Shown here: positions 1-64,000 of the stretch, in pieces
Position numbering within the stretch: the stretch's first letter is position 1
How the letters are laid out: the number at the start of each line of letters is the position of its first letter
Virus record (IMG/VR): IMGVR_UViG_3300038673_000220
Span: 85,135 to 149,134 of that record
Reading direction: 5' to 3' (one strand)
DNA from: a virus
Lineage: Duplodnaviria; Caudoviricetes
DNA length: 64,000 bases
Notes under the pieces: generated by a model
Told to the model about the DNA's origin: nothing
Seen by the model: the letters and a program-made list of their open reading frames with translations, nothing else
Databases searched by the model: none
Made by a program: the position numbers and the translations under genes

Positions 1-54
1 AGAAGAATAAGAAAAAGATAACTCAATCTTCCAGGAAAAAGAATAGGAGATGAA

Positions 55-618
55 ATGGACGCCTTTAACGAAAAAGAGATGCGTGATATCGATCAATTGC
101 ATTCTGAGTTGATGAAAATCGAAGATACTCAGAATAATGTCGATATATCCGAATTCAATTACTATTCACCGTTATTCAGAAAAGCTGATAACCTTTCTAA
201 AGAAAAGATCAGAGAGCTTTCTGACCAATTCTTTCGAAGATTCAACGTCTATAAACCCATTGTTGTTTTTCAAGAAGGTGAAGAGATTTTTCGAGTACCC
301 CAACTCTTTATTGAAATCAACGATGTTTCTAAAGAACATACGAATCTCGTTGACAACTTCAGAACGCATGGAGTATCTGATGTCCCGAAGTATGCTCAGG
401 AAGCAACCTATGGTTTATTAGCAGCTATCCTAAAATCCCAAGAAGATGTGAGTGAAAAAGGCTTCAAATCGTATGGTGAATACATCAATCATCTTTCAAA
501 TGAGTATCGTAGAGATGTTGAGGCTTTCACTCAGGTGAAGGATAACGTACCTGTAGAAAAACAAAGATCTCACAAAGATATTGATATTAATGACATTGAC
601 GGACTTGTCTGGAAATGA
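55..618 (+). CDS. Hypothetical protein of the jumbo-phage early block
   Basis: 187-aa ORF with AGGAG upstream; ATGA overlap with the nuclease gene. Confidence 0.6.
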   Translation: MDAFNEKEMRDIDQLHSELMKIEDTQNNVDISEFNYYSPLFRKADNLSKEKIRELSDQFFRRFNVYKPIVVFQEGEEIFRVPQLFIEINDVSKEHTNLVDNFRTHGVSDVPKYAQEATYGLLAAILKSQEDVSEKGFKSYGEYINHLSNEYRRDVEAFTQVKDNVPVEKQRSHKDIDINDIDGLVWK

Positions 619-1721
619 AATTCATATGTGCATCCGATCTCCACTTTGGGCACCGAAAGGTGCCCAGTATCGATACGGCAAATAATCTCAGATCATTCCT
701 TTTTCCTCAACTTAATGACACAGTCGATGTTCTATTTTTAAATGGTGACATCTTTGATGCAATGGTTTCTATCAACAGTATCGATTCAATTATTATCCTT
801 GAACTCTTTACTGATCTTTTATTCCTCTGCGATAAACACAATATCAAGATAAGAATCCTTAGAGGAACTTATTCTCATGATCATAAACAGCTTGAGTTTA
901 TATCGAAACTCAAATTGAAGCTCAATCTTTCAGTTGATTACAAAATGTATGACACACTTAGCGTTGAATACATCAAAGAATTCGATAAGAATATCTTGTA
1001 TTTACCAGATAATCTTCCATTTGGTACTAAGTATGATATGTTCGATCATATCAGTAAGCTTTTTCAAGTTATCAATATTGATAAAGTTGATTTCATCATG
1101 ATGCATGGTGAGCTGACGCATATGATTTTCGGACATGTGAGCAAGAACTCATTTGATGTGAGTGAGTTGAATAGATTCTGTAAAGGTTGGATATTTTCAG
1201 GACATATTCACAAACCGCTTAAGTATAAGAATTCTATTTCGATAGGAAGTTTTAATCGGTTAGCTCATAATGAAGAAGAATCTAAAGGATTTTGGTTATT
1301 TGATCAAAAACCTATATTCATAAAGAACGAAGAAGCTACGATCTTCAAGACGATCAACCTTTCACATATAGATGATATCCAGAAGATCATATTAAAATAT
1401 CAAGAAGAAGTTGATATCCTTGATAAAGATAAAAAATCTTTTATTCGAGTATTGATAAAAGATTCACACCTGAAACAAACTCTTAACAAATTCAGCTTGG
1501 AATATTATCCTCATGTGGTTTTAACTTTCAAGAATAACATTACAAAAACCACTGAAGAGGATGACTTTCTTAATAAGAAGTTATTTCATGATAAACACGA
1601 ATACTTGGAAGCTCCTTCCTTAGAGAATATAGCGTCCATTGTTTTTAACGATCTCCAATCTAAAGGTCTATTTATTGATATCGAAGAAATTAAACAAATT
1701 ATCAATGTAGACATATTCTGA
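615..1721 (+). CDS. sbcD: SbcD/Mre11-like metallophosphoesterase nuclease (phiKZ gp65-like)
   Basis: Motifs DLHFG, GDIFD, GTYSHD, HG, GHIH. Confidence 0.85.
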   Translation: MKFICASDLHFGHRKVPSIDTANNLRSFLFPQLNDTVDVLFLNGDIFDAMVSINSIDSIIILELFTDLLFLCDKHNIKIRILRGTYSHDHKQLEFISKLKLKLNLSVDYKMYDTLSVEYIKEFDKNILYLPDNLPFGTKYDMFDHISKLFQVINIDKVDFIMMHGELTHMIFGHVSKNSFDVSELNRFCKGWIFSGHIHKPLKYKNSISIGSFNRLAHNEEESKGFWLFDQKPIFIKNEEATIFKTINLSHIDDIQKIILKYQEEVDILDKDKKSFIRVLIKDSHLKQTLNKFSLEYYPHVVLTFKNNITKTTEEDDFLNKKLFHDKHEYLEAPSLENIASIVFNDLQSKGLFIDIEEIKQIINVDIF

Positions 1722-1729
1722 GGTTTATT

Positions 1730-2566
1730 ATGATTGTCGAAAAAAGAACATATCACCCACTCGTTAGTGATCTTGAAGAAAAAGTAAGTTATGGTACTTT
1801 AGGTATATTGGAAACGTTAGTGCATCATTTTAACGATCAACCTCATCTTAATCGAAAGATCCTTCTCGTTAATGGTGATACAATTATACGTAATTGTTAT
1901 CATAAAGATTTACCAGTTAATACGATATACGATAAGATCTCTTTCGATTTTGAAAAGCTCATTTACTATTACAGACAATATGTAAATGAAGGAATCGTTA
2001 TCATCTATTTTCATCCAGGTATATATGGGTTTATACCACAACATCTGCAAAAGAAATTAACACCGTTACGTGAGAATTTAACAACATTATCCAATGGTGT
2101 AATAAGTCTCAACAGTGTTGAATTCAACAAGGTTAGAACCCTCAGTGATGAAAGTGTCAAAGTAGTAGCTTTGGCTGTAAAAGGTAAGTTTAGTTATAAA
2201 AGCTTACTGGAACAGTTTCGATCGTTATTCTTATCGAATAAGATATGGATGATCAGTCATTGTCCGATCGATTATTTCTTATTCCAATCATTTGATATTG
2301 AACTTATCAATAGCCATACAGGTATCATAATCACTAAAAAAGATCTCGGTAAAAAAGTATTTGGTGAATCAAATGTACCTTTCAACAAAACATCATTGAT
2401 GCTCTTTGGTGATAAAGAGTTTATACGACCTTTATGTCGTAATAAACCAAAGGCTTTATTAGAACTTAAGAGTAATAATATTCATCTTCGTACTGAGAGA
2501 GAATTGGCTCAACTTGCTGTGACGAAACTCAAGATAGATAGGAAATCTCTTTTGTGGGATTTCTGA
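1730..2566 (+). CDS. Conserved jumbo-phage protein (phiKZ gp66 position); possibly PIN/FEN-like nuclease fold
   Basis: NGDTIIRN, SHCPID, SHTG and FGD motifs; follows sbcD; GAGG SD. Confidence 0.45.
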   Translation: MIVEKRTYHPLVSDLEEKVSYGTLGILETLVHHFNDQPHLNRKILLVNGDTIIRNCYHKDLPVNTIYDKISFDFEKLIYYYRQYVNEGIVIIYFHPGIYGFIPQHLQKKLTPLRENLTTLSNGVISLNSVEFNKVRTLSDESVKVVALAVKGKFSYKSLLEQFRSLFLSNKIWMISHCPIDYFLFQSFDIELINSHTGIIITKKDLGKKVFGESNVPFNKTSLMLFGDKEFIRPLCRNKPKALLELKSNNIHLRTERELAQLAVTKLKIDRKSLLWDF

Positions 2567-2632
2567 TATTTTTTTACAAGAAAGTCCTATCATATAGGAT
2601 AAAAATCAACTCTTAAGGAGATTAAAAAGGCT

Positions 2633-3214
2633 ATGGACGATAACGGCAATATTAATAAAGCGATTCGGTTTTCAACGGATGATTTCAAATACACCGCTGA
2701 TTTGAGTCTGTATGGAGGTCGAGCAAGTTTTTCTATTTTTGATAATGGGTCAAAAAGTGCTCCAGTAATTAAAATGCTCTTCAATCAGACATCTGGTGCG
2801 CAGATCGTTTTCATCATGAATAAAGTATTGAATGAAAAAGATCTCAGATCACCTATCGAGCAATCCCATTATCCATACAACCGTGATACTAAAGAAAGCT
2901 CATTCAAGAGTTCTTTAGCTATCGGTAGAGATAATGAAGGAGTCATTTTCTTCGATTTCACAAGCGATACGCACAAAGATCCTATTCGGTTTTATCCGAT
3001 AACTGATAAGAGTGTCCGTATCAACGGTATGGAGCTTCCAAAAGTTACATTAACTGAGATGAGCGTTCGAGCAATCATCAATGTTTTTAACGTGTTACTT
3101 AAAGCCAGCTTGTATACAAAAGATCTTCCATTTTCACCGAACGATGGGGGTGGTTCCACTGGAGGTGGTTTCGTAGATCCGAAATCGTCTGTTGGTGACG
3201 ACGTCCCGTTTTAA
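2633..3214 (+). CDS. Putative ssDNA-binding-like protein (phiKZ gp67 position)
   Basis: Gly-rich linker and acidic C-terminal tip GDDVPF resembling SSB DDIPF; TAAGGAG upstream. Confidence 0.5.
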   Translation: MDDNGNINKAIRFSTDDFKYTADLSLYGGRASFSIFDNGSKSAPVIKMLFNQTSGAQIVFIMNKVLNEKDLRSPIEQSHYPYNRDTKESSFKSSLAIGRDNEGVIFFDFTSDTHKDPIRFYPITDKSVRINGMELPKVTLTEMSVRAIINVFNVLLKASLYTKDLPFSPNDGGGSTGGGFVDPKSSVGDDVPF

Positions 3215-3236
3215 TAAACTGCTAAGGAGCTTTGGA

Positions 3237-3272
3237 ATGAAATTAGTCTTAGCTATGCAGTCGGACAAATAA
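3237..3272 (+). CDS. Possible 11-aa micro-ORF (MKLVLAMQSDK)
   Basis: TAAGGAG at 3223-3229, 7 nt before ATG; ends just before a terminator. Confidence 0.3.
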   Translation: MKLVLAMQSDK

Positions 3273-3280
3273 ACAACTTT

Positions 3281-3314
3281 TCGAGTACTACCGCATAAGG
3301 TAGTACTCGATTTT
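3281..3314 (+). terminator. Intrinsic terminator
   Basis: 12-bp perfect stem TCGAGTACTACC/GGTAGTACTCGA followed by TTTT. Confidence 0.75.
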
Positions 3315-3317
3315 CAT

Positions 3318-3329
3318 ATATATATCATA
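3318..3329 (+). promoter_or_regulatory. Putative early (virion-RNAP) promoter ATATATATCATA
   Basis: Same motif at 6080, 11329 and 25617, each upstream of an early-type gene; resembles phiKZ early TATATTAC. Confidence 0.6.
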
Positions 3330-3371
3330 ATAAAGAAGCTTGTATAATTAATATAAAAAGAGGAGTTGATA

Positions 3372-4982
3372 ATGTCTGTTTCGTACGATTTTCTTAAAAG
3401 ATATATAGACCCAGATACTGGACAGGTTAATTTCATTGAGATCGATTATGACCCTGAAAAGATTCGAATTGAAAAGCGTTTGTTCAACATCAGGACTTAT
3501 GATGTTTTAAGGAAGAACAAATGGGGTAATGTTGATCCAGTTAATCGATTCATCCGTGAGACATTGGATGAATCTGAATATGACCAACTTGTCCAGCTCT
3601 TCGTTAAATGTAAAAGAGAATTGGTTGGAGCTGAAACTGGAGAGAGTATTGTCGACGCAGTTGTTAAGATCGACAATTATATCTATAAAACCTTTAAGAA
3701 ATTAGGTATTTCTGCAAGGGTTTTCGATTTCGTTTGTCGGGATCAGTCTATATCTCTTCCTGATTTTACTAACATAGGTACACGAGATCAGGATACTCCA
3801 GAGAAAACTTTCTATGAGGATGATTACCATCTGATCAATACGATCGTTATCATAGCAAAGATGCTTTGTCCTCTATTTGGTGACATCATCAACCGAATCA
3901 AATTAGCAAATGATTCGTATAAAAGTATGAAAGAGATCGTAGCATTTGGTATCATTAATAATATCCTTCGTGAAGATTTTGAAGTTATTACGAAGAAGCT
4001 CATGAATTATATCGGAAAGATGATCGATAGATTCTTATCTGATGATCCGATGATAACTTTCAATGGTATCACGGCAACAAGCCTGACGAATTACATGTTC
4101 GCTAAGATCATCGTTAAGAATTTTACGAATCTTAATTTGTATGAGCCTGATGGAAACGTTATTCGATCAGTTTGTGTGACATTAAAGCGGTCTATTGAAA
4201 ATGAAACAAAAGGTGCTACAAAGCTCATGTATCGTGAGCGTTTTGTACCTGAGACAAGCGATGATGATCAGAATACATCGCTTATGGAAAACTCTATCAA
4301 TACGGTGAATGAACCAGTAGAAACACCCGTAATAGTTCATGAGGCGATTGAGTATTTCATTAGTGATTTTCTTGAAAAGAATTCTGTTGATAAAGAGTTC
4401 TTTGAAGAACTTGTTCGGTATTATAAAGTAACGATCCTTCAACCAACACCTGTGAATGAGTTGATCGTTGCTTTGTTTGTGGCTGATCCAATAGGTTCTG
4501 CGTATTGTGTAAAATACATGGATATGGATATGATGATTCGTATCATTGTCATCATCCAGATCTACGCAATGAATATGGGGTTCAAATCGATCATCCCTAT
4601 CTTGTCACTGATACCAACGAATACTACAAAAACGGAAATAAACGATGCTGATAATCGCATCATTCTGAATAACGGTCGTGGTAATAATCCGAATATGATT
4701 AATTACTTCATTCATTTGAATGAGTGTGTTGGTCATATTAAGGATTGGAACGGTTTCAATTTTACTGAATATATGAAGATAATCATGATGTATGTCATTG
4801 AGAATATTCATATATACAACGTTGCTCCAGGTTTACTAAATATATCTGATACTGGAACAACATACAAAGGAGACGACGACACACTCAAATACGATGAAAA
4901 CATCATAGCCGAATTACATAGCTTTATGTACCATCTTCTTAAATTATCCAACGAGGATCGGAGCTTTGTTAATCAATATTAG
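3372..4982 (+). CDS. Non-virion RNAP promoter-specificity (sigma-like) subunit, phiKZ gp68-like
   Basis: About 536 aa; TFYEDDY..L..IAKMLCPLFG motif; synteny with the nvRNAP block; AGGAG before ATG 3372. Confidence 0.6.
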   Translation: MSVSYDFLKRYIDPDTGQVNFIEIDYDPEKIRIEKRLFNIRTYDVLRKNKWGNVDPVNRFIRETLDESEYDQLVQLFVKCKRELVGAETGESIVDAVVKIDNYIYKTFKKLGISARVFDFVCRDQSISLPDFTNIGTRDQDTPEKTFYEDDYHLINTIVIIAKMLCPLFGDIINRIKLANDSYKSMKEIVAFGIINNILREDFEVITKKLMNYIGKMIDRFLSDDPMITFNGITATSLTNYMFAKIIVKNFTNLNLYEPDGNVIRSVCVTLKRSIENETKGATKLMYRERFVPETSDDDQNTSLMENSINTVNEPVETPVIVHEAIEYFISDFLEKNSVDKEFFEELVRYYKVTILQPTPVNELIVALFVADPIGSAYCVKYMDMDMMIRIIVIIQIYAMNMGFKSIIPILSLIPTNTTKTEINDADNRIILNNGRGNNPNMINYFIHLNECVGHIKDWNGFNFTEYMKIIMMYVIENIHIYNVAPGLLNISDTGTTYKGDDDTLKYDENIIAELHSFMYHLLKLSNEDRSFVNQY

Positions 4983-6072
4983 CTCAGGATTAACGATAAG
5001 AGAAGCTGCTTCCATGGGAGAGGTTGATATACCTATCAGCCTTTCCATAGAAGCTGTAAATACTAAATCAATCATTCGGAATGGTAGGTATAAAAAAGAT
5101 CAAAGTACAAGATTCGATTTCATTAAAGAAAACGGTTCTATGGTATTAAATGGAATCTATTTCTATATTGAAATGATCTCTGTTGGAGTAGGTGTAAACC
5201 ATTATCTTATCATTTTAAGACTGTGGGGTAAATCAACAACGTGTAAAGAATTTCTTGTAACTAAGAACATCGAAATATTCAGAAAATCCATACTGAATAT
5301 GAATATTTTATCATCAACGATAATAGCAAAAATATGTACAACGATCGGTGATGAGAATATGGATGATGATCTTGATATGGCTGATTATCAGGCTTTAGGA
5401 TTCGTTACTGAAAAACTTCCCATTATACCGAATCTAACGCAAAAGGAATACAACCAACTCAATTACCTATCTCTATTAACTCAACCAAGATGTACTGATG
5501 TCACAAAGATCCTTCTTAACACACTCTATTTTGAAGGATTAACTTCTGTAGATTTGATCAATTTAACAACTGGTATTGAACAACCGAACTTCATAAAGAG
5601 ATGTTATCAGTACCAGCATCAAGCTGATTTTGATATCGATGCGAGTAATATCTTTATGAGGATCATTGATATCGGTGTTTTGGATAGTATGATCATCTTA
5701 AAGAGGATACCTTATGATTCTTTTAATATCAACATCAATCTCAGAGAATATGATATAACGATCAACACTGTCAACACGTCAGCTGGACCGCTTTTTCCAT
5801 TTGATTTCAATATGATCTATAACGAAATCGTAGGCATTCTTAATGAATTCGTTATGACTTTCTTGTATTGTGAATCGTGTGCGAACGTATTAACGAATCA
5901 GGAGTCAGTTGTATATATTGACGATGATACCAAAATCGTCATCGACTCATTAAATATTATTAGAACCAATGATGAAATAGTAACAATAACTTTCTATTCA
6001 GGAGATTATATTTATTCGAGAAGCTACGATCTGATCATGTTGGCTATGCTGTCCCCTGTCTTAGGGGAATAA
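4966..6072 (+). CDS. Hypothetical protein
   Basis: 368-aa ORF, TTG start with GGAG, overlaps the upstream stop. Confidence 0.6.
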   Translation: MLINISSGLTIREAASMGEVDIPISLSIEAVNTKSIIRNGRYKKDQSTRFDFIKENGSMVLNGIYFYIEMISVGVGVNHYLIILRLWGKSTTCKEFLVTKNIEIFRKSILNMNILSSTIIAKICTTIGDENMDDDLDMADYQALGFVTEKLPIIPNLTQKEYNQLNYLSLLTQPRCTDVTKILLNTLYFEGLTSVDLINLTTGIEQPNFIKRCYQYQHQADFDIDASNIFMRIIDIGVLDSMIILKRIPYDSFNININLREYDITINTVNTSAGPLFPFDFNMIYNEIVGILNEFVMTFLYCESCANVLTNQESVVYIDDDTKIVIDSLNIIRTNDEIVTITFYSGDYIYSRSYDLIMLAMLSPVLGE

Positions 6073-6079
6073 TCTTTAA

Positions 6080-6091
6080 ATATATATCATA
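6080..6091 (+). promoter_or_regulatory. Putative early promoter ATATATATCATA
   Basis: Identical to 3318-3329. Confidence 0.6.
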
Positions 6092-6128
6092 TACTGAAAC
6101 CTAAAGATCTTTTTAATTGGAGGAGATC

Positions 6129-7667
6129 ATGTTACAAAATATCTATGATGAGCAAGATAATAATCAAACTGCAAGTAATAATATCATTCAAAGTATTAGT
6201 GGTAATTTCAATGTTGGAAACAGTGTATTGATTCTGCTTTCTCCACGAAATGTTTGTGATCATTATAAACGTCCTTACGTATACAATTTCGATAACAACC
6301 TTATTGAAAATGTAGCAGAGAATATCGTTTCACATCCATCGATGCAACATAGTGTTAAAAATATCATCAATGGCGTTCCTTCTATCAATCACGCTATTTT
6401 ACCATCTTCGTATGGATTCAATATAGCGACTTCCGCTTATTCACACAGTTGGGGATTCGTTTTCATCATCGATGATAACATGGGTCCAGGTGTTATCAAC
6501 AACAACATATCGAATCGCCGTATCTTTATCGGTGTGTGTGGTCAAGAGCCTATATCGCAAATGGGATTAGCTTCAGCTACCCCAGAAAAGTATCTGAACC
6601 CTAATTGTCAATTGATCATAACCAAACAGATGCTTATCAGGAAATACGCAACGTTTGGTTCACGAGATTACCGTAATGCTACAAGAACTACAATCAACGA
6701 TAACCTCGTTCATTATGATCAAACGCTTTGGGGTGATGGTAATGGTGACTCGACATTTTACACATTGAATCCTGGATCTATTCATAATCAAGTTAATTTT
6801 GAAGAAGATCAAATGTCAGCTATACATGATCTTGGATCGAGTATAAATGTCATGGGTTCATCTAAGATAAAGAGTTCGTTGGAATCACCAAAGAAGCAGA
6901 TGCAAGATATCTTAAATGCGATCCAATCTGGATCTCAGAATCTTTCATTCCTTTCAACTCAAGGTGATTTTGCAGAAGAAGCTATAACTCCAATAGGTCA
7001 TGGATTGGATGACACATCGACGATGTTTCAGTCATATGTTCATAGCGCCTTTAATGAGAAGAACATCAATGATAATTCCATCAACGATGCGAATATGATT
7101 GATCCTAGAGCATTCGTTAACATATCTATGTTGATGAGTAATTATTCTCCACGTGTTTTTCCAATTAACATTCCACAGAATGACAAATTCGACATCATTC
7201 CTCAGCATTACAAGAGTTTAAATAACATCTTCTCTTCGTTGGTTTGTTCTGTGGTACCTGCATATATGAGTAGTAGCAATATATCAGAAATAGCTTTTAT
7301 GTATAATTCGTATCATGATGCTATTTCAGTTAATCATATTGCATCACCGACTACCGCCGATAATGAAACGCTTAAGCTTGCATGGCAAACTTTCGAATAC
7401 CTTATCAGGAATGATCTTTTTCCGATATTGAGGCATAATGGTGGTGAATTTGATCTTCAAGTACTTTCAGTATTGAATGCAAATACTGATGTTATTTTGA
7501 ATTTCCTGGATAATGAAATACTACCAGTTGGATCCATTTATCGTGAGAATACCCAACTTGGCGGTATAACCTCATCGTTGATCGGTAATACGAACAATGT
7601 TGATACAAACTCTGTTCGGTTGAATGATCTTATCAGGCAAGTAAGTGGAAATGCCAAAATCTATTAA
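6129..7667 (+). CDS. Probable PicA/Imp1-like phage-nucleus import factor (phiKZ gp69 position)
   Basis: About 512 aa; YKRPY and SWGFVFII motifs as recalled for the family; lies between gp68-like and gp70-like genes; GGAGGAG SD. Confidence 0.45.
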   Translation: MLQNIYDEQDNNQTASNNIIQSISGNFNVGNSVLILLSPRNVCDHYKRPYVYNFDNNLIENVAENIVSHPSMQHSVKNIINGVPSINHAILPSSYGFNIATSAYSHSWGFVFIIDDNMGPGVINNNISNRRIFIGVCGQEPISQMGLASATPEKYLNPNCQLIITKQMLIRKYATFGSRDYRNATRTTINDNLVHYDQTLWGDGNGDSTFYTLNPGSIHNQVNFEEDQMSAIHDLGSSINVMGSSKIKSSLESPKKQMQDILNAIQSGSQNLSFLSTQGDFAEEAITPIGHGLDDTSTMFQSYVHSAFNEKNINDNSINDANMIDPRAFVNISMLMSNYSPRVFPINIPQNDKFDIIPQHYKSLNNIFSSLVCSVVPAYMSSSNISEIAFMYNSYHDAISVNHIASPTTADNETLKLAWQTFEYLIRNDLFPILRHNGGEFDLQVLSVLNANTDVILNFLDNEILPVGSIYRENTQLGGITSSLIGNTNNVDTNSVRLNDLIRQVSGNAKIY

Positions 7668-7681
7668 AAAGGTGAAAAATC

Positions 7682-8764
7682 ATGAGTGAGATAAAGGTAG
7701 AACAATTTGTTCGATTTCTTGTTGGTCTTGGTGGAGTATATGATGTTGATGAGAATGGTTATATCATCAATAAAGATCGAGACGAAGATAAACCGGTTCT
7801 TCTGAAGGTTGATAATCGTTATCGAAATATCATGGTGATGAAGGATGTCATTAAAGATCCTGAAGTCGTTGTTATCAATCCTCTGAATGAAAATATAACT
7901 GAGTCGAACGATGCTCGATGGTTATATATGGGGTTGACAGCTGGATTGGGTCATCGTATACTCCACATCATCAATCATCTGCATTTTATCATCTCTTCTG
8001 AGAAATCTGATGAAGAGCTATCGTTCTCAACTGAAGAACTGAAATTTGCAGCTCGTCATAAAGACTTCAATAAGAAGACTTTGGATGCGATCAACATCAT
8101 CAGTAAGAAGCTTGAAACATTCACATATGTCTGGTATAATCGTAAACAGAAGGAAGCTCACTTGGGAAGCTCTGTTTATGATCCAGATACAATAGCTGAA
8201 TTTCCACAATTCACACCGAAAGTTTGGAAGACTATCGGAAAACTCTTCGGTGAACTTTTCAATGTGAATGAGGATCTTGAGAAAGGTAAAGAAGAGCTTT
8301 ATGAAAAATATACAGTTCGATCCGACCTTATCAATGTTCCAAAACTTGAATCCATTTTGAATGTTTATTATAAGGTTTATTCTCACCTCAATAAATATCT
8401 CGAAATGTGTAATATCGATGATGCTGACTTTGTTATCGACTTGACTGAATTCGGTCATCACATCGAACATCTCCAAGATTATTACAATAAGGCCAAATGG
8501 TTTACTGGACCGATCGGTTCAACTAAGACCGAAACTCCCCAAACGAGTATACCAACATCTGTTCCTCAGAGGAATGCTCCATTGAGAGGACATGAAGAAT
8601 CATCTATTCCAGATAATCCGTTTAGACGGAATATGGATTTTGATAGATTCAGTAATCAGCCAAGTAGATTCGGTAATCAACCTCAGTTCGGTGGTCAGCA
8701 ACAATTCGGTGGTCAACCACAATTCAGCGGTCAACCACAATTCGGTGGAAACGTTTACTATTAA
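7682..8764 (+). CDS. Conserved protein (phiKZ gp70 position) with C-terminal QxFG(G) low-complexity tail
   Basis: NPLNENI motif, 360 aa, synteny; tail FGNQPQFGGQQQFGGQPQFSGQPQFGG. Confidence 0.55.
   Translation: MSEIKVEQFVRFLVGLGGVYDVDENGYIINKDRDEDKPVLLKVDNRYRNIMVMKDVIKDPEVVVINPLNENITESNDARWLYMGLTAGLGHRILHIINHLHFIISSEKSDEELSFSTEELKFAARHKDFNKKTLDAINIISKKLETFTYVWYNRKQKEAHLGSSVYDPDTIAEFPQFTPKVWKTIGKLFGELFNVNEDLEKGKEELYEKYTVRSDLINVPKLESILNVYYKVYSHLNKYLEMCNIDDADFVIDLTEFGHHIEHLQDYYNKAKWFTGPIGSTKTETPQTSIPTSVPQRNAPLRGHEESSIPDNPFRRNMDFDRFSNQPSRFGNQPQFGGQQQFGGQPQFSGQPQFGGNVYY
8648..8749 (+). repeat. Coding tandem repeat of ~18-nt units encoding Q-x-Q-F-G-G
   Basis: TTC units at 8648, 8669, 8687, 8705, 8723 and 8741. 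Confidence 0.85.
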
Positions 8765-8771
8765 TTAAAAG

Positions 8772-8816
8772 ATACGCCGAAAGAGCTTTTACACTCTTTC
8801 GGCGTATTTATTTTTT
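8772..8816 (+). terminator. Intrinsic terminator
   Basis: 14-bp stem ATACGCCGAAAGAG/CTCTTTCGGCGTAT followed by a T-tract. Confidence 0.8.
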
Positions 8817-8826
8817 AGGAGCAATC

Positions 8827-9627
8827 ATGGCTAATTTTGATTTATTTGTTGGAATATCTGTTGAGAATAAACAACTTGAATCACGACAATTACGCGTATT
8901 CCTTCGAGAATTATTACCTCATGCTGGAGGTGATTTAAAAGACAATGCTCAAGAAGAAACGTATAACGTGAAGGACGATCAAGGTAACCAAGTATCTGGG
9001 AGTGTTAAGACCTCAAATCATGTTGTCGCTGATTATTTTGGTTTAGAAACAAACAGAGCTTTTCCACCTGATATCGTTAAAGGAGAACAAGTTCTTGTCT
9101 TCAAATACGAAGGTGAGGATAAATACTACTGGGTATCATTTGGTCGAGATGACAATCTCAGAAGAGGTGAGCTTCTACGATGGCAAGCTTCGGATGATAT
9201 GTCAGAGATCAAAGATTTAAACGAATCGAATACATACTTTATGGAACTCGATACGAAGGTTGCGAAACGAGCTCGTATTCACACCTCTAAATCTGATGGT
9301 GAAGCTTTTGTTTATGATATCACTATCGATTCAAAGAATAACACTTTAGTCATTACTGATGACATCAATAATACAATAGTTATCAAGTCTGATGAAGAAC
9401 GTGTAACTATCAACAATTCACGAGGAAGTGTTGTTAACCTAAACAAATCTGATATAGAGATATTTGCTCCAAGGAATATTCTGATAAGAGCTGGGAATAC
9501 CCTAACGCTGTGGAATCCATGTTGTATTGGGAGTGGTGGGTTTGCTGGTGGTGAGGGGCATATGACACGAGTAGGAGCTACTCGAGGTATGTCTGGTGAT
9601 ATAGCTTTCGGTGAACGAGGTAAATGA
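8827..9627 (+). CDS. Baseplate central spike-like protein (OB fold plus beta-helix)
   Basis: PPDIVKGEQV..YYW motif followed by short beta-strand repeats, typical of gp5/gpV-like spikes. Confidence 0.6.
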   Translation: MANFDLFVGISVENKQLESRQLRVFLRELLPHAGGDLKDNAQEETYNVKDDQGNQVSGSVKTSNHVVADYFGLETNRAFPPDIVKGEQVLVFKYEGEDKYYWVSFGRDDNLRRGELLRWQASDDMSEIKDLNESNTYFMELDTKVAKRARIHTSKSDGEAFVYDITIDSKNNTLVITDDINNTIVIKSDEERVTINNSRGSVVNLNKSDIEIFAPRNILIRAGNTLTLWNPCCIGSGGFAGGEGHMTRVGATRGMSGDIAFGERGK

Positions 9628-9628
9628 A

Positions 9629-10525
9629 ATGTCTGAAGGATTTCCTGATGTACCTGAATTAGTTGGACAATGTCCAGCTCGTCGTAAATGTTTTTTAGAT
9701 TTCACTTACTATCTCGAATGTGATGATTGGTGTGAACGACATAATCTTCTAAGAACTGAGAGAAAGTATGGTGAACCTTATCAATATTCCATCAGGATGG
9801 GGATAGGAGCTGGTAATGCTATCCGTATTTATGATGATGATGAAAATAGGATCGATCTCGAAAGTGAAGAGAAACGGATCGCTACCTCAAATAGTTTAGG
9901 TACCCTATTCGAAGTCATCGGTTCAGATATCAACAGTAAAGCTCCCAATGATATTACAGAACTAGCTTTTCATGAGATAAACTATAGCGCACCTGATATC
10001 AAGACCACTGCTAATAGGACATTGTTGGTAGGTATCACACCATGTGAAAATGAAGATGATCAAGCTGATCTTCTTTGTACTGATATAACTAAATATGAAG
10101 TTATTCACGATCCAAATACCCAATGTCGCATTTACATGGATGGTGATCGGATCACTTTAACATCAACAGCTATTCGTCTCAAAGATGAGTACGTTCAAAA
10201 TAGCTATGAACCTATTTGCGGTGGTGGAAGTTATGTTGAAGACGATGAAGAAACATCATTTATCAACATCCGTAAAGAATACATCGAAATCAATGCAAAA
10301 TGTACTATTGCATTAAATGCTGGTCAAGTTATGATCAACGGTACTCCATCGGATCCAGCTGCAACCAATGCGGCATTATCAGCTAATGCCGATGCTGCAT
10401 CGGCAGCTGCTGGTGCTGCTGCATCGGCGGGAGCTATGGCTGCTTCTAATGCGACTGAGATAGCTGCGCTTAAAGATACCATAGCTGCACTAGAAGCACG
10501 AATAACTGCACTTGAGGAAGTCTAA
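9629..10525 (+). CDS. Spike beta-helix paralog, Cys-rich, with Ala-rich and coiled-coil C-terminus
   Basis: IYDDDENRIDLESEEKRIATSNSLG..SDINSKAPNDI aligns with ITDDINNTIVIKSDEERVTINNSRG..SDIEIFAPRNI of the upstream gene; GAGGT SD before ATG 9629. Confidence 0.5.
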   Translation: MSEGFPDVPELVGQCPARRKCFLDFTYYLECDDWCERHNLLRTERKYGEPYQYSIRMGIGAGNAIRIYDDDENRIDLESEEKRIATSNSLGTLFEVIGSDINSKAPNDITELAFHEINYSAPDIKTTANRTLLVGITPCENEDDQADLLCTDITKYEVIHDPNTQCRIYMDGDRITLTSTAIRLKDEYVQNSYEPICGGGSYVEDDEETSFINIRKEYIEINAKCTIALNAGQVMINGTPSDPAATNAALSANADAASAAAGAAASAGAMAASNATEIAALKDTIAALEARITALEEV

Positions 10526-10986
10526 TGTTTTTCAATAAAAAACAAAAGGATTTAGATATCGAACTATCGGCTAAAGAATTTCTTGAGCTTAATAATAGAC
10601 TTGATGACATGATCAGAGAATGGATCACCGTCGAATCAATTGGAGGTTTACAAAAGAATTCAAAGCTTGCTGAATTGTTCATATTCAATATGAAACTCAT
10701 CTATAGTTCTGATGTATATAACAAAGAACTCAGAGATTTCATGAATTCTAAGGTTGATGGTTCTGGAGATACTGATCTTCTGTTTAGTCGTATCCAAGAT
10801 CTCTATGTAAATATCTGTTTATGCTTTCCGAGTTACTTCATTCAATCTATTCGCGAAAAGCATTTTGATATTTTAAAAGATCTTGGATACGATCCAGATC
10901 AGGATATCTATGATCAAACACCATACGCTTGGTTAATGGTACGTATCCAAGATATCATGCGATTTAGAAATGTCACGTCAAAGTAG
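10525..10986 (+). CDS. Hypothetical protein
   Basis: 153-aa ORF, TAATG coupling to the upstream gene. Confidence 0.6.
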   Translation: MFFNKKQKDLDIELSAKEFLELNNRLDDMIREWITVESIGGLQKNSKLAELFIFNMKLIYSSDVYNKELRDFMNSKVDGSGDTDLLFSRIQDLYVNICLCFPSYFIQSIREKHFDILKDLGYDPDQDIYDQTPYAWLMVRIQDIMRFRNVTSK

Positions 10987-11305
10987 TTGACGTTCTATAA
11001 AGACGATAAAGACTGAATATCGTACTTTGATCAGGGATAAGGATACTCGATTTGATAGTAAAATCATCATACGAGTTAAGATAGTTTATCATTTTAGCTA
11101 TCCATACGATATTTATATCACAATTGTTATCTCTGAGAAAGTGGTCAAATTTGTAGAGATATCGATCACGATCAGCATCGGATACAACTACTTCAAATGC
11201 ACTACTTTTAATCATTTCAACATGGTCATTAACGAATATGACCCAATCTTTATCAGTGTTGTTGAGCTTTGTTATTTTCGTTGTAATATCCTTTTGAATG
11301 GACAT
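10973..11305 (-). CDS. Small virion/baseplate protein (possibly gp53/LysM-like)
   Basis: GAGG SD; W-I-x-x-x-N..DF..I.IP pattern. Confidence 0.4.
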   Translation of the reverse strand: MSIQKDITTKITKLNNTDKDWVIFVNDHVEMIKSSAFEVVVSDADRDRYLYKFDHFLRDNNCDINIVWIAKMINYLNSYDDFTIKSSILIPDQSTIFSLYRLYRTSTTLT

Positions 11306-11328
11306 GAATCACCTCTAAGTATTTTGAA

Positions 11329-11340
11329 ATATATATTATA
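11329..11340 (+). promoter_or_regulatory. Putative early promoter ATATATATTATA
   Basis: Motif variant upstream of nvRNAP beta. Confidence 0.55.
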
Positions 11341-11399
11341 TCAATAGGTAGTCACTATTGTCTCTATATTAATGTTACATGATTGAGGAGAATGAAATA

Positions 11400-13466
11400 A
11401 TGTCAATCACATCGAACATGAGAATACCTGCTGAATATATTGGACTAACAGGTTTACTTTGTCCTGGAATCGCAGTTTGTTCATCATCTCGACAAGAGTT
11501 GTTTGCTAAGAATATTGGTCAACCACGTGTTCCTGATGCCGGTGGTGATTTTCCAGACATGTTTGCCGGATTTGAAACAATCTTCGGCGACTACTGTTTC
11601 AATAGTGCTCGTCGTGAAAACAAGATCAAAGTTATTCAAGTTATTGATAAATACCCTTCATCGATAGCTAATATTAAACCTGGAAATAACCCATTAAAAA
11701 CTGTGATATTTCGAGATCTTGTGACTGGCGAAATCAATTATTTTGATATTAGAAAATACAGCAGCTATTCAAACGATTTTGGTTATCGTAATGTCATGAA
11801 AACGAATATCCAAGCGGATGACGTTATCCCACCTGATATGGAAATTTATTCTTCTCCTATCAAGAAAGGTGACGAATATTGTTTGGGTGTTAATGCTAAT
11901 GTATGTTTTGCTACTTTTCTAGAAACGACTGAAGATTGTTTTATGATATCTGAAAGCCTAGCTAAGAAAGTAGCCCCTCTCTCTATTGAGGATCGGTCGA
12001 TATCTTCAAGTATGAGAAAATACCCTCTGAATCTCTATGGTACTGATGACCAATTCAAGATCGTTCCTGACCTTGGCGAATTCGTTCGAGATGATGGCGT
12101 ATTGTGTGCATTTCGTCCAGTTCGTCGATTCAGTTCTATGTCAGATCTACAACCTCATAAACTCAAAGAGATCAATCACATCTTTGATAAAAAGATCTAC
12201 GCACATCCTGGAGCACAGGTTGTTGACATCGAGGTGTATATCGATAATAAGAACGATCTCCCTCAGAATGTGTACGATCAAGTAAAGGTTTACTACGAAG
12301 CTCGTATCTCGTATTGGAAACAAGTTGTTGAAGTTTATGAGAAAGTGAAGCATCTTCCTATAAGCTTCAAATTCAATACTTTAGTTACAAAAGCTATGGG
12401 ACGGTTGTTAGCTGCTAAACAACCTGTTCCAAGTATGGGAAAACGACAAAAGGTTACTTTAGTTGAGAATTTCAACCCGGTTGTTTTTCGAATCGATATC
12501 ACCCTTATGCACAAAGTTGTTATAAACAATGGACATAAGTTTGCTGGTAGAGATGGTGCTAAAGGTGTCGTTCGCGTTAAACCAGATAATGAGATGCCTA
12601 TAGATCAACAAGGATTTCGAGCTGACATCTGTATCGATCCAGTATCAGTACTTAAACGAACAAACATCATTCAGCTTTATGAGCAATACATCAACAGATT
12701 GCTAAAATGGCAAGCTATGAATCTCGATAAACTTGGCTCTATCGAGAATCAGTTTAACAGGATCATCGAAGTCCTAAACGATATCAATCCTGAATACGCT
12801 AAAGTCGTTATTCAGAGCTGTAATAATCCTGATAAGATAACCAGATACGTTGAGGATTGTAAAGCTGATACGATCAAAATATGCATACCTCCAGGTATGG
12901 ATAATCTAACTAAGGACATGATCCTCAAATTGGAGGAGAAATATCAGACACCGATAAGTCCAGTTGATTTCGTTATCGATACTCCAAATGGTAAGAAAAC
13001 AATCAGGACTAAAGAACCAATATGCATAGGAGCAAAATACGTTTATCTGTTAGCAAAGTACCCGAAACCATTAGCTCCAGGTTTTGGTTTTGTGAATAAA
13101 TGTCATATGCCTGTAGGATCGAGTGATAAGCATTCTACCCCTATTGGAACAAAACCAATACGATTCGGAGAAAGCGAATCTCGTATCTTTGCAGCTACTC
13201 TCGATATCAAATCAGTACTCAGATGGAAATGTTTATATAGTGGATCAAGACTTGGACCAAAATGCACGATCAGTGCGTTGATGAATACTGATAAACCTTC
13301 TCAATTAAAGAGGATACCAATAACAACTGAAGAACTTTACAACGATTGTCCATCTATTCGAATAGCACATCATATGTTTGAAACGTGTGGTGTCGATTTG
13401 CAAAACAGTTTGATTTCTGTAGAGGATGGTGAGAGCGTCTTTGAACAATTCAAAGGTCTGTTATAA
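11400..13466 (+). CDS. rpoB: Non-virion RNA polymerase beta subunit, C-terminal part (phiKZ gp71/73-like)
   Basis: EDCFMISES, GHKFAGRDGAKGV, ADICIDP and RFGESE motifs; GAGGAG before ATG 11400 (ORF open from 11379). Confidence 0.88.
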   Translation: MSITSNMRIPAEYIGLTGLLCPGIAVCSSSRQELFAKNIGQPRVPDAGGDFPDMFAGFETIFGDYCFNSARRENKIKVIQVIDKYPSSIANIKPGNNPLKTVIFRDLVTGEINYFDIRKYSSYSNDFGYRNVMKTNIQADDVIPPDMEIYSSPIKKGDEYCLGVNANVCFATFLETTEDCFMISESLAKKVAPLSIEDRSISSSMRKYPLNLYGTDDQFKIVPDLGEFVRDDGVLCAFRPVRRFSSMSDLQPHKLKEINHIFDKKIYAHPGAQVVDIEVYIDNKNDLPQNVYDQVKVYYEARISYWKQVVEVYEKVKHLPISFKFNTLVTKAMGRLLAAKQPVPSMGKRQKVTLVENFNPVVFRIDITLMHKVVINNGHKFAGRDGAKGVVRVKPDNEMPIDQQGFRADICIDPVSVLKRTNIIQLYEQYINRLLKWQAMNLDKLGSIENQFNRIIEVLNDINPEYAKVVIQSCNNPDKITRYVEDCKADTIKICIPPGMDNLTKDMILKLEEKYQTPISPVDFVIDTPNGKKTIRTKEPICIGAKYVYLLAKYPKPLAPGFGFVNKCHMPVGSSDKHSTPIGTKPIRFGESESRIFAATLDIKSVLRWKCLYSGSRLGPKCTISALMNTDKPSQLKRIPITTEELYNDCPSIRIAHHMFETCGVDLQNSLISVEDGESVFEQFKGLL

Positions 13467-13509
13467 AAGGTGGGGTTAAAAGCCCCATCTTCTTAAAAAG
13501 GAGAAATGT

Positions 13510-15447
13510 GTGGACACTCTAGATCTTAAAAATGTTGATATGATTGCTGTGATCGACGACCTGATCTATTATAAAGGTAAGATCCTTGTCATATTCGACA
13601 ACGGTGAAAAAGTAGAACTTCCTGTTCGTAAGCTGATATTCCATCTGATGTTTTGGGCTATCGGGAGGAAATGGAATATCACAATAACTCCAGCATTTAT
13701 AGTTGATACAAGTTTTATTTATGATTCAACGATAAGTGAAATCGGGTCAAGGCTTTTTGATGCTATTCAAGCTGTTACAGAAGGATCTTGTTATAATTTT
13801 GTTTATGACATGAATGACGCTGTCAATTATTTGAATAAATTCATTACTATCAATTGTCAGGAATATCATCAAACGATGACTATTGTCGATTTAGCCAGGA
13901 TTGCTTATATACCTGGTATAAAAGCAATAACCGACGATAGAGTTTGCGATATCAAAGTTTCTATTCAACAAGCGAATGAGTATATCAAAAAGAATTTCAG
14001 TTTACTATTTGATGAGCTTAAGAAACCCTATCCTGGAAATAAACTCCACAACTTCGTTAATCTAAGATTCGTTAAAGCAACTGCATTGGCGCATATCTTT
14101 TATCAAATCGGATTTCGTACAGACATTGATGATAATACAATCAGGTATCCAATCCAAGGAAATTATTTGGATGGATTAAGAAACACTGTTGAGTATTGTC
14201 TTGAATCTCTATCGGCTAAGAAAGCTATGTTTTATAATAGAGATTCTTTACCAACGGCTGAATATTTTGCTCGAAAGCAGCATATCTTATCAAGTTGTAT
14301 ACAACACCTGTATAAAGGAGATTGTGGATCAACAGTTACTCTTCCGTTTTACATCACTGAAAATCTTGCAAACGTTGTTCTTTATAAGAACATCGTTGAA
14401 GGAAAGAATATCATCACTCTAACTCCAAATAATATCAAACATTATATTGGTAAGATCGTCCAATGTAGAACACCAATCGGATGTAAATACACTGATGGTG
14501 TTTGTGAAGCTTGTGCTGGAAAACTCATATCAAACATCTCGCCAAATACTCACATCGGTATGTTTGCAGCCATTCGAGTTGCTTCAGTTATCACTCAGGT
14601 TATCTTAAGTTCTAAGCATGTTCAAGAAACATCTATTGTTGAGTATGCTATTCCTGAAGATCTTAAGGTATACATGATGAAGCACCAAGGTGGTATTTAT
14701 GTCAAACCAAAGATCAGAGAAAAATTCAAAAAGATCACAATGATCTTTAAGATGAATGATACTATGCAATTAAGAGAATTAGGTTCTCTTAATATAGCAC
14801 GGTTGAGTACAATCAACGAATCATCTTTCGGTAAATGTAAGGAAGTTGTTTTAATGCGTGGTAATAATCTTATCACTGAAGAAGTTGGATTAGGATCAAA
14901 TGATCAATACCCTTTATATTCTCGAGAGCTAATCAGATATATTGCAGCTCATCAGGATCTTATCACGATCAAAGATGATATGTTTATGATCTCTTTACGA
15001 GAATTCGACTTTAAAGATCCTATCTTTAAATTGGTCGTCATGAATAACTCGATGGTTAAATTCGTTAACAACGCAAAGAAGCTGGTTGAAAGTGAAATCA
15101 AAAAATACACTTCAGCAACCGAGCTTGTGAACAGTTTCTCGAATCTTGTTTATGGCCAAGTAAAGGTTAACCTAGCGTATTTAGAAATCGTTGTTCGAGC
15201 AGCGTTGATCACTGATAAAAACGATTATAGAATACCTGTGATTGAAGATATCGATGACGTTATGTTTACAACGAATCCGTCAGCGAATATGCTAAGGTCT
15301 GTTGGTATATTGTGCGCTTTTCAGCAATTACCAGCTTCGTTACGCAATCCAGCTCTTTACCTCATTCCAAGGACATTCACACCGTTTGATGAATTCCTCA
15401 ATTTAAAGCCAAGGACAGCGGGATTTCTTTCTGTCAATAAGGCATAA
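13510..15447 (+). CDS. rpoC: Non-virion RNA polymerase beta' subunit, C-terminal part (phiKZ gp74-like)
   Basis: DCGS..RTPIGC..VCEACAG zinc motif; TQVILSSKH trigger-loop-like segment. Confidence 0.85.
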   Translation: MDTLDLKNVDMIAVIDDLIYYKGKILVIFDNGEKVELPVRKLIFHLMFWAIGRKWNITITPAFIVDTSFIYDSTISEIGSRLFDAIQAVTEGSCYNFVYDMNDAVNYLNKFITINCQEYHQTMTIVDLARIAYIPGIKAITDDRVCDIKVSIQQANEYIKKNFSLLFDELKKPYPGNKLHNFVNLRFVKATALAHIFYQIGFRTDIDDNTIRYPIQGNYLDGLRNTVEYCLESLSAKKAMFYNRDSLPTAEYFARKQHILSSCIQHLYKGDCGSTVTLPFYITENLANVVLYKNIVEGKNIITLTPNNIKHYIGKIVQCRTPIGCKYTDGVCEACAGKLISNISPNTHIGMFAAIRVASVITQVILSSKHVQETSIVEYAIPEDLKVYMMKHQGGIYVKPKIREKFKKITMIFKMNDTMQLRELGSLNIARLSTINESSFGKCKEVVLMRGNNLITEEVGLGSNDQYPLYSRELIRYIAAHQDLITIKDDMFMISLREFDFKDPIFKLVVMNNSMVKFVNNAKKLVESEIKKYTSATELVNSFSNLVYGQVKVNLAYLEIVVRAALITDKNDYRIPVIEDIDDVMFTTNPSANMLRSVGILCAFQQLPASLRNPALYLIPRTFTPFDEFLNLKPRTAGFLSVNKA

Positions 15448-15451
15448 TAAG

Positions 15452-15484
15452 AGGGGGTACGTATCATTATACGTACCCCCTTTC
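15452..15484 (+). terminator. Hairpin (terminator or processing site)
   Basis: 13-bp perfect stem between the beta' and helicase genes. Confidence 0.6.
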
Positions 15485-15499
15485 TAAGAAGAGACATCA

Positions 15500-17440
15500 A
15501 TGAATTCTGTTACTATAGAGCAAGGATCAACAGCTATCTATTTATACTGTTTAGCGTCTGGTCGTCTTGCCGAAAACCCATCTGTTTCTATCTTTAGATT
15601 CCTCCAACAACATCTCACCGAATACGAATTCGATCCAAGAACAAAAACAAGTCATGCTAAGTATTTCTATTATCGATACGATAAAGAAAATGGTATCCTT
15701 TATTTACCTGTTAACATCATCCATCAACTTGAACAATACTTTAAACTCAACCTTATTGAATACAAGATCATAAAACTTCCACCAATCAATGGTAAGATAA
15801 TAGCTATTAATAAAGTTTCAAAATTTATCGATAGAGATTATCAGGTTGATTCAATCCAGTTCTTGGCACAACCAGGTATGCGAGCTCTCGAATTGCAAAC
15901 AGGTTGTATATGTGGTCAATCGAAGATTTTTTTCTCAGATGGAAATAAAACTCGAGAACTTTTGTTAGAAGAAGCGTATAACATAACAACTGAACGAAAA
16001 AGAAATAAGTACGCCGGATGGTTCAAATTCATACCATGTAAAGTTCAGTCGTTTGATGGGAGAAATATCTTTTATCATGATATCGAAGATATTGTGTATA
16101 GTGGTGTAAAATTCGTCATACGTGTTACATTTGATAATAATACCTACATCGACACAACGTTCGATCACCTACTTATGACTGAATTAGGTTGGATCGATGC
16201 TGAATTAACGTATGCTCAGATGGTTGTTGGAACAAATCCAAGAAATCCTATCATGACCTTTTACAAACAGGTTAAAGATATTCGAGCTATTGGATTACGA
16301 CCAACTTACGACATCATCTGTAAAGATCCTCACAGAAACTTCGTTGCCAATGGTACAGTTGTTCATAATTCAGGTAAGACTTACATAGCTATTCGAGCAT
16401 TAACTGAATTGAATAAGCGTGGTATCATTATAGTTCCAGCCTCGTTAATGACGCAGTGGATTGATTCTTTATCTTCGATGTGTGATGCAAAGATTGGTGT
16501 CATTCGTGGAAGTAATTCGATTTACAATATTATTAATAAAAATTTTGATGTCGATGTTGATATCTTTGTAGCCTCGATCAGTACGATCAAAGAATATGCT
16601 ATGGGATCATCTTCATTCGATGTCTTACCACCGATGCCAGTATTCATTAACGAACTTCAAATAGGGGTTAAGATCATAGATGAATGCCATCTGAATTTCA
16701 ATGCAAATACAATAACAGATATAATGTGTGGTAATATTGAACATAATATCTATTTGTCAGCAACTTATATTCGGAGTAGTCATTCGAGTAATATGATCTT
16801 TAAGAAGATCTTTCCAGATGAAATAAAATACGACGGTGGTGTTGATTATAGTCGTTATGTCAATATCACTGAAGTTGGATATTCTTTTGGTGACATCGAT
16901 GATCGACACGTCTGCTCCAAACGTGGGTATTCTCAATTCAAATATGAGAAATACTTGATGAAGAGGCCTCAGAAGATAGGAGCTTTTCTGGACAAAGTAC
17001 TGAAAAGATCTGTTGATGAGCATTATGTCACAGTAAAAGAACCAGGTGAAAAACTCTTAATCATTGTTGGTTTGAATAGCTTTGCAAATGTACTTGTTGA
17101 TTGGTTCCAATCTGAATATCCTAATTTTAATACTATTGGATATTTTTACGAAACTGACGATGAAGTGTTGAATCACGCTGATGTTATAATAAGTACAACT
17201 GGTTCATGTGGTACTGGTAAAGATATCGGTGGTCTAAGATCAATGATCCTTTTCATATCATTTAATGCTGAATCAACAACACTACAAACCATTGGACGTC
17301 TTCGTAAAATGAAGAACACTCCAGAATTTGTCTATTTAGTTAATAGAGGTATCAGATCGCATCAGCGTCATGCGTATCAACGACGTAAGATCTATAAAAC
17401 CATAGGTAAATCTTTTAACTATTTAGACTACATAGGATAA
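15500..17440 (+). CDS. SF2 DExH helicase (phiKZ gp75-like) containing an intein; 491 aa after splicing
   Basis: Walker A TG|SGKT, DECH, SAT and QTIGRLR motifs. Confidence 0.88.
   Translation: MNSVTIEQGSTAIYLYCLASGRLAENPSVSIFRFLQQHLTEYEFDPRTKTSHAKYFYYRYDKENGILYLPVNIIHQLEQYFKLNLIEYKIIKLPPINGKIIAINKVSKFIDRDYQVDSIQFLAQPGMRALELQTGCICGQSKIFFSDGNKTRELLLEEAYNITTERKRNKYAGWFKFIPCKVQSFDGRNIFYHDIEDIVYSGVKFVIRVTFDNNTYIDTTFDHLLMTELGWIDAELTYAQMVVGTNPRNPIMTFYKQVKDIRAIGLRPTYDIICKDPHRNFVANGTVVHNSGKTYIAIRALTELNKRGIIIVPASLMTQWIDSLSSMCDAKIGVIRGSNSIYNIINKNFDVDVDIFVASISTIKEYAMGSSSFDVLPPMPVFINELQIGVKIIDECHLNFNANTITDIMCGNIEHNIYLSATYIRSSHSSNMIFKKIFPDEIKYDGGVDYSRYVNITEVGYSFGDIDDRHVCSKRGYSQFKYEKYLMKRPQKIGAFLDKVLKRSVDEHYVTVKEPGEKLLIIVGLNSFANVLVDWFQSEYPNFNTIGYFYETDDEVLNHADVIISTTGSCGTGKDIGGLRSMILFISFNAESTTLQTIGRLRKMKNTPEFVYLVNRGIRSHQRHAYQRRKIYKTIGKSFNYLDYIG
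15905..16369 (+). mobile_element. Mini-intein (155 aa, no homing endonuclease) in the helicase Walker A motif
   Basis: Starts with C (CICGQS); block B TTFDH; block F TYDI; ends VVHN followed by S. Confidence 0.92.
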
Positions 17441-17444
17441 AATC

Positions 17445-17972
17445 ATGGACGACTTTGATGAAAGCTATTGGATGATAGAAACGATCCGTGGAAGCGATAA
17501 AGAAAAACGAGTTATTCGTTATTCTCTTATCCAAAAGGATATTGATAAAAACGCTTACAATAGTGAACTTTATGTACCTATTGTTTTAGCTCCATTGAAT
17601 AAGCTTTGTGTCTTTGTTATAAGTGCCTTTTACAAAGATACGAAGCTCTGTTTATGTTTACACGATCTCCGTGTCGTCAATGATGAAATCGTAAGCAGTT
17701 TTAATTTTCTTCTGAGAGGAAATGATTATCAGATAAAACGGTTTAAGAATGAGATGAATCGGTCATGTGATGATAGACGATGTATTGGATTAAGTTTCCT
17801 CTTTAGGAAATTATTCAATTGCGGATTCCACACGATCTATGCTGAAAAAATCCTTAGGCCAAAAACCAACTCTTCATTAAAAGCCGCTGTTAAGATCGTA
17901 CAAGCTGTTAATGAATCACCGGATGAATACAGTAAGTTGATTTCATCCATAGGAGAAAAAGATGGAGATTGA
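17445..17972 (+). CDS. Hypothetical protein
   Basis: 175-aa ORF with AGGA SD. Confidence 0.6.
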   Translation: MDDFDESYWMIETIRGSDKEKRVIRYSLIQKDIDKNAYNSELYVPIVLAPLNKLCVFVISAFYKDTKLCLCLHDLRVVNDEIVSSFNFLLRGNDYQIKRFKNEMNRSCDDRRCIGLSFLFRKLFNCGFHTIYAEKILRPKTNSSLKAAVKIVQAVNESPDEYSKLISSIGEKDGD

Positions 17973-18135
17973 CATCGATGAAAGGATACGCTTTATTAAT
18001 TGTTCAATAGAAGATCCTCGAGGTATTATTTGTATTGACTTTAAATCAACTAAGCGTTATATTGAATGGGATAGTGTCCATAAGACAGTTTATGAAGCTA
18101 TCCATGAAGCAAACAAATTACTCAATGAGCTGTAA
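17962..18135 (+). CDS. Small hypothetical protein (57 aa, MEIDIDERIRF...), absent from the ORF track
   Basis: AGGAG at 17951-17955; ends just before a hairpin. Confidence 0.6.
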   Translation: MEIDIDERIRFINCSIEDPRGIICIDFKSTKRYIEWDSVHKTVYEAIHEANKLLNEL

Positions 18136-18145
18136 AATATATGAT

Positions 18146-18175
18146 CCTCATCCCTACGCGTTTGTAGGGATGAGG
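18146..18175. terminator. Hairpin
   Basis: 12-bp perfect stem CCTCATCCCTAC/GTAGGGATGAGG. Confidence 0.55.
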
Positions 18176-18240
18176 TCAAAACCATATTATGAAAAATACG
18201 ACCAATTATTTGAATTAAAGATGAAAAGGAGGCTAATTCT

Positions 18241-18606
18241 TTGCAGACCGAAGAGCTTTTAGTCAAAGTGATCTTTAATAATCAACTGGCATTTTGTGGT
18301 ATCTTCGGAGCTCTAGGTGGTGTAGTTCATGTCTTAGATATTAGAACAAAGTTGACTGTTTTCACGTTAGTTAGTAAGATAATCGTATCCTCATTAGCTG
18401 GGATTTTATTATTTTTTGCAACGTATGATATCAGTCAATTTTCTCCATCTCTTCGAATAACTGCTGCGATTGTTACTGGATTTTATGGATCATCGCTGTT
18501 TCGTTATTTGTCACGATTTTATCTAAAGCAAATCTTAAATGCAGAAGGCGAAAAAGTAGTCAGTGAACTTGAAAAAAATGATACGGAGAATCCGACCGAT
18601 GAATAA
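18241..18606 (+). CDS. Putative holin (LydA-like, three TM segments)
   Basis: GIFGALGG, SSLAG and GFYGSS hydrophobic segments; charged C-tail; AGGAGG before TTG. Confidence 0.65.
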   Translation: MQTEELLVKVIFNNQLAFCGIFGALGGVVHVLDIRTKLTVFTLVSKIIVSSLAGILLFFATYDISQFSPSLRITAAIVTGFYGSSLFRYLSRFYLKQILNAEGEKVVSELEKNDTENPTDE

Positions 18607-19378
18607 AGATAACTCGTTGTATCAAAAGACTGTTATTTTTTTATTAAAGCATTCGAATATTATAGCTGTAATAATGATGGTAACAGCCTTGTTTGTGTGT
18701 TTCTCAGAAAATATTTGGTACTTCGTTTTATGTTTAGTCATGTCGTCGATTTATTTAACTGTATTAACAGCTCAATATATTCAATCTGATAGTGAGTCTG
18801 ATTACGGATGTTCGTTACAATACGGTTGTCAGATAGCCTCCTTTAATAGTAGGATATCTATTTTATCCAATGTGACGATTGCTTTCTTTGGTATAGTTTT
18901 TTCTATTTTAACATCGTATTATTTAATAATACCACCATCTGACAACATTGATGACAAGTATTTTGATTTAAACAATAACTCATTTATCATAGGTTGTTTT
19001 AAGTTGATGTTCATTTACATCATATCTGATAAAATCCATTCTCTTCAACTTCTTTTATCCATATTGATTCGTTCATCACAAACTGTACGAACATTAAATA
19101 TCGATAATAATGATGAAAAATGTCGTTATCCTATCATATTCGTAGATGATAAGAAAATATCTTCATTAAGATATTACGTTACAGGTTATAAAAATAAAGT
19201 AGCTGTCTTTTTTGATCCACCTCTATCTGTTAACAATACTTCAGACATAAAGTACACCTTTATACCTGAGGATGAAAATCATATCATCAATGATCAACCG
19301 CCATACAATTTAGAAGATATATCTAATTGTCCAACCCGATGCAAATCGTCTTGCAACATCAATATAAACAATCAATAA
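18599..19378 (+). CDS. Multi-pass membrane protein with soluble C-terminal domain
   Basis: About four hydrophobic segments; ORF open from 18563, likely ATG at 18599 overlapping the holin end. Confidence 0.55.
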   Translation: MNKDNSLYQKTVIFLLKHSNIIAVIMMVTALFVCFSENIWYFVLCLVMSSIYLTVLTAQYIQSDSESDYGCSLQYGCQIASFNSRISILSNVTIAFFGIVFSILTSYYLIIPPSDNIDDKYFDLNNNSFIIGCFKLMFIYIISDKIHSLQLLLSILIRSSQTVRTLNIDNNDEKCRYPIIFVDDKKISSLRYYVTGYKNKVAVFFDPPLSVNNTSDIKYTFIPEDENHIINDQPPYNLEDISNCPTRCKSSCNININNQ

Positions 19379-19421
19379 TGGTGCATCTATCATGATACAT
19401 TTTTTAAAAGGAGGAGTTTAA

Positions 19422-21113
19422 ATGTCCGAAACTATCCTCTTTACGACGGATCGTCCAGACTTCTATTTGTTAGAGCAGATCTATGATAGTGTTACTAATC
19501 CTTCAGGAACTATCATTCCGAGACCTGGTTCTCTAGTTCTAGATCCAGTTAATCAAGGTGTTCTCAAAAGAGTTCTCTCAGTTAACGAATCAACTCACAA
19601 TTCAATATTGGGGCCTGTCGTCACACAGCTCATTCAAGCTCCTATTGAAGATCAAGATGAAGGTGATACGAATATCACATCGATCATAGATTATGGAAAT
19701 AGTTTATTTTACCTTTTCTATGACACAGCTGAAACTCCTACGAAGTTGAATATCGATAAAAAGGTTATCATCTTAGGAGATGATGCAGCTTTTTATGAAT
19801 TAACCCGATACGACACAACGATCAATCAATACGTACCGATATCGTTGTATTACGATACGGCTGGTAATTACAATGGTACTAAGGTTCCTTTGGCTGTTAT
19901 AGCTACTGGTATCAACAACGCTAAGGTCCCAACTAACTGTCATACAAGTTATGCTATTGAAGAAGGTGTTATTTATCATCTTAATATTTATGACTACGCT
20001 GGAACTCAATGTGGGTCAGTTAAGTTGATGGGTAAAAAAGCTTTGATCAATAACGTTTTGGATGATAATCTTATCATCACAGACTTTATCGTCGAAGCTA
20101 CTCAACAGGAAGACAATGGTGATTTCTACCTATTTCCAGATCAAGATCCGTTGTCATTAGTTTTAACACCAAGATTGGTTTACAACAATGGGACGACTAA
20201 AGCAGTTGCTATTGATGACGATATTTGTCATCTTTATGGGTTTGAAGGATTTACAGCAGCTTACCCTGGACAAGAAGTTGAAATCCTGGTTAAGTACTTT
20301 CTTGCTCCATCACAACAAGCTATCACTGATGCACTGATATCAACAGCGAATTCGAGAAGTTTGGTTAAGGTCAAAACGGTTAAGGTCAAAGATCCTGGAA
20401 CAAATGAATACAATGTAAAGATCCTTACTGTTCCGATCTATATTCAATCGACGAATCGTTGGGTTTTAACCTTCTTCTTGTATTCTTTAGGAGAAAACGT
20501 TGTTCGGAATATCACACCGAATGTTACAGTATCTCCAGTTTTTGATGGTTTGTTGATGGGTGTTGATCAACCTCTATTATTGACATTACGGATACGTGAT
20601 ATTTTTCTTGATGCTGAATCTGATTTCATTTATCAACAACCAGTTGTTATTCGAATAGCTCCATATTCGTATTATGAACGATATATCATTCGTGATAGCG
20701 TTGGTGATACATATGGTATTTATGGTGTAGAATCACCTATCCTATCACGTCCTGTTTTGTATTTCGACGAAAGTGTTAATTTTTATTTTATACCGACCTC
20801 GAAATTCAGTACAAAAGAACTCTTTTTAGAAGCATTCTATTATAAATCAAGACCACTTTATGATAGTGGATCGTTATCAGAACCTGTTCAACCAACGCAT
20901 TTCACGATACGCAATGTCACAAACGGTATGCTGTTATTAAGTGAACCTATATCAGTTAACGATTTTGGTACAGGTTTCAGTATCATTAACGTTGATACAT
21001 TGAATGCTCTGGTTGGGAATAATTGCATCGTAGAATTTTTACGATATGAACAAAGTCAATACAACATTCTATTTGGTGTTCCTGTAGATGTTTATACTGG
21101 AACCTATGCTTAA
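19422..21113 (+). CDS. Virion structural protein (baseplate/fibre-attachment, phiKZ-like)
   Basis: 563 aa, beta-rich; AGGAGGAG SD; precedes the fibre genes. Confidence 0.55.
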   Translation: MSETILFTTDRPDFYLLEQIYDSVTNPSGTIIPRPGSLVLDPVNQGVLKRVLSVNESTHNSILGPVVTQLIQAPIEDQDEGDTNITSIIDYGNSLFYLFYDTAETPTKLNIDKKVIILGDDAAFYELTRYDTTINQYVPISLYYDTAGNYNGTKVPLAVIATGINNAKVPTNCHTSYAIEEGVIYHLNIYDYAGTQCGSVKLMGKKALINNVLDDNLIITDFIVEATQQEDNGDFYLFPDQDPLSLVLTPRLVYNNGTTKAVAIDDDICHLYGFEGFTAAYPGQEVEILVKYFLAPSQQAITDALISTANSRSLVKVKTVKVKDPGTNEYNVKILTVPIYIQSTNRWVLTFFLYSLGENVVRNITPNVTVSPVFDGLLMGVDQPLLLTLRIRDIFLDAESDFIYQQPVVIRIAPYSYYERYIIRDSVGDTYGIYGVESPILSRPVLYFDESVNFYFIPTSKFSTKELFLEAFYYKSRPLYDSGSLSEPVQPTHFTIRNVTNGMLLLSEPISVNDFGTGFSIINVDTLNALVGNNCIVEFLRYEQSQYNILFGVPVDVYTGTYA

Positions 21114-21133
21114 TATAAGGAGATTAAAAGAAA

Positions 21134-21298
21134 ATGGAAGGATCGACATTTAAGAAGTTAGAAAAACTTAACAACTATGCGGTCGTTACTGCAGTTGTTA
21201 CGAATGCGATAACTGCGATGGGACGTTTCAAAAGCATTCCTCGTTCAACAATTATCAGTGATGTTTATTCGAAGATCAAACAACGAGCTTCTAAATAA
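21134..21298 (+). CDS. Small basic protein (54 aa, MEGSTFKKLEKL...), absent from the ORF track
   Basis: AAGGAG upstream; fills the intergenic gap. Confidence 0.55.
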   Translation: MEGSTFKKLEKLNNYAVVTAVVTNAITAMGRFKSIPRSTIISDVYSKIKQRASK

Positions 21299-21323
21299 AG
21301 AAGAATAGGAGAAACAAAATACC

Positions 21324-23432
21324 ATGAGTGCTACATTCGACTTAGCTGAAGCTATTGTCCAATTTACTTCATGTACTGAAACGAATTGGGATAATTTTAA
21401 TTTACCTATTCCTCAAAATGTAGTTATCGTTACTGCTGATACGAAGAAGTTTAAACGTGGGGATGGTATTCATCTGTATGTTGACTTACCTGATGGACCA
21501 ACGATTGCAGGTATCGCTGAAGGTGAAGGGTCACTGATCAACGTATTAGTTCAGTTGAACGCTTTTGACGAAGATGATATCATCATCATCGATAATGAAA
21601 TGTATTCTGCGAGTGGTACGAAACTGACTGATTTAATCAATCGTATCAATGCTATTGAAAACAAAGATGCTATCCAAGATGCGAATCTTTTATCCATCGC
21701 ACAACAATTCAATATGTTGGATACAACTGTTGATAACACTGATGACGGTAAACTTGGTATAATTCTGAATGGTAAAATAGCTCCAGGTCCATATCCTGAA
21801 GATATTGTCGTACCGACAGAACCAGTTCCAATCCATATCGTAGATTTTAATATTTATGAAGATGAAAAACTATCTTCAGTAGCTACTGAGTTGTTTGGAG
21901 GTTTGTCGTATTACGTATTCATCAATCCAAGTCATGATGAAGCTGATATTGACAATCTCACCTATGGAGTGACCACAACTTCAAATGATATTACTGCAAC
22001 TCAGATCGAACGTGGGTTGTTTAAAATCGATGTTGGACAAGTCACTTTTGATCATTCTGCAACATTTACAGCAACTTTATCTTACAATACTGACACTGTT
22101 AGTATTGATAAAAGCATTGATGTCAGTCGAAGTCAGGGTGTATTCATCGCTCTTTATGGTGGAACTAGTGTAGACACTTTTAACACTGTAGCTATTGATT
22201 CTTCCAATAATATCTATGCTGCCGGATATACATCATCTGAAGGATCTGGTGGTAATGATACACTTATCGTTAAGTTTGATAGTTCTTTGAATAAGCTTGC
22301 TGGTAAAGTTTACGGAGGAAGCGGTATTGATCAATTTTTGAGTATGACTATCGATTCTTCTGACAGTGTTTATGTTGTTGGATATACAATGTCTGAAGGA
22401 GTTGCTGGCGATGCTCTTATCGTCAAGTTTGATAGTGATTTGACCATTTTGGTTCGTAAGCGTTATGGTGGAAGTTATATTGAGCAATTCCTTGACATAA
22501 CGATTGATTCCTCGGATAACATTTATGTTGTTGGATATACCAATTCTGAAGGTGTTGGTTCAACTACTTATTCGAGTTCACTTATTATCAAGTTTGATAC
22601 GAATTTAGATATAATAGCTCGTAAGACATACAGTGGAGCTAGTACTGATGTCTTTCGAGGTGTAGCTGTTGATTCCTTAGGTAATATTTATGCAGTAGGA
22701 AATACTTCATCGGAAGGTACTGGTGGTGATGCCTTTATCATCAAGTTTGACAGCTCTCTGAATAAGCTTGCTGGTAAACGTTATGGTGGAACTACAGGTG
22801 ATGTTTTTTATAAAATCACTATTGATTCATCAAATAATATCTATGTCGTTGGCAATACCAAATCTGAAGGTGTTGGTTCAACTACTTATTTGAGTTCACT
22901 TATTATCAAGTTTGACAGCTCTCTGAATAAGCTTGCTGGTAAGAGTTATAGTGGATCAGGTAATGATTTCTTTTACAATATAACAACTGATTCTTCTGAT
23001 AATGTTTACGTTGTAGGTCGAACTTATTCTGAAGGAACAAATATTGGTATCAACGGTTTCTTCATTAAATTCGATAGTTCATTAAATAAACTCGCTGGTA
23101 GAGTTCTTGATGGTACTGATGGTGATGAGTTTTATGATATCACTACCGATTCTTATGATAACATTTATACAGTAGGTTATACTACATCTGAAGGATTAGG
23201 ATCAGGTGACGCTTTCATCATGAGAACTGGTACAGATATACAATCTGGAACTTTTACAAGTTCAACTCTTTCCAATTTATCTTTCATTGATAGTAATCTT
23301 ACATTAGCTGATAGTGCTTTAACTTTAGCTGATAGTGGGTTAACGGTGGGTTCAAGTATACTTACGTTGAATACAAGTAATCTTACATCAGCTGATAGTA
23401 ACTTAACACTTGAAAAAGCTACTTTCATTTAA
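21324..23432 (+). CDS. Tail fibre/RBP paralog 1: Mtd_N-like N-terminus, 7-blade beta-propeller, LTLADS tail
   Basis: DTKKFKRGDG..DLP; seven D-S-x-x-N-[IV]Y-x-x-G-x-T-type blades. Confidence 0.75.
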   Translation: MSATFDLAEAIVQFTSCTETNWDNFNLPIPQNVVIVTADTKKFKRGDGIHLYVDLPDGPTIAGIAEGEGSLINVLVQLNAFDEDDIIIIDNEMYSASGTKLTDLINRINAIENKDAIQDANLLSIAQQFNMLDTTVDNTDDGKLGIILNGKIAPGPYPEDIVVPTEPVPIHIVDFNIYEDEKLSSVATELFGGLSYYVFINPSHDEADIDNLTYGVTTTSNDITATQIERGLFKIDVGQVTFDHSATFTATLSYNTDTVSIDKSIDVSRSQGVFIALYGGTSVDTFNTVAIDSSNNIYAAGYTSSEGSGGNDTLIVKFDSSLNKLAGKVYGGSGIDQFLSMTIDSSDSVYVVGYTMSEGVAGDALIVKFDSDLTILVRKRYGGSYIEQFLDITIDSSDNIYVVGYTNSEGVGSTTYSSSLIIKFDTNLDIIARKTYSGASTDVFRGVAVDSLGNIYAVGNTSSEGTGGDAFIIKFDSSLNKLAGKRYGGTTGDVFYKITIDSSNNIYVVGNTKSEGVGSTTYLSSLIIKFDSSLNKLAGKSYSGSGNDFFYNITTDSSDNVYVVGRTYSEGTNIGINGFFIKFDSSLNKLAGRVLDGTDGDEFYDITTDSYDNIYTVGYTTSEGLGSGDAFIMRTGTDIQSGTFTSSTLSNLSFIDSNLTLADSALTLADSGLTVGSSILTLNTSNLTSADSNLTLEKATFI

Positions 23433-23469
23433 TCAAAACAAATCACATATATCCGGAGAATAATCAACA

Positions 23470-25554
23470 ATGAGCACAAATTTCGATTTAGCTGAAGCTA
23501 CTATCAACTTCACTGCAGGAACTGAATCAACTTGGAATGCTTTCGTTCTTCCAATCCCTGAGAATGTTGTTGTTTATACAGTTGACACTAAGAAGTTCAA
23601 GAAAGGTGATGGTAATCATCGCTACAGTGAGCTTCCAGAAGGGCCAAGTATTGAAGGTATCGCTTCTGGCGAATCCAATGTCGTTAACGTTCTTGAATTA
23701 CTTGAGATCGGTGATGATGGTTCGATCATCGTTATTGAGAATGAGACGTACGTCGCAAGTGATACTAAACTGAATGATCTCATCGATCGTTTGACAGCCA
23801 TTGCTAATACAAATACTGTTCAGACAGCTAATATGGATGCAATCACGAATCAGTTCACTCTAATCAATCAGAACGTTACTGGAGCTGATGATGGTAAACT
23901 GGCCATCGTAACAAGTCATCAGATGAAACCTGGTGTGTTAGGAGAATCTTTAGTTGTAGCTGCACCTGTCAATCCAGTAAATATCAAAAGTATCGGTTTT
24001 TACAGTGATCAGAAATGTACAATACCAATCACAGATATCGACTATAATTCGGTATGTTACTGTAAGGTTAATGCCCAACACGATGTAGCTGATGTTGATG
24101 ATTTAAGTTACACTTTAACTGAAACGAATGATCTTATTACATCAACACATATCGATCGTGGCTTATTCGAGGTCACTGTTGGTCAAATCAATGTTGGCGG
24201 ACCTGTAACGTTTACAGCGACTGTAACTTACAATACTGATAGTACTAGTGTTACTAAAGATCTTACTATCAACCAATACGTCGGAATCATCGTAGCTACT
24301 TATGGAGGAGCAAATAGTGATAAATTCTCAGCTATCGCGGCTGACTCCTCCGGTAATCTTTATGCTGTAGGTGATACCAAGTCTGAAGGATCTGGTAATA
24401 ATGATGCTCTGATTGTCAAATTCAACAGCTCCTTAAGTATTCTTGCTCGTAAGATCTACGGTGGATCTAACCATGACTTTTTTAGTGCCGTAGCTATTGA
24501 TTCTTCTGGCAATATCTTTGTTGCAGGATATACCGAAGGAACTGCTCAGGATTGTATCGTTATCAAGTTCGACAGCTCATTGAATAAGCTTGCTGGTAAA
24601 CGTTATGGTGGAGCTAGTACAGAATATTTTTATGGTATTAATGTCGATTCTTCTGGGAATGTGTATGCTGTAGGGTTTACTAGTTCTGAAGGATCTGGTA
24701 ATAATGATGCTCTTATTATTAAATTCGATAGCTCGTTGAATAAACTTGCTGGTAAACGGTATGGTGGAACTGGTGGTGATTATTTCAATGGAGTTACTAT
24801 AGACACTTCTGGGAATGTGTATGCTGTAGGATATACAGCTTCTGAAGGATCTGGTAGTCATGACGCATTGATTATCAAGTTCGACAGCTCATTGAATAAG
24901 CTTGCTGGTAAACGATATGGTGGAACTGCAAGTGATGTTTTTTATAAAATCACTATTGATTCATCAAATAATATCTATGTCGTTGGCAATACCTCATCCG
25001 AAGGATCTGGTAATTATGACGCATTGATTATCAAATTCGATAGTAATCTGAACAAGCTTGCTGGTAAACGATATGGTGGAAGTGGTATTGATTATTTTTA
25101 TGATGTTGTTATAGATGGTTCTGGGAATATCTATGCTGTTGGGAGCACTACATCCGAGAGTGTAGGTGATGAGGCTCTAATCGTCAAGTTTGATAATAAT
25201 CTAAATATTTTATATCGCAAACGATGTGGTGGATCATCTACTGATATTTTTGTAGGTGTTGCGATTAACACATTTGGTAATGCTTATGCTGTGGGATTTA
25301 CCGGTTCTGAAGGTATCGGTGGGGGTAGTGATTGTATCATTGCTAAATTTATACCTAATGTACCATCCGGATCTTCAACAGGAACTATCCTTACAGCTAT
25401 TAATATTTCTGATAGTAATTTAACTTTAGCTAACAGTGCTCTTACATTAGCTGACAGTGCTCTTACATTAGCTGACAGTGCTCTTACATTAGCTAACAGT
25501 ACTTTGGCTTTAGCTAACAGTACTCTCACTCTTGAGAAAGATACTTTCTATTAA
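23470..25554 (+). CDS. Tail fibre/RBP paralog 2 (same architecture)
   Basis: DTKKFKKGDG..ELP; seven blades; heptad tail. Confidence 0.75.
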   Translation: MSTNFDLAEATINFTAGTESTWNAFVLPIPENVVVYTVDTKKFKKGDGNHRYSELPEGPSIEGIASGESNVVNVLELLEIGDDGSIIVIENETYVASDTKLNDLIDRLTAIANTNTVQTANMDAITNQFTLINQNVTGADDGKLAIVTSHQMKPGVLGESLVVAAPVNPVNIKSIGFYSDQKCTIPITDIDYNSVCYCKVNAQHDVADVDDLSYTLTETNDLITSTHIDRGLFEVTVGQINVGGPVTFTATVTYNTDSTSVTKDLTINQYVGIIVATYGGANSDKFSAIAADSSGNLYAVGDTKSEGSGNNDALIVKFNSSLSILARKIYGGSNHDFFSAVAIDSSGNIFVAGYTEGTAQDCIVIKFDSSLNKLAGKRYGGASTEYFYGINVDSSGNVYAVGFTSSEGSGNNDALIIKFDSSLNKLAGKRYGGTGGDYFNGVTIDTSGNVYAVGYTASEGSGSHDALIIKFDSSLNKLAGKRYGGTASDVFYKITIDSSNNIYVVGNTSSEGSGNYDALIIKFDSNLNKLAGKRYGGSGIDYFYDVVIDGSGNIYAVGSTTSESVGDEALIVKFDNNLNILYRKRCGGSSTDIFVGVAINTFGNAYAVGFTGSEGIGGGSDCIIAKFIPNVPSGSSTGTILTAINISDSNLTLANSALTLADSALTLADSALTLANSTLALANSTLTLEKDTFY
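25417..25533 (+). repeat. 21-nt coding tandem repeat (LTLA[DN]S[AT])
   Basis: GCTCTTACATTAGCTGACAGT-type units in tandem. Confidence 0.85.
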
Positions 25555-25562
25555 TGAATAAT

Positions 25563-25606
25563 CATCAACAGCTCAGGATTGACCTGAGCTGTTGATGCAC
25601 TTTTAT
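25563..25606 (+). terminator. Intrinsic terminator
   Basis: 15-bp perfect stem followed by T-rich sequence. Confidence 0.75.
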
Positions 25607-25616
25607 TATTTTTTAT

Positions 25617-25628
25617 TTATATATAATA
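25617..25628 (+). promoter_or_regulatory. Putative early promoter TTATATATAATA
   Basis: Variant of the ATATATATNATA motif upstream of a small gene. Confidence 0.45.
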
Positions 25629-25684
25629 TATATGAAGAGCTATTAATAATAAGATTAAACTTATCTGATAAAGGAGAATAAACT

Positions 25685-25909
25685 ATGGACGTATTAAATG
25701 TTGCTGTAAGGAATTATGAGGCTCTTGGTCGTTCTTTAAAAGATTGTCCATTGAAAGAAGCTGACGATATCATCGATTCAATGGAACAAGAGATTCTTGT
25801 ATTCAGGCATCTCCATCCAGAAGTTGCGGCAACGATGCAATATCACCGAGATGTTGTTGAAACACGTAAACGTCTTAAACAAACAGTCGCTAATCCAGCA
25901 TCGGTTTGA
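25685..25909 (+). CDS. Small hypothetical protein in a stand-alone cassette
   Basis: AAGGAG SD; flanked by hairpins. Confidence 0.65.
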   Translation: MDVLNVAVRNYEALGRSLKDCPLKEADDIIDSMEQEILVFRHLHPEVAATMQYHRDVVETRKRLKQTVANPASV

Positions 25910-25920
25910 AATTGATATTT

Positions 25921-25959
25921 AAGATCAGCTATGCTCCAATAAGGAGCATAGCTGATCTT
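25921..25959. terminator. Bidirectional terminator
   Basis: 17-bp perfect stem between convergent genes. Confidence 0.8.
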
Positions 25960-25966
25960 TTATTTT

Positions 25967-27691
25967 TTAATCAACAAAGTCATCTACGAGATCTTGTCTT
26001 GATAAATTATGAATAGCTAGATTCAGTATATCGCTGTCAGTACTCATTTTCAGTTTCATGTTACTCCCTATGACGGATGAAATGTCATTTAGACTATTCC
26101 GAACATCGTCGTTTCCTTCTTTTGTCCACAATGTTGATAATGATACTGTATCACCATCATGATCAGCACTTAAACCAGGTAACCTGCTCTGATGAAGGAT
26201 CAAGCTTTCGAAATAGGGTTTACCTATAACAGGATAATGAGGAGTATTTATTTTTAATCCAGAGTCGAATACTAATTCTTTTTGTTCACTTGGATTTGTT
26301 GTCGTTATATGAATAACTCCAGGATAAATACTACCATCTTCTAATACTGGGTATCTTGTTATAAAACCATTCTTATCTTTAGCTATATTCAAAGCTGCGA
26401 TATAAAGGAACTCAACCCAAGTCATTGGCTTAATCAGTGATTGGTCAAACTTCAATTTAAAAGATTCGACAACTCTCTGTAAATCAGTTTTCGTTTTACC
26501 GATAAACACTTGATCCTGGATATTATAGGTTAAGATGAGATAATACTCTTTACCATTCTTATCAGTGATACTGATAGCACTTTCCCTAAATCCTATATAT
26601 TTAAATTGATTGATGATCTTATTTACACCTTCTGATGTAGTGTACTTGCTGATCTCGATAGGCTTCAGGGATGTGTATTCCATCTCTAAGGTTTTACTAT
26701 TCGTAACAGCAACGCTTTCAGTTGATCCATGACGAAAGATCTCACCGTAAAGTTTGTTTTTAACGTAATGGATAAAGAATGGTTGAAAGCACTTGATCAG
26801 ATTCAACATCGGGACCATAGTTTCATTAGATTTGATAACTGTAGGATCCTCAACTGAATCACTATCGTTCGTTGCAGCACTGATAACATTACGAGTTGAA
26901 TAAGCTATCTTACGTGCTCCATAATGCTTTTGAATAAAACCACCTTTCTCAGATATAACATTCATGATATAATCAAAGACAGCTGAAACCTTAAGCTGTA
27001 TCTGGTATCGTATACCGTCAAATATAGAGTCATCTGACATATGAAATGACGATAGGCTTGAAGTTAAATTGATAACTGCCATATATAACTTATTGATATC
27101 CTCATTGGATAATCTTGAGGATTTCATATCAAGATCACGTAATCCTGCTGGTATACATATAAGATGCGTTGTCATCAGTTTATCTTTATTTTTACTAATC
27201 AATTTCGCTTTATTGATAGCTCGTAATGATTCAGTTTCGATATCACCCAATTTAGAAAGATGCTTTACAAAGAATTGAAATCCAGTACCGCTATTTGGAT
27301 CATCTTTCTTAGCTAATATAAAATTATTAATACTCTCATCAAATACACCGTATTGTTTACCACTCAGTATATTCATATAAAGAGTCTTTGGTTTTATATT
27401 AAATGCGAATATGACTGGGTGGATAATACTTGTATTCAATGGAATAACTGCTTCAGTAACGAATCGATCCATATTCGTTATGCTACCGAAAATCTCTTCA
27501 GAAAATAATCCATTAGGATGGAATTGATTAGAATTTACAGCAAATATATTAGGAGATTTAACGCTTTTCAAATTGGCTTTATCAGAATACGAATGACCGT
27601 CAAGTAATTCGAATTTGATAGGAGCCTTATTCAATAGAGCTTTAATCTCTTCAGGGATCAATGACTGATCGAGCATTTGGATTTCCTCCAA
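25967..27691 (-). CDS. rpoC: Virion RNA polymerase beta' subunit with catalytic loop (phiKZ gp180-like)
   Basis: FHPNGLFSEEIFG, PAGLRD, RNVIS, TRYPV and catalytic ADHDGD. Confidence 0.88.
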   Translation of the reverse strand: MEEIQMLDQSLIPEEIKALLNKAPIKFELLDGHSYSDKANLKSVKSPNIFAVNSNQFHPNGLFSEEIFGSITNMDRFVTEAVIPLNTSIIHPVIFAFNIKPKTLYMNILSGKQYGVFDESINNFILAKKDDPNSGTGFQFFVKHLSKLGDIETESLRAINKAKLISKNKDKLMTTHLICIPAGLRDLDMKSSRLSNEDINKLYMAVINLTSSLSSFHMSDDSIFDGIRYQIQLKVSAVFDYIMNVISEKGGFIQKHYGARKIAYSTRNVISAATNDSDSVEDPTVIKSNETMVPMLNLIKCFQPFFIHYVKNKLYGEIFRHGSTESVAVTNSKTLEMEYTSLKPIEISKYTTSEGVNKIINQFKYIGFRESAISITDKNGKEYYLILTYNIQDQVFIGKTKTDLQRVVESFKLKFDQSLIKPMTWVEFLYIAALNIAKDKNGFITRYPVLEDGSIYPGVIHITTTNPSEQKELVFDSGLKINTPHYPVIGKPYFESLILHQSRLPGLSADHDGDTVSLSTLWTKEGNDDVRNSLNDISSVIGSNMKLKMSTDSDILNLAIHNLSRQDLVDDFVD

Positions 27692-27716
27692 TTAGATTTA
27701 TTTATCACCCTTCAAA

Positions 27717-27728
27717 AACAATACTATG
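27717..27728 (+). promoter_or_regulatory. Putative late promoter AACA-ATACTA-TG
   Basis: Related motifs at 18180, 35964, 59314 (+) and 11365, 48021 (-), upstream of late-type genes. Confidence 0.45.
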
Positions 27729-27784
27729 ATCGTTAAGCAAATCATTATTATAATGAATAATAATCACTTATAAGGTGACTTAAT

Positions 27785-28534
27785 ATGATGGACAAGGACG
27801 AATATGAGAAAGGAGAAAAACTCATACTTAATGATTCATTCGCTATCTCAAATATTTATGTCGATATCGGTTTTTTGAAGTATCTTGATTTGGGAAGATT
27901 CTTATCAAAAGGAGTAGGAATAAAATCCATATATGATAAGGTAGCTTCGTTTGTGTACAGTGATGATTTTGTAAAGCGGTCTACAAATGAGCTTAAGTAC
28001 TTACTCCCAGATCTCAATATAGATACTAATACGAAAATATCTGATGACGCTCTTTTAAGGATAAGTCCTTCATTTGATAAGGTTGAAGAATTTATCCTAT
28101 ATTATATTGAATTAGCCAATACTGCCAAAACTCATTATGGAATAAACAATCCTACAAAACTCTTTTTGGATGTGAGTTGTTTACCAAAACTCTCTAATGA
28201 AATGAAAGATATCTTGGTTAAAGAATACTCAGCTGTATTCGGGATTGATGTTGCTCTTATAACAGATTTTAAAGGAACCACTATCAACCGATGTGATTAT
28301 GACGCTTTCTTTGTGAGTGATCTTTTTTATTTTAACGATGTCGTTATCAATTTTCTTAACAGTGGTGAACTGATGGGAAAATACCTTTTCTGTCAAAAAC
28401 TACTTATCATATCTAAAATGAATAAAAAGGATCCATCTCTTTTTGAAAGCGTTTTTCATAATATCGAAATAGCTATGACTACGGCTATCAAGTTTAAATT
28501 CATACAACCTTTTCCTTGTTTTAAAGGAGATTAA
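27785..28534 (+). CDS. Hypothetical protein (phiKZ gp179-like position)
   Basis: IYVDIGFLKYLDLG motif; adjacent to the vRNAP gene. Confidence 0.5.
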   Translation: MMDKDEYEKGEKLILNDSFAISNIYVDIGFLKYLDLGRFLSKGVGIKSIYDKVASFVYSDDFVKRSTNELKYLLPDLNIDTNTKISDDALLRISPSFDKVEEFILYYIELANTAKTHYGINNPTKLFLDVSCLPKLSNEMKDILVKEYSAVFGIDVALITDFKGTTINRCDYDAFFVSDLFYFNDVVINFLNSGELMGKYLFCQKLLIISKMNKKDPSLFESVFHNIEIAMTTAIKFKFIQPFPCFKGD

Positions 28535-28537
28535 TAT

Positions 28538-31500
28538 ATGGCGACTCAAGACAATGAAGGATTCGATCTGCCGAATCTTGAATCGAAACTCAATGAGCCA
28601 GAACCGATCATAAATCCTGATCCCTCTGACCAAATATCAAATGAAGATAAACCTGTTTATGTTAAGAAGAGTAAGAAAAGAGATACATTCAAGAAATTAG
28701 AAGCTTCTAAACTCACTATCGATCAAATCAGTAATGAAGTAAAGAAAGCTTTTGATATTAAAATAACCAATACAGATCCATCAGACATTTCAGCTCTTTT
28801 AGATAACAACAAACGAAGAGCTCTTTATCAAGCTGATATATCTCAAACAGTTACGAGTGAACGTAACTTATACAAGCTCTGGATACCTAAGGTAAAGAAT
28901 ATTTTACCGTTAGATCTGTATGGAACTAAATCGATCAGTGATGCGGCTATTGACGGTCCAACACGATTGATTATTAAAACGCTTGAAAGACAGAGGAAAT
29001 TATCTGTTGATCAGTTTGTTCGAAATCAAGCTCGTGATATCATCAATGAGCGTTTCCAATTAAATGCTCATAAAGATAATTTATCCTTTTTGAGTCATGT
29101 AGTTGCTAATACTAAGAAGACATCATCTTTTCTTGATACGTTTGTTAAGAAATACATGATGACGAGTATTGAATTGAAATTTAAGCATATCTTTGTTTCT
29201 CAAGATATCTTAAAGCATACTAAATTGATGATTGAAACATTATCATCTAAATTAGACTCTGTTAAACATAATACAGCATTATCAGATGTAGCTAAGATTT
29301 CAGCATTTGCTGAATTTAAACGAACGCTTCGTATTAAAGCAAATACGATGTTAGCTGATGCAGCTTTAGCTCAAATCAAAGGTCCTGTAACGAAACTCAT
29401 TAACGATATCGTTACTCGAACGAAAGATGCTGCTGTTGATAAATATCAACGTTATACTGGAAATTCACCTATCGAATTTTCAGGTGATGTTGATGAAAAG
29501 TTATCTGACAAGACCAAACGATTAGCTCGAAAAGTTAAAGGTGACATTGGTTATACTGATAGGTCCTTTCTATCACCCAATATGTCAAAAATAACAGATA
29601 TTGAAAATCAAACATTAGTATCGAAATCTTTATCTTCAGTCCTTGATATCATTAAAGATAATAAAGAGGCTAAAGGTATTCGAACTCTCGGTGATAAAAC
29701 TAATAAAAAGGCTACATTTGATGAATTAACTCGAAGAAGTGTTATCGATATCATTCCAAGTCTTTTAGCTAAGATCCACCAACAAGTAACGAAATCTTCA
29801 AATATACTCCTCTTTAATACAAAACGAGATCTTTACAATTACAATACAGATGATCTTGACGCTGAAATCAATGCAAATGAAATACGCTTTGATAAGACTG
29901 CAGAGAAATTTGTTAATGATAAAGATCTCGGTGATAAGCTTATTGAAGATACTTTTGGTGATAGAGCTGAACGTGGTCAGATAATTCAACCTATTGTTAA
30001 TAAATTCTACAAAGGATTTGTTGAACATGGTGGAGATAAGGCTGCATTCGAAAGAGCTCTTCCAAGTATCGTAACCTTCATTACTAATATATCTAAACAC
30101 GCTAAAATCGTTAAGCTTGATCACATCAAGAAATACTTGAATGGTGCTGACCTTACAGCATTTGAGAAGGCTTATCTTGACTCTATATTTGTTGATATAC
30201 CCCAAGATCTTAGAAAAGATGTAGCAGCTATTCTGACTCAATCTTTTTTTAAGGATATCGATAAGAACGAAATCGACACAGCTATATCGGATGATATAGG
30301 AAAACAACTTCGCGATATCATCAAACTTCGTCAATCTGAAATAGAGAAACTCACTGAGTTTGGACGTCAAGGTGATCTCAGGAATTCTGATATCGTTGAT
30401 AAAGAAACTGGTCAACTTAAGCATGACATTATTCGTAAGAAGTATGCTAACGTTGATATCGAAGGTATTAGATCGAATCTCTCTACGGAGGAAGCTACTG
30501 AACAATCTTCTCTTAAAGAAGAGATGGCTCAAAAAGTAAATGACATTAAGAATCGTACGAGTAGAACTATCAGGCGAGTTCGGAAACGTTTTCGTGGCGA
30601 TGAAGGATTAGAACCACCACCAATTCCAACAAGAGATCAGATTCAGATATCTGGTCCAGGTGTTTATACTCAAGGTTCTAAAGAAGAATTTCATATTCCA
30701 CTTGATAAGATTTCGGATAAGATAAGAGTTGGTATCATTAATCTCATTGGAAAATCTCGGATCAAACGAACTAAGGGTACTGATGAAATCATCGACCTTG
30801 ATGAGAAAGATGGTGTCTATCAACAAAGAGAACGTATAAATCTTAAGGATAAGCTCAAAGAGACTAAAGATAAATTACCTATAGATACGATTAAGCAAAC
30901 TATTCAAGATACTTTATCTGATATAGGTGAAAAAACTAAAACACAATATGATGACATAAAGGGATCTGATATTGATGGTAAGATCAGACGAATCGTAAGG
31001 CAGATCCTTAATAATAAAGGTAAAGCTAAAACTGATGAATATGAGAGTCGGGTTGAATTTAAAGGTGAACCTTGGAGACCTAGGAGTCAATCTCAACGTT
31101 ATGAGAAACCTACTGAAGAGTCTAAAGATGATAAGGTTTTAGATTTCTTAAAAGATCAATTCGAAACGAATAACATCATTCAGGAATCGCAACTCCAAGC
31201 TTTAAATGCCATCATTGGAAAACTTGATATTCTTGGATCAGGAAGCTCTGAAGAAAAAGAGAAACGAGCTAAATCTTTTCGTAGTTTATTTAATCCTATC
31301 AACTTCGGTAAGAAAGCTGTAGGTGTTGGATTAAAAGCTGGAGGTTTGTATCTCAAAGGTGTTGGTAAATTTTACAAAGGGTTATTCAACCTATCAGGTA
31401 AAGCTCTTAAAACGAGTGCTGGATTAGCCAGAGGTGGATTCGGTTTAGGGAAAGGAGCTTTAGGTATCCTTGGAAATATCATTCCAGGTATAGCTAACTT

Positions 31501-34500
31501 TTATGGAGGTGTTTATAAGAACATCTTTAAAGGTATGTTTGCTACTGGAAAAGGTGTATTCAACCTCGGTAAAAAGCTTTTTCGATCAAGTAATAAATAC
31601 GCTGACGTTTATCGAAAGGATGAAGTTGAATTAGGTAAACCTCTTTTAAAAGGTATCGACATTAAGAATGGAAAGTACGCTTATCTTAATGGTGGTATTT
31701 TAAAGGACAGCTTGTCTATAACTGAACCTATCATTGATACTGAAACAAACCAAGTCATTATATCTGAAGAGGATCTTGAACATGGTTTGGTTGATTATAA
31801 AAATAAACCTTTAAAGAGTAAAAACCTTTTAGGTAAGATCTTTAAAGGTATTGGAACGGTCGCTAAAGTTGGTGTCAAAGGTTATGGGATGGTACTGAAA
31901 GGATATTATTCCATGATGAAAACGATGCTTTCTGGAATATTCTCATTCATTCCAGGAATTGGAAAATTCTTCGGTAAGAAAAAGAAAGATGATCCTGGAG
32001 TTTTAGATACAGTTAATGTTAAAGAACTAATAACTAATCATCTTGTTAAGATAACTGAACTTTTACAACCGATATCAGCTCACTACGGTTTCATCCGCGA
32101 AGGAAGTTACGATGATTATAAACGTGATCGAGAAGCTGAAAAAGGATCTAAGAGGAAACGAATTCGTGATATTGTTAAAGAGAAAGGTCAAAGTCGAGTT
32201 GATTCTGTAAAAGAAGCTGCTAAGAAAGGTGGTGGTCTTTTAGGATTAGTTGGAGCAGCTTTAGGATTCGGCGGTGATGGCGATGGTGAAGGTGGTTCAA
32301 GTGCTTTAGGTACAGCTACAACTTTAGGAGCTGGAGGTTATGCTCTTAAGAAAACTAAAGATGTTATTGGTGGTATCTTTGGAAAGAAAGCTGCTACTGA
32401 AGGTGCTGAAGCTGCTGCCAAAACAACTGCAAAAGCTGCTGTTAAGAAAGGCTTACTTAGAAAAGCATTAGGTAAGGTTGGTGGTTCTAAAGGAGCGATC
32501 TTAGCCGCTTTAGCCACATCGCTTGGAGCGAATTTCCTTGGTGGAGATGATGAAGCTCCGAAAACAAAAATGGGGATGGCTGGAGATGTAGCAACTGATA
32601 TCGCAACATTTACAGCTGCTGATAAAGCTAAAGATCTATTACTCCCTAAAGTACTCAAGAAAGGTGGTGAAACTGGCGCACAGCAGTTAGCTAAACAAGG
32701 TATCTTAAGATCTGGATTAACAGCTCTCGGTAGATTCGGTTTTATGCAAGCTGCTAGAACTGCTGTTGTTAGTGGGGCAACAGCTATTGCTGGAGCTGTA
32801 TCAGCACCAGCTGTTTTAGCTGGGTTAGCTATTGCTGGTTTAACTACTGGTGGTTACGTTGCTTGGAACTGGAGTAAGAATAAGGATAGAAGAAAATCTA
32901 TCACAAAGATACGTAATAGTGTTTATAAAGTACCTGAAGATAAATTGAATGTTGTAATTGATCTGGAAAACGATTTATCTAAGGCTATGAATGATAATAA
33001 GAAATCTGATTTAGTTTCATCTAAACTTAAAGAGTATATCGAAGATTTTGGATTAGATCCTGATGATAAACGACAATTCATTTTCTTCAAACATTGGTAC
33101 TCAACGATATTCTTCCCAGTTTTTAAAGCAAGTTATGATATCATTGAACAATCTTTTAAAATCAAATTCATTGATCAAGAAAAGCTTTCCGATGATCAGT
33201 TGAATGAGTATAAGCAATCTATTGAAAATAACGGTATTTTCCAATCGCTTAAAGAAAACCAATTCGAATTATCTTCTAAAGGATTTCGTCTATGGGAAAA
33301 AGAAGAATTCTTTAAAGACGGCGAATACGTTGATAGTAATAAGAAGCATCAAGAACTTGAAGATCATCTTAAGAAAACAACTGATCTTATTAAGGATAAT
33401 AGCGCTATCTCAAAAGTAAGTTTTGAAGATATGCAAAAGAAGAATGAAGCTAAAATTAATGATGCTTGGGATGGTTACGGTATGGTAGGTGTTATGCCTG
33501 AATTTAACTTACCAACTGAATCTCCAAGTAAAGTTATTAATGAGATAAGTGATACAGAACGATCCACTGAGGAATATGCTGATTTATCGAAAGATAAAAG
33601 CTCTGGATTGGTTTTTAAATCGAATGGTAAAGTCAATCGTCGTAAAACTTGGAAGAATGTTGAAAAGCGTATCATTGAGCAGATGGTTAAACTCGGTTGG
33701 TCTAAAGCTCAAGCTATCGGTATTGCTGCTAATATCCACGCTGAAAGTAGTGGTGATATGACAGCTGTTGGTGATAGTGGTGCAACTTATGGGTTAGCCC
33801 AATGGCATCCTCCTCGTCAACGATTATTCAAAGCTAAGTTCAAGAAAGATATTCGACAAGCTACTTTTGATGAGCAATTAGCCTTTATCGATTATGAGTT
33901 ACGTAATGGTAATGCATTAGAAAGAAAAGCTGGTCGGTTGTTAAAGAAAGCTGGATCTCCAAGTGAGGCAGCTTCCGCATTCACTTATTGGTACGAACGA
34001 CCTAGAGATAAAGAAGAGCAAGCTCAGATACGATCAGCTTTTGCTGCATCTATTGCTCGTAATTATAAAGAGCTTAATGAGGAAGATATCCGTTCAGATG
34101 AGGATATGACTCCAGAGCAGATTGAAGCTTTTGAGAAATCTAAATACGAAAGCGATACTGAAACTGTAAATGTAAATGGAATACCTGTTAAAATACCAAG
34201 TGGTGGTGGAAGTACTTTAAGAGCAACTGGATCTGGTGCAAGCTCACCATGGGATAATTTTGGTGAACCATCTATCATACCTTCTGATAATATACCACAA
34301 ACTCCAAGTAGATCTAGTGTCACTTCTCCAAACAATATTGGAAAAAGCACTAAAGGATCTAAAGAATCCGATAAACTGACAGATCTTACTCCATCTGAAG
34401 GTATAAGTGCTACAGCTGGATTAGGTGAATCTGTTGCGAAATACGAATCTGGTAAAAAAGGCGTTATGACCATCAGTAGTGGAAAAGGTGATCCTGGTGG

Positions 34501-35905
34501 CGTAAGTTATGGTAAATACCAATTATCAAGTAATGCTGGTACATTAAGTAAATACCTGAAGATGTCTGGATACTCTGATCAATTCAAAGGTCTATCTCCT
34601 GGGTCAGCTGCATTTAATGCTAAATGGAAAGAACTTGGTTCTAAGGATCCTAAATTCGCCGAATCTCAAAATCAATTCATTCATAAAACTCATTATGAAC
34701 CAGCTTTTAAGAAAGCTCAAGAGTTAGGTTTTGATACGACAAATCGTGGTATCCAAGAAGCTATTTGGAGTGGTTCTATCCAACATGGTGGTATTAAAGA
34801 AATCTTACGAAGAACAGCTGCAGTACCTGGATTCGATAAAATGACTCCAGAACAACAAATAGCTGCATTCTATCAACAACGTAGCGACTACGCTTCTTAT
34901 TATATGCGTAAAAATGGAGCTTCTGAAGAACAAATCAAGAATGCTTCATATGGGCGTTATAAGAAAGAGATAAAAGATGTTATTGCACTATCTCAAGCTC
35001 AAAAGGATGATGTGACGAAACAAGAACCATCAATCCCGAGTCCTGTTGTTAATCAACCACAAATAGAAAATGATGCAATGAAAGATATCCAAGAAAAGGA
35101 TATCAAAGCTGGATTACCTAAAACTGGAATCCCTGAGGTTGTTAAGAAAGCTACAGAGGAAACTATCAGTAAAACTTCTGAACAACCTAAACCAGAGATA
35201 CCTCAAGTTGTTAAAGAAGCTCCCAAACCTATCAATGTTACTCCATCTAAAACTGAAGGAGTTACTCAACCAGTTGTTAGTCAACCTCTACCTCCTAAAG
35301 TTATTTCAGCTGAAGCTGCTCCAAAAACAGTTACTGAACCGGCTAAATCTGAAAATCAAGTTAAATCTGAAGCTGCTATAAAAGCTGCCTATACGAATTT
35401 CATGAGTGAGACTCCTGAAGAACGTAGAAGACGTGATGAGTTATTTAATCAGTATCGTAAGAATATGTCTTCTTTAGATGCTGCTCGTTTATCGAGAGAA
35501 AATGCTCACAAAGAATTTGGAAAACCTGTACAACCAGCAGCTATTCCGAATCAAATAAATCCAGGTACACCACAAACTCAACCGAATAGTGAAATAACTG
35601 TTAATGATCCTGAAGGTAAGAATCAGACGACATTACTTCAACAACAAAATGAACTCTTATCACAGATAGCTTCACTGTTAGGTGGAAGTGGTAAGAAAGA
35701 ATCTAAAGAAAAACCTGTTGAATCTGGCGTAACAGATAATAGTGCTGTTGTTACCAAACTTGATGAGGTCATAAGTGCTATTCAAGCTAATGCTTCAAAG
35801 GCTGTTGGAGAAACAATTCCTCAGCAGACTGGTACATCCTTAACGAGGAATGTTGAAGTTCCTTCAAATAAAGGATTAAGTGTTGGTCGACAATCTATTC
35901 AATGA
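28538..35905 (+). CDS. Giant tail-associated lysin/tape-measure-like protein (phiKZ gp181-like) with two muramidase domains
   Basis: Phage-tail-lysozyme motif GIAANIHAESS..YGLAQW at ~33670-34065; second lysozyme-like domain KYESG..GGVSYGKYQ..SIQHG at ~34420-34995; Gly/Ala amphipathic segments. Confidence 0.8.
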   Translation: MATQDNEGFDLPNLESKLNEPEPIINPDPSDQISNEDKPVYVKKSKKRDTFKKLEASKLTIDQISNEVKKAFDIKITNTDPSDISALLDNNKRRALYQADISQTVTSERNLYKLWIPKVKNILPLDLYGTKSISDAAIDGPTRLIIKTLERQRKLSVDQFVRNQARDIINERFQLNAHKDNLSFLSHVVANTKKTSSFLDTFVKKYMMTSIELKFKHIFVSQDILKHTKLMIETLSSKLDSVKHNTALSDVAKISAFAEFKRTLRIKANTMLADAALAQIKGPVTKLINDIVTRTKDAAVDKYQRYTGNSPIEFSGDVDEKLSDKTKRLARKVKGDIGYTDRSFLSPNMSKITDIENQTLVSKSLSSVLDIIKDNKEAKGIRTLGDKTNKKATFDELTRRSVIDIIPSLLAKIHQQVTKSSNILLFNTKRDLYNYNTDDLDAEINANEIRFDKTAEKFVNDKDLGDKLIEDTFGDRAERGQIIQPIVNKFYKGFVEHGGDKAAFERALPSIVTFITNISKHAKIVKLDHIKKYLNGADLTAFEKAYLDSIFVDIPQDLRKDVAAILTQSFFKDIDKNEIDTAISDDIGKQLRDIIKLRQSEIEKLTEFGRQGDLRNSDIVDKETGQLKHDIIRKKYANVDIEGIRSNLSTEEATEQSSLKEEMAQKVNDIKNRTSRTIRRVRKRFRGDEGLEPPPIPTRDQIQISGPGVYTQGSKEEFHIPLDKISDKIRVGIINLIGKSRIKRTKGTDEIIDLDEKDGVYQQRERINLKDKLKETKDKLPIDTIKQTIQDTLSDIGEKTKTQYDDIKGSDIDGKIRRIVRQILNNKGKAKTDEYESRVEFKGEPWRPRSQSQRYEKPTEESKDDKVLDFLKDQFETNNIIQESQLQALNAIIGKLDILGSGSSEEKEKRAKSFRSLFNPINFGKKAVGVGLKAGGLYLKGVGKFYKGLFNLSGKALKTSAGLARGGFGLGKGALGILGNIIPGIANFYGGVYKNIFKGMFATGKGVFNLGKKLFRSSNKYADVYRKDEVELGKPLLKGIDIKNGKYAYLNGGILKDSLSITEPIIDTETNQVIISEEDLEHGLVDYKNKPLKSKNLLGKIFKGIGTVAKVGVKGYGMVLKGYYSMMKTMLSGIFSFIPGIGKFFGKKKKDDPGVLDTVNVKELITNHLVKITELLQPISAHYGFIREGSYDDYKRDREAEKGSKRKRIRDIVKEKGQSRVDSVKEAAKKGGGLLGLVGAALGFGGDGDGEGGSSALGTATTLGAGGYALKKTKDVIGGIFGKKAATEGAEAAAKTTAKAAVKKGLLRKALGKVGGSKGAILAALATSLGANFLGGDDEAPKTKMGMAGDVATDIATFTAADKAKDLLLPKVLKKGGETGAQQLAKQGILRSGLTALGRFGFMQAARTAVVSGATAIAGAVSAPAVLAGLAIAGLTTGGYVAWNWSKNKDRRKSITKIRNSVYKVPEDKLNVVIDLENDLSKAMNDNKKSDLVSSKLKEYIEDFGLDPDDKRQFIFFKHWYSTIFFPVFKASYDIIEQSFKIKFIDQEKLSDDQLNEYKQSIENNGIFQSLKENQFELSSKGFRLWEKEEFFKDGEYVDSNKKHQELEDHLKKTTDLIKDNSAISKVSFEDMQKKNEAKINDAWDGYGMVGVMPEFNLPTESPSKVINEISDTERSTEEYADLSKDKSSGLVFKSNGKVNRRKTWKNVEKRIIEQMVKLGWSKAQAIGIAANIHAESSGDMTAVGDSGATYGLAQWHPPRQRLFKAKFKKDIRQATFDEQLAFIDYELRNGNALERKAGRLLKKAGSPSEAASAFTYWYERPRDKEEQAQIRSAFAASIARNYKELNEEDIRSDEDMTPEQIEAFEKSKYESDTETVNVNGIPVKIPSGGGSTLRATGSGASSPWDNFGEPSIIPSDNIPQTPSRSSVTSPNNIGKSTKGSKESDKLTDLTPSEGISATAGLGESVAKYESGKKGVMTISSGKGDPGGVSYGKYQLSSNAGTLSKYLKMSGYSDQFKGLSPGSAAFNAKWKELGSKDPKFAESQNQFIHKTHYEPAFKKAQELGFDTTNRGIQEAIWSGSIQHGGIKEILRRTAAVPGFDKMTPEQQIAAFYQQRSDYASYYMRKNGASEEQIKNASYGRYKKEIKDVIALSQAQKDDVTKQEPSIPSPVVNQPQIENDAMKDIQEKDIKAGLPKTGIPEVVKKATEETISKTSEQPKPEIPQVVKEAPKPINVTPSKTEGVTQPVVSQPLPPKVISAEAAPKTVTEPAKSENQVKSEAAIKAAYTNFMSETPEERRRRDELFNQYRKNMSSLDAARLSRENAHKEFGKPVQPAAIPNQINPGTPQTQPNSEITVNDPEGKNQTTLLQQQNELLSQIASLLGGSGKKESKEKPVESGVTDNSAVVTKLDEVISAIQANASKAVGETIPQQTGTSLTRNVEVPSNKGLSVGRQSIQ

Positions 35906-35910
35906 AAAAG

Positions 35911-35942
35911 AGAGATACGGTACTCTAAAGTACCGTATCTCT
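35911..35942 (+). terminator. Hairpin terminator
   Basis: 14-bp perfect stem after the stop codon. Confidence 0.7.
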
Positions 35943-36014
35943 TAATCCATATTTATCAATCTGAGCAATATTATGATCTTAACAGGTATTTTTCCTTTTA
36001 TATAGGGAGTTTTT

Positions 36015-37787
36015 ATGGCTGACGAAAAAGAATACGTTGAAGCAAAAGAGAATAGATTCATCTCAAGGGTTTCAATGGGTGATTCGTTTGAAACAAACGA
36101 AGCTATCATACGACATACATTAGATGATACATTAACAAAAGCTGCAGCTGCTGAAATCATTGCAGCATTGCCAAGTTACTCAGTTAAAGCTAAGAAACGT
36201 GATACTCAAGTCGGTGGTAATGAGGCAATCAACTGTTACTACCAATTCAATGAGAGTGATGATATCGTTCATACTATTAATAAAGTTGGTATGACTGATG
36301 ATGCTGGTATGGGTCGTGTTTATAATGAAACATTTGATCAACAGCAACAAATCCTCTATATGACTTTCGGTGTTCCTGATTTTACAAATGCGGCTAATTT
36401 TGTAAGCACCTTATATGACCAAAACTTAGCTACATTGATGAATACAGGTGACGCTAGTGTTTTAAATAAGGTTGGTCAATTCATAGGATACGCTATCGGA
36501 ACAGCATTGACGATACCCATAACCGGACCAATCAAGATCGTATCGAAGATCTTAGCTGAGCCGTCTCCATCTAAGTATTACGACATCTTACCAACGATGC
36601 CTTTGTATTATAAAACAGTTAATGTCATATTAGCTCATCTAGCATCAAATATGAATCTCATCCCTGGAGAAGATGGTGGAAGTACTGAAGGTGTTCCAAA
36701 CATTCTCAAGACTCATGGATTAGATATACTAACGATACTGTCTCGTAAATATTTTTATGATCAGATAGCTGAATCATCTGCTCCAACTACTGATGAACTA
36801 ATGAAAACGCTTTCTGGTGATAAAGATTATGAGAAAAATATTTGGGAAAAAGGTAAGGATGGTATTTCGGCAGCTGTTACAGAAGCTTTATTGCATGTGG
36901 GTTTCCGGGTTGAGAAATCGTCAGATAGTTCTGAATCAGCTTCAAATGCTACAAAAGAACCTGAGATACTAAGTAAGTTAAATGCTGAAGTTTCTGCTGG
37001 TAGAGAACGTACATTTAATCTCGGTGCAATTCGTGAAACTGGAGCTGGCCAAGTGCTTGATAGTCTTTATCAATCATTGATGGGATTTGCTCAAGGTATG
37101 GCTGAATCTATAAATGTTCATGGTGGAGCTGAGATACTAAAAGGTTCGGGTTTCGTCGATATGCCTGAAATTTATGCATCAAGTTCTTTCAGTAAGAGTT
37201 ATTCATTTAACTTCCAGTTGAGAACTCCTTACGGTGATCCATATTCGATTTTTTATTCATTGTATATCCCATTAGCTATGCTCTTAGCAGCAGCCTTTCC
37301 AAGATCCGTTGGTCAAAATACCTATACTTCACCATTCCTTGTACGAGCTTACTGTCAAGGTATGTTCGCTATTCCGATGGGTATCATTGATAGTATCCAT
37401 ATCCAACGCGGTGCTGCTGAATACGGTTGGAATGACGATATGCTCCCAACTCAGATCGATGTTTCCTTTACGATCAAAGATCTTTCGCCTATTATGCATA
37501 TTGCTATCGCTGATGGTGGTGTCAAAGATTGGATGGGTATCCTCGGTGAGAATTCATCTTTTCAGGAATACATGTTAACATTAGGTGGAGCTAATGTTGC
37601 TCAGCGTATCCTTAAACTTCAACAGATCAAGAATCGTACGAAAGCGTTGTTGAAGATTTTATCAAATAACAAGCTCAACCCGATGATGATGGGATTTTCA
37701 ATAATGAATACGAAGGTTGGACGAATGATAACGAAACTTAATCCTGTGAGTCGTGTTCCAGGTGCAGTTACTAATCCTGAAGGTTGA
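36015..37787 (+). CDS. Tail/baseplate hub structural protein (phiKZ gp182-like)
   Basis: GGNEAIN, GMGRVY, YMTFGVP and SPFLVRAY..G motifs; follows the gp181-like gene. Confidence 0.6.
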   Translation: MADEKEYVEAKENRFISRVSMGDSFETNEAIIRHTLDDTLTKAAAAEIIAALPSYSVKAKKRDTQVGGNEAINCYYQFNESDDIVHTINKVGMTDDAGMGRVYNETFDQQQQILYMTFGVPDFTNAANFVSTLYDQNLATLMNTGDASVLNKVGQFIGYAIGTALTIPITGPIKIVSKILAEPSPSKYYDILPTMPLYYKTVNVILAHLASNMNLIPGEDGGSTEGVPNILKTHGLDILTILSRKYFYDQIAESSAPTTDELMKTLSGDKDYEKNIWEKGKDGISAAVTEALLHVGFRVEKSSDSSESASNATKEPEILSKLNAEVSAGRERTFNLGAIRETGAGQVLDSLYQSLMGFAQGMAESINVHGGAEILKGSGFVDMPEIYASSSFSKSYSFNFQLRTPYGDPYSIFYSLYIPLAMLLAAAFPRSVGQNTYTSPFLVRAYCQGMFAIPMGIIDSIHIQRGAAEYGWNDDMLPTQIDVSFTIKDLSPIMHIAIADGGVKDWMGILGENSSFQEYMLTLGGANVAQRILKLQQIKNRTKALLKILSNNKLNPMMMGFSIMNTKVGRMITKLNPVSRVPGAVTNPEG

Positions 37788-37798
37788 TTGGAGAAGCC

Positions 37799-40792
37799 AT
37801 GAATGAAATAAGCTTAGAGTATCTTATTAGTGATTTTTCGATCTTTGAAAAAGCTAACATGATACGTAGGGTATCTGATATACACAATAAAGAAGTTAAT
37901 GCTCAGGATCTTGTATTACCTAAGAATCCAATGCTTCACATCTTGGATAATTTTGACCACAGTCATCAAAGTACAGATGATTTTGATATCAACAAATATC
38001 CGTTTTTAAATAACCGGACAAACATCAAATACTTGCATAACTTTATCCAGTTTGATGATATCGATAAATCCTTTTTGGACAAATTCGGACATCGTCTATA
38101 TCGTTCTAAACTTGTTGAAAACGTAAGAGCTTTCAGTTTATCTCATCGGAAAGAACTGATCCCACTAATAAAACTTGACACTGTTGTCAGTAATAAGAAC
38201 TGTGTCTTGGTTGAAAACTATAATCCAATTTACAGGATCATTGCGACAAATCAACGTCCTATCAATCAATATTACAGGTATCAAGCTATTTTTTCAACAG
38301 TGCTTCAGAATACGTTGAAATACGATCGACAGCATTTCTTGGTTATACCTGTTGATGACGATTTGAATATCAAACGATCTAACATCGTAGCTTTAGCTCA
38401 AGCTGAAGAAATGTCACCTCAGCGACTTGTTAACACGAGCCATTTCTATTTCTTCATGTTAGACTTAGCTATTCTTTTATTGAATAATGAGTCAAAGCTT
38501 ACGACTTTCAGCACATTAGCTTTAAGAGATATCAGTAGGCTTAATATCATTTTGATAAAGAATGGTAAATGTATCATATTCAATATCGGCAAACTAGCCT
38601 CATTGATAACAAGTAATACCTATGTTTTTGATTTCATCAAGACAATAATGAGATTTTCTTCAACTAGCCAAGAGATCGTAATTGATGATACAGACGAATC
38701 AGAAATCGATGAAACTCCAGTTGTTCAATCAATCATACCTCAATTGAAAAAGAGTTTCGATGTAGGGAAACCGTCGATCATCAAAACACTTATAGAGAAA
38801 GAGGTTGTTACTGAAACTGAAATAGATAGTTTTGAAGAAGAGCCTGTCCAAAAGGAAGCTCGATCTAAAAATTATCTTTTACCTAAAACATTGGACACGA
38901 AGATTATCTCTTCGATTCCTTTTTCAGATAAGCAAAAAACTCGTATAGAAACATTAGCTGATAAATACAAGTCCATCAAAGTAAAAACTGAATCAGGTGA
39001 GCGAACTATTGAAGAAATACTCAATGAGAGCGTTGATATAAACATTCAATCAGAACAGTTGAATGTTTCTCATAATGGTGAAGTTTCTGAAGATATGCTC
39101 GCTTCATCAACTATAGTCTTTGATAACAAATACCGTAATCAACTTCTTCATAAAGATATCTTGAATAACGTTGTCTGTTTTCAGGAGAACGGTTTATTCT
39201 TAACGAAGTATGATGAGAAAAATGAATACAATGAATTCACTCGAGTCAAGCATGTTAAAGTTGGATTTACAGATATCAGAGGAAAGCAACATACGATAAG
39301 CTTCAAATTACCGATGCCTGATGATGAAGGTTATTTCCTTGTTAATGGTGTTCGGTTGAGTATGTCGAAGCAATTAGTGAATGTTCCTATATGTAAGATA
39401 TCTCCAACTCGAGTTTCTCTTATCTCCAACTACAACAAGACGCTCGTTGATAAAGTACAATCTGTACGATATTCAATAGATGCTTTTTTAGCTAAGAAAG
39501 CTGATAAACTTGGAATAACACTTGTTCCAAAACTTAATACCTATGTTGGTATCAACCTTCCATACGAATATAAGCTTTTCGGTAAATCATATGCGAAGAT
39601 CCTAACTGATACATACACCTTTTATTTTGAGTACGAGAACCGATTCAAATTCTTCAATAACGAAGCTCTTAAAGAAGCTGAAAATGAATACGGAGTGGTT
39701 GTCGGAAAACTCAATGAGGGTAATAATCAGTATGTGTTTATGAATAAGCTGGGTATACTATCAGGGGTCGACTTAAACAGCTTTAATCAACTAAAAATTC
39801 CTAAGCACATCGTGGATTGTTTTGGCGATTTTCAAGTTCCACCAGAATGGTGCGATCTTAAGATCTTGGATAAAAACATACCGATCGGATTCATCCTGAG
39901 TTATAGATACGGACTCTCAAAAGTATTAACGAATCTGAAGATCCAACACACCTTCATATCAAAAGCTTCTGGTGAAAAACCTCAACCTTCTAATACGGAT
40001 ATCGTTATGCAGTTTGCTGATGGATGGTTAGTCATCAATCGGTATCCATTGATTCATAGTTACATCATTTCTGGATTATCATCATTTTCAACACTTTCGA
40101 ATTATCAATTCATCGATCTTGATGGTAAAGATGCTTATTATGGTTTGATATCCGAAAAAGGTATGAGTATGAACTACCTTAAAGGTATCGATAACTATTT
40201 TAGTTTCTTTATTGATCCTATTACGAAAGATGTTCTTCAAGAGATGGGTGAACCAACCAACACGAGAGATCTTTTGATCAGATCTGTTGAACTCCTGATC
40301 AATGAGAATGATAAAGCTCCAAGTTCCATAACGAACTTCAGATTACGATCGTCCGAAAAGATCCCATCGATGATCTATAATGAAATAGCTCGTCAATATG
40401 CTAACTATGTGAATAGTGAATTTAAGGATGTAAGTTTCAGTATCAATACTGAAGCTATCTTTCAGAGATTGATTCAAGATGAAACTATGAATCTTCGAGA
40501 GGATATCAATCCTATTCATTCTATCAAAGAAAATAGTCGAGTAACTCACGCTGGATTTGGTGGTCGATCTTCACAAGCTTTCGTATCACGAGATCGAAAA
40601 TACGCTCAAGATGCTATCGGTATCATATCAGAAGCTACAACGGATAGTGGAAGCGTTGGTATGGTAGCATCACTGTCTGGTAATCCAAGTATCAAAAACG
40701 TTCGAGGTATGTTCGATACAAACTCTGACTTGAATACAACTAATATATTAAGCGATGTTGGATTGTTGATGCCAAGCTCTTTGCACGATGAT
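37799..40792 (+). CDS. rpoB: Virion RNA polymerase beta subunit (phiKZ gp178-like), exon 1
   Basis: GYFLVNG..KQ..PICKISPTRV.L.SNYNK; GFGGRS; GIISEATTDSG.VG; ends ..LHDD. Confidence 0.88.
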
Positions 40793-41147
40793 CAAAATAA
40801 GGTCCTACTAATCAGTAATGATTAGATAGTATTCTCTCTAACTGCTGGAACCTACTTAGAGCTGTCTCACTACAACGTGATCTGAAAAGATGAGCGTGAA
40901 TGTCTGAAAACGAGACGGATTGGGGAACCGTGGATTCTAAGAATCCATTTAGCAGCGAAGATCCTAAGGCTATATAGCTATGGATAACGTTCAACGACTA
41001 ACCTCTTATCAAGGTGTAGAGTTCGAGTGAACTCGAAATGGGAGACTACCTCGAATGAGGTAGAAGATATAGTCTACTCTTTAGGGAAAACCTAAAGCTG
41101 CATTCAAATGCGGGTATCGATTAACGACCGATACTGAATATAAAAGG
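40793..41147 (+). mobile_element. Group I self-splicing intron (355 nt, no homing endonuclease ORF)
   Basis: P element AACTGCTGGAA (40840); R GTTCAACGACTA (40989); S AAGATATAGTCT (41064); P3 TCTCTC/GGGAGA; 5' exon U paired to G of the IGS; terminal G; splicing restores HDD|PKRANF in frame. Confidence 0.92.
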
Positions 41148-42278
41148 CCAAAAAGAGCGAATTTTACCAACATCCAACTATCCCATCATGTACCAACTAA
41201 GAATCTCAAACCTTCTCGATTAAGAACTGGATATGAGATGGTTATTCCTTACAAAACGACTGATTTCTTCATAGCTAAAGCTAAACAGAATGGTGAGGTT
41301 GTTGGTATTGATGAAAAGCTCAAACTCATCAAAGTTCAATACAAAGATGGATCAACTGATGTATTTGAATATGGTGAAATACCTGGAGAATCTTCAGGTT
41401 CATTAGTTAATCATCATATTTCAGTTCATCCTAATGTCAAGATCGGAGCTAAGTTTAAGAAAGGTAACATCATTACGTATCATGAAGATTTCTTTCAATT
41501 AGATCCGATAACGAATCAAATCTCTTGGTGTCATGGTATTCCAACAACCATGGCTGTTATGTCTAAGGACATTACTCTCGAAGATAGTAGTATGATATCA
41601 GCCGATCTTGCTAAAAAGCTTGATCTTGAAGTTATCAATTCTCGTGTCATTCAAGTCACGACAGACATGATCGTTGAAGATTTTTCTGATGTTGGAACCA
41701 CTGTTAAATTCAACGACCCTTTAATCAAACTGAAATATGAAGATACTGCTGAAATCATCGGTGATGTTGATGAGCTCTTTTTAGATCTTCGTCAAGTTGA
41801 GTATCGAAGTAAGAATGAAGGTGAAGTTGTTGGTATTCAGATTTACTATGTAGCTGATAGCTTAAATCAATCCTTAACGAAATTCGCTAATAAGATAACC
41901 TTTAATAAAAGAGCGAAGGCTCGATTAACAAAGGGTACACTTAAAGAAGAGCAATTCACTCCAGTGAATATCGTTCCAGAAGGAACTCGTGTCAAAGGTG
42001 TTCAATTATCAGCATCTGATGTACTGATCATTTTCCATATCAAATCTAATATAGGTTGTGGTATCGGCGACAAGATCGTTACAGGAAATATGCTGAAATC
42101 AGTTGTTGGTAAGATCGAACATAATCCAATGACTACTGAAGATGGTGAACCTATCGATATTGTTTTTGGTAGTATTAGTATCAATGACCGTATCGTTTTG
42201 AGTGTTTACATCAATGGTATCAGTGATCGTATTATTCAAAAAGCTGAAGAAGACATTGTTAATATGTACTTCGGATAA
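41148..42278 (+). CDS. rpoB: Virion RNA polymerase beta subunit, exon 2
   Basis: PKRANFTNIQLSH..RLRTGYE, EDSSMIS, GDKIV and IDIVF motifs; in frame with the ORF at 41238. Confidence 0.88.
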   Translation, partial: PKRANFTNIQLSHHVPTKNLKPSRLRTGYEMVIPYKTTDFFIAKAKQNGEVVGIDEKLKLIKVQYKDGSTDVFEYGEIPGESSGSLVNHHISVHPNVKIGAKFKKGNIITYHEDFFQLDPITNQISWCHGIPTTMAVMSKDITLEDSSMISADLAKKLDLEVINSRVIQVTTDMIVEDFSDVGTTVKFNDPLIKLKYEDTAEIIGDVDELFLDLRQVEYRSKNEGEVVGIQIYYVADSLNQSLTKFANKITFNKRAKARLTKGTLKEEQFTPVNIVPEGTRVKGVQLSASDVLIIFHIKSNIGCGIGDKIVTGNMLKSVVGKIEHNPMTTEDGEPIDIVFGSISINDRIVLSVYINGISDRIIQKAEEDIVNMYFG

Positions 42279-42282
42279 AGAA

Positions 42283-42322
42283 AAAGATCTCATCGGAGCT
42301 TCAATGCTCCGATGAGATCTTT
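42283..42322. terminator. Bidirectional terminator
   Basis: 17-bp perfect stem between convergent genes. Confidence 0.8.
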
Positions 42323-42343
42323 AAGTTCATAATCAAAAATCGA

Positions 42344-43549
42344 TTATTTGTAAGCAATTTTGTAAGCTTTAACTAACTGCAAAAAGTTGATGATAAGTTC
42401 ACGCACTGGCGTAATAGATCTATAAATCAAATACTGATAAACTCTAAAGATCATACGAGCTTGTCTAAGAGCATATCGTTTAGCAGAACGACTCTCAGTA
42501 TTAGCTTCACTAAGGAATTCTCCTTGACTGCTAATAACCCTGATAAACTTTGAACTATGATCCATCATGATTTTATTCGAGTTGTAAATCAATGAATACA
42601 TAGCAACGATTTTCAACAGTTTGTTTCCAACTTCGGTGAGATCTCCGGATTTCCATCCGAGTTTTCCAACTTCACCACGTTGGGTTACGAGGAATCGTTT
42701 GTCAGACTTAATTTTTGAAAGTTCACCATCTGTATCAAAAATCATCTTCATACCAAGAAATCCTTGAACGTCAGATGAAATCAGTTTTTCAAAATCAGAT
42801 TTAGCTTTCTTTGTTAAAGCTTTCAGTTGATCAGGTGTTACATCTTTATCAGAAACAAGCGCTTCAAAATCACCAAGCATTTTTGAAAGCACATTCGATC
42901 CGATACCTTTGTAAATACCTTCTAAGATACCGATCGCTTTGGTATAATTAGATTTAGAGAAACCACGAATGTTTCTTGCTGCAAATTTAGATTCTTCGAT
43001 ATCATTGACTTTCTTTAACTCGATAATACCTCGACGGATATTATTCGTAAAGTCACCCATGTATTTTTGGATAAAGATACCAAGATCTTTTAATGTGTTA
43101 GAAATCTTCAGAAAGACATTTTTCATACCTTCAAAAATATTTTTAACAACACCACCGATAGCTTCAATTGCAGCATCAGCTTCCTCATTCTTTACTGGAA
43201 CATCACTCAAAGATTCATAATCAGAACAAACCTTTAAAGCGATAAGTTCGTTATGAGGATCAGCTAATTTCATGATCGGAGCTGAAATACCATAATCACT
43301 AATAACATTAGTTAATGTTTCAAGTCGTTCAACTGATTCCTCGATTCGATCAACATAGGATTCGATTTCACCATCATCTTCATCTTCATCAAAGATCATA
43401 GAAGAATCGGAAAGAGATGCAATCATCTCGTCGATTTCGTCAATAGTCATCGGATCAGCTTCAATCTCTTCTGGAGTCATTTCAAAGATGGATTCGAGAG
43501 ATGCCTCATCAATCAAATTCTCTAATCCAGGTACAAGTAATTTCTTCAT
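42344..43549 (-). CDS. Internal head (ejection) protein paralog with acidic propeptide
   Basis: Acidic N-terminus with S/A/G-x-E sites; shares VERLE..GISAP.MK.ADP with the next gene. Confidence 0.6.
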   Translation of the reverse strand: MKKLLVPGLENLIDEASLESIFEMTPEEIEADPMTIDEIDEMIASLSDSSMIFDEDEDDGEIESYVDRIEESVERLETLTNVISDYGISAPIMKLADPHNELIALKVCSDYESLSDVPVKNEEADAAIEAIGGVVKNIFEGMKNVFLKISNTLKDLGIFIQKYMGDFTNNIRRGIIELKKVNDIEESKFAARNIRGFSKSNYTKAIGILEGIYKGIGSNVLSKMLGDFEALVSDKDVTPDQLKALTKKAKSDFEKLISSDVQGFLGMKMIFDTDGELSKIKSDKRFLVTQRGEVGKLGWKSGDLTEVGNKLLKIVAMYSLIYNSNKIMMDHSSKFIRVISSQGEFLSEANTESRSAKRYALRQARMIFRVYQYLIYRSITPVRELIINFLQLVKAYKIAYK

Positions 43550-43575
43550 GATTTATTCCTTTAAAAAGATATGAA

Positions 43576-43606
43576 CAGCACTAGCACTAAATAAGTGCTA
43601 GTGCTG
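43576..43606 (-). terminator. Hairpin
   Basis: 13-bp perfect stem. Confidence 0.6.
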
Positions 43607-43630
43607 AAATGATTAGATCAAGATGATCTA

Positions 43631-44872
43631 TTACTTACCTTCAGTACTCAGAGCAGCTTTAGCTACCTGAACTGCAGTACCATTGACTTTGTAGACAGCG
43701 TTAACTGCAACTTTGACCAAAGTCTTATAGTTGTTGGTAAGCTTCTTGATATTAGCAACAGCACTCTTTGCCACAGCTTTGTCGATACCTTCAGCTTTGG
43801 CTTTCTTCTTCAGAGAACCAGCTACCTTGTTCAGATTAGCAGCAGCTCCTTTCAAGCTCTTTGCAAGCACTTCACCTTCGGAAGTTACGCGAATTGCAGA
43901 ATCAACTGCAGCTTTTGCATCACCAGTAGACCAACCTTTCTCACCGAGATTACCACTGGATTTGGAAACAACAGCTTTAGTCTTAACAACTCCAGCACCT
44001 TCACCAGAAACTTCCAGACCGAAGATATCTTTAATATCTGCAGTATTCAGAGCTTTCAGAGATGCCGCAGCTTTCGATGCCAGACCATTGATTTTCTCTT
44101 CAGTTACACCAGAAGCAATAGCTGCTTCAATGTCAGCTGCAACTTTGGTCAGATTATCAGCTGCAGTAACTTTGAGAATGGTGTCGGCACCCTTAATGGC
44201 CTTACCAAATTCCTCTTTGGAGAGGACTTTCTTGGTCTGTACTTTGAATTTCTCATCGTTCATATCCTTGGCAGCACCAAGTTTGGCCTGAACGGATTTC
44301 AAAGCACCCTTATGAGTGGCCATGGATTTTGCAACTTTAACCATCAATGCAGTCAATGCTGCAGCAGCGGCAACAATAACGGCTTCAGTTAAGATTCCAC
44401 CAAGAAGACCAGCACCGCCAGCAGCGGCGGTTTTAGCCAATTCGGTTCCGCCAGAAACAACCAATGCTCCAGCAGCTTCAGTAGAAACGACAGTGTTCTC
44501 AAGAGCAGTTGCTACAGCTTCAGATTCTTCATCTTTAACTGACTCAAGGCTCAACTCTTCATAAGACTTACAAATACCAGCCTCAACCAGCTCGCGATAC
44601 GGGTCGGCGGCTTTCATCATCGGTGCAGAAATACCGAATTCGCGGATAACCTCAGCAAGATTCTCAAGACGTTCAACAGCGGTCTCAATTTCTTCAACCA
44701 CTTCGTCATCATCATCCATACCAGCGAATTCTTCTTCAACTTCCTCGTCAGATTCCATAACGAGTAACATTGCTGCATCGATATCTTCCGGTACTTCGAT
44801 TTCCTCGAACTCAGGGGTCTCTTCTTCGAGATTCAAGGATTCCAGATCAGGGATAAGTTTGAACTTAGCCAT
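43631..44872 (-). CDS. Abundant internal head protein paralog (phiKZ gp93-97-like)
   Basis: SLE, ALE and STE prohead-protease-type motifs; Ala/Lys-rich mature part; AAGGAG SD. Confidence 0.65.
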   Translation of the reverse strand: MAKFKLIPDLESLNLEEETPEFEEIEVPEDIDAAMLLVMESDEEVEEEFAGMDDDDEVVEEIETAVERLENLAEVIREFGISAPMMKAADPYRELVEAGICKSYEELSLESVKDEESEAVATALENTVVSTEAAGALVVSGGTELAKTAAAGGAGLLGGILTEAVIVAAAAALTALMVKVAKSMATHKGALKSVQAKLGAAKDMNDEKFKVQTKKVLSKEEFGKAIKGADTILKVTAADNLTKVAADIEAAIASGVTEEKINGLASKAAASLKALNTADIKDIFGLEVSGEGAGVVKTKAVVSKSSGNLGEKGWSTGDAKAAVDSAIRVTSEGEVLAKSLKGAAANLNKVAGSLKKKAKAEGIDKAVAKSAVANIKKLTNNYKTLVKVAVNAVYKVNGTAVQVAKAALSTEGK

Positions 44873-44913
44873 TGTAAAACTCCTTTTAATGCATTTGTTT
44901 TTTTGTTAACCGG

Positions 44914-45786
44914 TTAATTGAATAGCTTATTCGTGATTTTAGCAATAACAAGTAAATTGAAAAGTAAAGTCCTGGTATCTTGTGAGCTCGAACCATCTTT
45001 ATTTTCAACAGCGTGTTTCATAAATTCATAATTACCAAAACAACAGATCGTATTTGCAATAGATACTGAACCTAATGATGTAAGCTCTTCGAATTTAGAT
45101 TTGATCATACTTAATTTAGCTTCTTTGATTCCCACATAATCAAAAGAAGAATTAGCTTTAGCTAAAGAATAGGCCACTTTAGTTACTAAGTAACCTAAAA
45201 TAACCAAACATCTGATAGAGCTCACGTCTTCAAATTTATTCAAAATGTATTTAGCTGAGCTTCTCTTTTCGATAGTTTGGCTATAATGATTAACAAGTCT
45301 TAATTTCTTGATAAGGAAAACTAAGAGCTTCGTTCTATCAAACATAGTGCTTTCAGTCAAATGATATGATTCATCATTATGATTGATGGTCTTATCAGTG
45401 AAATTCGACATACGAAGAATCTGTTCAACGTCATATTCAAGCTTTTCGAATTCGAATCTGCTCATGAGCTGAATATCTTTATACAAAGAACCATTGATTT
45501 TGATATCAATAGGTTTATTCTCCATAAGATCGTTTTCAAGATTGAAGTGTTTAATGATACGATCAACTATGATATTTGTTATAAAAGCGATACGATTATT
45601 CATGAAGAATTTCATTTCATCGGAAATATCAACACGCTCAATATCTTGGTGCAGTTTAATAAACAACGGATGATTATCAGTTATAAGAGTATATAGTAGT
45701 GATGTTTTATCGTTAACTTGTTCAACATCATGAAACCTCATCAATTCAGTTACTTGATGTGAAGCTTCGATGAAGGTATTAAACAT
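44914..45786 (-). CDS. Hypothetical (probably virion) protein
   Basis: ORF open from 45822; likely ATG at 45786 coupled to the upstream stop. Confidence 0.55.
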   Translation of the reverse strand: MFNTFIEASHQVTELMRFHDVEQVNDKTSLLYTLITDNHPLFIKLHQDIERVDISDEMKFFMNNRIAFITNIIVDRIIKHFNLENDLMENKPIDIKINGSLYKDIQLMSRFEFEKLEYDVEQILRMSNFTDKTINHNDESYHLTESTMFDRTKLLVFLIKKLRLVNHYSQTIEKRSSAKYILNKFEDVSSIRCLVILGYLVTKVAYSLAKANSSFDYVGIKEAKLSMIKSKFEELTSLGSVSIANTICCFGNYEFMKHAVENKDGSSSQDTRTLLFNLLVIAKITNKLFN

Positions 45787-46783
45787 AATCTTCACCGTAA
45801 TAGTCGCTGAGCTTTTTGTCATACTTAGCTACTTTATCTTCATAAAACGAAATGATCTTAAGGGTCTTGGCGTATTCTGGATCATTGGGGTCAACACCAT
45901 CCAGAGATAATCGGATATTCGCAATGTGATTCTCAAGCCATTTCTTACGTTCTTTCATCATCTCATAATGCTGATGACGCCAATCGACATACGTTTCACC
46001 GATAAGAGAAAGAGCGTTAAGAGCTTTTGCTACTGTTGATAAAATCAGACCACCATTGGCCGCAGTAGAACTATCAAGATTTGATCGGAGAACATCGGCT
46101 GAAGAAAGCTTATAATCAGTCCCACGTTTCTTGATATTCATAATGATATTAACGATAGGTAATCCAACTGGTGAATTAACTACTTGATTAATGAGATCGA
46201 TACAAAGATCACCATTTTTCGTTATCTTTTGAACCATGTATTTCGGAACATCAGGACGTTTCGATTTCGTCATCACATGACTAAAGATAGCGATAAGGAA
46301 CATGCAGAAATCAACATAAATGTTCGCAATACCAATGGATCCAAGTAAGAGAGCTTGAGACATCTGGATATCACCAACAATGAATCCTTCTTTATTATTG
46401 ATGATTTCTTTTGTATTTGTTTGGAGATCAGCTACCATTGTGATGATACGATCAGTTGTTACAGAAATCGACTTGAAGAATCCAAGAGCTCGAGCTTTTC
46501 CAACAAGCTTTCTATCAATATCCAAGATAAATGATGTGCATGGTTTACCAATAGCGGTAACAATAATGCTATTCATTTTGAGTTGAGATTTCACTTCATT
46601 GTAGAGTGCAAGCTGCTGACCTTCAGATAATTGATCAAAGATATCTTTTGTGATATTCAAGGACCATTTAATATCTTCAAGTTGTTCACGGATACTATCT
46701 TCAGATATGTTTCGGTATTTGATTTCAGATGTCGGTTTTGAAAGAGTTGAAGAAATCGTACGAAGAACGTCAAATATTTTCAC
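45779..46783 (-). CDS. Inner-body/head protein (phiKZ gp90-like)
   Basis: C-terminal helical motif YEMMKERKKWLE..KIISFYEDKVAKY; synteny. Confidence 0.55.
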   Translation of the reverse strand: MKIFDVLRTISSTLSKPTSEIKYRNISEDSIREQLEDIKWSLNITKDIFDQLSEGQQLALYNEVKSQLKMNSIIVTAIGKPCTSFILDIDRKLVGKARALGFFKSISVTTDRIITMVADLQTNTKEIINNKEGFIVGDIQMSQALLLGSIGIANIYVDFCMFLIAIFSHVMTKSKRPDVPKYMVQKITKNGDLCIDLINQVVNSPVGLPIVNIIMNIKKRGTDYKLSSADVLRSNLDSSTAANGGLILSTVAKALNALSLIGETYVDWRHQHYEMMKERKKWLENHIANIRLSLDGVDPNDPEYAKTLKIISFYEDKVAKYDKKLSDYYGEDYV

Positions 46784-46811
46784 AATCGTGTCTCCTTAAT
46801 ATTGTAATGAT

Positions 46812-47954
46812 TTAGAATCTTGGCATTTGGTTCTTCGAAAGGTATTCCATGATCTCTTTCAACGAAAGCTTATCGGAAGCTGAAGAAGCTTTCATCTCAT
46901 TGTACGAATACGACGCCGATTGATCGATACCGTTAGTATAGATAGTTACACGAGAATATCTGCTATCAACCAATACTATGAACAATCCATAAATGGTATT
47001 AAAGAAACGTTGACGATCGAAGGGTCGTTCAAGGTTGATACCAGCCTTTTTGGTGACATCTTTGACAGTCTGCTCATCGGCTATCAAGATAGCATTTGCA
47101 AGATTATACGAACGTTTATTTGGATCTTGAACGATCTTCTTGAATTTAGACTTGTTCTGTTGACGAAGAATCTCAACCAGATTATTCTCTTTATCATCTT
47201 TAAGAGCTTTAGCTCTACGTTCAAGTTTGTCAATGCCGAAAACAAAATCTTTGATGAATCTGATCTCACCAGCTTGATACTGAGTGAATCGATTGATCAA
47301 TGACATATTGAAGTCACGTCCAAAAACATATTCCATAACAGATGATGGAACGATACGACTATTAATATTCACCATGATGGGAACATTGATAGTGGCACCA
47401 CTTGGACCAACAGCCATCGTGAGGTTGATATAACGACCAGAAGAGATCGGGATATTCATCTTCTTATCGACTTGATAATCATTTTTGGAAGGATCTTGCG
47501 TATAGGTTCGAGTGATATCTTCTTTAGGATTCCCGTAGTCGTCAGTCGAACGCTTGCTTTGGTACGTATAACCTTCCATACTTCCAGCTAACTGACCAAC
47601 GAGAGATTCAGTGTCAATGAAATCATTAATCGATTCAAAAGCACCTGCTGTAGAAACAGTGCTCATAATGTCTCGAACACGTTTTCCACCAACAATCATC
47701 TGATCCATTTCTAACGCGCAAATGATATAACCAACGTAAAGGTTATAAAGATTCTTAACGATATCATTAATAACAGATTCTTCTGCGATTAAACTTTGGA
47801 TAAAACATGGCGCTGCAACGATTGATTGTTTTGTAAATTTAGGAAGACTTGTTGCAGTATTTGCATTTTCAGCAAAACCTCGAACCAAATCCATAGTTTC
47901 ACTGATGGTCTGATGACCTTTAAATAACGATGCACCAACAGAAATAGGATCCAT
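46812..47954 (-). CDS. Inner-body/head protein (phiKZ gp89-like)
   Basis: SLPKFTK..P..I and AGEIRFIKDF motifs; AFE/SME sites; synteny. Confidence 0.55.
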   Translation of the reverse strand: MDPISVGASLFKGHQTISETMDLVRGFAENANTATSLPKFTKQSIVAAPCFIQSLIAEESVINDIVKNLYNLYVGYIICALEMDQMIVGGKRVRDIMSTVSTAGAFESINDFIDTESLVGQLAGSMEGYTYQSKRSTDDYGNPKEDITRTYTQDPSKNDYQVDKKMNIPISSGRYINLTMAVGPSGATINVPIMVNINSRIVPSSVMEYVFGRDFNMSLINRFTQYQAGEIRFIKDFVFGIDKLERRAKALKDDKENNLVEILRQQNKSKFKKIVQDPNKRSYNLANAILIADEQTVKDVTKKAGINLERPFDRQRFFNTIYGLFIVLVDSRYSRVTIYTNGIDQSASYSYNEMKASSASDKLSLKEIMEYLSKNQMPRF

Positions 47955-48037
47955 AAAAACGATCTCCTTTGAAATGAGGAATTGTGATATTAAGAAAACT
48001 AATCGTATTAGTTTATAACCTATAGAATTGTGAGATA

Positions 48038-49105
48038 ATGACTATGACAGATTTATCAAAAGAATTAGAGATATCTGAACTTGATAGTAAGACTCTTCAA
48101 TTAAGAAGTGCTATTGGAGCAGCTCTTTATTCAAAAGTAGGATCGCCAAAATTTTCATCGTTTCAGAATGCTATTTACGGTTTTGATAGTGTTCGAAACA
48201 CATTGTACATGCCAGAGATTGAAGGGCATGGTTTTACATTTTTCACTCGACCAAAATTAAACCTATCAACACCATCTATACGATCGGATCGTATTTTGAG
48301 TTTGATAGAATCAGAAGATCCTCAGACCGTTGCGTTCACTATCAGATCTATGCTTGATACAAAATACGCAAAGGGTAAATCTGTTTCATCTTCTCAGTAT
48401 TTTAATCCTTTGAATCCATTTATTTCTGTTTTGAGTAATAGATTGATTTCATTGAATGGCTGGCCAGATCCTACATTAGACGTTGAGACAACTGAAGGTG
48501 GTTTCTTTTCTGAAAGTATAACGTATCCAAAAGGTCATGACCAGTTGACGAGGAATTATGATTTGTCAGCGACGTTTTCAGATCTTCAAGGAAGCGTTAT
48601 CGCTATGCTTTTTCTTATCTGGTCAAGATGGATAGCATTAGCTACTCGTGGTAGAGTTATCGCTTATATGGAAGATATCGAATCACGAAGGATGTGTTTT
48701 ACGAGTTCTGTTTATAGATTCGTTATGGATCCATCTAATCGATATATCACAAAATGGGCAAAAGCTACAGGATGTTTTCCAAGATCTATCCCTTTAGGGG
48801 CATACTTCAATTACGATGCAAATGCTAGTAATGTTGATATAGCTATGAATATGTCTGTTCCAGTAACGGTTGCTGGTAAAGTTGAATATATGGATCCTAT
48901 CATCTTAAAAGAATTCAATATATTAACTGAACGAGCAAACCCCGGAATAAAATCATTTCGACAAGCTGCATCAAATAACCTTAGAATGGCTCTTAATTTC
49001 AAATGCGTTCCATATATCAGTCTCGACGGAACTAATGAACTGAAATGGATGTATAATGGAAGCGATCCGGATGTAAGAGCAATCGTTCAATCATACAGCA
49101 ATTAA
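48038..49105 (+). CDS. Virion structural protein (phiKZ gp88-like)
   Basis: GFTFFTRPKLNLS and LISLNGWPD motifs; divergent from the gp89-like gene. Confidence 0.6.
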   Translation: MTMTDLSKELEISELDSKTLQLRSAIGAALYSKVGSPKFSSFQNAIYGFDSVRNTLYMPEIEGHGFTFFTRPKLNLSTPSIRSDRILSLIESEDPQTVAFTIRSMLDTKYAKGKSVSSSQYFNPLNPFISVLSNRLISLNGWPDPTLDVETTEGGFFSESITYPKGHDQLTRNYDLSATFSDLQGSVIAMLFLIWSRWIALATRGRVIAYMEDIESRRMCFTSSVYRFVMDPSNRYITKWAKATGCFPRSIPLGAYFNYDANASNVDIAMNMSVPVTVAGKVEYMDPIILKEFNILTERANPGIKSFRQAASNNLRMALNFKCVPYISLDGTNELKWMYNGSDPDVRAIVQSYSN

Positions 49106-49115
49106 AGGATAAGAT

Positions 49116-51983
49116 ATGGATGTACAAGATGCTTTAAATAACCCTCTTCTCATTCAAACAGCTATACTTGACGAATACGTTAATCGTTTAGAAGATAAAG
49201 ATATTGAAGTTGTTGATGCAAATAGCACATTTGCATTCATGCTTGAATCTTTCTCTCAGATAGTAGCTGAAGCAACTAACGTTCAGGATAGTAAACTCAA
49301 TGGGTTGTATCCGATACGTGCTGCTAATACACAAGATCTTTTCAATCACATCAGTGATTATGAGTATGTTGGATTCTTCAGTTATCCAGCTTCGTTGAAA
49401 ATATCTATCATGCTTCATAGAGATTATCTTGTAAATAATGCTGTTCAGCTTCCTGACAGTAATTATAAATTAGTTGTTATTCCAGCTGATACTATCTTTA
49501 CCATAGGTAGATATAAATTTGGATTATATTATCCTATCCATATCCGGATAAATACTTTAATAGATAGCGTTTCTGTTGCATATGATGTCACTGAAGAAAA
49601 CCCACTGATGTCATTGGTCTCAAATACTCTTGAAGTTAGAGCTGACAATTATCAAGGTATTGATTTAGTCTCCTTTGATTTTGAAGTGTACCAGTTTGAT
49701 AAAACTGTTTATACTGAGTCTATCAATCCGAAGATAGGTTTCATTAAAAAATATACTTATGATGATAGATTTTATGCTATCCGAGTTTTCGATATATCAT
49801 CTGGTGAAAAGGTTGAATTATCCTATACTTTATCAGATGCTGTTTATGATACATCAAAGCCGACTGTGATTTTAAAGGTTCTCCCTGATGAAAATGCGTT
49901 GATTGTTAATCTCCCACAAGTCTACTTGACGAAGGGTCTAGTTGGAAACCAGCTTCAGATCGAAATCTTTTCAACTCTAGGTGAAATGGATGTTAGTATA
50001 GCGAATATCGATCTTAAAGATATTACTGCTAATTTCGCTATGACGTCACCTAATACAGATCTAACATATACGAATATCTTGAGACGTATACCTACAATCA
50101 TCATTCAACCAGTAGATGTTAGAATAACTGGTGGATCAAACAATTACACGTTTGATGAAATCAAAGATTACACTATTTATCACAATAACGCTTTAAGTGT
50201 TCCTGTTACTCGTCTTGATCTTAAGAGGTTCTTTGAACGTAATGGGTTTATTTATATGGCGAAGTTGGACAACCTTACAGATCGACGTTATTACGCTTAT
50301 AAAAAGCTGTATAATGAAGATGAAGAACTTGGTGTAGCTAATGGTAATATAACGATCAATTATAAAGAAGAGATCGAGAACGGATCCGTTCTTTATCAAA
50401 ACAATGAGACGATCGTTATCCTACCTACAGCTATTTACAAGTTTAATGAAAACGTAAGCAAATTTGAAATACTGAATAACGATGAGGCTTTATTAATCAA
50501 AGAAGCTTCTAGTAATAATCTAGCGAAGATCCTTAATAATAATGATTATTTTGGTAACCCTCATCATATCGTGATAAATACAGCTGACAGATATCCTTTA
50601 TGTACTTTTTATGATCTCTTTACAAATAAAGCATCGAATATAACATTCCTCGAAGAGAATATCTATTTAAGTGCTCAGTTGAGTATCGTTTCAGTCGTTA
50701 TACGGCATCTTGGTAATGGTGCTGGTGGATACATCATACGTATCGGGGTCCAAAGATCTGAGGATCTGATCAATGTTGATGATTCCTTTTTTAATTGCTT
50801 CCTCACCGCTACTTCAAAAGAAGGATACCGTATCGGTTTGCGGGGTGTGTATATAGATACGTACGACAATATTGATGTATTTGATTTCACTCTAGAAACG
50901 AATTATAAGCTTAAAGATGATCGTATAACTTTCACCAATATGAAGACTGTTGATGAGGATTTCACTGACGAATACGAAATACCTCTTTCTGGAACAATGC
51001 ACATTGCAACCTTTGTCAAAAAGTCGATGTTTCCAGATATAGCTCAAGATAGTTCAATCATCAATTATCTAACAGATGACGACAACTCTTGGTTATCAGT
51101 CTCTTTACAAAAATTCGATTACGATCTTGGAAGTAGTCTCGACGATGTCCTTGACCCAAATCTCTTAACAACCTGGACAACTATAGAATACGAAACATAT
51201 GAAGCTGATGAGCCGATGTTGTATGACCATGATGTCTATGAAACGAATCCTGATGGTACATTAAAATGCACTATCGATGGTTCAAATAATCTTGTTTTAA
51301 ATAAACTCCATTCGATAGGTGAACCTGTTTATTATGAAGGTGAGCTAGTTATTCAGCATCGTATCGGTGACGTTATTCTAGACGCTGGTGGAAACCCCAT
51401 CCAAAAAGCTTCTCGAATCAAAGACTTCACAATTAATCTTAACGCTTATGAATACAGTCATGTTGTTTCTATAACTGATTTCTATAAAACGTTATCAGCG
51501 AATCTATCAGCGTATTATAATACGATACGTGATATGAGTAAGAGTATCCTCGAAAACACTGATGTGTTCTTTGCTCCGTTGATTACGACGAATTCTGGTT
51601 ACTACCGAATCAATAATACGACGACGATCAAATCTTCACTTGAGCTCTCTTTCGAATTCAACTGTTATGTACCTCAATCAACGATAGATGATGAGATTCT
51701 TTTAACGAGTGTTTCTGATAAAATTATCGAACTTGTTATATCCCATTTATCTGATGAGATCATATCTCTGACAGCGATCGCTACTGATATCAAATCTATC
51801 TTAAGTGTTTATATTAACAGCATTGACTGTATATCTCTGAATGGTATTAGTGATATCCAAACGCTTATGAATATCAATGTTGACAAATCACCGAAGATCG
51901 GTAGAAAACTTGTACTAGGACCTGACAATCGGTTAACCTATGAACCTTTGATAACGATCAATTTTAAAGCTTTAGATTTATAA
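49116..51983 (+). CDS. Large virion structural/baseplate protein (phiKZ gp87-like)
   Basis: 955 aa; YP..A.TQDLFNHISD and YYPIHIR motifs; synteny. Confidence 0.6.
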   Translation: MDVQDALNNPLLIQTAILDEYVNRLEDKDIEVVDANSTFAFMLESFSQIVAEATNVQDSKLNGLYPIRAANTQDLFNHISDYEYVGFFSYPASLKISIMLHRDYLVNNAVQLPDSNYKLVVIPADTIFTIGRYKFGLYYPIHIRINTLIDSVSVAYDVTEENPLMSLVSNTLEVRADNYQGIDLVSFDFEVYQFDKTVYTESINPKIGFIKKYTYDDRFYAIRVFDISSGEKVELSYTLSDAVYDTSKPTVILKVLPDENALIVNLPQVYLTKGLVGNQLQIEIFSTLGEMDVSIANIDLKDITANFAMTSPNTDLTYTNILRRIPTIIIQPVDVRITGGSNNYTFDEIKDYTIYHNNALSVPVTRLDLKRFFERNGFIYMAKLDNLTDRRYYAYKKLYNEDEELGVANGNITINYKEEIENGSVLYQNNETIVILPTAIYKFNENVSKFEILNNDEALLIKEASSNNLAKILNNNDYFGNPHHIVINTADRYPLCTFYDLFTNKASNITFLEENIYLSAQLSIVSVVIRHLGNGAGGYIIRIGVQRSEDLINVDDSFFNCFLTATSKEGYRIGLRGVYIDTYDNIDVFDFTLETNYKLKDDRITFTNMKTVDEDFTDEYEIPLSGTMHIATFVKKSMFPDIAQDSSIINYLTDDDNSWLSVSLQKFDYDLGSSLDDVLDPNLLTTWTTIEYETYEADEPMLYDHDVYETNPDGTLKCTIDGSNNLVLNKLHSIGEPVYYEGELVIQHRIGDVILDAGGNPIQKASRIKDFTINLNAYEYSHVVSITDFYKTLSANLSAYYNTIRDMSKSILENTDVFFAPLITTNSGYYRINNTTTIKSSLELSFEFNCYVPQSTIDDEILLTSVSDKIIELVISHLSDEIISLTAIATDIKSILSVYINSIDCISLNGISDIQTLMNINVDKSPKIGRKLVLGPDNRLTYEPLITINFKALDL

Positions 51984-51986
51984 AAC

Positions 51987-52030
51987 AATAATAGCTTCCT
52001 TACGCACTTAAGCGTAAGGAAGCTATTATT
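51987..52030. terminator. Bidirectional terminator
   Basis: 19-bp perfect stem between convergent genes. Confidence 0.8.
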
Positions 52031-52443
52031 TATTGGTATTCAACGATTCGAGCTTTAAATCCATTAGCTTTTAAAAGATTGATAACGTCTTGACCATTAG
52101 AAGTATTGCATTCATAGACGTTGATAACTGCTAGATTATTCGTCTGATGAATAACAAGAGACTCTTCATTGATCCAATCTTTAGAAAACGGTATAATGTA
52201 TTTGGTTGTATCATCAATCTTATCAATAAGTTTGATGATTAAGAATGATTGTAATTCAACTTCAGGAACATCATGATCAGATGACTGAACGTTCGAATTA
52301 TAGGTGTAGATGTCAGCATAAGTCTTAGCTAACTCATGATCATTCACACCCAATACAATACCGTGATAATAATTGTTATCACTTACAGATTTTGAACGAA
52401 ACGAAATAGTATTCCCTAAGACGATATCAGCAACAACTGACAT
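52030..52443 (-). CDS. Conserved small beta-rich jumbo-phage protein
   Basis: 137-aa ORF with GGAGGA SD. Confidence 0.55.
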   Translation of the reverse strand: MSVVADIVLGNTISFRSKSVSDNNYYHGIVLGVNDHELAKTYADIYTYNSNVQSSDHDVPEVELQSFLIIKLIDKIDDTTKYIIPFSKDWINEESLVIHQTNNLAVINVYECNTSNGQDVINLLKANGFKARIVEYQ

Positions 52444-52446
52444 GGA

Positions 52447-54162
52447 TTATTCCTCCTTTTCCATGATACCATCACGAACGATGATACGATCTGTACAAAT
52501 AAGATAAGGAATCGTTTCAATGATACGGTTAAAAAGCTCATCGATCGATTTGAAAGATTGGACGACGTTAAGTTTACTAAAAGATACTTTTCTCCATTTA
52601 TTTGGACTTATAAAGAAATCATCTGGATCTATGTCAACAGTGTCTGAAATACTGATAAATGATCCAGACGTCACCTTATAAAACTCTTTAAGGTCAGTAA
52701 GAACATCTGGAAAGATGTCTTTTGGAAGATAATTCATGAGCTTCGGAATAGTGTCAAAAATGACACCTTCTTTAAGAGCCACACTAACCACTCCAAGGAC
52801 GTCGTCAACAACGTTGATGTTATATAAATGATTGATAGACGAACCACCAATCACAAGTTTTGGGAGTCTGCTACAAACCATACTTGAATAAAGTCTGACG
52901 AATTCATTAAGATCCTGTTGAACGTTTTTAACCTCATGTTTGTTTTCAAGGTTGTTAATACGTTTCTCTAACTCTGAACAGAGCTTTGTGTAATCTTTAT
53001 GATCTTTATTCAAATAACTTGGGTGAAGGATAGAGTCATTGTTTTCAAATAGATTATAAAAATAAAGCGTCCTATTACGAAGTTGACATTTCACATTCTT
53101 TATAGTACTTTTATCAAAATCAGCAATCGCTAATGGATCAATGATATTTAAACCACTTACAACCTGAAGTATATTAAGCTCAAGCGGATTATTAACAAAT
53201 GATGGTAAAAACGCTACCGTTTTACAAAATGGGATTTCACGAACACCAAGTTCTTTTTCGAGGAAAACATTCGTATGATCATCAGCCCCATTGACAACAA
53301 CGATAACATTATTATCTCCAGTGTAATTTTTATCTAAATAAGATAAAAGAGATTTGACGTTAACAGAGTTTACATTCGGTATCAGAACAACATCACAAAG
53401 ATCATAATGGAGTTCAGTACTCAAATGAGCATTGTATTCAATATTTGCGGATGGATTAACAGCTAGTGCAAAATCATGTTCAACTTTTTCGATTGATATA
53501 TCGATATCAGTCTCTATTTCAGAACGTTGATAAGAAACGTATTTGTAAAGGACTTCTGGAATATCCATGAAAAGATCAACAGCACATTGTGCCATTATCT
53601 CGTTTCCTTTACTCGTAGTTAAAGCGAGTTGATAGATAGCTTTTTCTTTATCATCTCGAGAAAGATCATTCAGATAAAGAGCTTGTTTTTTCATTTTCGC
53701 TTGAGTATCAATTAAACCTTGCACTATCTTATTTTTGATATCAACCGTATTACTCATGGTATTATAGACAGTGTCAGAATACTCTCTCATGTGTTTAAGT
53801 TCTTTAAACGCATTCTTTATGAAAGAGGCTGCAGTGAAGATCGCTGTACTTGTCCCATCAGAAGCAGCATCTTCAACTCGTTCAGCGATATGTCGTATAT
53901 AGTTAACGATATACGTTTGGATAGGATTGATGTATTCAGTATTTTTCAGGATATGGATCCCATCATTACTGAACACATTATTTAAATACGAGGTTGCACT
54001 ATCCTTAAAAACAACAATATCCAGTAAAGCATTTTTACCACTCAGTGGTAATATATCTTCCTGAACTTGTTCAAGTGTCTTGATTATCAATTCTGAGAAA
54101 TCTTCAAAATCAACAACGTTTCTTTTATAAAGATCCGAAGTTAATTGGATACGATTATTCAT
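52447..54162 (-). CDS. groEL: Divergent phage chaperonin (GroEL/Cpn60-like)
   Basis: SNDGIHILK, SDGTSTA (GDGTTT-like), LVIGG and VDDVLGVVSVALKEG; 571 aa. Confidence 0.75.
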   Translation of the reverse strand: MNNRIQLTSDLYKRNVVDFEDFSELIIKTLEQVQEDILPLSGKNALLDIVVFKDSATSYLNNVFSNDGIHILKNTEYINPIQTYIVNYIRHIAERVEDAASDGTSTAIFTAASFIKNAFKELKHMREYSDTVYNTMSNTVDIKNKIVQGLIDTQAKMKKQALYLNDLSRDDKEKAIYQLALTTSKGNEIMAQCAVDLFMDIPEVLYKYVSYQRSEIETDIDISIEKVEHDFALAVNPSANIEYNAHLSTELHYDLCDVVLIPNVNSVNVKSLLSYLDKNYTGDNNVIVVVNGADDHTNVFLEKELGVREIPFCKTVAFLPSFVNNPLELNILQVVSGLNIIDPLAIADFDKSTIKNVKCQLRNRTLYFYNLFENNDSILHPSYLNKDHKDYTKLCSELEKRINNLENKHEVKNVQQDLNEFVRLYSSMVCSRLPKLVIGGSSINHLYNINVVDDVLGVVSVALKEGVIFDTIPKLMNYLPKDIFPDVLTDLKEFYKVTSGSFISISDTVDIDPDDFFISPNKWRKVSFSKLNVVQSFKSIDELFNRIIETIPYLICTDRIIVRDGIMEKEE

Positions 54163-54587
54163 TATAACCCCTCTCCGAGTTTATTTTCTATGAAACTAGC
54201 AGCGTTTGAAGCATTGTTACTGATAGCTTGTTGATACTTTTTCAAACGTTCGTCCATAACAATGAATGCGTTGTATTCAAGTTGCATCACATCGTTTAAC
54301 GATAATCCGAGTTTCTGATACCATTGATTCAGAATCATGCTTTCAACGGTATTGTTTAACAACCTATCTGGTTCATTGACCTCTGGAGGTATGTATCGGA
54401 TATGGTCCAATCCAGAATGATAGGTCCGCTTAAAAAATGTAGTATCATTTAGGCGAATGATACTACATATCCTTGAGAGATCGTCAGCGTCCTCAAGACT
54501 GGTGATGAGCAGTTCCAATTTCTTTAAATAATCGCGGATATTATTTTCAGAAATCAGTTCTGGAGCAATCGCATCACCAATATTGAA
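54162..54587 (-). CDS. Predicted -1 frameshift extension (T-like part) of the upstream gene; fusion about 584 aa
   Basis: Frame is open from the slippery T8 to 54162; no SD at TTG 54518; LGLSLNDVMQL motif. Confidence 0.65.
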   Translation of the reverse strand, partial: FNIGDAIAPELISENNIRDYLKKLELLITSLEDADDLSRICSIIRLNDTTFFKRTYHSGLDHIRYIPPEVNEPDRLLNNTVESMILNQWYQKLGLSLNDVMQLEYNAFIVMDERLKKYQQAISNNASNAASFIENKLGEGL

Positions 54588-55915
54588 AAAAAAGTATTCT
54601 GAATATCAATCGGAACGATACCATTGATCATTCCTTTTGGTACCTCGGTGCAATGAGTACAAGACGATCCAACATAACCGATATTGGTGATAGATGTTTC
54701 TTTGATATAATCAGATACTTTATCACCGAATTCATCACTTAATCCAGAACCTTGGATTTCATTCAGTATCGTTATGATATTATCATGTTCTTTAACAACA
54801 AAGTTCACAACACCGTTGTCGATAACACTTATGGATTCTATCCATGGAGTATAAATAACACAGTAAGCGTATTTCAAATACTGTTGGATCGAATCGACAT
54901 CAGTCATGTTTTGAACTGATTTCGCCATTTCATCATTGAACTGATTAGCGTATTTTACGTATTCTCCAATAGAAGGTATTTTCAATGATATTCGATAATC
55001 ACCTATGTCAAAAGATTTCTTTAGGTTTAAAGCGTTTAAATAATCATTAATATCATTTTGATCAACAACTGCTGCATTAGCTAACCAACGACGTTTATCA
55101 TCAGGAATCATTCCAAAATTAGTCAGTTGAAGAGTGTTTAAGTCGATGTTCACTTCTGATACTTTTTCACAATGCAGACAAACATCTTTAAAAAGATATC
55201 CTTGCTTGTACATCAAAGTAGCTATCTGTAAAAGAATGAGCTGATAATCATGGATAGAGATACTGTTCTTTAAACGATTCCCTTTGTCCCAATTCTTAAG
55301 ATTCGAATTAATAGTTAAAAGCTCAATGAAATCAATGATAGCGTTTTTAATCGACATATCTGAATACATATAGAATAATGCTCCAAGCATTCTCCCATAT
55401 TCATCAAATTCAGTTCCGATTAAATTATATAAAGTGTTAAGCTCAACAAGCTTTGGAGCTCTGATAACAATATAAAAACCACTGTTGTAGAGAAATACTT
55501 TCTTTACATTACTATTCTTAGATAAGATAAGTAAGTTGGCTTTTGTTCCAGATACCTCAGCACCATTGAAATTCTGATTAATTGCTAAGATACTGTTTTT
55601 CAGAGAATACCCCTCATCATCTTCAGATTTAGGTACTTCATAACCTTCACCGATATTTAGTTTATCAGTGAGTTTTTCAAAGATCTCCCCAATGAATAAT
55701 GACTGTTGAGTGTGAGTATCAAGCATACGTTTAACAAGCTCAGTGAATGAGCCTATCTCACCCAACTGACGATTCATCTCCACATCACCAAGCTTTCTTT
55801 TTAACTTTTGAAACGTTTCGCTGATTTCATCCATAGAAAAGAATGGAATGATACCTTTATAAAAATCGATAGCCTTATCGCTATCTTCGTCCATTTTGGT
55901 TTGCTGGTCAACCAT
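54554..55915 (-). CDS. Putative tail/baseplate assembly chaperone (G-like), with CxxC pairs
   Basis: CLHC and CTHC; ends ..NTFF across the slippery site. Confidence 0.55.
   Translation of the reverse strand: MVDQQTKMDEDSDKAIDFYKGIIPFFSMDEISETFQKLKRKLGDVEMNRQLGEIGSFTELVKRMLDTHTQQSLFIGEIFEKLTDKLNIGEGYEVPKSEDDEGYSLKNSILAINQNFNGAEVSGTKANLLILSKNSNVKKVFLYNSGFYIVIRAPKLVELNTLYNLIGTEFDEYGRMLGALFYMYSDMSIKNAIIDFIELLTINSNLKNWDKGNRLKNSISIHDYQLILLQIATLMYKQGYLFKDVCLHCEKVSEVNIDLNTLQLTNFGMIPDDKRRWLANAAVVDQNDINDYLNALNLKKSFDIGDYRISLKIPSIGEYVKYANQFNDEMAKSVQNMTDVDSIQQYLKYAYCVIYTPWIESISVIDNGVVNFVVKEHDNIITILNEIQGSGLSDEFGDKVSDYIKETSITNIGYVGSSCTHCTEVPKGMINGIVPIDIQNTFFSILVMRLLQN
54586..54593 (-). promoter_or_regulatory. 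Slippery site T TTT TTT (T) for a -1 programmed frameshift
   Basis: A8 on the + strand; the -1 frame opens just upstream (stop at 54606-54608). Confidence 0.65.
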
Positions 55916-56711
55916 TTTTCTTCACCTTTTTAGAGAGATAATGTTTAAGAAAGACTTGAATATAAGCTCGTACAGAAATAATGGTCATGTCTGAGCAAAC
56001 GAATTTACTCATAACTGTACTTAAAGCATTCTTGATATAGATCTGTTCAAGTCGTTTATTTTGATACTGTTGAATGAACTTCTTCGCTACCACATCGAGT
56101 GCTTCAGTCGTTGGTAAGTAAACATGATTATTTCCTTCAACGATACCTAATCTGAGTTCATCTGACTCTAAATACATATTTAGAATATCAGTTATTATCG
56201 CATCGGAGATATCATTGATGTTAATGAATTTTTTATACTTCAAGAAAAGCTGATTTATCAGATAAATACTCTGAATATCATCATTAACAAAAACGACAGG
56301 TTTACGTTTATCTGGATTATCGTTATATAGATATCCAATACCGTATTGTTCCCAGGCTAGTTCAAATTCTTCAAGATTGAATTTTATAGTTTTAAGATAC
56401 GTCATCAAGTAATCAACCCTGATGACGTATATATTCTTTTTATCATTTTCAAAGGTTAAGAACCTTGAGATGAATGAAGATATAATACTCCAATCGTCTT
56501 GATTCTTAACCTTGACTAATCGATAAACTAAGTCGTTATTATTGATGCGACTCAGTTCTTTTCCTGTTAGATTGATAAACTGCAGATACTGATCCTTTTG
56601 ATCACCAACATTCCAGTAGAGGAAATTCAACCGTCGTGATGAGTGATCAATAAGGTACTTCTTTAACAATGCGTCCAATTGATTCCTTGTTAAATCAGTT
56701 AACTCAGCCAT
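55908..56711 (-). CDS. Hypothetical protein
   Basis: 267-aa ORF in the operon. Confidence 0.6.
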   Translation of the reverse strand: MAELTDLTRNQLDALLKKYLIDHSSRRLNFLYWNVGDQKDQYLQFINLTGKELSRINNNDLVYRLVKVKNQDDWSIISSFISRFLTFENDKKNIYVIRVDYLMTYLKTIKFNLEEFELAWEQYGIGYLYNDNPDKRKPVVFVNDDIQSIYLINQLFLKYKKFININDISDAIITDILNMYLESDELRLGIVEGNNHVYLPTTEALDVVAKKFIQQYQNKRLEQIYIKNALSTVMSKFVCSDMTIISVRAYIQVFLKHYLSKKVKKNG

Positions 56712-56714
56712 TGA

Positions 56715-57152
56715 TCAATCCATGAATATTGATGGTATTTGGTTTGAGATCTCGACCATAGATGAAATGATACTCGCCTTCTTTTCAATGGAGGTATCAT
56801 CTCTTTGTAATGCATCCATATGTCGATTCAATCTTCCTTGAATAATTTTAAGCTTATTAACATTACTAATGTATGTATTAAGCTTGTCAGGCACTTGTAC
56901 AGATTCTTTAGAATATGCATCACGAATAGTCTGCAATGCGTCTTCAATACGACTGATCTGATCGTTGATAATACCATTCGTTTTGGTATAAACGTCAGTA
57001 GCATCACCGATGATCTTATTGAGTTCATCACTCTTCTTCGAAGACGACGTCTTCTTCTTCGGAGTCGTCTTCTTCGTCGTAGTCTTCTTCTTCGTAGTCT
57101 TCGTCATCTCCGAATTGCTGGGCTGAGTCTCTAATCTCTCTTCGTTGCTCAT
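56715..57152 (-). CDS. Hypothetical protein with Lys/Thr-rich N-terminus, overlapping the polymerase end
   Basis: AGGAG 7 nt before ATG 57152; helical C-terminal half. Confidence 0.6.
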   Translation of the reverse strand: MSNEERLETQPSNSEMTKTTKKKTTTKKTTPKKKTSSSKKSDELNKIIGDATDVYTKTNGIINDQISRIEDALQTIRDAYSKESVQVPDKLNTYISNVNKLKIIQGRLNRHMDALQRDDTSIEKKASIISSMVEISNQIPSIFMD

Positions 57153-59289
57153 CTGTCAACTCCTGTAATAAGGTTGGATACATATCTGAGAACAATACTT
57201 TGTTCTTCTTATTTGGATAGCCTAATATATTAAATGACCGAAGTATCAACTCTAACGAGTAACAATTCGATGCACACACTTTGCGATAATCCGCAATAGT
57301 TCTTAATTCTTCAGGAATCGCCATATCCATAGGAATAAGAACTCTACTGAATTTCTTTTTTGGAAACTTACCAATAAAAGCTATGAACCTTTTATACATC
57401 TCTTCATCGGTATCTTTCATATGATGGAGAGCTTTGGTATCATGAATACTTATCTCATTTATCGGTAATTCCTTGGTTTTTTGTGGTAAATTGAGATCTC
57501 CGTATTTTTGAGCAAAAACATCTTGCCAAAGATCATAGTACAAGTAATTTGAACTGTATGGGTTCGCATACTGATCTTTAAGGTTGATTGGCTTTTGCAT
57601 CAAGAATAGAGTTTCACCATTATTGATAGAATCTTTAATCCGCTGTTCAAAAACGATAACTTTGGAAATAAGATCTTCTGGGTGCAATTCGTATGTCTTT
57701 AGGAAAGAATCAAATATGTATTTGATGAACCATTTGACATACGAAGTAGTTTCTTTACAAAGATCACTACCTTTGAAATTCTTTCCTTTAAGATCGAATT
57801 TATAAGGATCTTGGAAAATCCCTTCTTTAAAACGAACGTATCCAGCATAATGTTTAGAAATAGCTGTACGAAGAAAAACATCATACATGAACTCATTCTT
57901 TACATTGAGGATGCGCATATTCTCAGTACCAATATTCATCGATGCACTCATATAAGCAAATACGTGCTCGAGCATCTTTGATACTAAGGTTATAATCAAT
58001 GCGTTAAAATTTGAAGCAATGTCATCAATCCTGATACTATTTGTATACCACTTTATCCAGTTCACTGTAGTAAAAAGAATACTATCAGTATCAGACAAAA
58101 GTACCGTTGAACGGATCATGTTTTTGTGTAATCCGATATCTGATGGTAAAATTGGTAAAAGAAGCAATGTTTCAAAAAGCTTCTCTAGATAGGTGAATTT
58201 ATCAATGATATACGAATATACGGAAAAGATCTTTCGAGATAAATCTGGATCTTTCGCATTAATATCAACTAATGAAGTCTTCTTAATATCTGATGATAGA
58301 AGAATGACAGTGAATGTTTGAACAAGTTCATCATCCAACTTAGCTATATTTGGTATCTCTCCTTGGATGATAGGTGCTTTCGTCACATCGATAAGCTCAT
58401 CAAACTTTTGGCGAAAGATAGGATTCTCTTGAAAGATACGCTTCATGTTCATCGCATAATAAACAAAAGCTCTTTCTTTTTCACTTAAGTTGAAGATGAG
58501 TTGCTTAAGATGATCCGTGTTAACTAATGGATGATACGTTTTTATTTGTTCGTCGTAAGCTTCGAATACTTTTTCAGCTGATGGTAATACGAGTTGATAC
58601 TTCATTACACATCTGTCAAACATCAGATCACCTGGATACACTCGCAATAGTGCTACTATCCAGTTAATTGCTTTGTCTTCTGAAAAGAAGTAATAATTTG
58701 AACCAAGAGCTATTTCAGTCATAGCGTACGTTGTCATGATACCAAAACGTGCTGTTGATGTAATAGCGTTATAATTGATACCACTTCTGAATGTTACATT
58801 AGATAACATAACACCAGAAATAGCGTTGATCTTTATTTTGATATTCTTCTGACGGAGATCGTTCATAAAAACGGTATGCTTATCCCCACGACATTCAGCT
58901 AGAAACATCTCCTTTTTGACACGTTTCCGTTCAGCTTGGTTATCTTCAATGTATCCAGAAAATACCGCTTTGAGCTTCTCAACTTGACAGTAAGCTGCTC
59001 CATAAGGAGAGAGAATATCTTCATTTAAAGAATTCGTTACGTCGAGCAATCCACCTTCTTTAACTTGAATATTACAAGGACTTGATGCTTGTAAATATTT
59101 TAATTTGTTGGGTTTATATCGTTCTCTACATATCTGATTGATGCGGGAACGTATCTCTTGATCAGTAAGTTGTGGAAGCATACGTTTTAAGAATAAAAAC
59201 ATATTCTCTTTGTACTGATCAACTACAGACGATCTTCTTGAAAAATCGTTAGAATAAGTGATATTATCATAGGTCAATACGTTTGGCAT
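57028..59289 (-). CDS. Family B DNA polymerase, palm/thumb-containing subunit (phiKZ gp82-like)
   Basis: KIKINAISG (motif B-like), SDTDS (motif C), KHYA and LKGK; no exonuclease or motif A seen. Confidence 0.8.
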   Translation of the reverse strand: MPNVLTYDNITYSNDFSRRSSVVDQYKENMFLFLKRMLPQLTDQEIRSRINQICRERYKPNKLKYLQASSPCNIQVKEGGLLDVTNSLNEDILSPYGAAYCQVEKLKAVFSGYIEDNQAERKRVKKEMFLAECRGDKHTVFMNDLRQKNIKIKINAISGVMLSNVTFRSGINYNAITSTARFGIMTTYAMTEIALGSNYYFFSEDKAINWIVALLRVYPGDLMFDRCVMKYQLVLPSAEKVFEAYDEQIKTYHPLVNTDHLKQLIFNLSEKERAFVYYAMNMKRIFQENPIFRQKFDELIDVTKAPIIQGEIPNIAKLDDELVQTFTVILLSSDIKKTSLVDINAKDPDLSRKIFSVYSYIIDKFTYLEKLFETLLLLPILPSDIGLHKNMIRSTVLLSDTDSILFTTVNWIKWYTNSIRIDDIASNFNALIITLVSKMLEHVFAYMSASMNIGTENMRILNVKNEFMYDVFLRTAISKHYAGYVRFKEGIFQDPYKFDLKGKNFKGSDLCKETTSYVKWFIKYIFDSFLKTYELHPEDLISKVIVFEQRIKDSINNGETLFLMQKPINLKDQYANPYSSNYLYYDLWQDVFAQKYGDLNLPQKTKELPINEISIHDTKALHHMKDTDEEMYKRFIAFIGKFPKKKFSRVLIPMDMAIPEELRTIADYRKVCASNCYSLELILRSFNILGYPNKKNKVLFSDMYPTLLQELTDEQRREIRDSAQQFGDDEDYEEEDYDEEDDSEEEDVVFEEE

Positions 59290-59391
59290 TTTATCACTTC
59301 CCTTTATATTAAATACAATAGTATAGATTTCGTAGAGTGCTTAGTTATAAAATCTCTTGTAATTATAAAAAATAACACAGGTGGAGAATTT

Positions 59392-59796
59392 ATGAAGGGT
59401 TCCAGTCTTTTATATCAAGTTAAAGGAAAAACATCTGATCATGATTTCAATGAAAGCGAACTTATTAAAAAACGATTCGATTTTCATTTAGCGCTTCTCA
59501 AAAATTCAGCTCGATATATGCAAGAAGTTGAAGGAAAGAATATTACAGAAGTAACTGATAATATTATGAAGCTAGCTAATGGTCTGGTCGAACGGTTCAA
59601 ATTCGGTTCAAAATTCATTAATGAATTAGATTCCTACATCAAAGCTCGTTTTCAACCAGCTCCGGCTTCATTTAAAAACAGTATTGTTAAGGATTCTGGT
59701 ATCGATGATCCCATCCTTTTCAATCACTTGTTGAGTGATTTTAAAGCATCTGCTGATTTTGAAAATCTAAGCCCTCGTTTTAAAATGATTCTATGA
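59392..59796 (+). CDS. Hypothetical protein
   Basis: 134 aa, GGAG SD. Confidence 0.6.
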   Translation: MKGSSLLYQVKGKTSDHDFNESELIKKRFDFHLALLKNSARYMQEVEGKNITEVTDNIMKLANGLVERFKFGSKFINELDSYIKARFQPAPASFKNSIVKDSGIDDPILFNHLLSDFKASADFENLSPRFKMIL

Positions 59797-59826
59797 TCTT
59801 TGACAATTGAATAGTAAAAAAGGTAA

Positions 59827-59860
59827 TACGCATCTTGCACCATTTGGTGCAAGATGCGTA
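59827..59860. terminator. Bidirectional terminator
   Basis: 15-bp perfect stem between convergent genes. Confidence 0.75.
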
Positions 59861-59868
59861 GTTAGTAT

Positions 59869-61440
59869 TTATTCAGCAATACAAACATTCGATGTAAAAA
59901 GGAAGTCAACTAAAAGCTCAATGATAGCAGAACATTGTGCTTGAATGATATTGACATCATTAATATCATCTTCACTATCAACAAGATTATCAAAGCTCTT
60001 ACCGAGATACTTATAAAGTGTACTGATAAGGCTATCCTGATAAAACATATTAACGATTGTTAGATACAGTACATTATCAACATTGTCAATATTACCACTC
60101 AGAGCTGTAGCATTTGCGTTAGCTGCTTTCATAAAGAAATGCTTAAAGCTTGGATTATTCAATGCTGGAAATAACTGAGCGTTCTCAGAATCATTAACAA
60201 ATTGATTAATAACGATCTGGTAAGCGTTAATCAAGCATTTGGATTTAATAAAAACCTCATTGGATTTGATCTTCGCATCGATCTTAGAAAGACGACTATT
60301 AGTATCAGCTGAAATAACGGATGATAAAGTAACGCCGTCAGTCGGAAGGTTAACATTGTGGAAAAACGCCTTCAAGTATTTATAAACATCAGAGATAGAT
60401 TTACCTTCACGAATAAAATCTTCGTAAACTTCACGATTGATGATATTATCAGTGATGATGAGTTTATCTTTGAATCGAATCTCTTTTACGGTAAGGATCC
60501 AATACTTGATAGCGTAAATAGTCTTAATCACAGTATCAACATTACTGGAAATATCCTGAAGTGTTTCTGTATTGACATCATCAATGATCTTCGTTTTGAC
60601 ATACGAACTGAATAGATCAAATCGTTTTACAGTATTAATGATATCTAAAACATTCGATGCTGTTTTAGTTACGTCTTTAATACGGATAGATGTGTTGATA
60701 CAGAAATTGTCATAATCAAGTTTGTCAGAGATGATACGCCAAAAGAAACTTACTTGATCAGGAGTTAATCCTTGCTGATCAAAGAAAGCTACAAGTGTAT
60801 CAATGATCTTACTATTTACTTCAGCTGGAATTTCAATATCGATGAATTCTTTCGAAAAGTTGAGTTTTGCTAAAATGTAAGAAAGGTTAATGAGACTGAG
60901 GTCTTTTACATTAATATTCGCATTTGAGCAAGCTGCCTCAATAATATCGAATCTCTCATTTTGCCCAATAGAACCCCAGTCTATAAAGGAAAAATTTGAC
61001 TCATTAAGCTCGATATCGCCTTGGCCGTATAGAGTATCAGCTTTCTCACGAACAAGTTGTTCTTGATATTTTAAATGGATCTTTTTCTTCAGATCTTCAA
61101 CAAGAGGAATGATCTTCGAATTGATAGTCGTATAACCTTGTTCAAGAAGAGATGCAAAAGATTTTGCTGTTTGATCAATGATAGATAATCGATTGATGTT
61201 TCGATCATCTTGAAAGTATTCTGAGATACAAGAAAACACATCTTCAACCTGATCAGATTCAGATTCAGAATTCTTAAGATTAACTGAAAGTGACGAAATA
61301 TTTGAACCTATGAGGTTGAGATCTGAATTTTGATTGATGGTGAAGTTCGGGATGTTATTCTGATCGTCTTGAAGAACAAGCTCTTTCAAAGGATCGATAA
61401 CTTTTTCTACAAAGGATTGATTCATTATTATATTCTCCAT
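59869..61440 (-). CDS. Hypothetical (probably virion) protein
   Basis: 523-aa ORF; true start may be the ATG at 61425. Confidence 0.55.
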   Translation of the reverse strand: MENIIMNQSFVEKVIDPLKELVLQDDQNNIPNFTINQNSDLNLIGSNISSLSVNLKNSESESDQVEDVFSCISEYFQDDRNINRLSIIDQTAKSFASLLEQGYTTINSKIIPLVEDLKKKIHLKYQEQLVREKADTLYGQGDIELNESNFSFIDWGSIGQNERFDIIEAACSNANINVKDLSLINLSYILAKLNFSKEFIDIEIPAEVNSKIIDTLVAFFDQQGLTPDQVSFFWRIISDKLDYDNFCINTSIRIKDVTKTASNVLDIINTVKRFDLFSSYVKTKIIDDVNTETLQDISSNVDTVIKTIYAIKYWILTVKEIRFKDKLIITDNIINREVYEDFIREGKSISDVYKYLKAFFHNVNLPTDGVTLSSVISADTNSRLSKIDAKIKSNEVFIKSKCLINAYQIVINQFVNDSENAQLFPALNNPSFKHFFMKAANANATALSGNIDNVDNVLYLTIVNMFYQDSLISTLYKYLGKSFDNLVDSEDDINDVNIIQAQCSAIIELLVDFLFTSNVCIAE

Positions 61441-61449
61441 ATATGAAAA

Positions 61450-61478
61450 TAAGGGAGAGTAGGAATTACTCTCCCTTA
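61450..61478 (-). terminator. Intrinsic terminator
   Basis: 12-bp stem followed by TTTT on the minus strand. Confidence 0.7.
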
Positions 61479-61487
61479 AGTATTTAT

Positions 61488-63638
61488 TTAATTCAGAGTA
61501 TCTTTCTCAAGAGTGAGAGTACTGTTAGCTAAAGTCAAAGCACTATTAGCTAAAGTCAAAGCACTGTCAGCTAATGTAAGCGATCCAGAACTTAACGTAA
61601 GAGTACTATCAGCTAAAGTGAATGTAGTGATATCAGACATAGTTATTCCGGTAAGAACAGCTCCAGTGAATGATCCAGATGGAACATCTCCAGGAAACTT
61701 AATGATGAATCCATCTTCACCACCAGCTCCATCAGATTGAGTACTTCCACCCACATAAATATTACTATCATTTGCAATAGATACAAGATAAGAATACTCA
61801 CTACTTGTTCCACCGTAAACCTTAGACGAAACAACATTCAATGAGCCATCAAAAATGGTCATGAATCCATCATAAGGCCCACTTAGTCCGACCGAGGTAG
61901 TGAAACCTACAGCGATTACATTCCCATTCGGAGCTATTTTAACTTGTTTGAATTGATCAGCCAAACTTCCACCGTAATACTTACGAGCTACGATGTTCAA
62001 AGACGTATCAAACTTAACAATCAAGCTGTTCGGATATGTAGAGCTTCCAACACCTTCAGAATTGGTATTGCCAACGACATAGATATTATCTGAAGAATCA
62101 ATCGCTATGTCGTTAAATATATCACCTGAAGCTCCACCATAATATTTTGACAAAACTAAAGCTAACGAGCTATCAAGTTTGACAATAAGCGCTGAACCTG
62201 AAGTTCCTAACGTAATGGTATACCCAGCGATATAAACATTATCAGCTGAATCAAGTGCTATTCCATAAGCGTATTCAGCTTGAGCCCCACCGTATCGTTT
62301 TCCAGCAAGTTTATTCAAAGAGCTATCAAATTTGATGACAACTACGTCAGAACCAGACCCTTCAGATGCAGTGTATCCAACAGCATAAACATTTCCTAAA
62401 GAATCTGTATCAACCCCTAAGAAATACTCATTTGAACTACCACCGTAAACTTTACCAGCAAGCTTGTTTAAGGAGCTATTAAATTTAATAACGAAACAAC
62501 TTGTTAATGCAACACCTTCAGATGTTGTTTGACCAACAGCATAAATATTATCATTAGCATCGATGTTTACATTGTTGAATTTATCATCACCACCTGATCC
62601 ACCATAAATCTTACGAGCCAGAATATTCAGAGAGCTATCAAACTTGACAATAAGAGCTTCGTAATATCCAGTACCTTCAGAAGCAGTCCACCCAACAACA
62701 TAAAGATTACCTTCTGAATCATTGCAAGCTCCGAAAAATGAATCGGTACTCACTCCACCATAAGTTGCAAGAATAACCTTCTGTCGAATACCTAAACAAC
62801 TGATAGCTTTTTCAACTTTAGCTGTTCCAGCTTGATTATCAATAGATGCGATCAAAACAAATGGTGTATTATCTTTAACACCACCAGTAACATCATTCAA
62901 CTGAATGCTGAATAAAGAACCACTCACTTGGTTGATAACAACATTACTATTCGCTGCAGTTAATCCATAGACTAACGTAGATTCATTGTTATTAAAACCA
63001 ATGATATCCGCGTAATAGGTTGAACCATCAGCAAAATCCATTTGATCAGCCGCTTTTGACTTATCAGCGGTTGTATAGAAATTGATCTCTTCAAGATGTG
63101 ATCCCGGAACATACGTTACTTGAGCAGCTATCTGACTTTGGATGTTGGAGAGGGTCTGACCACTACTCATATAACGACGGCTATTGATAACGATAACGTT
63201 ATTATCATTAGCTGTACTGATATTGATATCTAACGAAAGAGCTTTCGCTAAAATAACTGCAATAGCATCCGTCTGATCAGCCTCAGTAGCTTCAAGAGCG
63301 CTGATGCTATCGAGTAAAGATTGAAGAGAAGTCTCACTTACACCATATTTGATAGTGTTAGTGAGTTGGTCGTATGTAACGACAACGATCTTTCCATTTT
63401 GATCGATTGTAGGTTCTTCAAACTTACCACTGATACCACCTTGTGCTGATAAAAGATCAGTGTAAGAAAAAAGAGATGGTAATGATGGATACAATGTGAC
63501 ACCATCACCTAATTTAAACATACCATCATCAATAGAGAATACCACCACACCATCTGGAATAGGGGTGGTTAATTCATTAAGGACGACGGATGTTCCTCGA
63601 GCGAACTGAACCAACGACTTGATTTGTTTCAATGCCAT
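61488..63638 (-). CDS. Tail fibre/RBP paralog 3
   Basis: FKLGDGVTLYPSLP; seven blades; LTLADSA tail ending LEKDTLN. Confidence 0.75.
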   Translation of the reverse strand: MALKQIKSLVQFARGTSVVLNELTTPIPDGVVVFSIDDGMFKLGDGVTLYPSLPSLFSYTDLLSAQGGISGKFEEPTIDQNGKIVVVTYDQLTNTIKYGVSETSLQSLLDSISALEATEADQTDAIAVILAKALSLDINISTANDNNVIVINSRRYMSSGQTLSNIQSQIAAQVTYVPGSHLEEINFYTTADKSKAADQMDFADGSTYYADIIGFNNNESTLVYGLTAANSNVVINQVSGSLFSIQLNDVTGGVKDNTPFVLIASIDNQAGTAKVEKAISCLGIRQKVILATYGGVSTDSFFGACNDSEGNLYVVGWTASEGTGYYEALIVKFDSSLNILARKIYGGSGGDDKFNNVNIDANDNIYAVGQTTSEGVALTSCFVIKFNSSLNKLAGKVYGGSSNEYFLGVDTDSLGNVYAVGYTASEGSGSDVVVIKFDSSLNKLAGKRYGGAQAEYAYGIALDSADNVYIAGYTITLGTSGSALIVKLDSSLALVLSKYYGGASGDIFNDIAIDSSDNIYVVGNTNSEGVGSSTYPNSLIVKFDTSLNIVARKYYGGSLADQFKQVKIAPNGNVIAVGFTTSVGLSGPYDGFMTIFDGSLNVVSSKVYGGTSSEYSYLVSIANDSNIYVGGSTQSDGAGGEDGFIIKFPGDVPSGSFTGAVLTGITMSDITTFTLADSTLTLSSGSLTLADSALTLANSALTLANSTLTLEKDTLN

Positions 63639-63683
63639 TTTTCTTCACCTAATAAAGGGTTGAATGATTATATATGAAAACTA

Positions 63684-64000
63684 TTAATTTAAATAGTCTT
63701 TTTCATAGGTAAGAGCACTATCAGCTAACGTAAGAGTACTATCAGCTAACGTAAGAGCACTATCAGCTAACGTCAAAGAGCTATCAGCTAATGTTAACGC
63801 ACTATCAGCTAATGTAAGAGAACTATCAGCTAATGTAAGACCTGTAAAAATAGTTCCAGTAAAAGTACCTGAAGGAAAGTTTGATGGGAATTTAGTAATA
63901 AGAGCCTCATCACCTACACTCTCGGATGTAGTGCGCCCAACAGCGTAGATATTCCCAGAACCATCTATAACAACATCATAAAAATAATCAATACCACTTC
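63684..64000 (-). CDS. Tail fibre/RBP paralog 4 (3' end only; truncated by the window)
   Basis: Reads SGIDYFYDVVIDGSGNIYAVG..(LTLADS[AST])x6 LTYEKDYLN*. Confidence 0.8.
   Translation of the reverse strand, partial: SGIDYFYDVVIDGSGNIYAVGRTTSESVGDEALITKFPSNFPSGTFTGTIFTGLTLADSSLTLADSALTLADSSLTLADSALTLADSTLTLADSALTYEKDYLN
63711..63839 (-). repeat. 21-nt coding tandem repeat (LTLADS[AST]) x6
   Basis: CTATCAGCTAA recurring every 21 nt on the + strand. Confidence 0.85.

Follow-up and report, generated by a model that had tools for sequence, protein, structure and literature searches.

The main question that the phage nucleus poses is how proteins and mRNA get across a closed lattice of chimallin. 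To our knowledge, PicA/Imp1 is the sole essential import factor, and we know of no pore that has been seen. Among the proteins connected with this compartment, those of phrog_3520, i.e., phiKZ gp70, PhiPA3 gp64, 201phi2-1 gp126 and Goslar gp173, are the closest described counterparts of the protein discussed here; the name 'Taileboi' for this family is found solely in the figure legends of one preprint. PhiPA3 gp64 is expressed early, localises to the nuclear shell and is contained, together with gp63/PicA, in ChmB pulldowns (PMC10643120). phiKZ gp70 appears on a list of nuclear proteins, and pull-downs between gp70 and Imp1 were negative in both directions; Imp1 itself imports different cargos via distinct interfaces, with no import signal known (10.1101/2024.03.27.586873). 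A truncated Goslar gp173 construct, ambiguous in the legend, also reaches the nucleus (10.64898/2026.10.01.755736). Our literature search returned nothing mentioning PHIKZ070 and nothing joining the phage nucleus with an FG repeat.

ChmC/Imp6 (phiKZ gp67, PhiPA3 gp61) offers a second point of comparison. This shell-associated RNA-binding protein shares with the gp70 family the same conserved gene block, early expression and a position at the nuclear periphery. Yet the two belong to different families (phrog_3284 for ChmC, phrog_3520 for gp70), and ChmC binds Imp1 directly, whereas phiKZ gp70 did not (10.1101/2024.03.27.586873).

The window analysed here, a 64,000-nucleotide stretch of a Caudoviricetes record in IMG/VR, is collinear with phiKZ gp65-gp75 and contains a 360-aa member of this family within the following features:

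2633..3214, plus strand: gp67 (ChmC/Imp6)-like gene (phrog_3284, E 1.6e-8; phiKZ gp67 falls into the same PHROG)
3366..4982, plus strand: gp68-like nvRNAP subunit gene (phrog_3209, E 1.3e-17; phiKZ gp68 falls into the same PHROG)
4966-6072: extra ORF of 368 aa between the gp68-like and PicA-like genes
6081..6091, plus strand: AT-rich promoter-like motif TATATATCATA, by position only, with an exact second copy at 3319-3329
6117..7667, plus strand: homolog of PicA/Imp1 (phiKZ gp69, phrog_3141), whose likely true start is ATG 6129 after GGAGGAG
7682..8764, plus strand: gene of the gp70/gp64-family phage-nucleus-associated protein, 360 aa (ORF, hhalign and fold match)
8770..8809, plus strand: strong intrinsic terminator closing the PicA-like/gp70-like unit (16-bp stem including 7 GC pairs, followed by a run of T)
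8827..10525, plus strand: two baseplate/spike-type genes between the gp70-like and nvRNAP genes (phrog_3216, E 1e-58 and 3e-13)
11379..15447, plus strand: nvRNAP beta and beta-prime genes, equivalents of gp71-73 and gp74 (phrog_3295, E 4e-123; phrog_3015, E 3e-88)

The gene order thus runs from the gp67-like and gp68-like genes through the extra ORF to the PicA-like gene and the gp70-like gene, followed by three inserted genes, a small minus-strand phrog_3455 gene, RNAP beta, beta-prime and a helicase. Eight isolate phages have the same order without the inserts; the baseplate/spike-type genes 3′ of the gp70-like gene, in particular, are missing from this position in all eight. The extra ORF showed no similarity to gp68, gp69, gp70 or chimallin profiles. 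As in the rest of phrog_3520, the gp70-like gene occupies a slot with the PicA/Imp1 gene on one side and the nvRNAP beta gene on the other, and the gp70-family gene adjoins the PicA gene in 9/9 genomes examined.

Since PHROG models miss both proteins directly, the case for homology to gp70 and gp69 is built from profile-profile comparison, fold match and gene order. Aligned with its close relatives (alignment A1), the gp70-like protein matched the eight isolate gp70s over 224 columns (hhalign prob 96.2, E 2e-9); the single sequence still gave prob 84.8 and E 6.6e-6, compared with 0.1-0.5 for unrelated gp68 and gp69 control profiles. A Foldseek search of its AlphaFold2 model against BFVD returned 12 matches (E 1e-9 to 1e-4, prob 1.00, TMq 0.41-0.57), including the proteins of PhiEaH1 (452 aa), RP12 (580 aa) and RSF1 (542 aa), which were identified as gp70 homologs from their length and gene position. 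For the upstream neighbour, the family alignment (A2) matched the eight isolate gp69s over 442 columns at the same level (prob 96.2, E 2e-9; cross-controls 0.1), the single sequence being weak (prob 10.7, E 0.003). A reading made earlier from the sequence alone had named this neighbour a putative PicA/Imp1 and the downstream gene a candidate gp70, and both assignments hold. The shell localisation of PhiPA3 gp64 (PMC10643120) fits the phage-nucleus context in which that reading had placed the gene.

Neither the gp70-like nor the PicA-like protein matched PHROGs or Pfam (PHROG HMM, E <= 0.01) or, by tblastn, any of 50,697 phage records, and BLASTP was not significant for the gp70-like protein against phiKZ gp70 (E 0.4) or for the PicA-like protein against gp69. 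The model of the gp70-like protein had no PDB match at E <= 0.001 in Foldseek, a wide search with VIA-align peaked at Z 5.0 with a designed helical protein, and a sequence profile search of the PDB gave nothing under E 0.25. No usable match came from the ESM Atlas, and a search for related loci in IMG/VR found a single distant relative.

The ATG of the gp70-like ORF is preceded by AAGGTGA and separated by a 14-nt gap, which contains no terminator, from the stop of the PicA-like ORF at 7667. The gp70-like gene probably shares a transcript with the PicA/Imp1-like gene. The sequence-only reading had proposed a unit running from one early promoter to a terminator; the terminator is there and none lies between the genes, but the promoter amounts to a motif. 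Its second exact copy (3319-3329) lies upstream of the gp68-like gene, and at up to one mismatch the frequency of TATATATCATA in the window is not above chance.

The genome was also examined for a chimallin. Sequence models (phrog_4795, PF25677, phmmer and an HMM built from four chimallins) found no match there, although the positive control of the same search worked on phiKZ, Goslar, RSF1 and PhiEaH1. Single-sequence hhalign of all 47 ORFs of 350-899 aa likewise yielded none, and hhalign with a family profile reached E 0.13. However, the AlphaFold2 model of a 499-aa product encoded outside the window (G000:75945-77444; pLDDT 80, pTM 0.79) matches solved chimallins: the top nine Foldseek hits in the PDB are all chimallin (7sqt, 7squ, 8igg, 7sqq, 8fne and others, from Goslar, 201phi2-1 and PhiPA3), with E-values of 1e-17 to 3e-13 against 1e-2 for the next match, and a TM of about 0.6. 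On this predicted structure, and by structure alone, the protein is identified as a compact chimallin, so that the genome does carry the shell protein that the sequence-only reading presupposed. Taken together, the gene described here codes for a member of the gp70/gp64/gp173 family, and the jumbo phage that carries it is a divergent nucleus-forming one whose chimallin is compact.

Co-folding this chimallin with the gp70-like protein gave an ipSAE of 0.38, compared with 0.00 for the best control, and no interface was given. The runs agreed in at least 15% of contacts, and partner pLDDT was at least 68. The mark of 0.38 was reached by 58/80 solved complexes and 2/110 mismatched pairs, and scores of 0.60 or below were obtained for only 7/80 solved complexes plus both mismatches that passed, which places the value in a score band in which a pass is more likely to be wrong than right. 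The co-fold lends weak support to a predicted contact between the two proteins.

The protein itself is divided into a folded and a disordered part:

7682..8506, plus strand: folded N-terminal domain, residues 1-275, without a solved relative (pLDDT mostly >90; no PDB match)
8507..8761, plus strand: intrinsically disordered low-complexity tail, residues 276-360 (85 aa; pLDDT <50)
8606..8620, plus strand: IPDNP, the local form of the short motif (S)NIPSNP (alignment A1 of close relatives)
8668..8748, plus strand: 18-nt tandem repeat of QPQFGG-type units (Tandem Repeats Finder: 4.5 copies, 79% matches, score 106)
8750..8761, plus strand: aromatic C-terminal tip NVYY, the tip being aromatic/hydrophobic plus basic family-wide

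The pLDDT values are those of the AlphaFold2 model of the protein. As first read from the sequence, the C-terminus consists of a Pro/Ser/Thr-rich linker followed by FSNQPSRFGNQPQFGGQQQFGGQPQFSGQPQFGGNVYY, encoded by the 18-nt repeats. The tail as a whole is 14% Q, 13% G, 13% P, 9% S and 9% F. Its final 32 residues hold four FG and one FS, with Phe at every sixth residue and spacers made of Q, P, G and N; D, E and K are absent from them and R occurs once. Because a 151-nt wastewater contig from a second study matches 8589-8739 with zero differences, the repeat is no assembly artefact of a single sample. Two wastewater runs labelled 'RNA-Seq cDNA' are flagged as probable DNA and consist of contigs. 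In composition-preserving shuffles of the 85-aa tail, 838/100,000 reach four FG, which is compatible with an origin by tandem duplication. Compared with the nearest relative (P0001, 91% identical), the N-terminal domain is identical at 268/275 positions (97.5%) and the tail at 62/86 (72%). The FG periodicity is best read as a by-product of a recent 18-nt tandem duplication in a fast-evolving tail.

How far the tail is a family trait can be judged from 159 metagenomic relatives, surveyed for FG tails as the sequence-only reading had suggested. All 159 possess a tail, of 56-260 aa, and so do all eight isolate homologs, in which it is disordered as well. FG, by contrast, is absent from 86 of the relatives and occurs once in 49, twice in 11, three times in nine and four times in four; only this phage and the relative 91% identical to it have FG repeats. 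Six of the eight isolate homologs lack FG, Goslar having one and RP12 two. Isolate tails also differ in chemistry, being Q/M/N-rich in phiKZ, G/L/S-rich in SPN3US and Q/A-rich in RP12, while those of Xoo-sp14, PhiEaH1 and RSF1 are 52-60% charged. Within the family, the present protein has the highest FG density (4.7 per 100 aa), on a tail that is short (85 aa vs 171-325 aa in the phrog_3520 isolates).

Other properties are better kept. Charged residues make up no more than 35% of the tail in every one of the 159 metagenomic relatives, and aromatics about 6.6% of their tail residues. At positions -1 and -2 of the tip, basic residues are enriched about 8-fold (0.27/0.26 vs a background of 0.034) and aromatic residues about 3.7-fold (0.24/0.25 vs 0.066); the last four residues include R/K in 105/159 relatives and D/E in 7/159. 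A loose pattern—a hydrophobic residue, an optional residue, R/K and an optional hydrophobic residue—is C-terminal in 31% of members as against 2% of shuffled tails. The NVYY tip of the present protein has no basic residue. Of the short motif, I309, P310, N312 and P313 vary little or not at all in alignment A1, and IPxN is present in 30/159 wider relatives. The tail thus conserves its disorder and a minimum length of about 56 aa; in the metagenomic relatives surveyed, the aromatic/hydrophobic plus basic tip and low charge are kept as well.

A gp70-like tail that mimics the C-terminal docking segment of chimallin was considered and rejected. Scored with an HMM of the final 34 residues of 31 compact chimallins, real gp70-like tails did no better than shuffled ones (means of -2.58 and -2.88), with 3.8% of real tails above the shuffled 95th percentile and the tail of the present protein at -4.9. 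What likeness is left between the tails and the chimallin C-terminus is a loose resemblance at the tip.

On balance, we favour an account in which the gp70-family protein combines a conserved folded domain with a rapidly evolving disordered tail that serves as a flexible tether and carries a tip for docking. The folded domain (residues 1-275) would carry the putative core function, the tail would act as the tether, and the tip, possibly with scattered aromatics, would dock or bind weakly at the chimallin shell or within it; the FG periodicity would stem from the recent 18-nt tandem duplication. We infer this function from the architecture alone.

A related architecture points to a different role. 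Bacterial SSB consists of an OB fold, a disordered linker and an acidic tip (DDDIPF type). The gp70-like protein might analogously form an SSB-like hub inside the nucleus, its N-terminal domain binding DNA or RNA and its linker and tip recruiting replication or transcription partners. The folded domain, the G/Q/P-rich linker and the conserved C-terminal tip match this layout, the gene lies within an nvRNAP/helicase block, reports place phiKZ gp70 and Goslar gp173 in the nucleus, and the two chimallivirus papers searched for SSB contain no mention of one. The folds retrieved argue the other way, as neither Foldseek (E <= 0.001) nor VIA-align (best Z 5.0) returned a nucleic-acid-binding fold, a result that leaves an OB fold possible; so do the tip, which is aromatic/basic with D/E among the last four residues in only 7/159 relatives, and PhiPA3 gp64, which is found at the shell and not in the lumen (PMC10643120). 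The generic SSB-type linker that the sequence-only reading had offered as the mundane alternative therefore fits in architecture, but membership among SSBs does not follow, with the OB fold not found and the tip not acidic. We regard an SSB-like hub as unlikely.

The tail might instead be functionally close to neutral: all function would lie in the N-terminal domain, and the C-terminus would tolerate a spacer prone to repeats. Its divergence from the nearest relative (72% identity vs 97.5% in the N-terminal domain), a composition that varies without limit among isolates, and tandem repeats of the replication-slippage type all speak for such a spacer. Less easily accommodated are a tail that never falls below 56 aa in 159/159 relatives and is kept in 8/8 isolates, a C-terminal tip that is strongly non-random compared with shuffled tails, and a NIPSNP-type motif that hardly varies among the closest relatives. 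We consider this somewhat less likely still.

The sequence-only reading had also proposed a nucleoporin-like or condensate-forming component of phage-nucleus transport. In its fullest form, many copies would be anchored at openings of the chimallin shell. Their tails, uncharged and made of Q/N/P/G with Phe as 'stickers', would form a cohesive selective phase that aids the crossing of PicA-licensed cargo or mRNA. The context of this idea stands, namely the PicA neighbour, the gp70 identity, the chimallin and the literature on the shell: the PhiPA3 family member is shell-associated and found with PicA in ChmB pulldowns (PMC10643120), the gene adjoins the PicA-like gene and is probably co-transcribed with it, and the last 32 residues are low in charge with regularly spaced Phe. 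Even the chimallin co-fold (0.38 vs 0.00) points this way, within the limits of its score band. Moreover, because all 159 metagenomic tails stay at or below 35% charged residues, with aromatics at about 6.6%, a cohesive FG-like chemistry in this clade is not dismissible as accident. The inference itself is weak since FG repeats occur in two phages only, 86/159 relatives lack FG and none exceeds four, isolate tails are unrelated in chemistry, and valency is low.

Nucleoporins carry tens of FG across hundreds of residues, and four FG plus one FS over about 32 residues fall far short of this. Further points against a barrier are the 52-60% charged or G/L/S-rich tails of homologs in nucleus-forming isolates, the reports of a nuclear rather than shell-restricted location in phiKZ and Goslar, the lack of any FG repeat-phage nucleus link in our literature search, and the failure of phiKZ gp70 to co-purify with Imp1 (10.1101/2024.03.27.586873). 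Support for a barrier like that of the nuclear pore is thus poor, and we give this possible role only a small chance. The same slight chance applies to a version restricted to the large uncultured compact-chimallin clade, in which shell-anchored gp70-family tails, uniformly low in charge, rich in Q/N/P/G and studded with aromatics, would condense into a cohesive phase where transport takes place, and the FG expansion in this phage would be an adaptive increase in valency; if true, this would be an independently arisen functional analogue of FG nucleoporins.

Finally, PicA/Imp1 might read the tail as a signal for importing or targeting the gp70-like protein itself. This is very improbable: the gene adjoins the PicA-like gene and the truncated Goslar gp173, its construct ambiguous in the legend, is still found in the nucleus (10.64898/2026.10.01.755736), but the tail sequence is not conserved, the gp70-Imp1 pull-downs were negative both ways, and Imp1 cargos use distinct interfaces without a known signal (10.1101/2024.03.27.586873).

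Whichever role the tail plays, the locus belongs to a metagenomic clade of nucleus-forming phages that is invisible to current sequence models of chimallin, PicA and gp70, that yielded 417 or more gp70-like clusters (50% identity), and whose chimallin, at about 500 aa, is some 100 aa shorter than those characterised. The family provides experimental handles in a long disordered tail on every member surveyed, a chemistry that swings from FG/Q-rich to RD-rich, and an aromatic/basic tip as the only conserved element.

Set against known systems, the protein has its homologs in phrog_3520, to which its N-terminal domain is related and with which it shares a folded domain followed by a long disordered low-complexity tail, ending family-wide in a hydrophobic/basic tip. 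With FG nucleoporins (GLFG/FxFG, e.g. of the Nup98/Nup100 type), it has in common a low-charge, Q/N/G-rich disordered segment with regular Phe-Gly, and both families are found at the boundary of a selectively transporting compartment. There is, however, no homology between the two, FG is not conserved among the orthologs, and pull-downs showed no binding of phiKZ gp70 to Imp1. Bacterial SSB is alike in its working layout and differs in its acidic tip. In architecture, the reading that we prefer, a flexible tether ending in a tip that docks, resembles the linker and tip of SSB rather than a pore-filling FG meshwork.

Neither the 360-aa protein encoded at 7682–8764 nor the product of the gene upstream of it has a direct match in PHROGs, Pfam or phage records, and both were compared through their metagenomic homologs (21 and 22, respectively). 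In profile–profile comparisons with the proteins of eight phage isolates, the upstream family matched gp69 (probability 96.2, E 2e-9, 442 columns) and the downstream family matched gp70 (probability 96.2, E 2e-9, 224 columns), while all four cross-comparisons, of these families with gp68, gp69 or gp70, gave probabilities of 0.1–0.5. The neighbour is thus a homolog of PicA/Imp1, as the sequence-only reading had proposed. For the gp70-like protein, which as a single sequence still reached a probability of 84.8 against the gp70 profile, the assignment is also borne out by fold: its AlphaFold2 model (pLDDT >90 over most of residues 1–275; pTM 0.73) has BFVD matches with E-values of 1e-9 to 1e-4; three of the matched models (PhiEaH1, RP12 and RSF1) were checked and are the gp70 homologs of those phages. 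Structure and sequence-profile searches found no similar solved structure for this N-terminal domain. Within its known but uncharacterised family, the protein represents a highly divergent new form.

The window covers bases 85135–149134 of an IMG/VR viral contig (149 kb; estimated completeness 54%), whose RNA polymerase beta gene shares just 24–30% identity with those of phiKZ-like jumbo phages. The window's gene order is collinear with phiKZ gp65–gp75:

615–1721, SbcD-like gene
1730–2566, phrog_3229 gene
2633–3214, gp67/ChmC/Imp6-like gene (phrog_3284)
3366–4982, gp68-like gene (phrog_3209)
6117–7667, PicA/Imp1-like gene (by profile–profile comparison)
7682–8764, plus strand, gp70-like ORF, 360 aa
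10973–11305, minus strand, small gene (phrog_3455)
11379–15447, nvRNAP beta and beta-prime genes
15500–17440, helicase gene

Two departures set the window apart from the isolates. Between the gp68-like and PicA-like genes lies an extra 368-aa ORF (4966–6072) that has no equivalent at this place in the eight isolates and shows no similarity to gp68, gp69, gp70 or chimallin profiles. In addition, an insertion at 8827–10986, made up of two phrog_3216 genes of the baseplate/spike type plus an ORF of 153 aa, interrupts the gp70-to-nvRNAP block, which is contiguous in 8/8 isolates examined. Elsewhere in the record, two 397-aa ORFs (G000:C1:27475–28668 and 45989–47182) gave identical comparison outputs and probably represent a repeated element present in two identical copies.

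The gp70-like protein does end in the FG repeats described for it. At 8668–8748, Tandem Repeats Finder identifies 4.5 copies of an 18-nt unit (79% matches), and the four FG dipeptides of the 85-aa tail were equalled in 838 of 100,000 composition-preserving shuffles, an excess accounted for by tandem duplication of a QPQFGG-type unit. Positions 8589–8739 are matched exactly by a contig of 151 nt from a study of wastewater, and the repeat is therefore not an assembly artefact of one sample. A bioreactor metagenome is the likely sample of origin. A second contig of that sample (33 kb) holds a 45-nt look-alike of the FG repeat (window 8669–8713, five differences); either a related phage or a different gene sharing the repeat may account for it.

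Only 14 nt separate the upstream stop codon from the gp70-like gene, and a 16-bp hairpin followed by a T-run lies 3′ of the latter at 8770–8809, making a single transcription unit with the upstream gene plausible. The early promoter proposed for this unit amounts to an AT-rich motif, TATATATCATA, a candidate phage promoter element judging by position. It is identical at 6081–6091 and 3319–3329, ~40–50 nt 5′ of the likely ATGs of the PicA-like (6129) and gp68-like (3372) genes, the latter copy just downstream of a terminator hairpin (3281–3310); its frequency within the window, one mismatch permitted, is not above chance.

Tails of 171–325 aa, with very diverse chemistry, are present in all isolate gp70 homologs:

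phiKZ gp70: Q/M/N-rich
201phi2-1: P/G/N/Q-rich
SPN3US: G/L/S-rich
RP12: Q/A-rich
Xoo-sp14, PhiEaH1 and RSF1 (L004:3893–5305, L007:3887–5245, L009:3896–5524): 52–60% charged, R/D/E repeats

An exhaustive profile search retrieved 417 clusters of gp70-like proteins (E <= 1e-3), and the 159 members with a complete N-domain were surveyed. All 159 carry a tail (56–260 aa, median 120) with at most 35% charged residues. The survey does not extend FG tails to the family: FG is lineage-specific, with 0 copies in 86 tails, 1 in 49, 2 in 11, 3 in 9 and 4 in 4, and FG density peaks in the protein studied here and in its 91%-identical relative. What is conserved is the C-terminal tip: the last four residues include a hydrophobic one in 156 of 159 and R/K in 105 but D/E in just 7, and positions -1/-2 are enriched 8-fold for basic residues and 3.7-fold for aromatics over the remaining tail. 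In the close clade, an (S)NIPSNP motif is nearly invariant. Compared with its nearest relative, the protein is 97.5% identical in the N-domain and 72% in the tail.

Sequence methods, including PF25677, phrog_4795 and hhalign, found no chimallin in this genome, although the same search detected it in phiKZ, Goslar, RSF1 and PhiEaH1. The fold is nonetheless encoded just upstream of an RNA polymerase subunit gene:

G000:C1:75945–77444 (L019:5945–7444 in the extracted locus), 7.7 kb before the window's start, compact chimallin, 499 aa (by AlphaFold2 model)

The best nine PDB matches of this model are all chimallin (E 1e-17 to 3e-13; next E 1e-2), Goslar, 201phi2-1 and PhiPA3 among them. The family has a confident fold and 34 metagenomic homologs (487–533 aa), ~100 aa shorter than characterised chimallins, and it recurs together with a distant gp70-like gene in a second, complete genome of 236 kb. 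This places the phage in a lineage of nucleus-forming phages with core proteins that current models miss. Compact chimallins share the C-terminus AYQPG..(M/L)FG..G.....GG[FYW]x[RK][FW] (as in the last 32 aa of L019:5945–7444), with the F of FG invariant, which is probably the clade's lattice-docking segment.

Published data place members of the gp70 family at the shell or in the nucleus. PhiPA3 gp64, whose homologs are phiKZ gp70, 201phi2-1 gp126, Goslar gp173 and an SPN3US protein, is expressed early, localises to the nuclear shell alongside gp2/ChmB, gp61/ChmC and gp63/PicA, is recovered along with gp63 when ChmB is pulled down, and lacks a predicted function (Enustun et al., PMC10643120). 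phiKZ gp70 is counted among nuclear proteins; gp70–Imp1 pull-downs were negative both ways, whereas gp67/Imp6 does bind Imp1 (10.1101/2024.03.27.586873). A construct of Goslar gp173 ('Taileboi') serves as a nuclear-targeting tag (2026 preprint). Our literature search found no paper on the family's tail.

These data are consistent with a conserved folded domain bearing a fast-evolving flexible tail, in which selection may act on disorder, length and a sticky tip rather than on any specific FG chemistry. That the tail is instead a nucleoporin-like or condensate-forming FG element is speculative. The context invoked for that idea (gp70, PicA, chimallin) stands, and it draws support from shell association, the adjacent PicA gene and, across the metagenomic clade, tails that are uniformly low in charge and contain aromatic residues; yet valency is small, FG is not conserved, and bona fide nucleus-forming isolates have charged tails. 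Mimicry of the chimallin C-terminal docking segment was rejected, real tails scoring no better than shuffled ones. Co-folding the genome's chimallin with the gp70-like protein gave an ipSAE of 0.38 (best control 0.00; no interface reported), weak support for a predicted contact in a score band where a pass is wrong more often than right for any pair that was not already likely.

The family-wide tail architecture, together with the hidden compact-chimallin clade, is more noteworthy than the FG repeats themselves. Within one family, the R/D/E tails of Xoo-sp14, PhiEaH1 and RSF1, opposite in chemistry to the window's FG/Q tail, recall the low-complexity RD/RE domains found in RNA-processing proteins of eukaryotes. 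The putative tether-and-dock design of the gp70-like protein resembles that of SSB.
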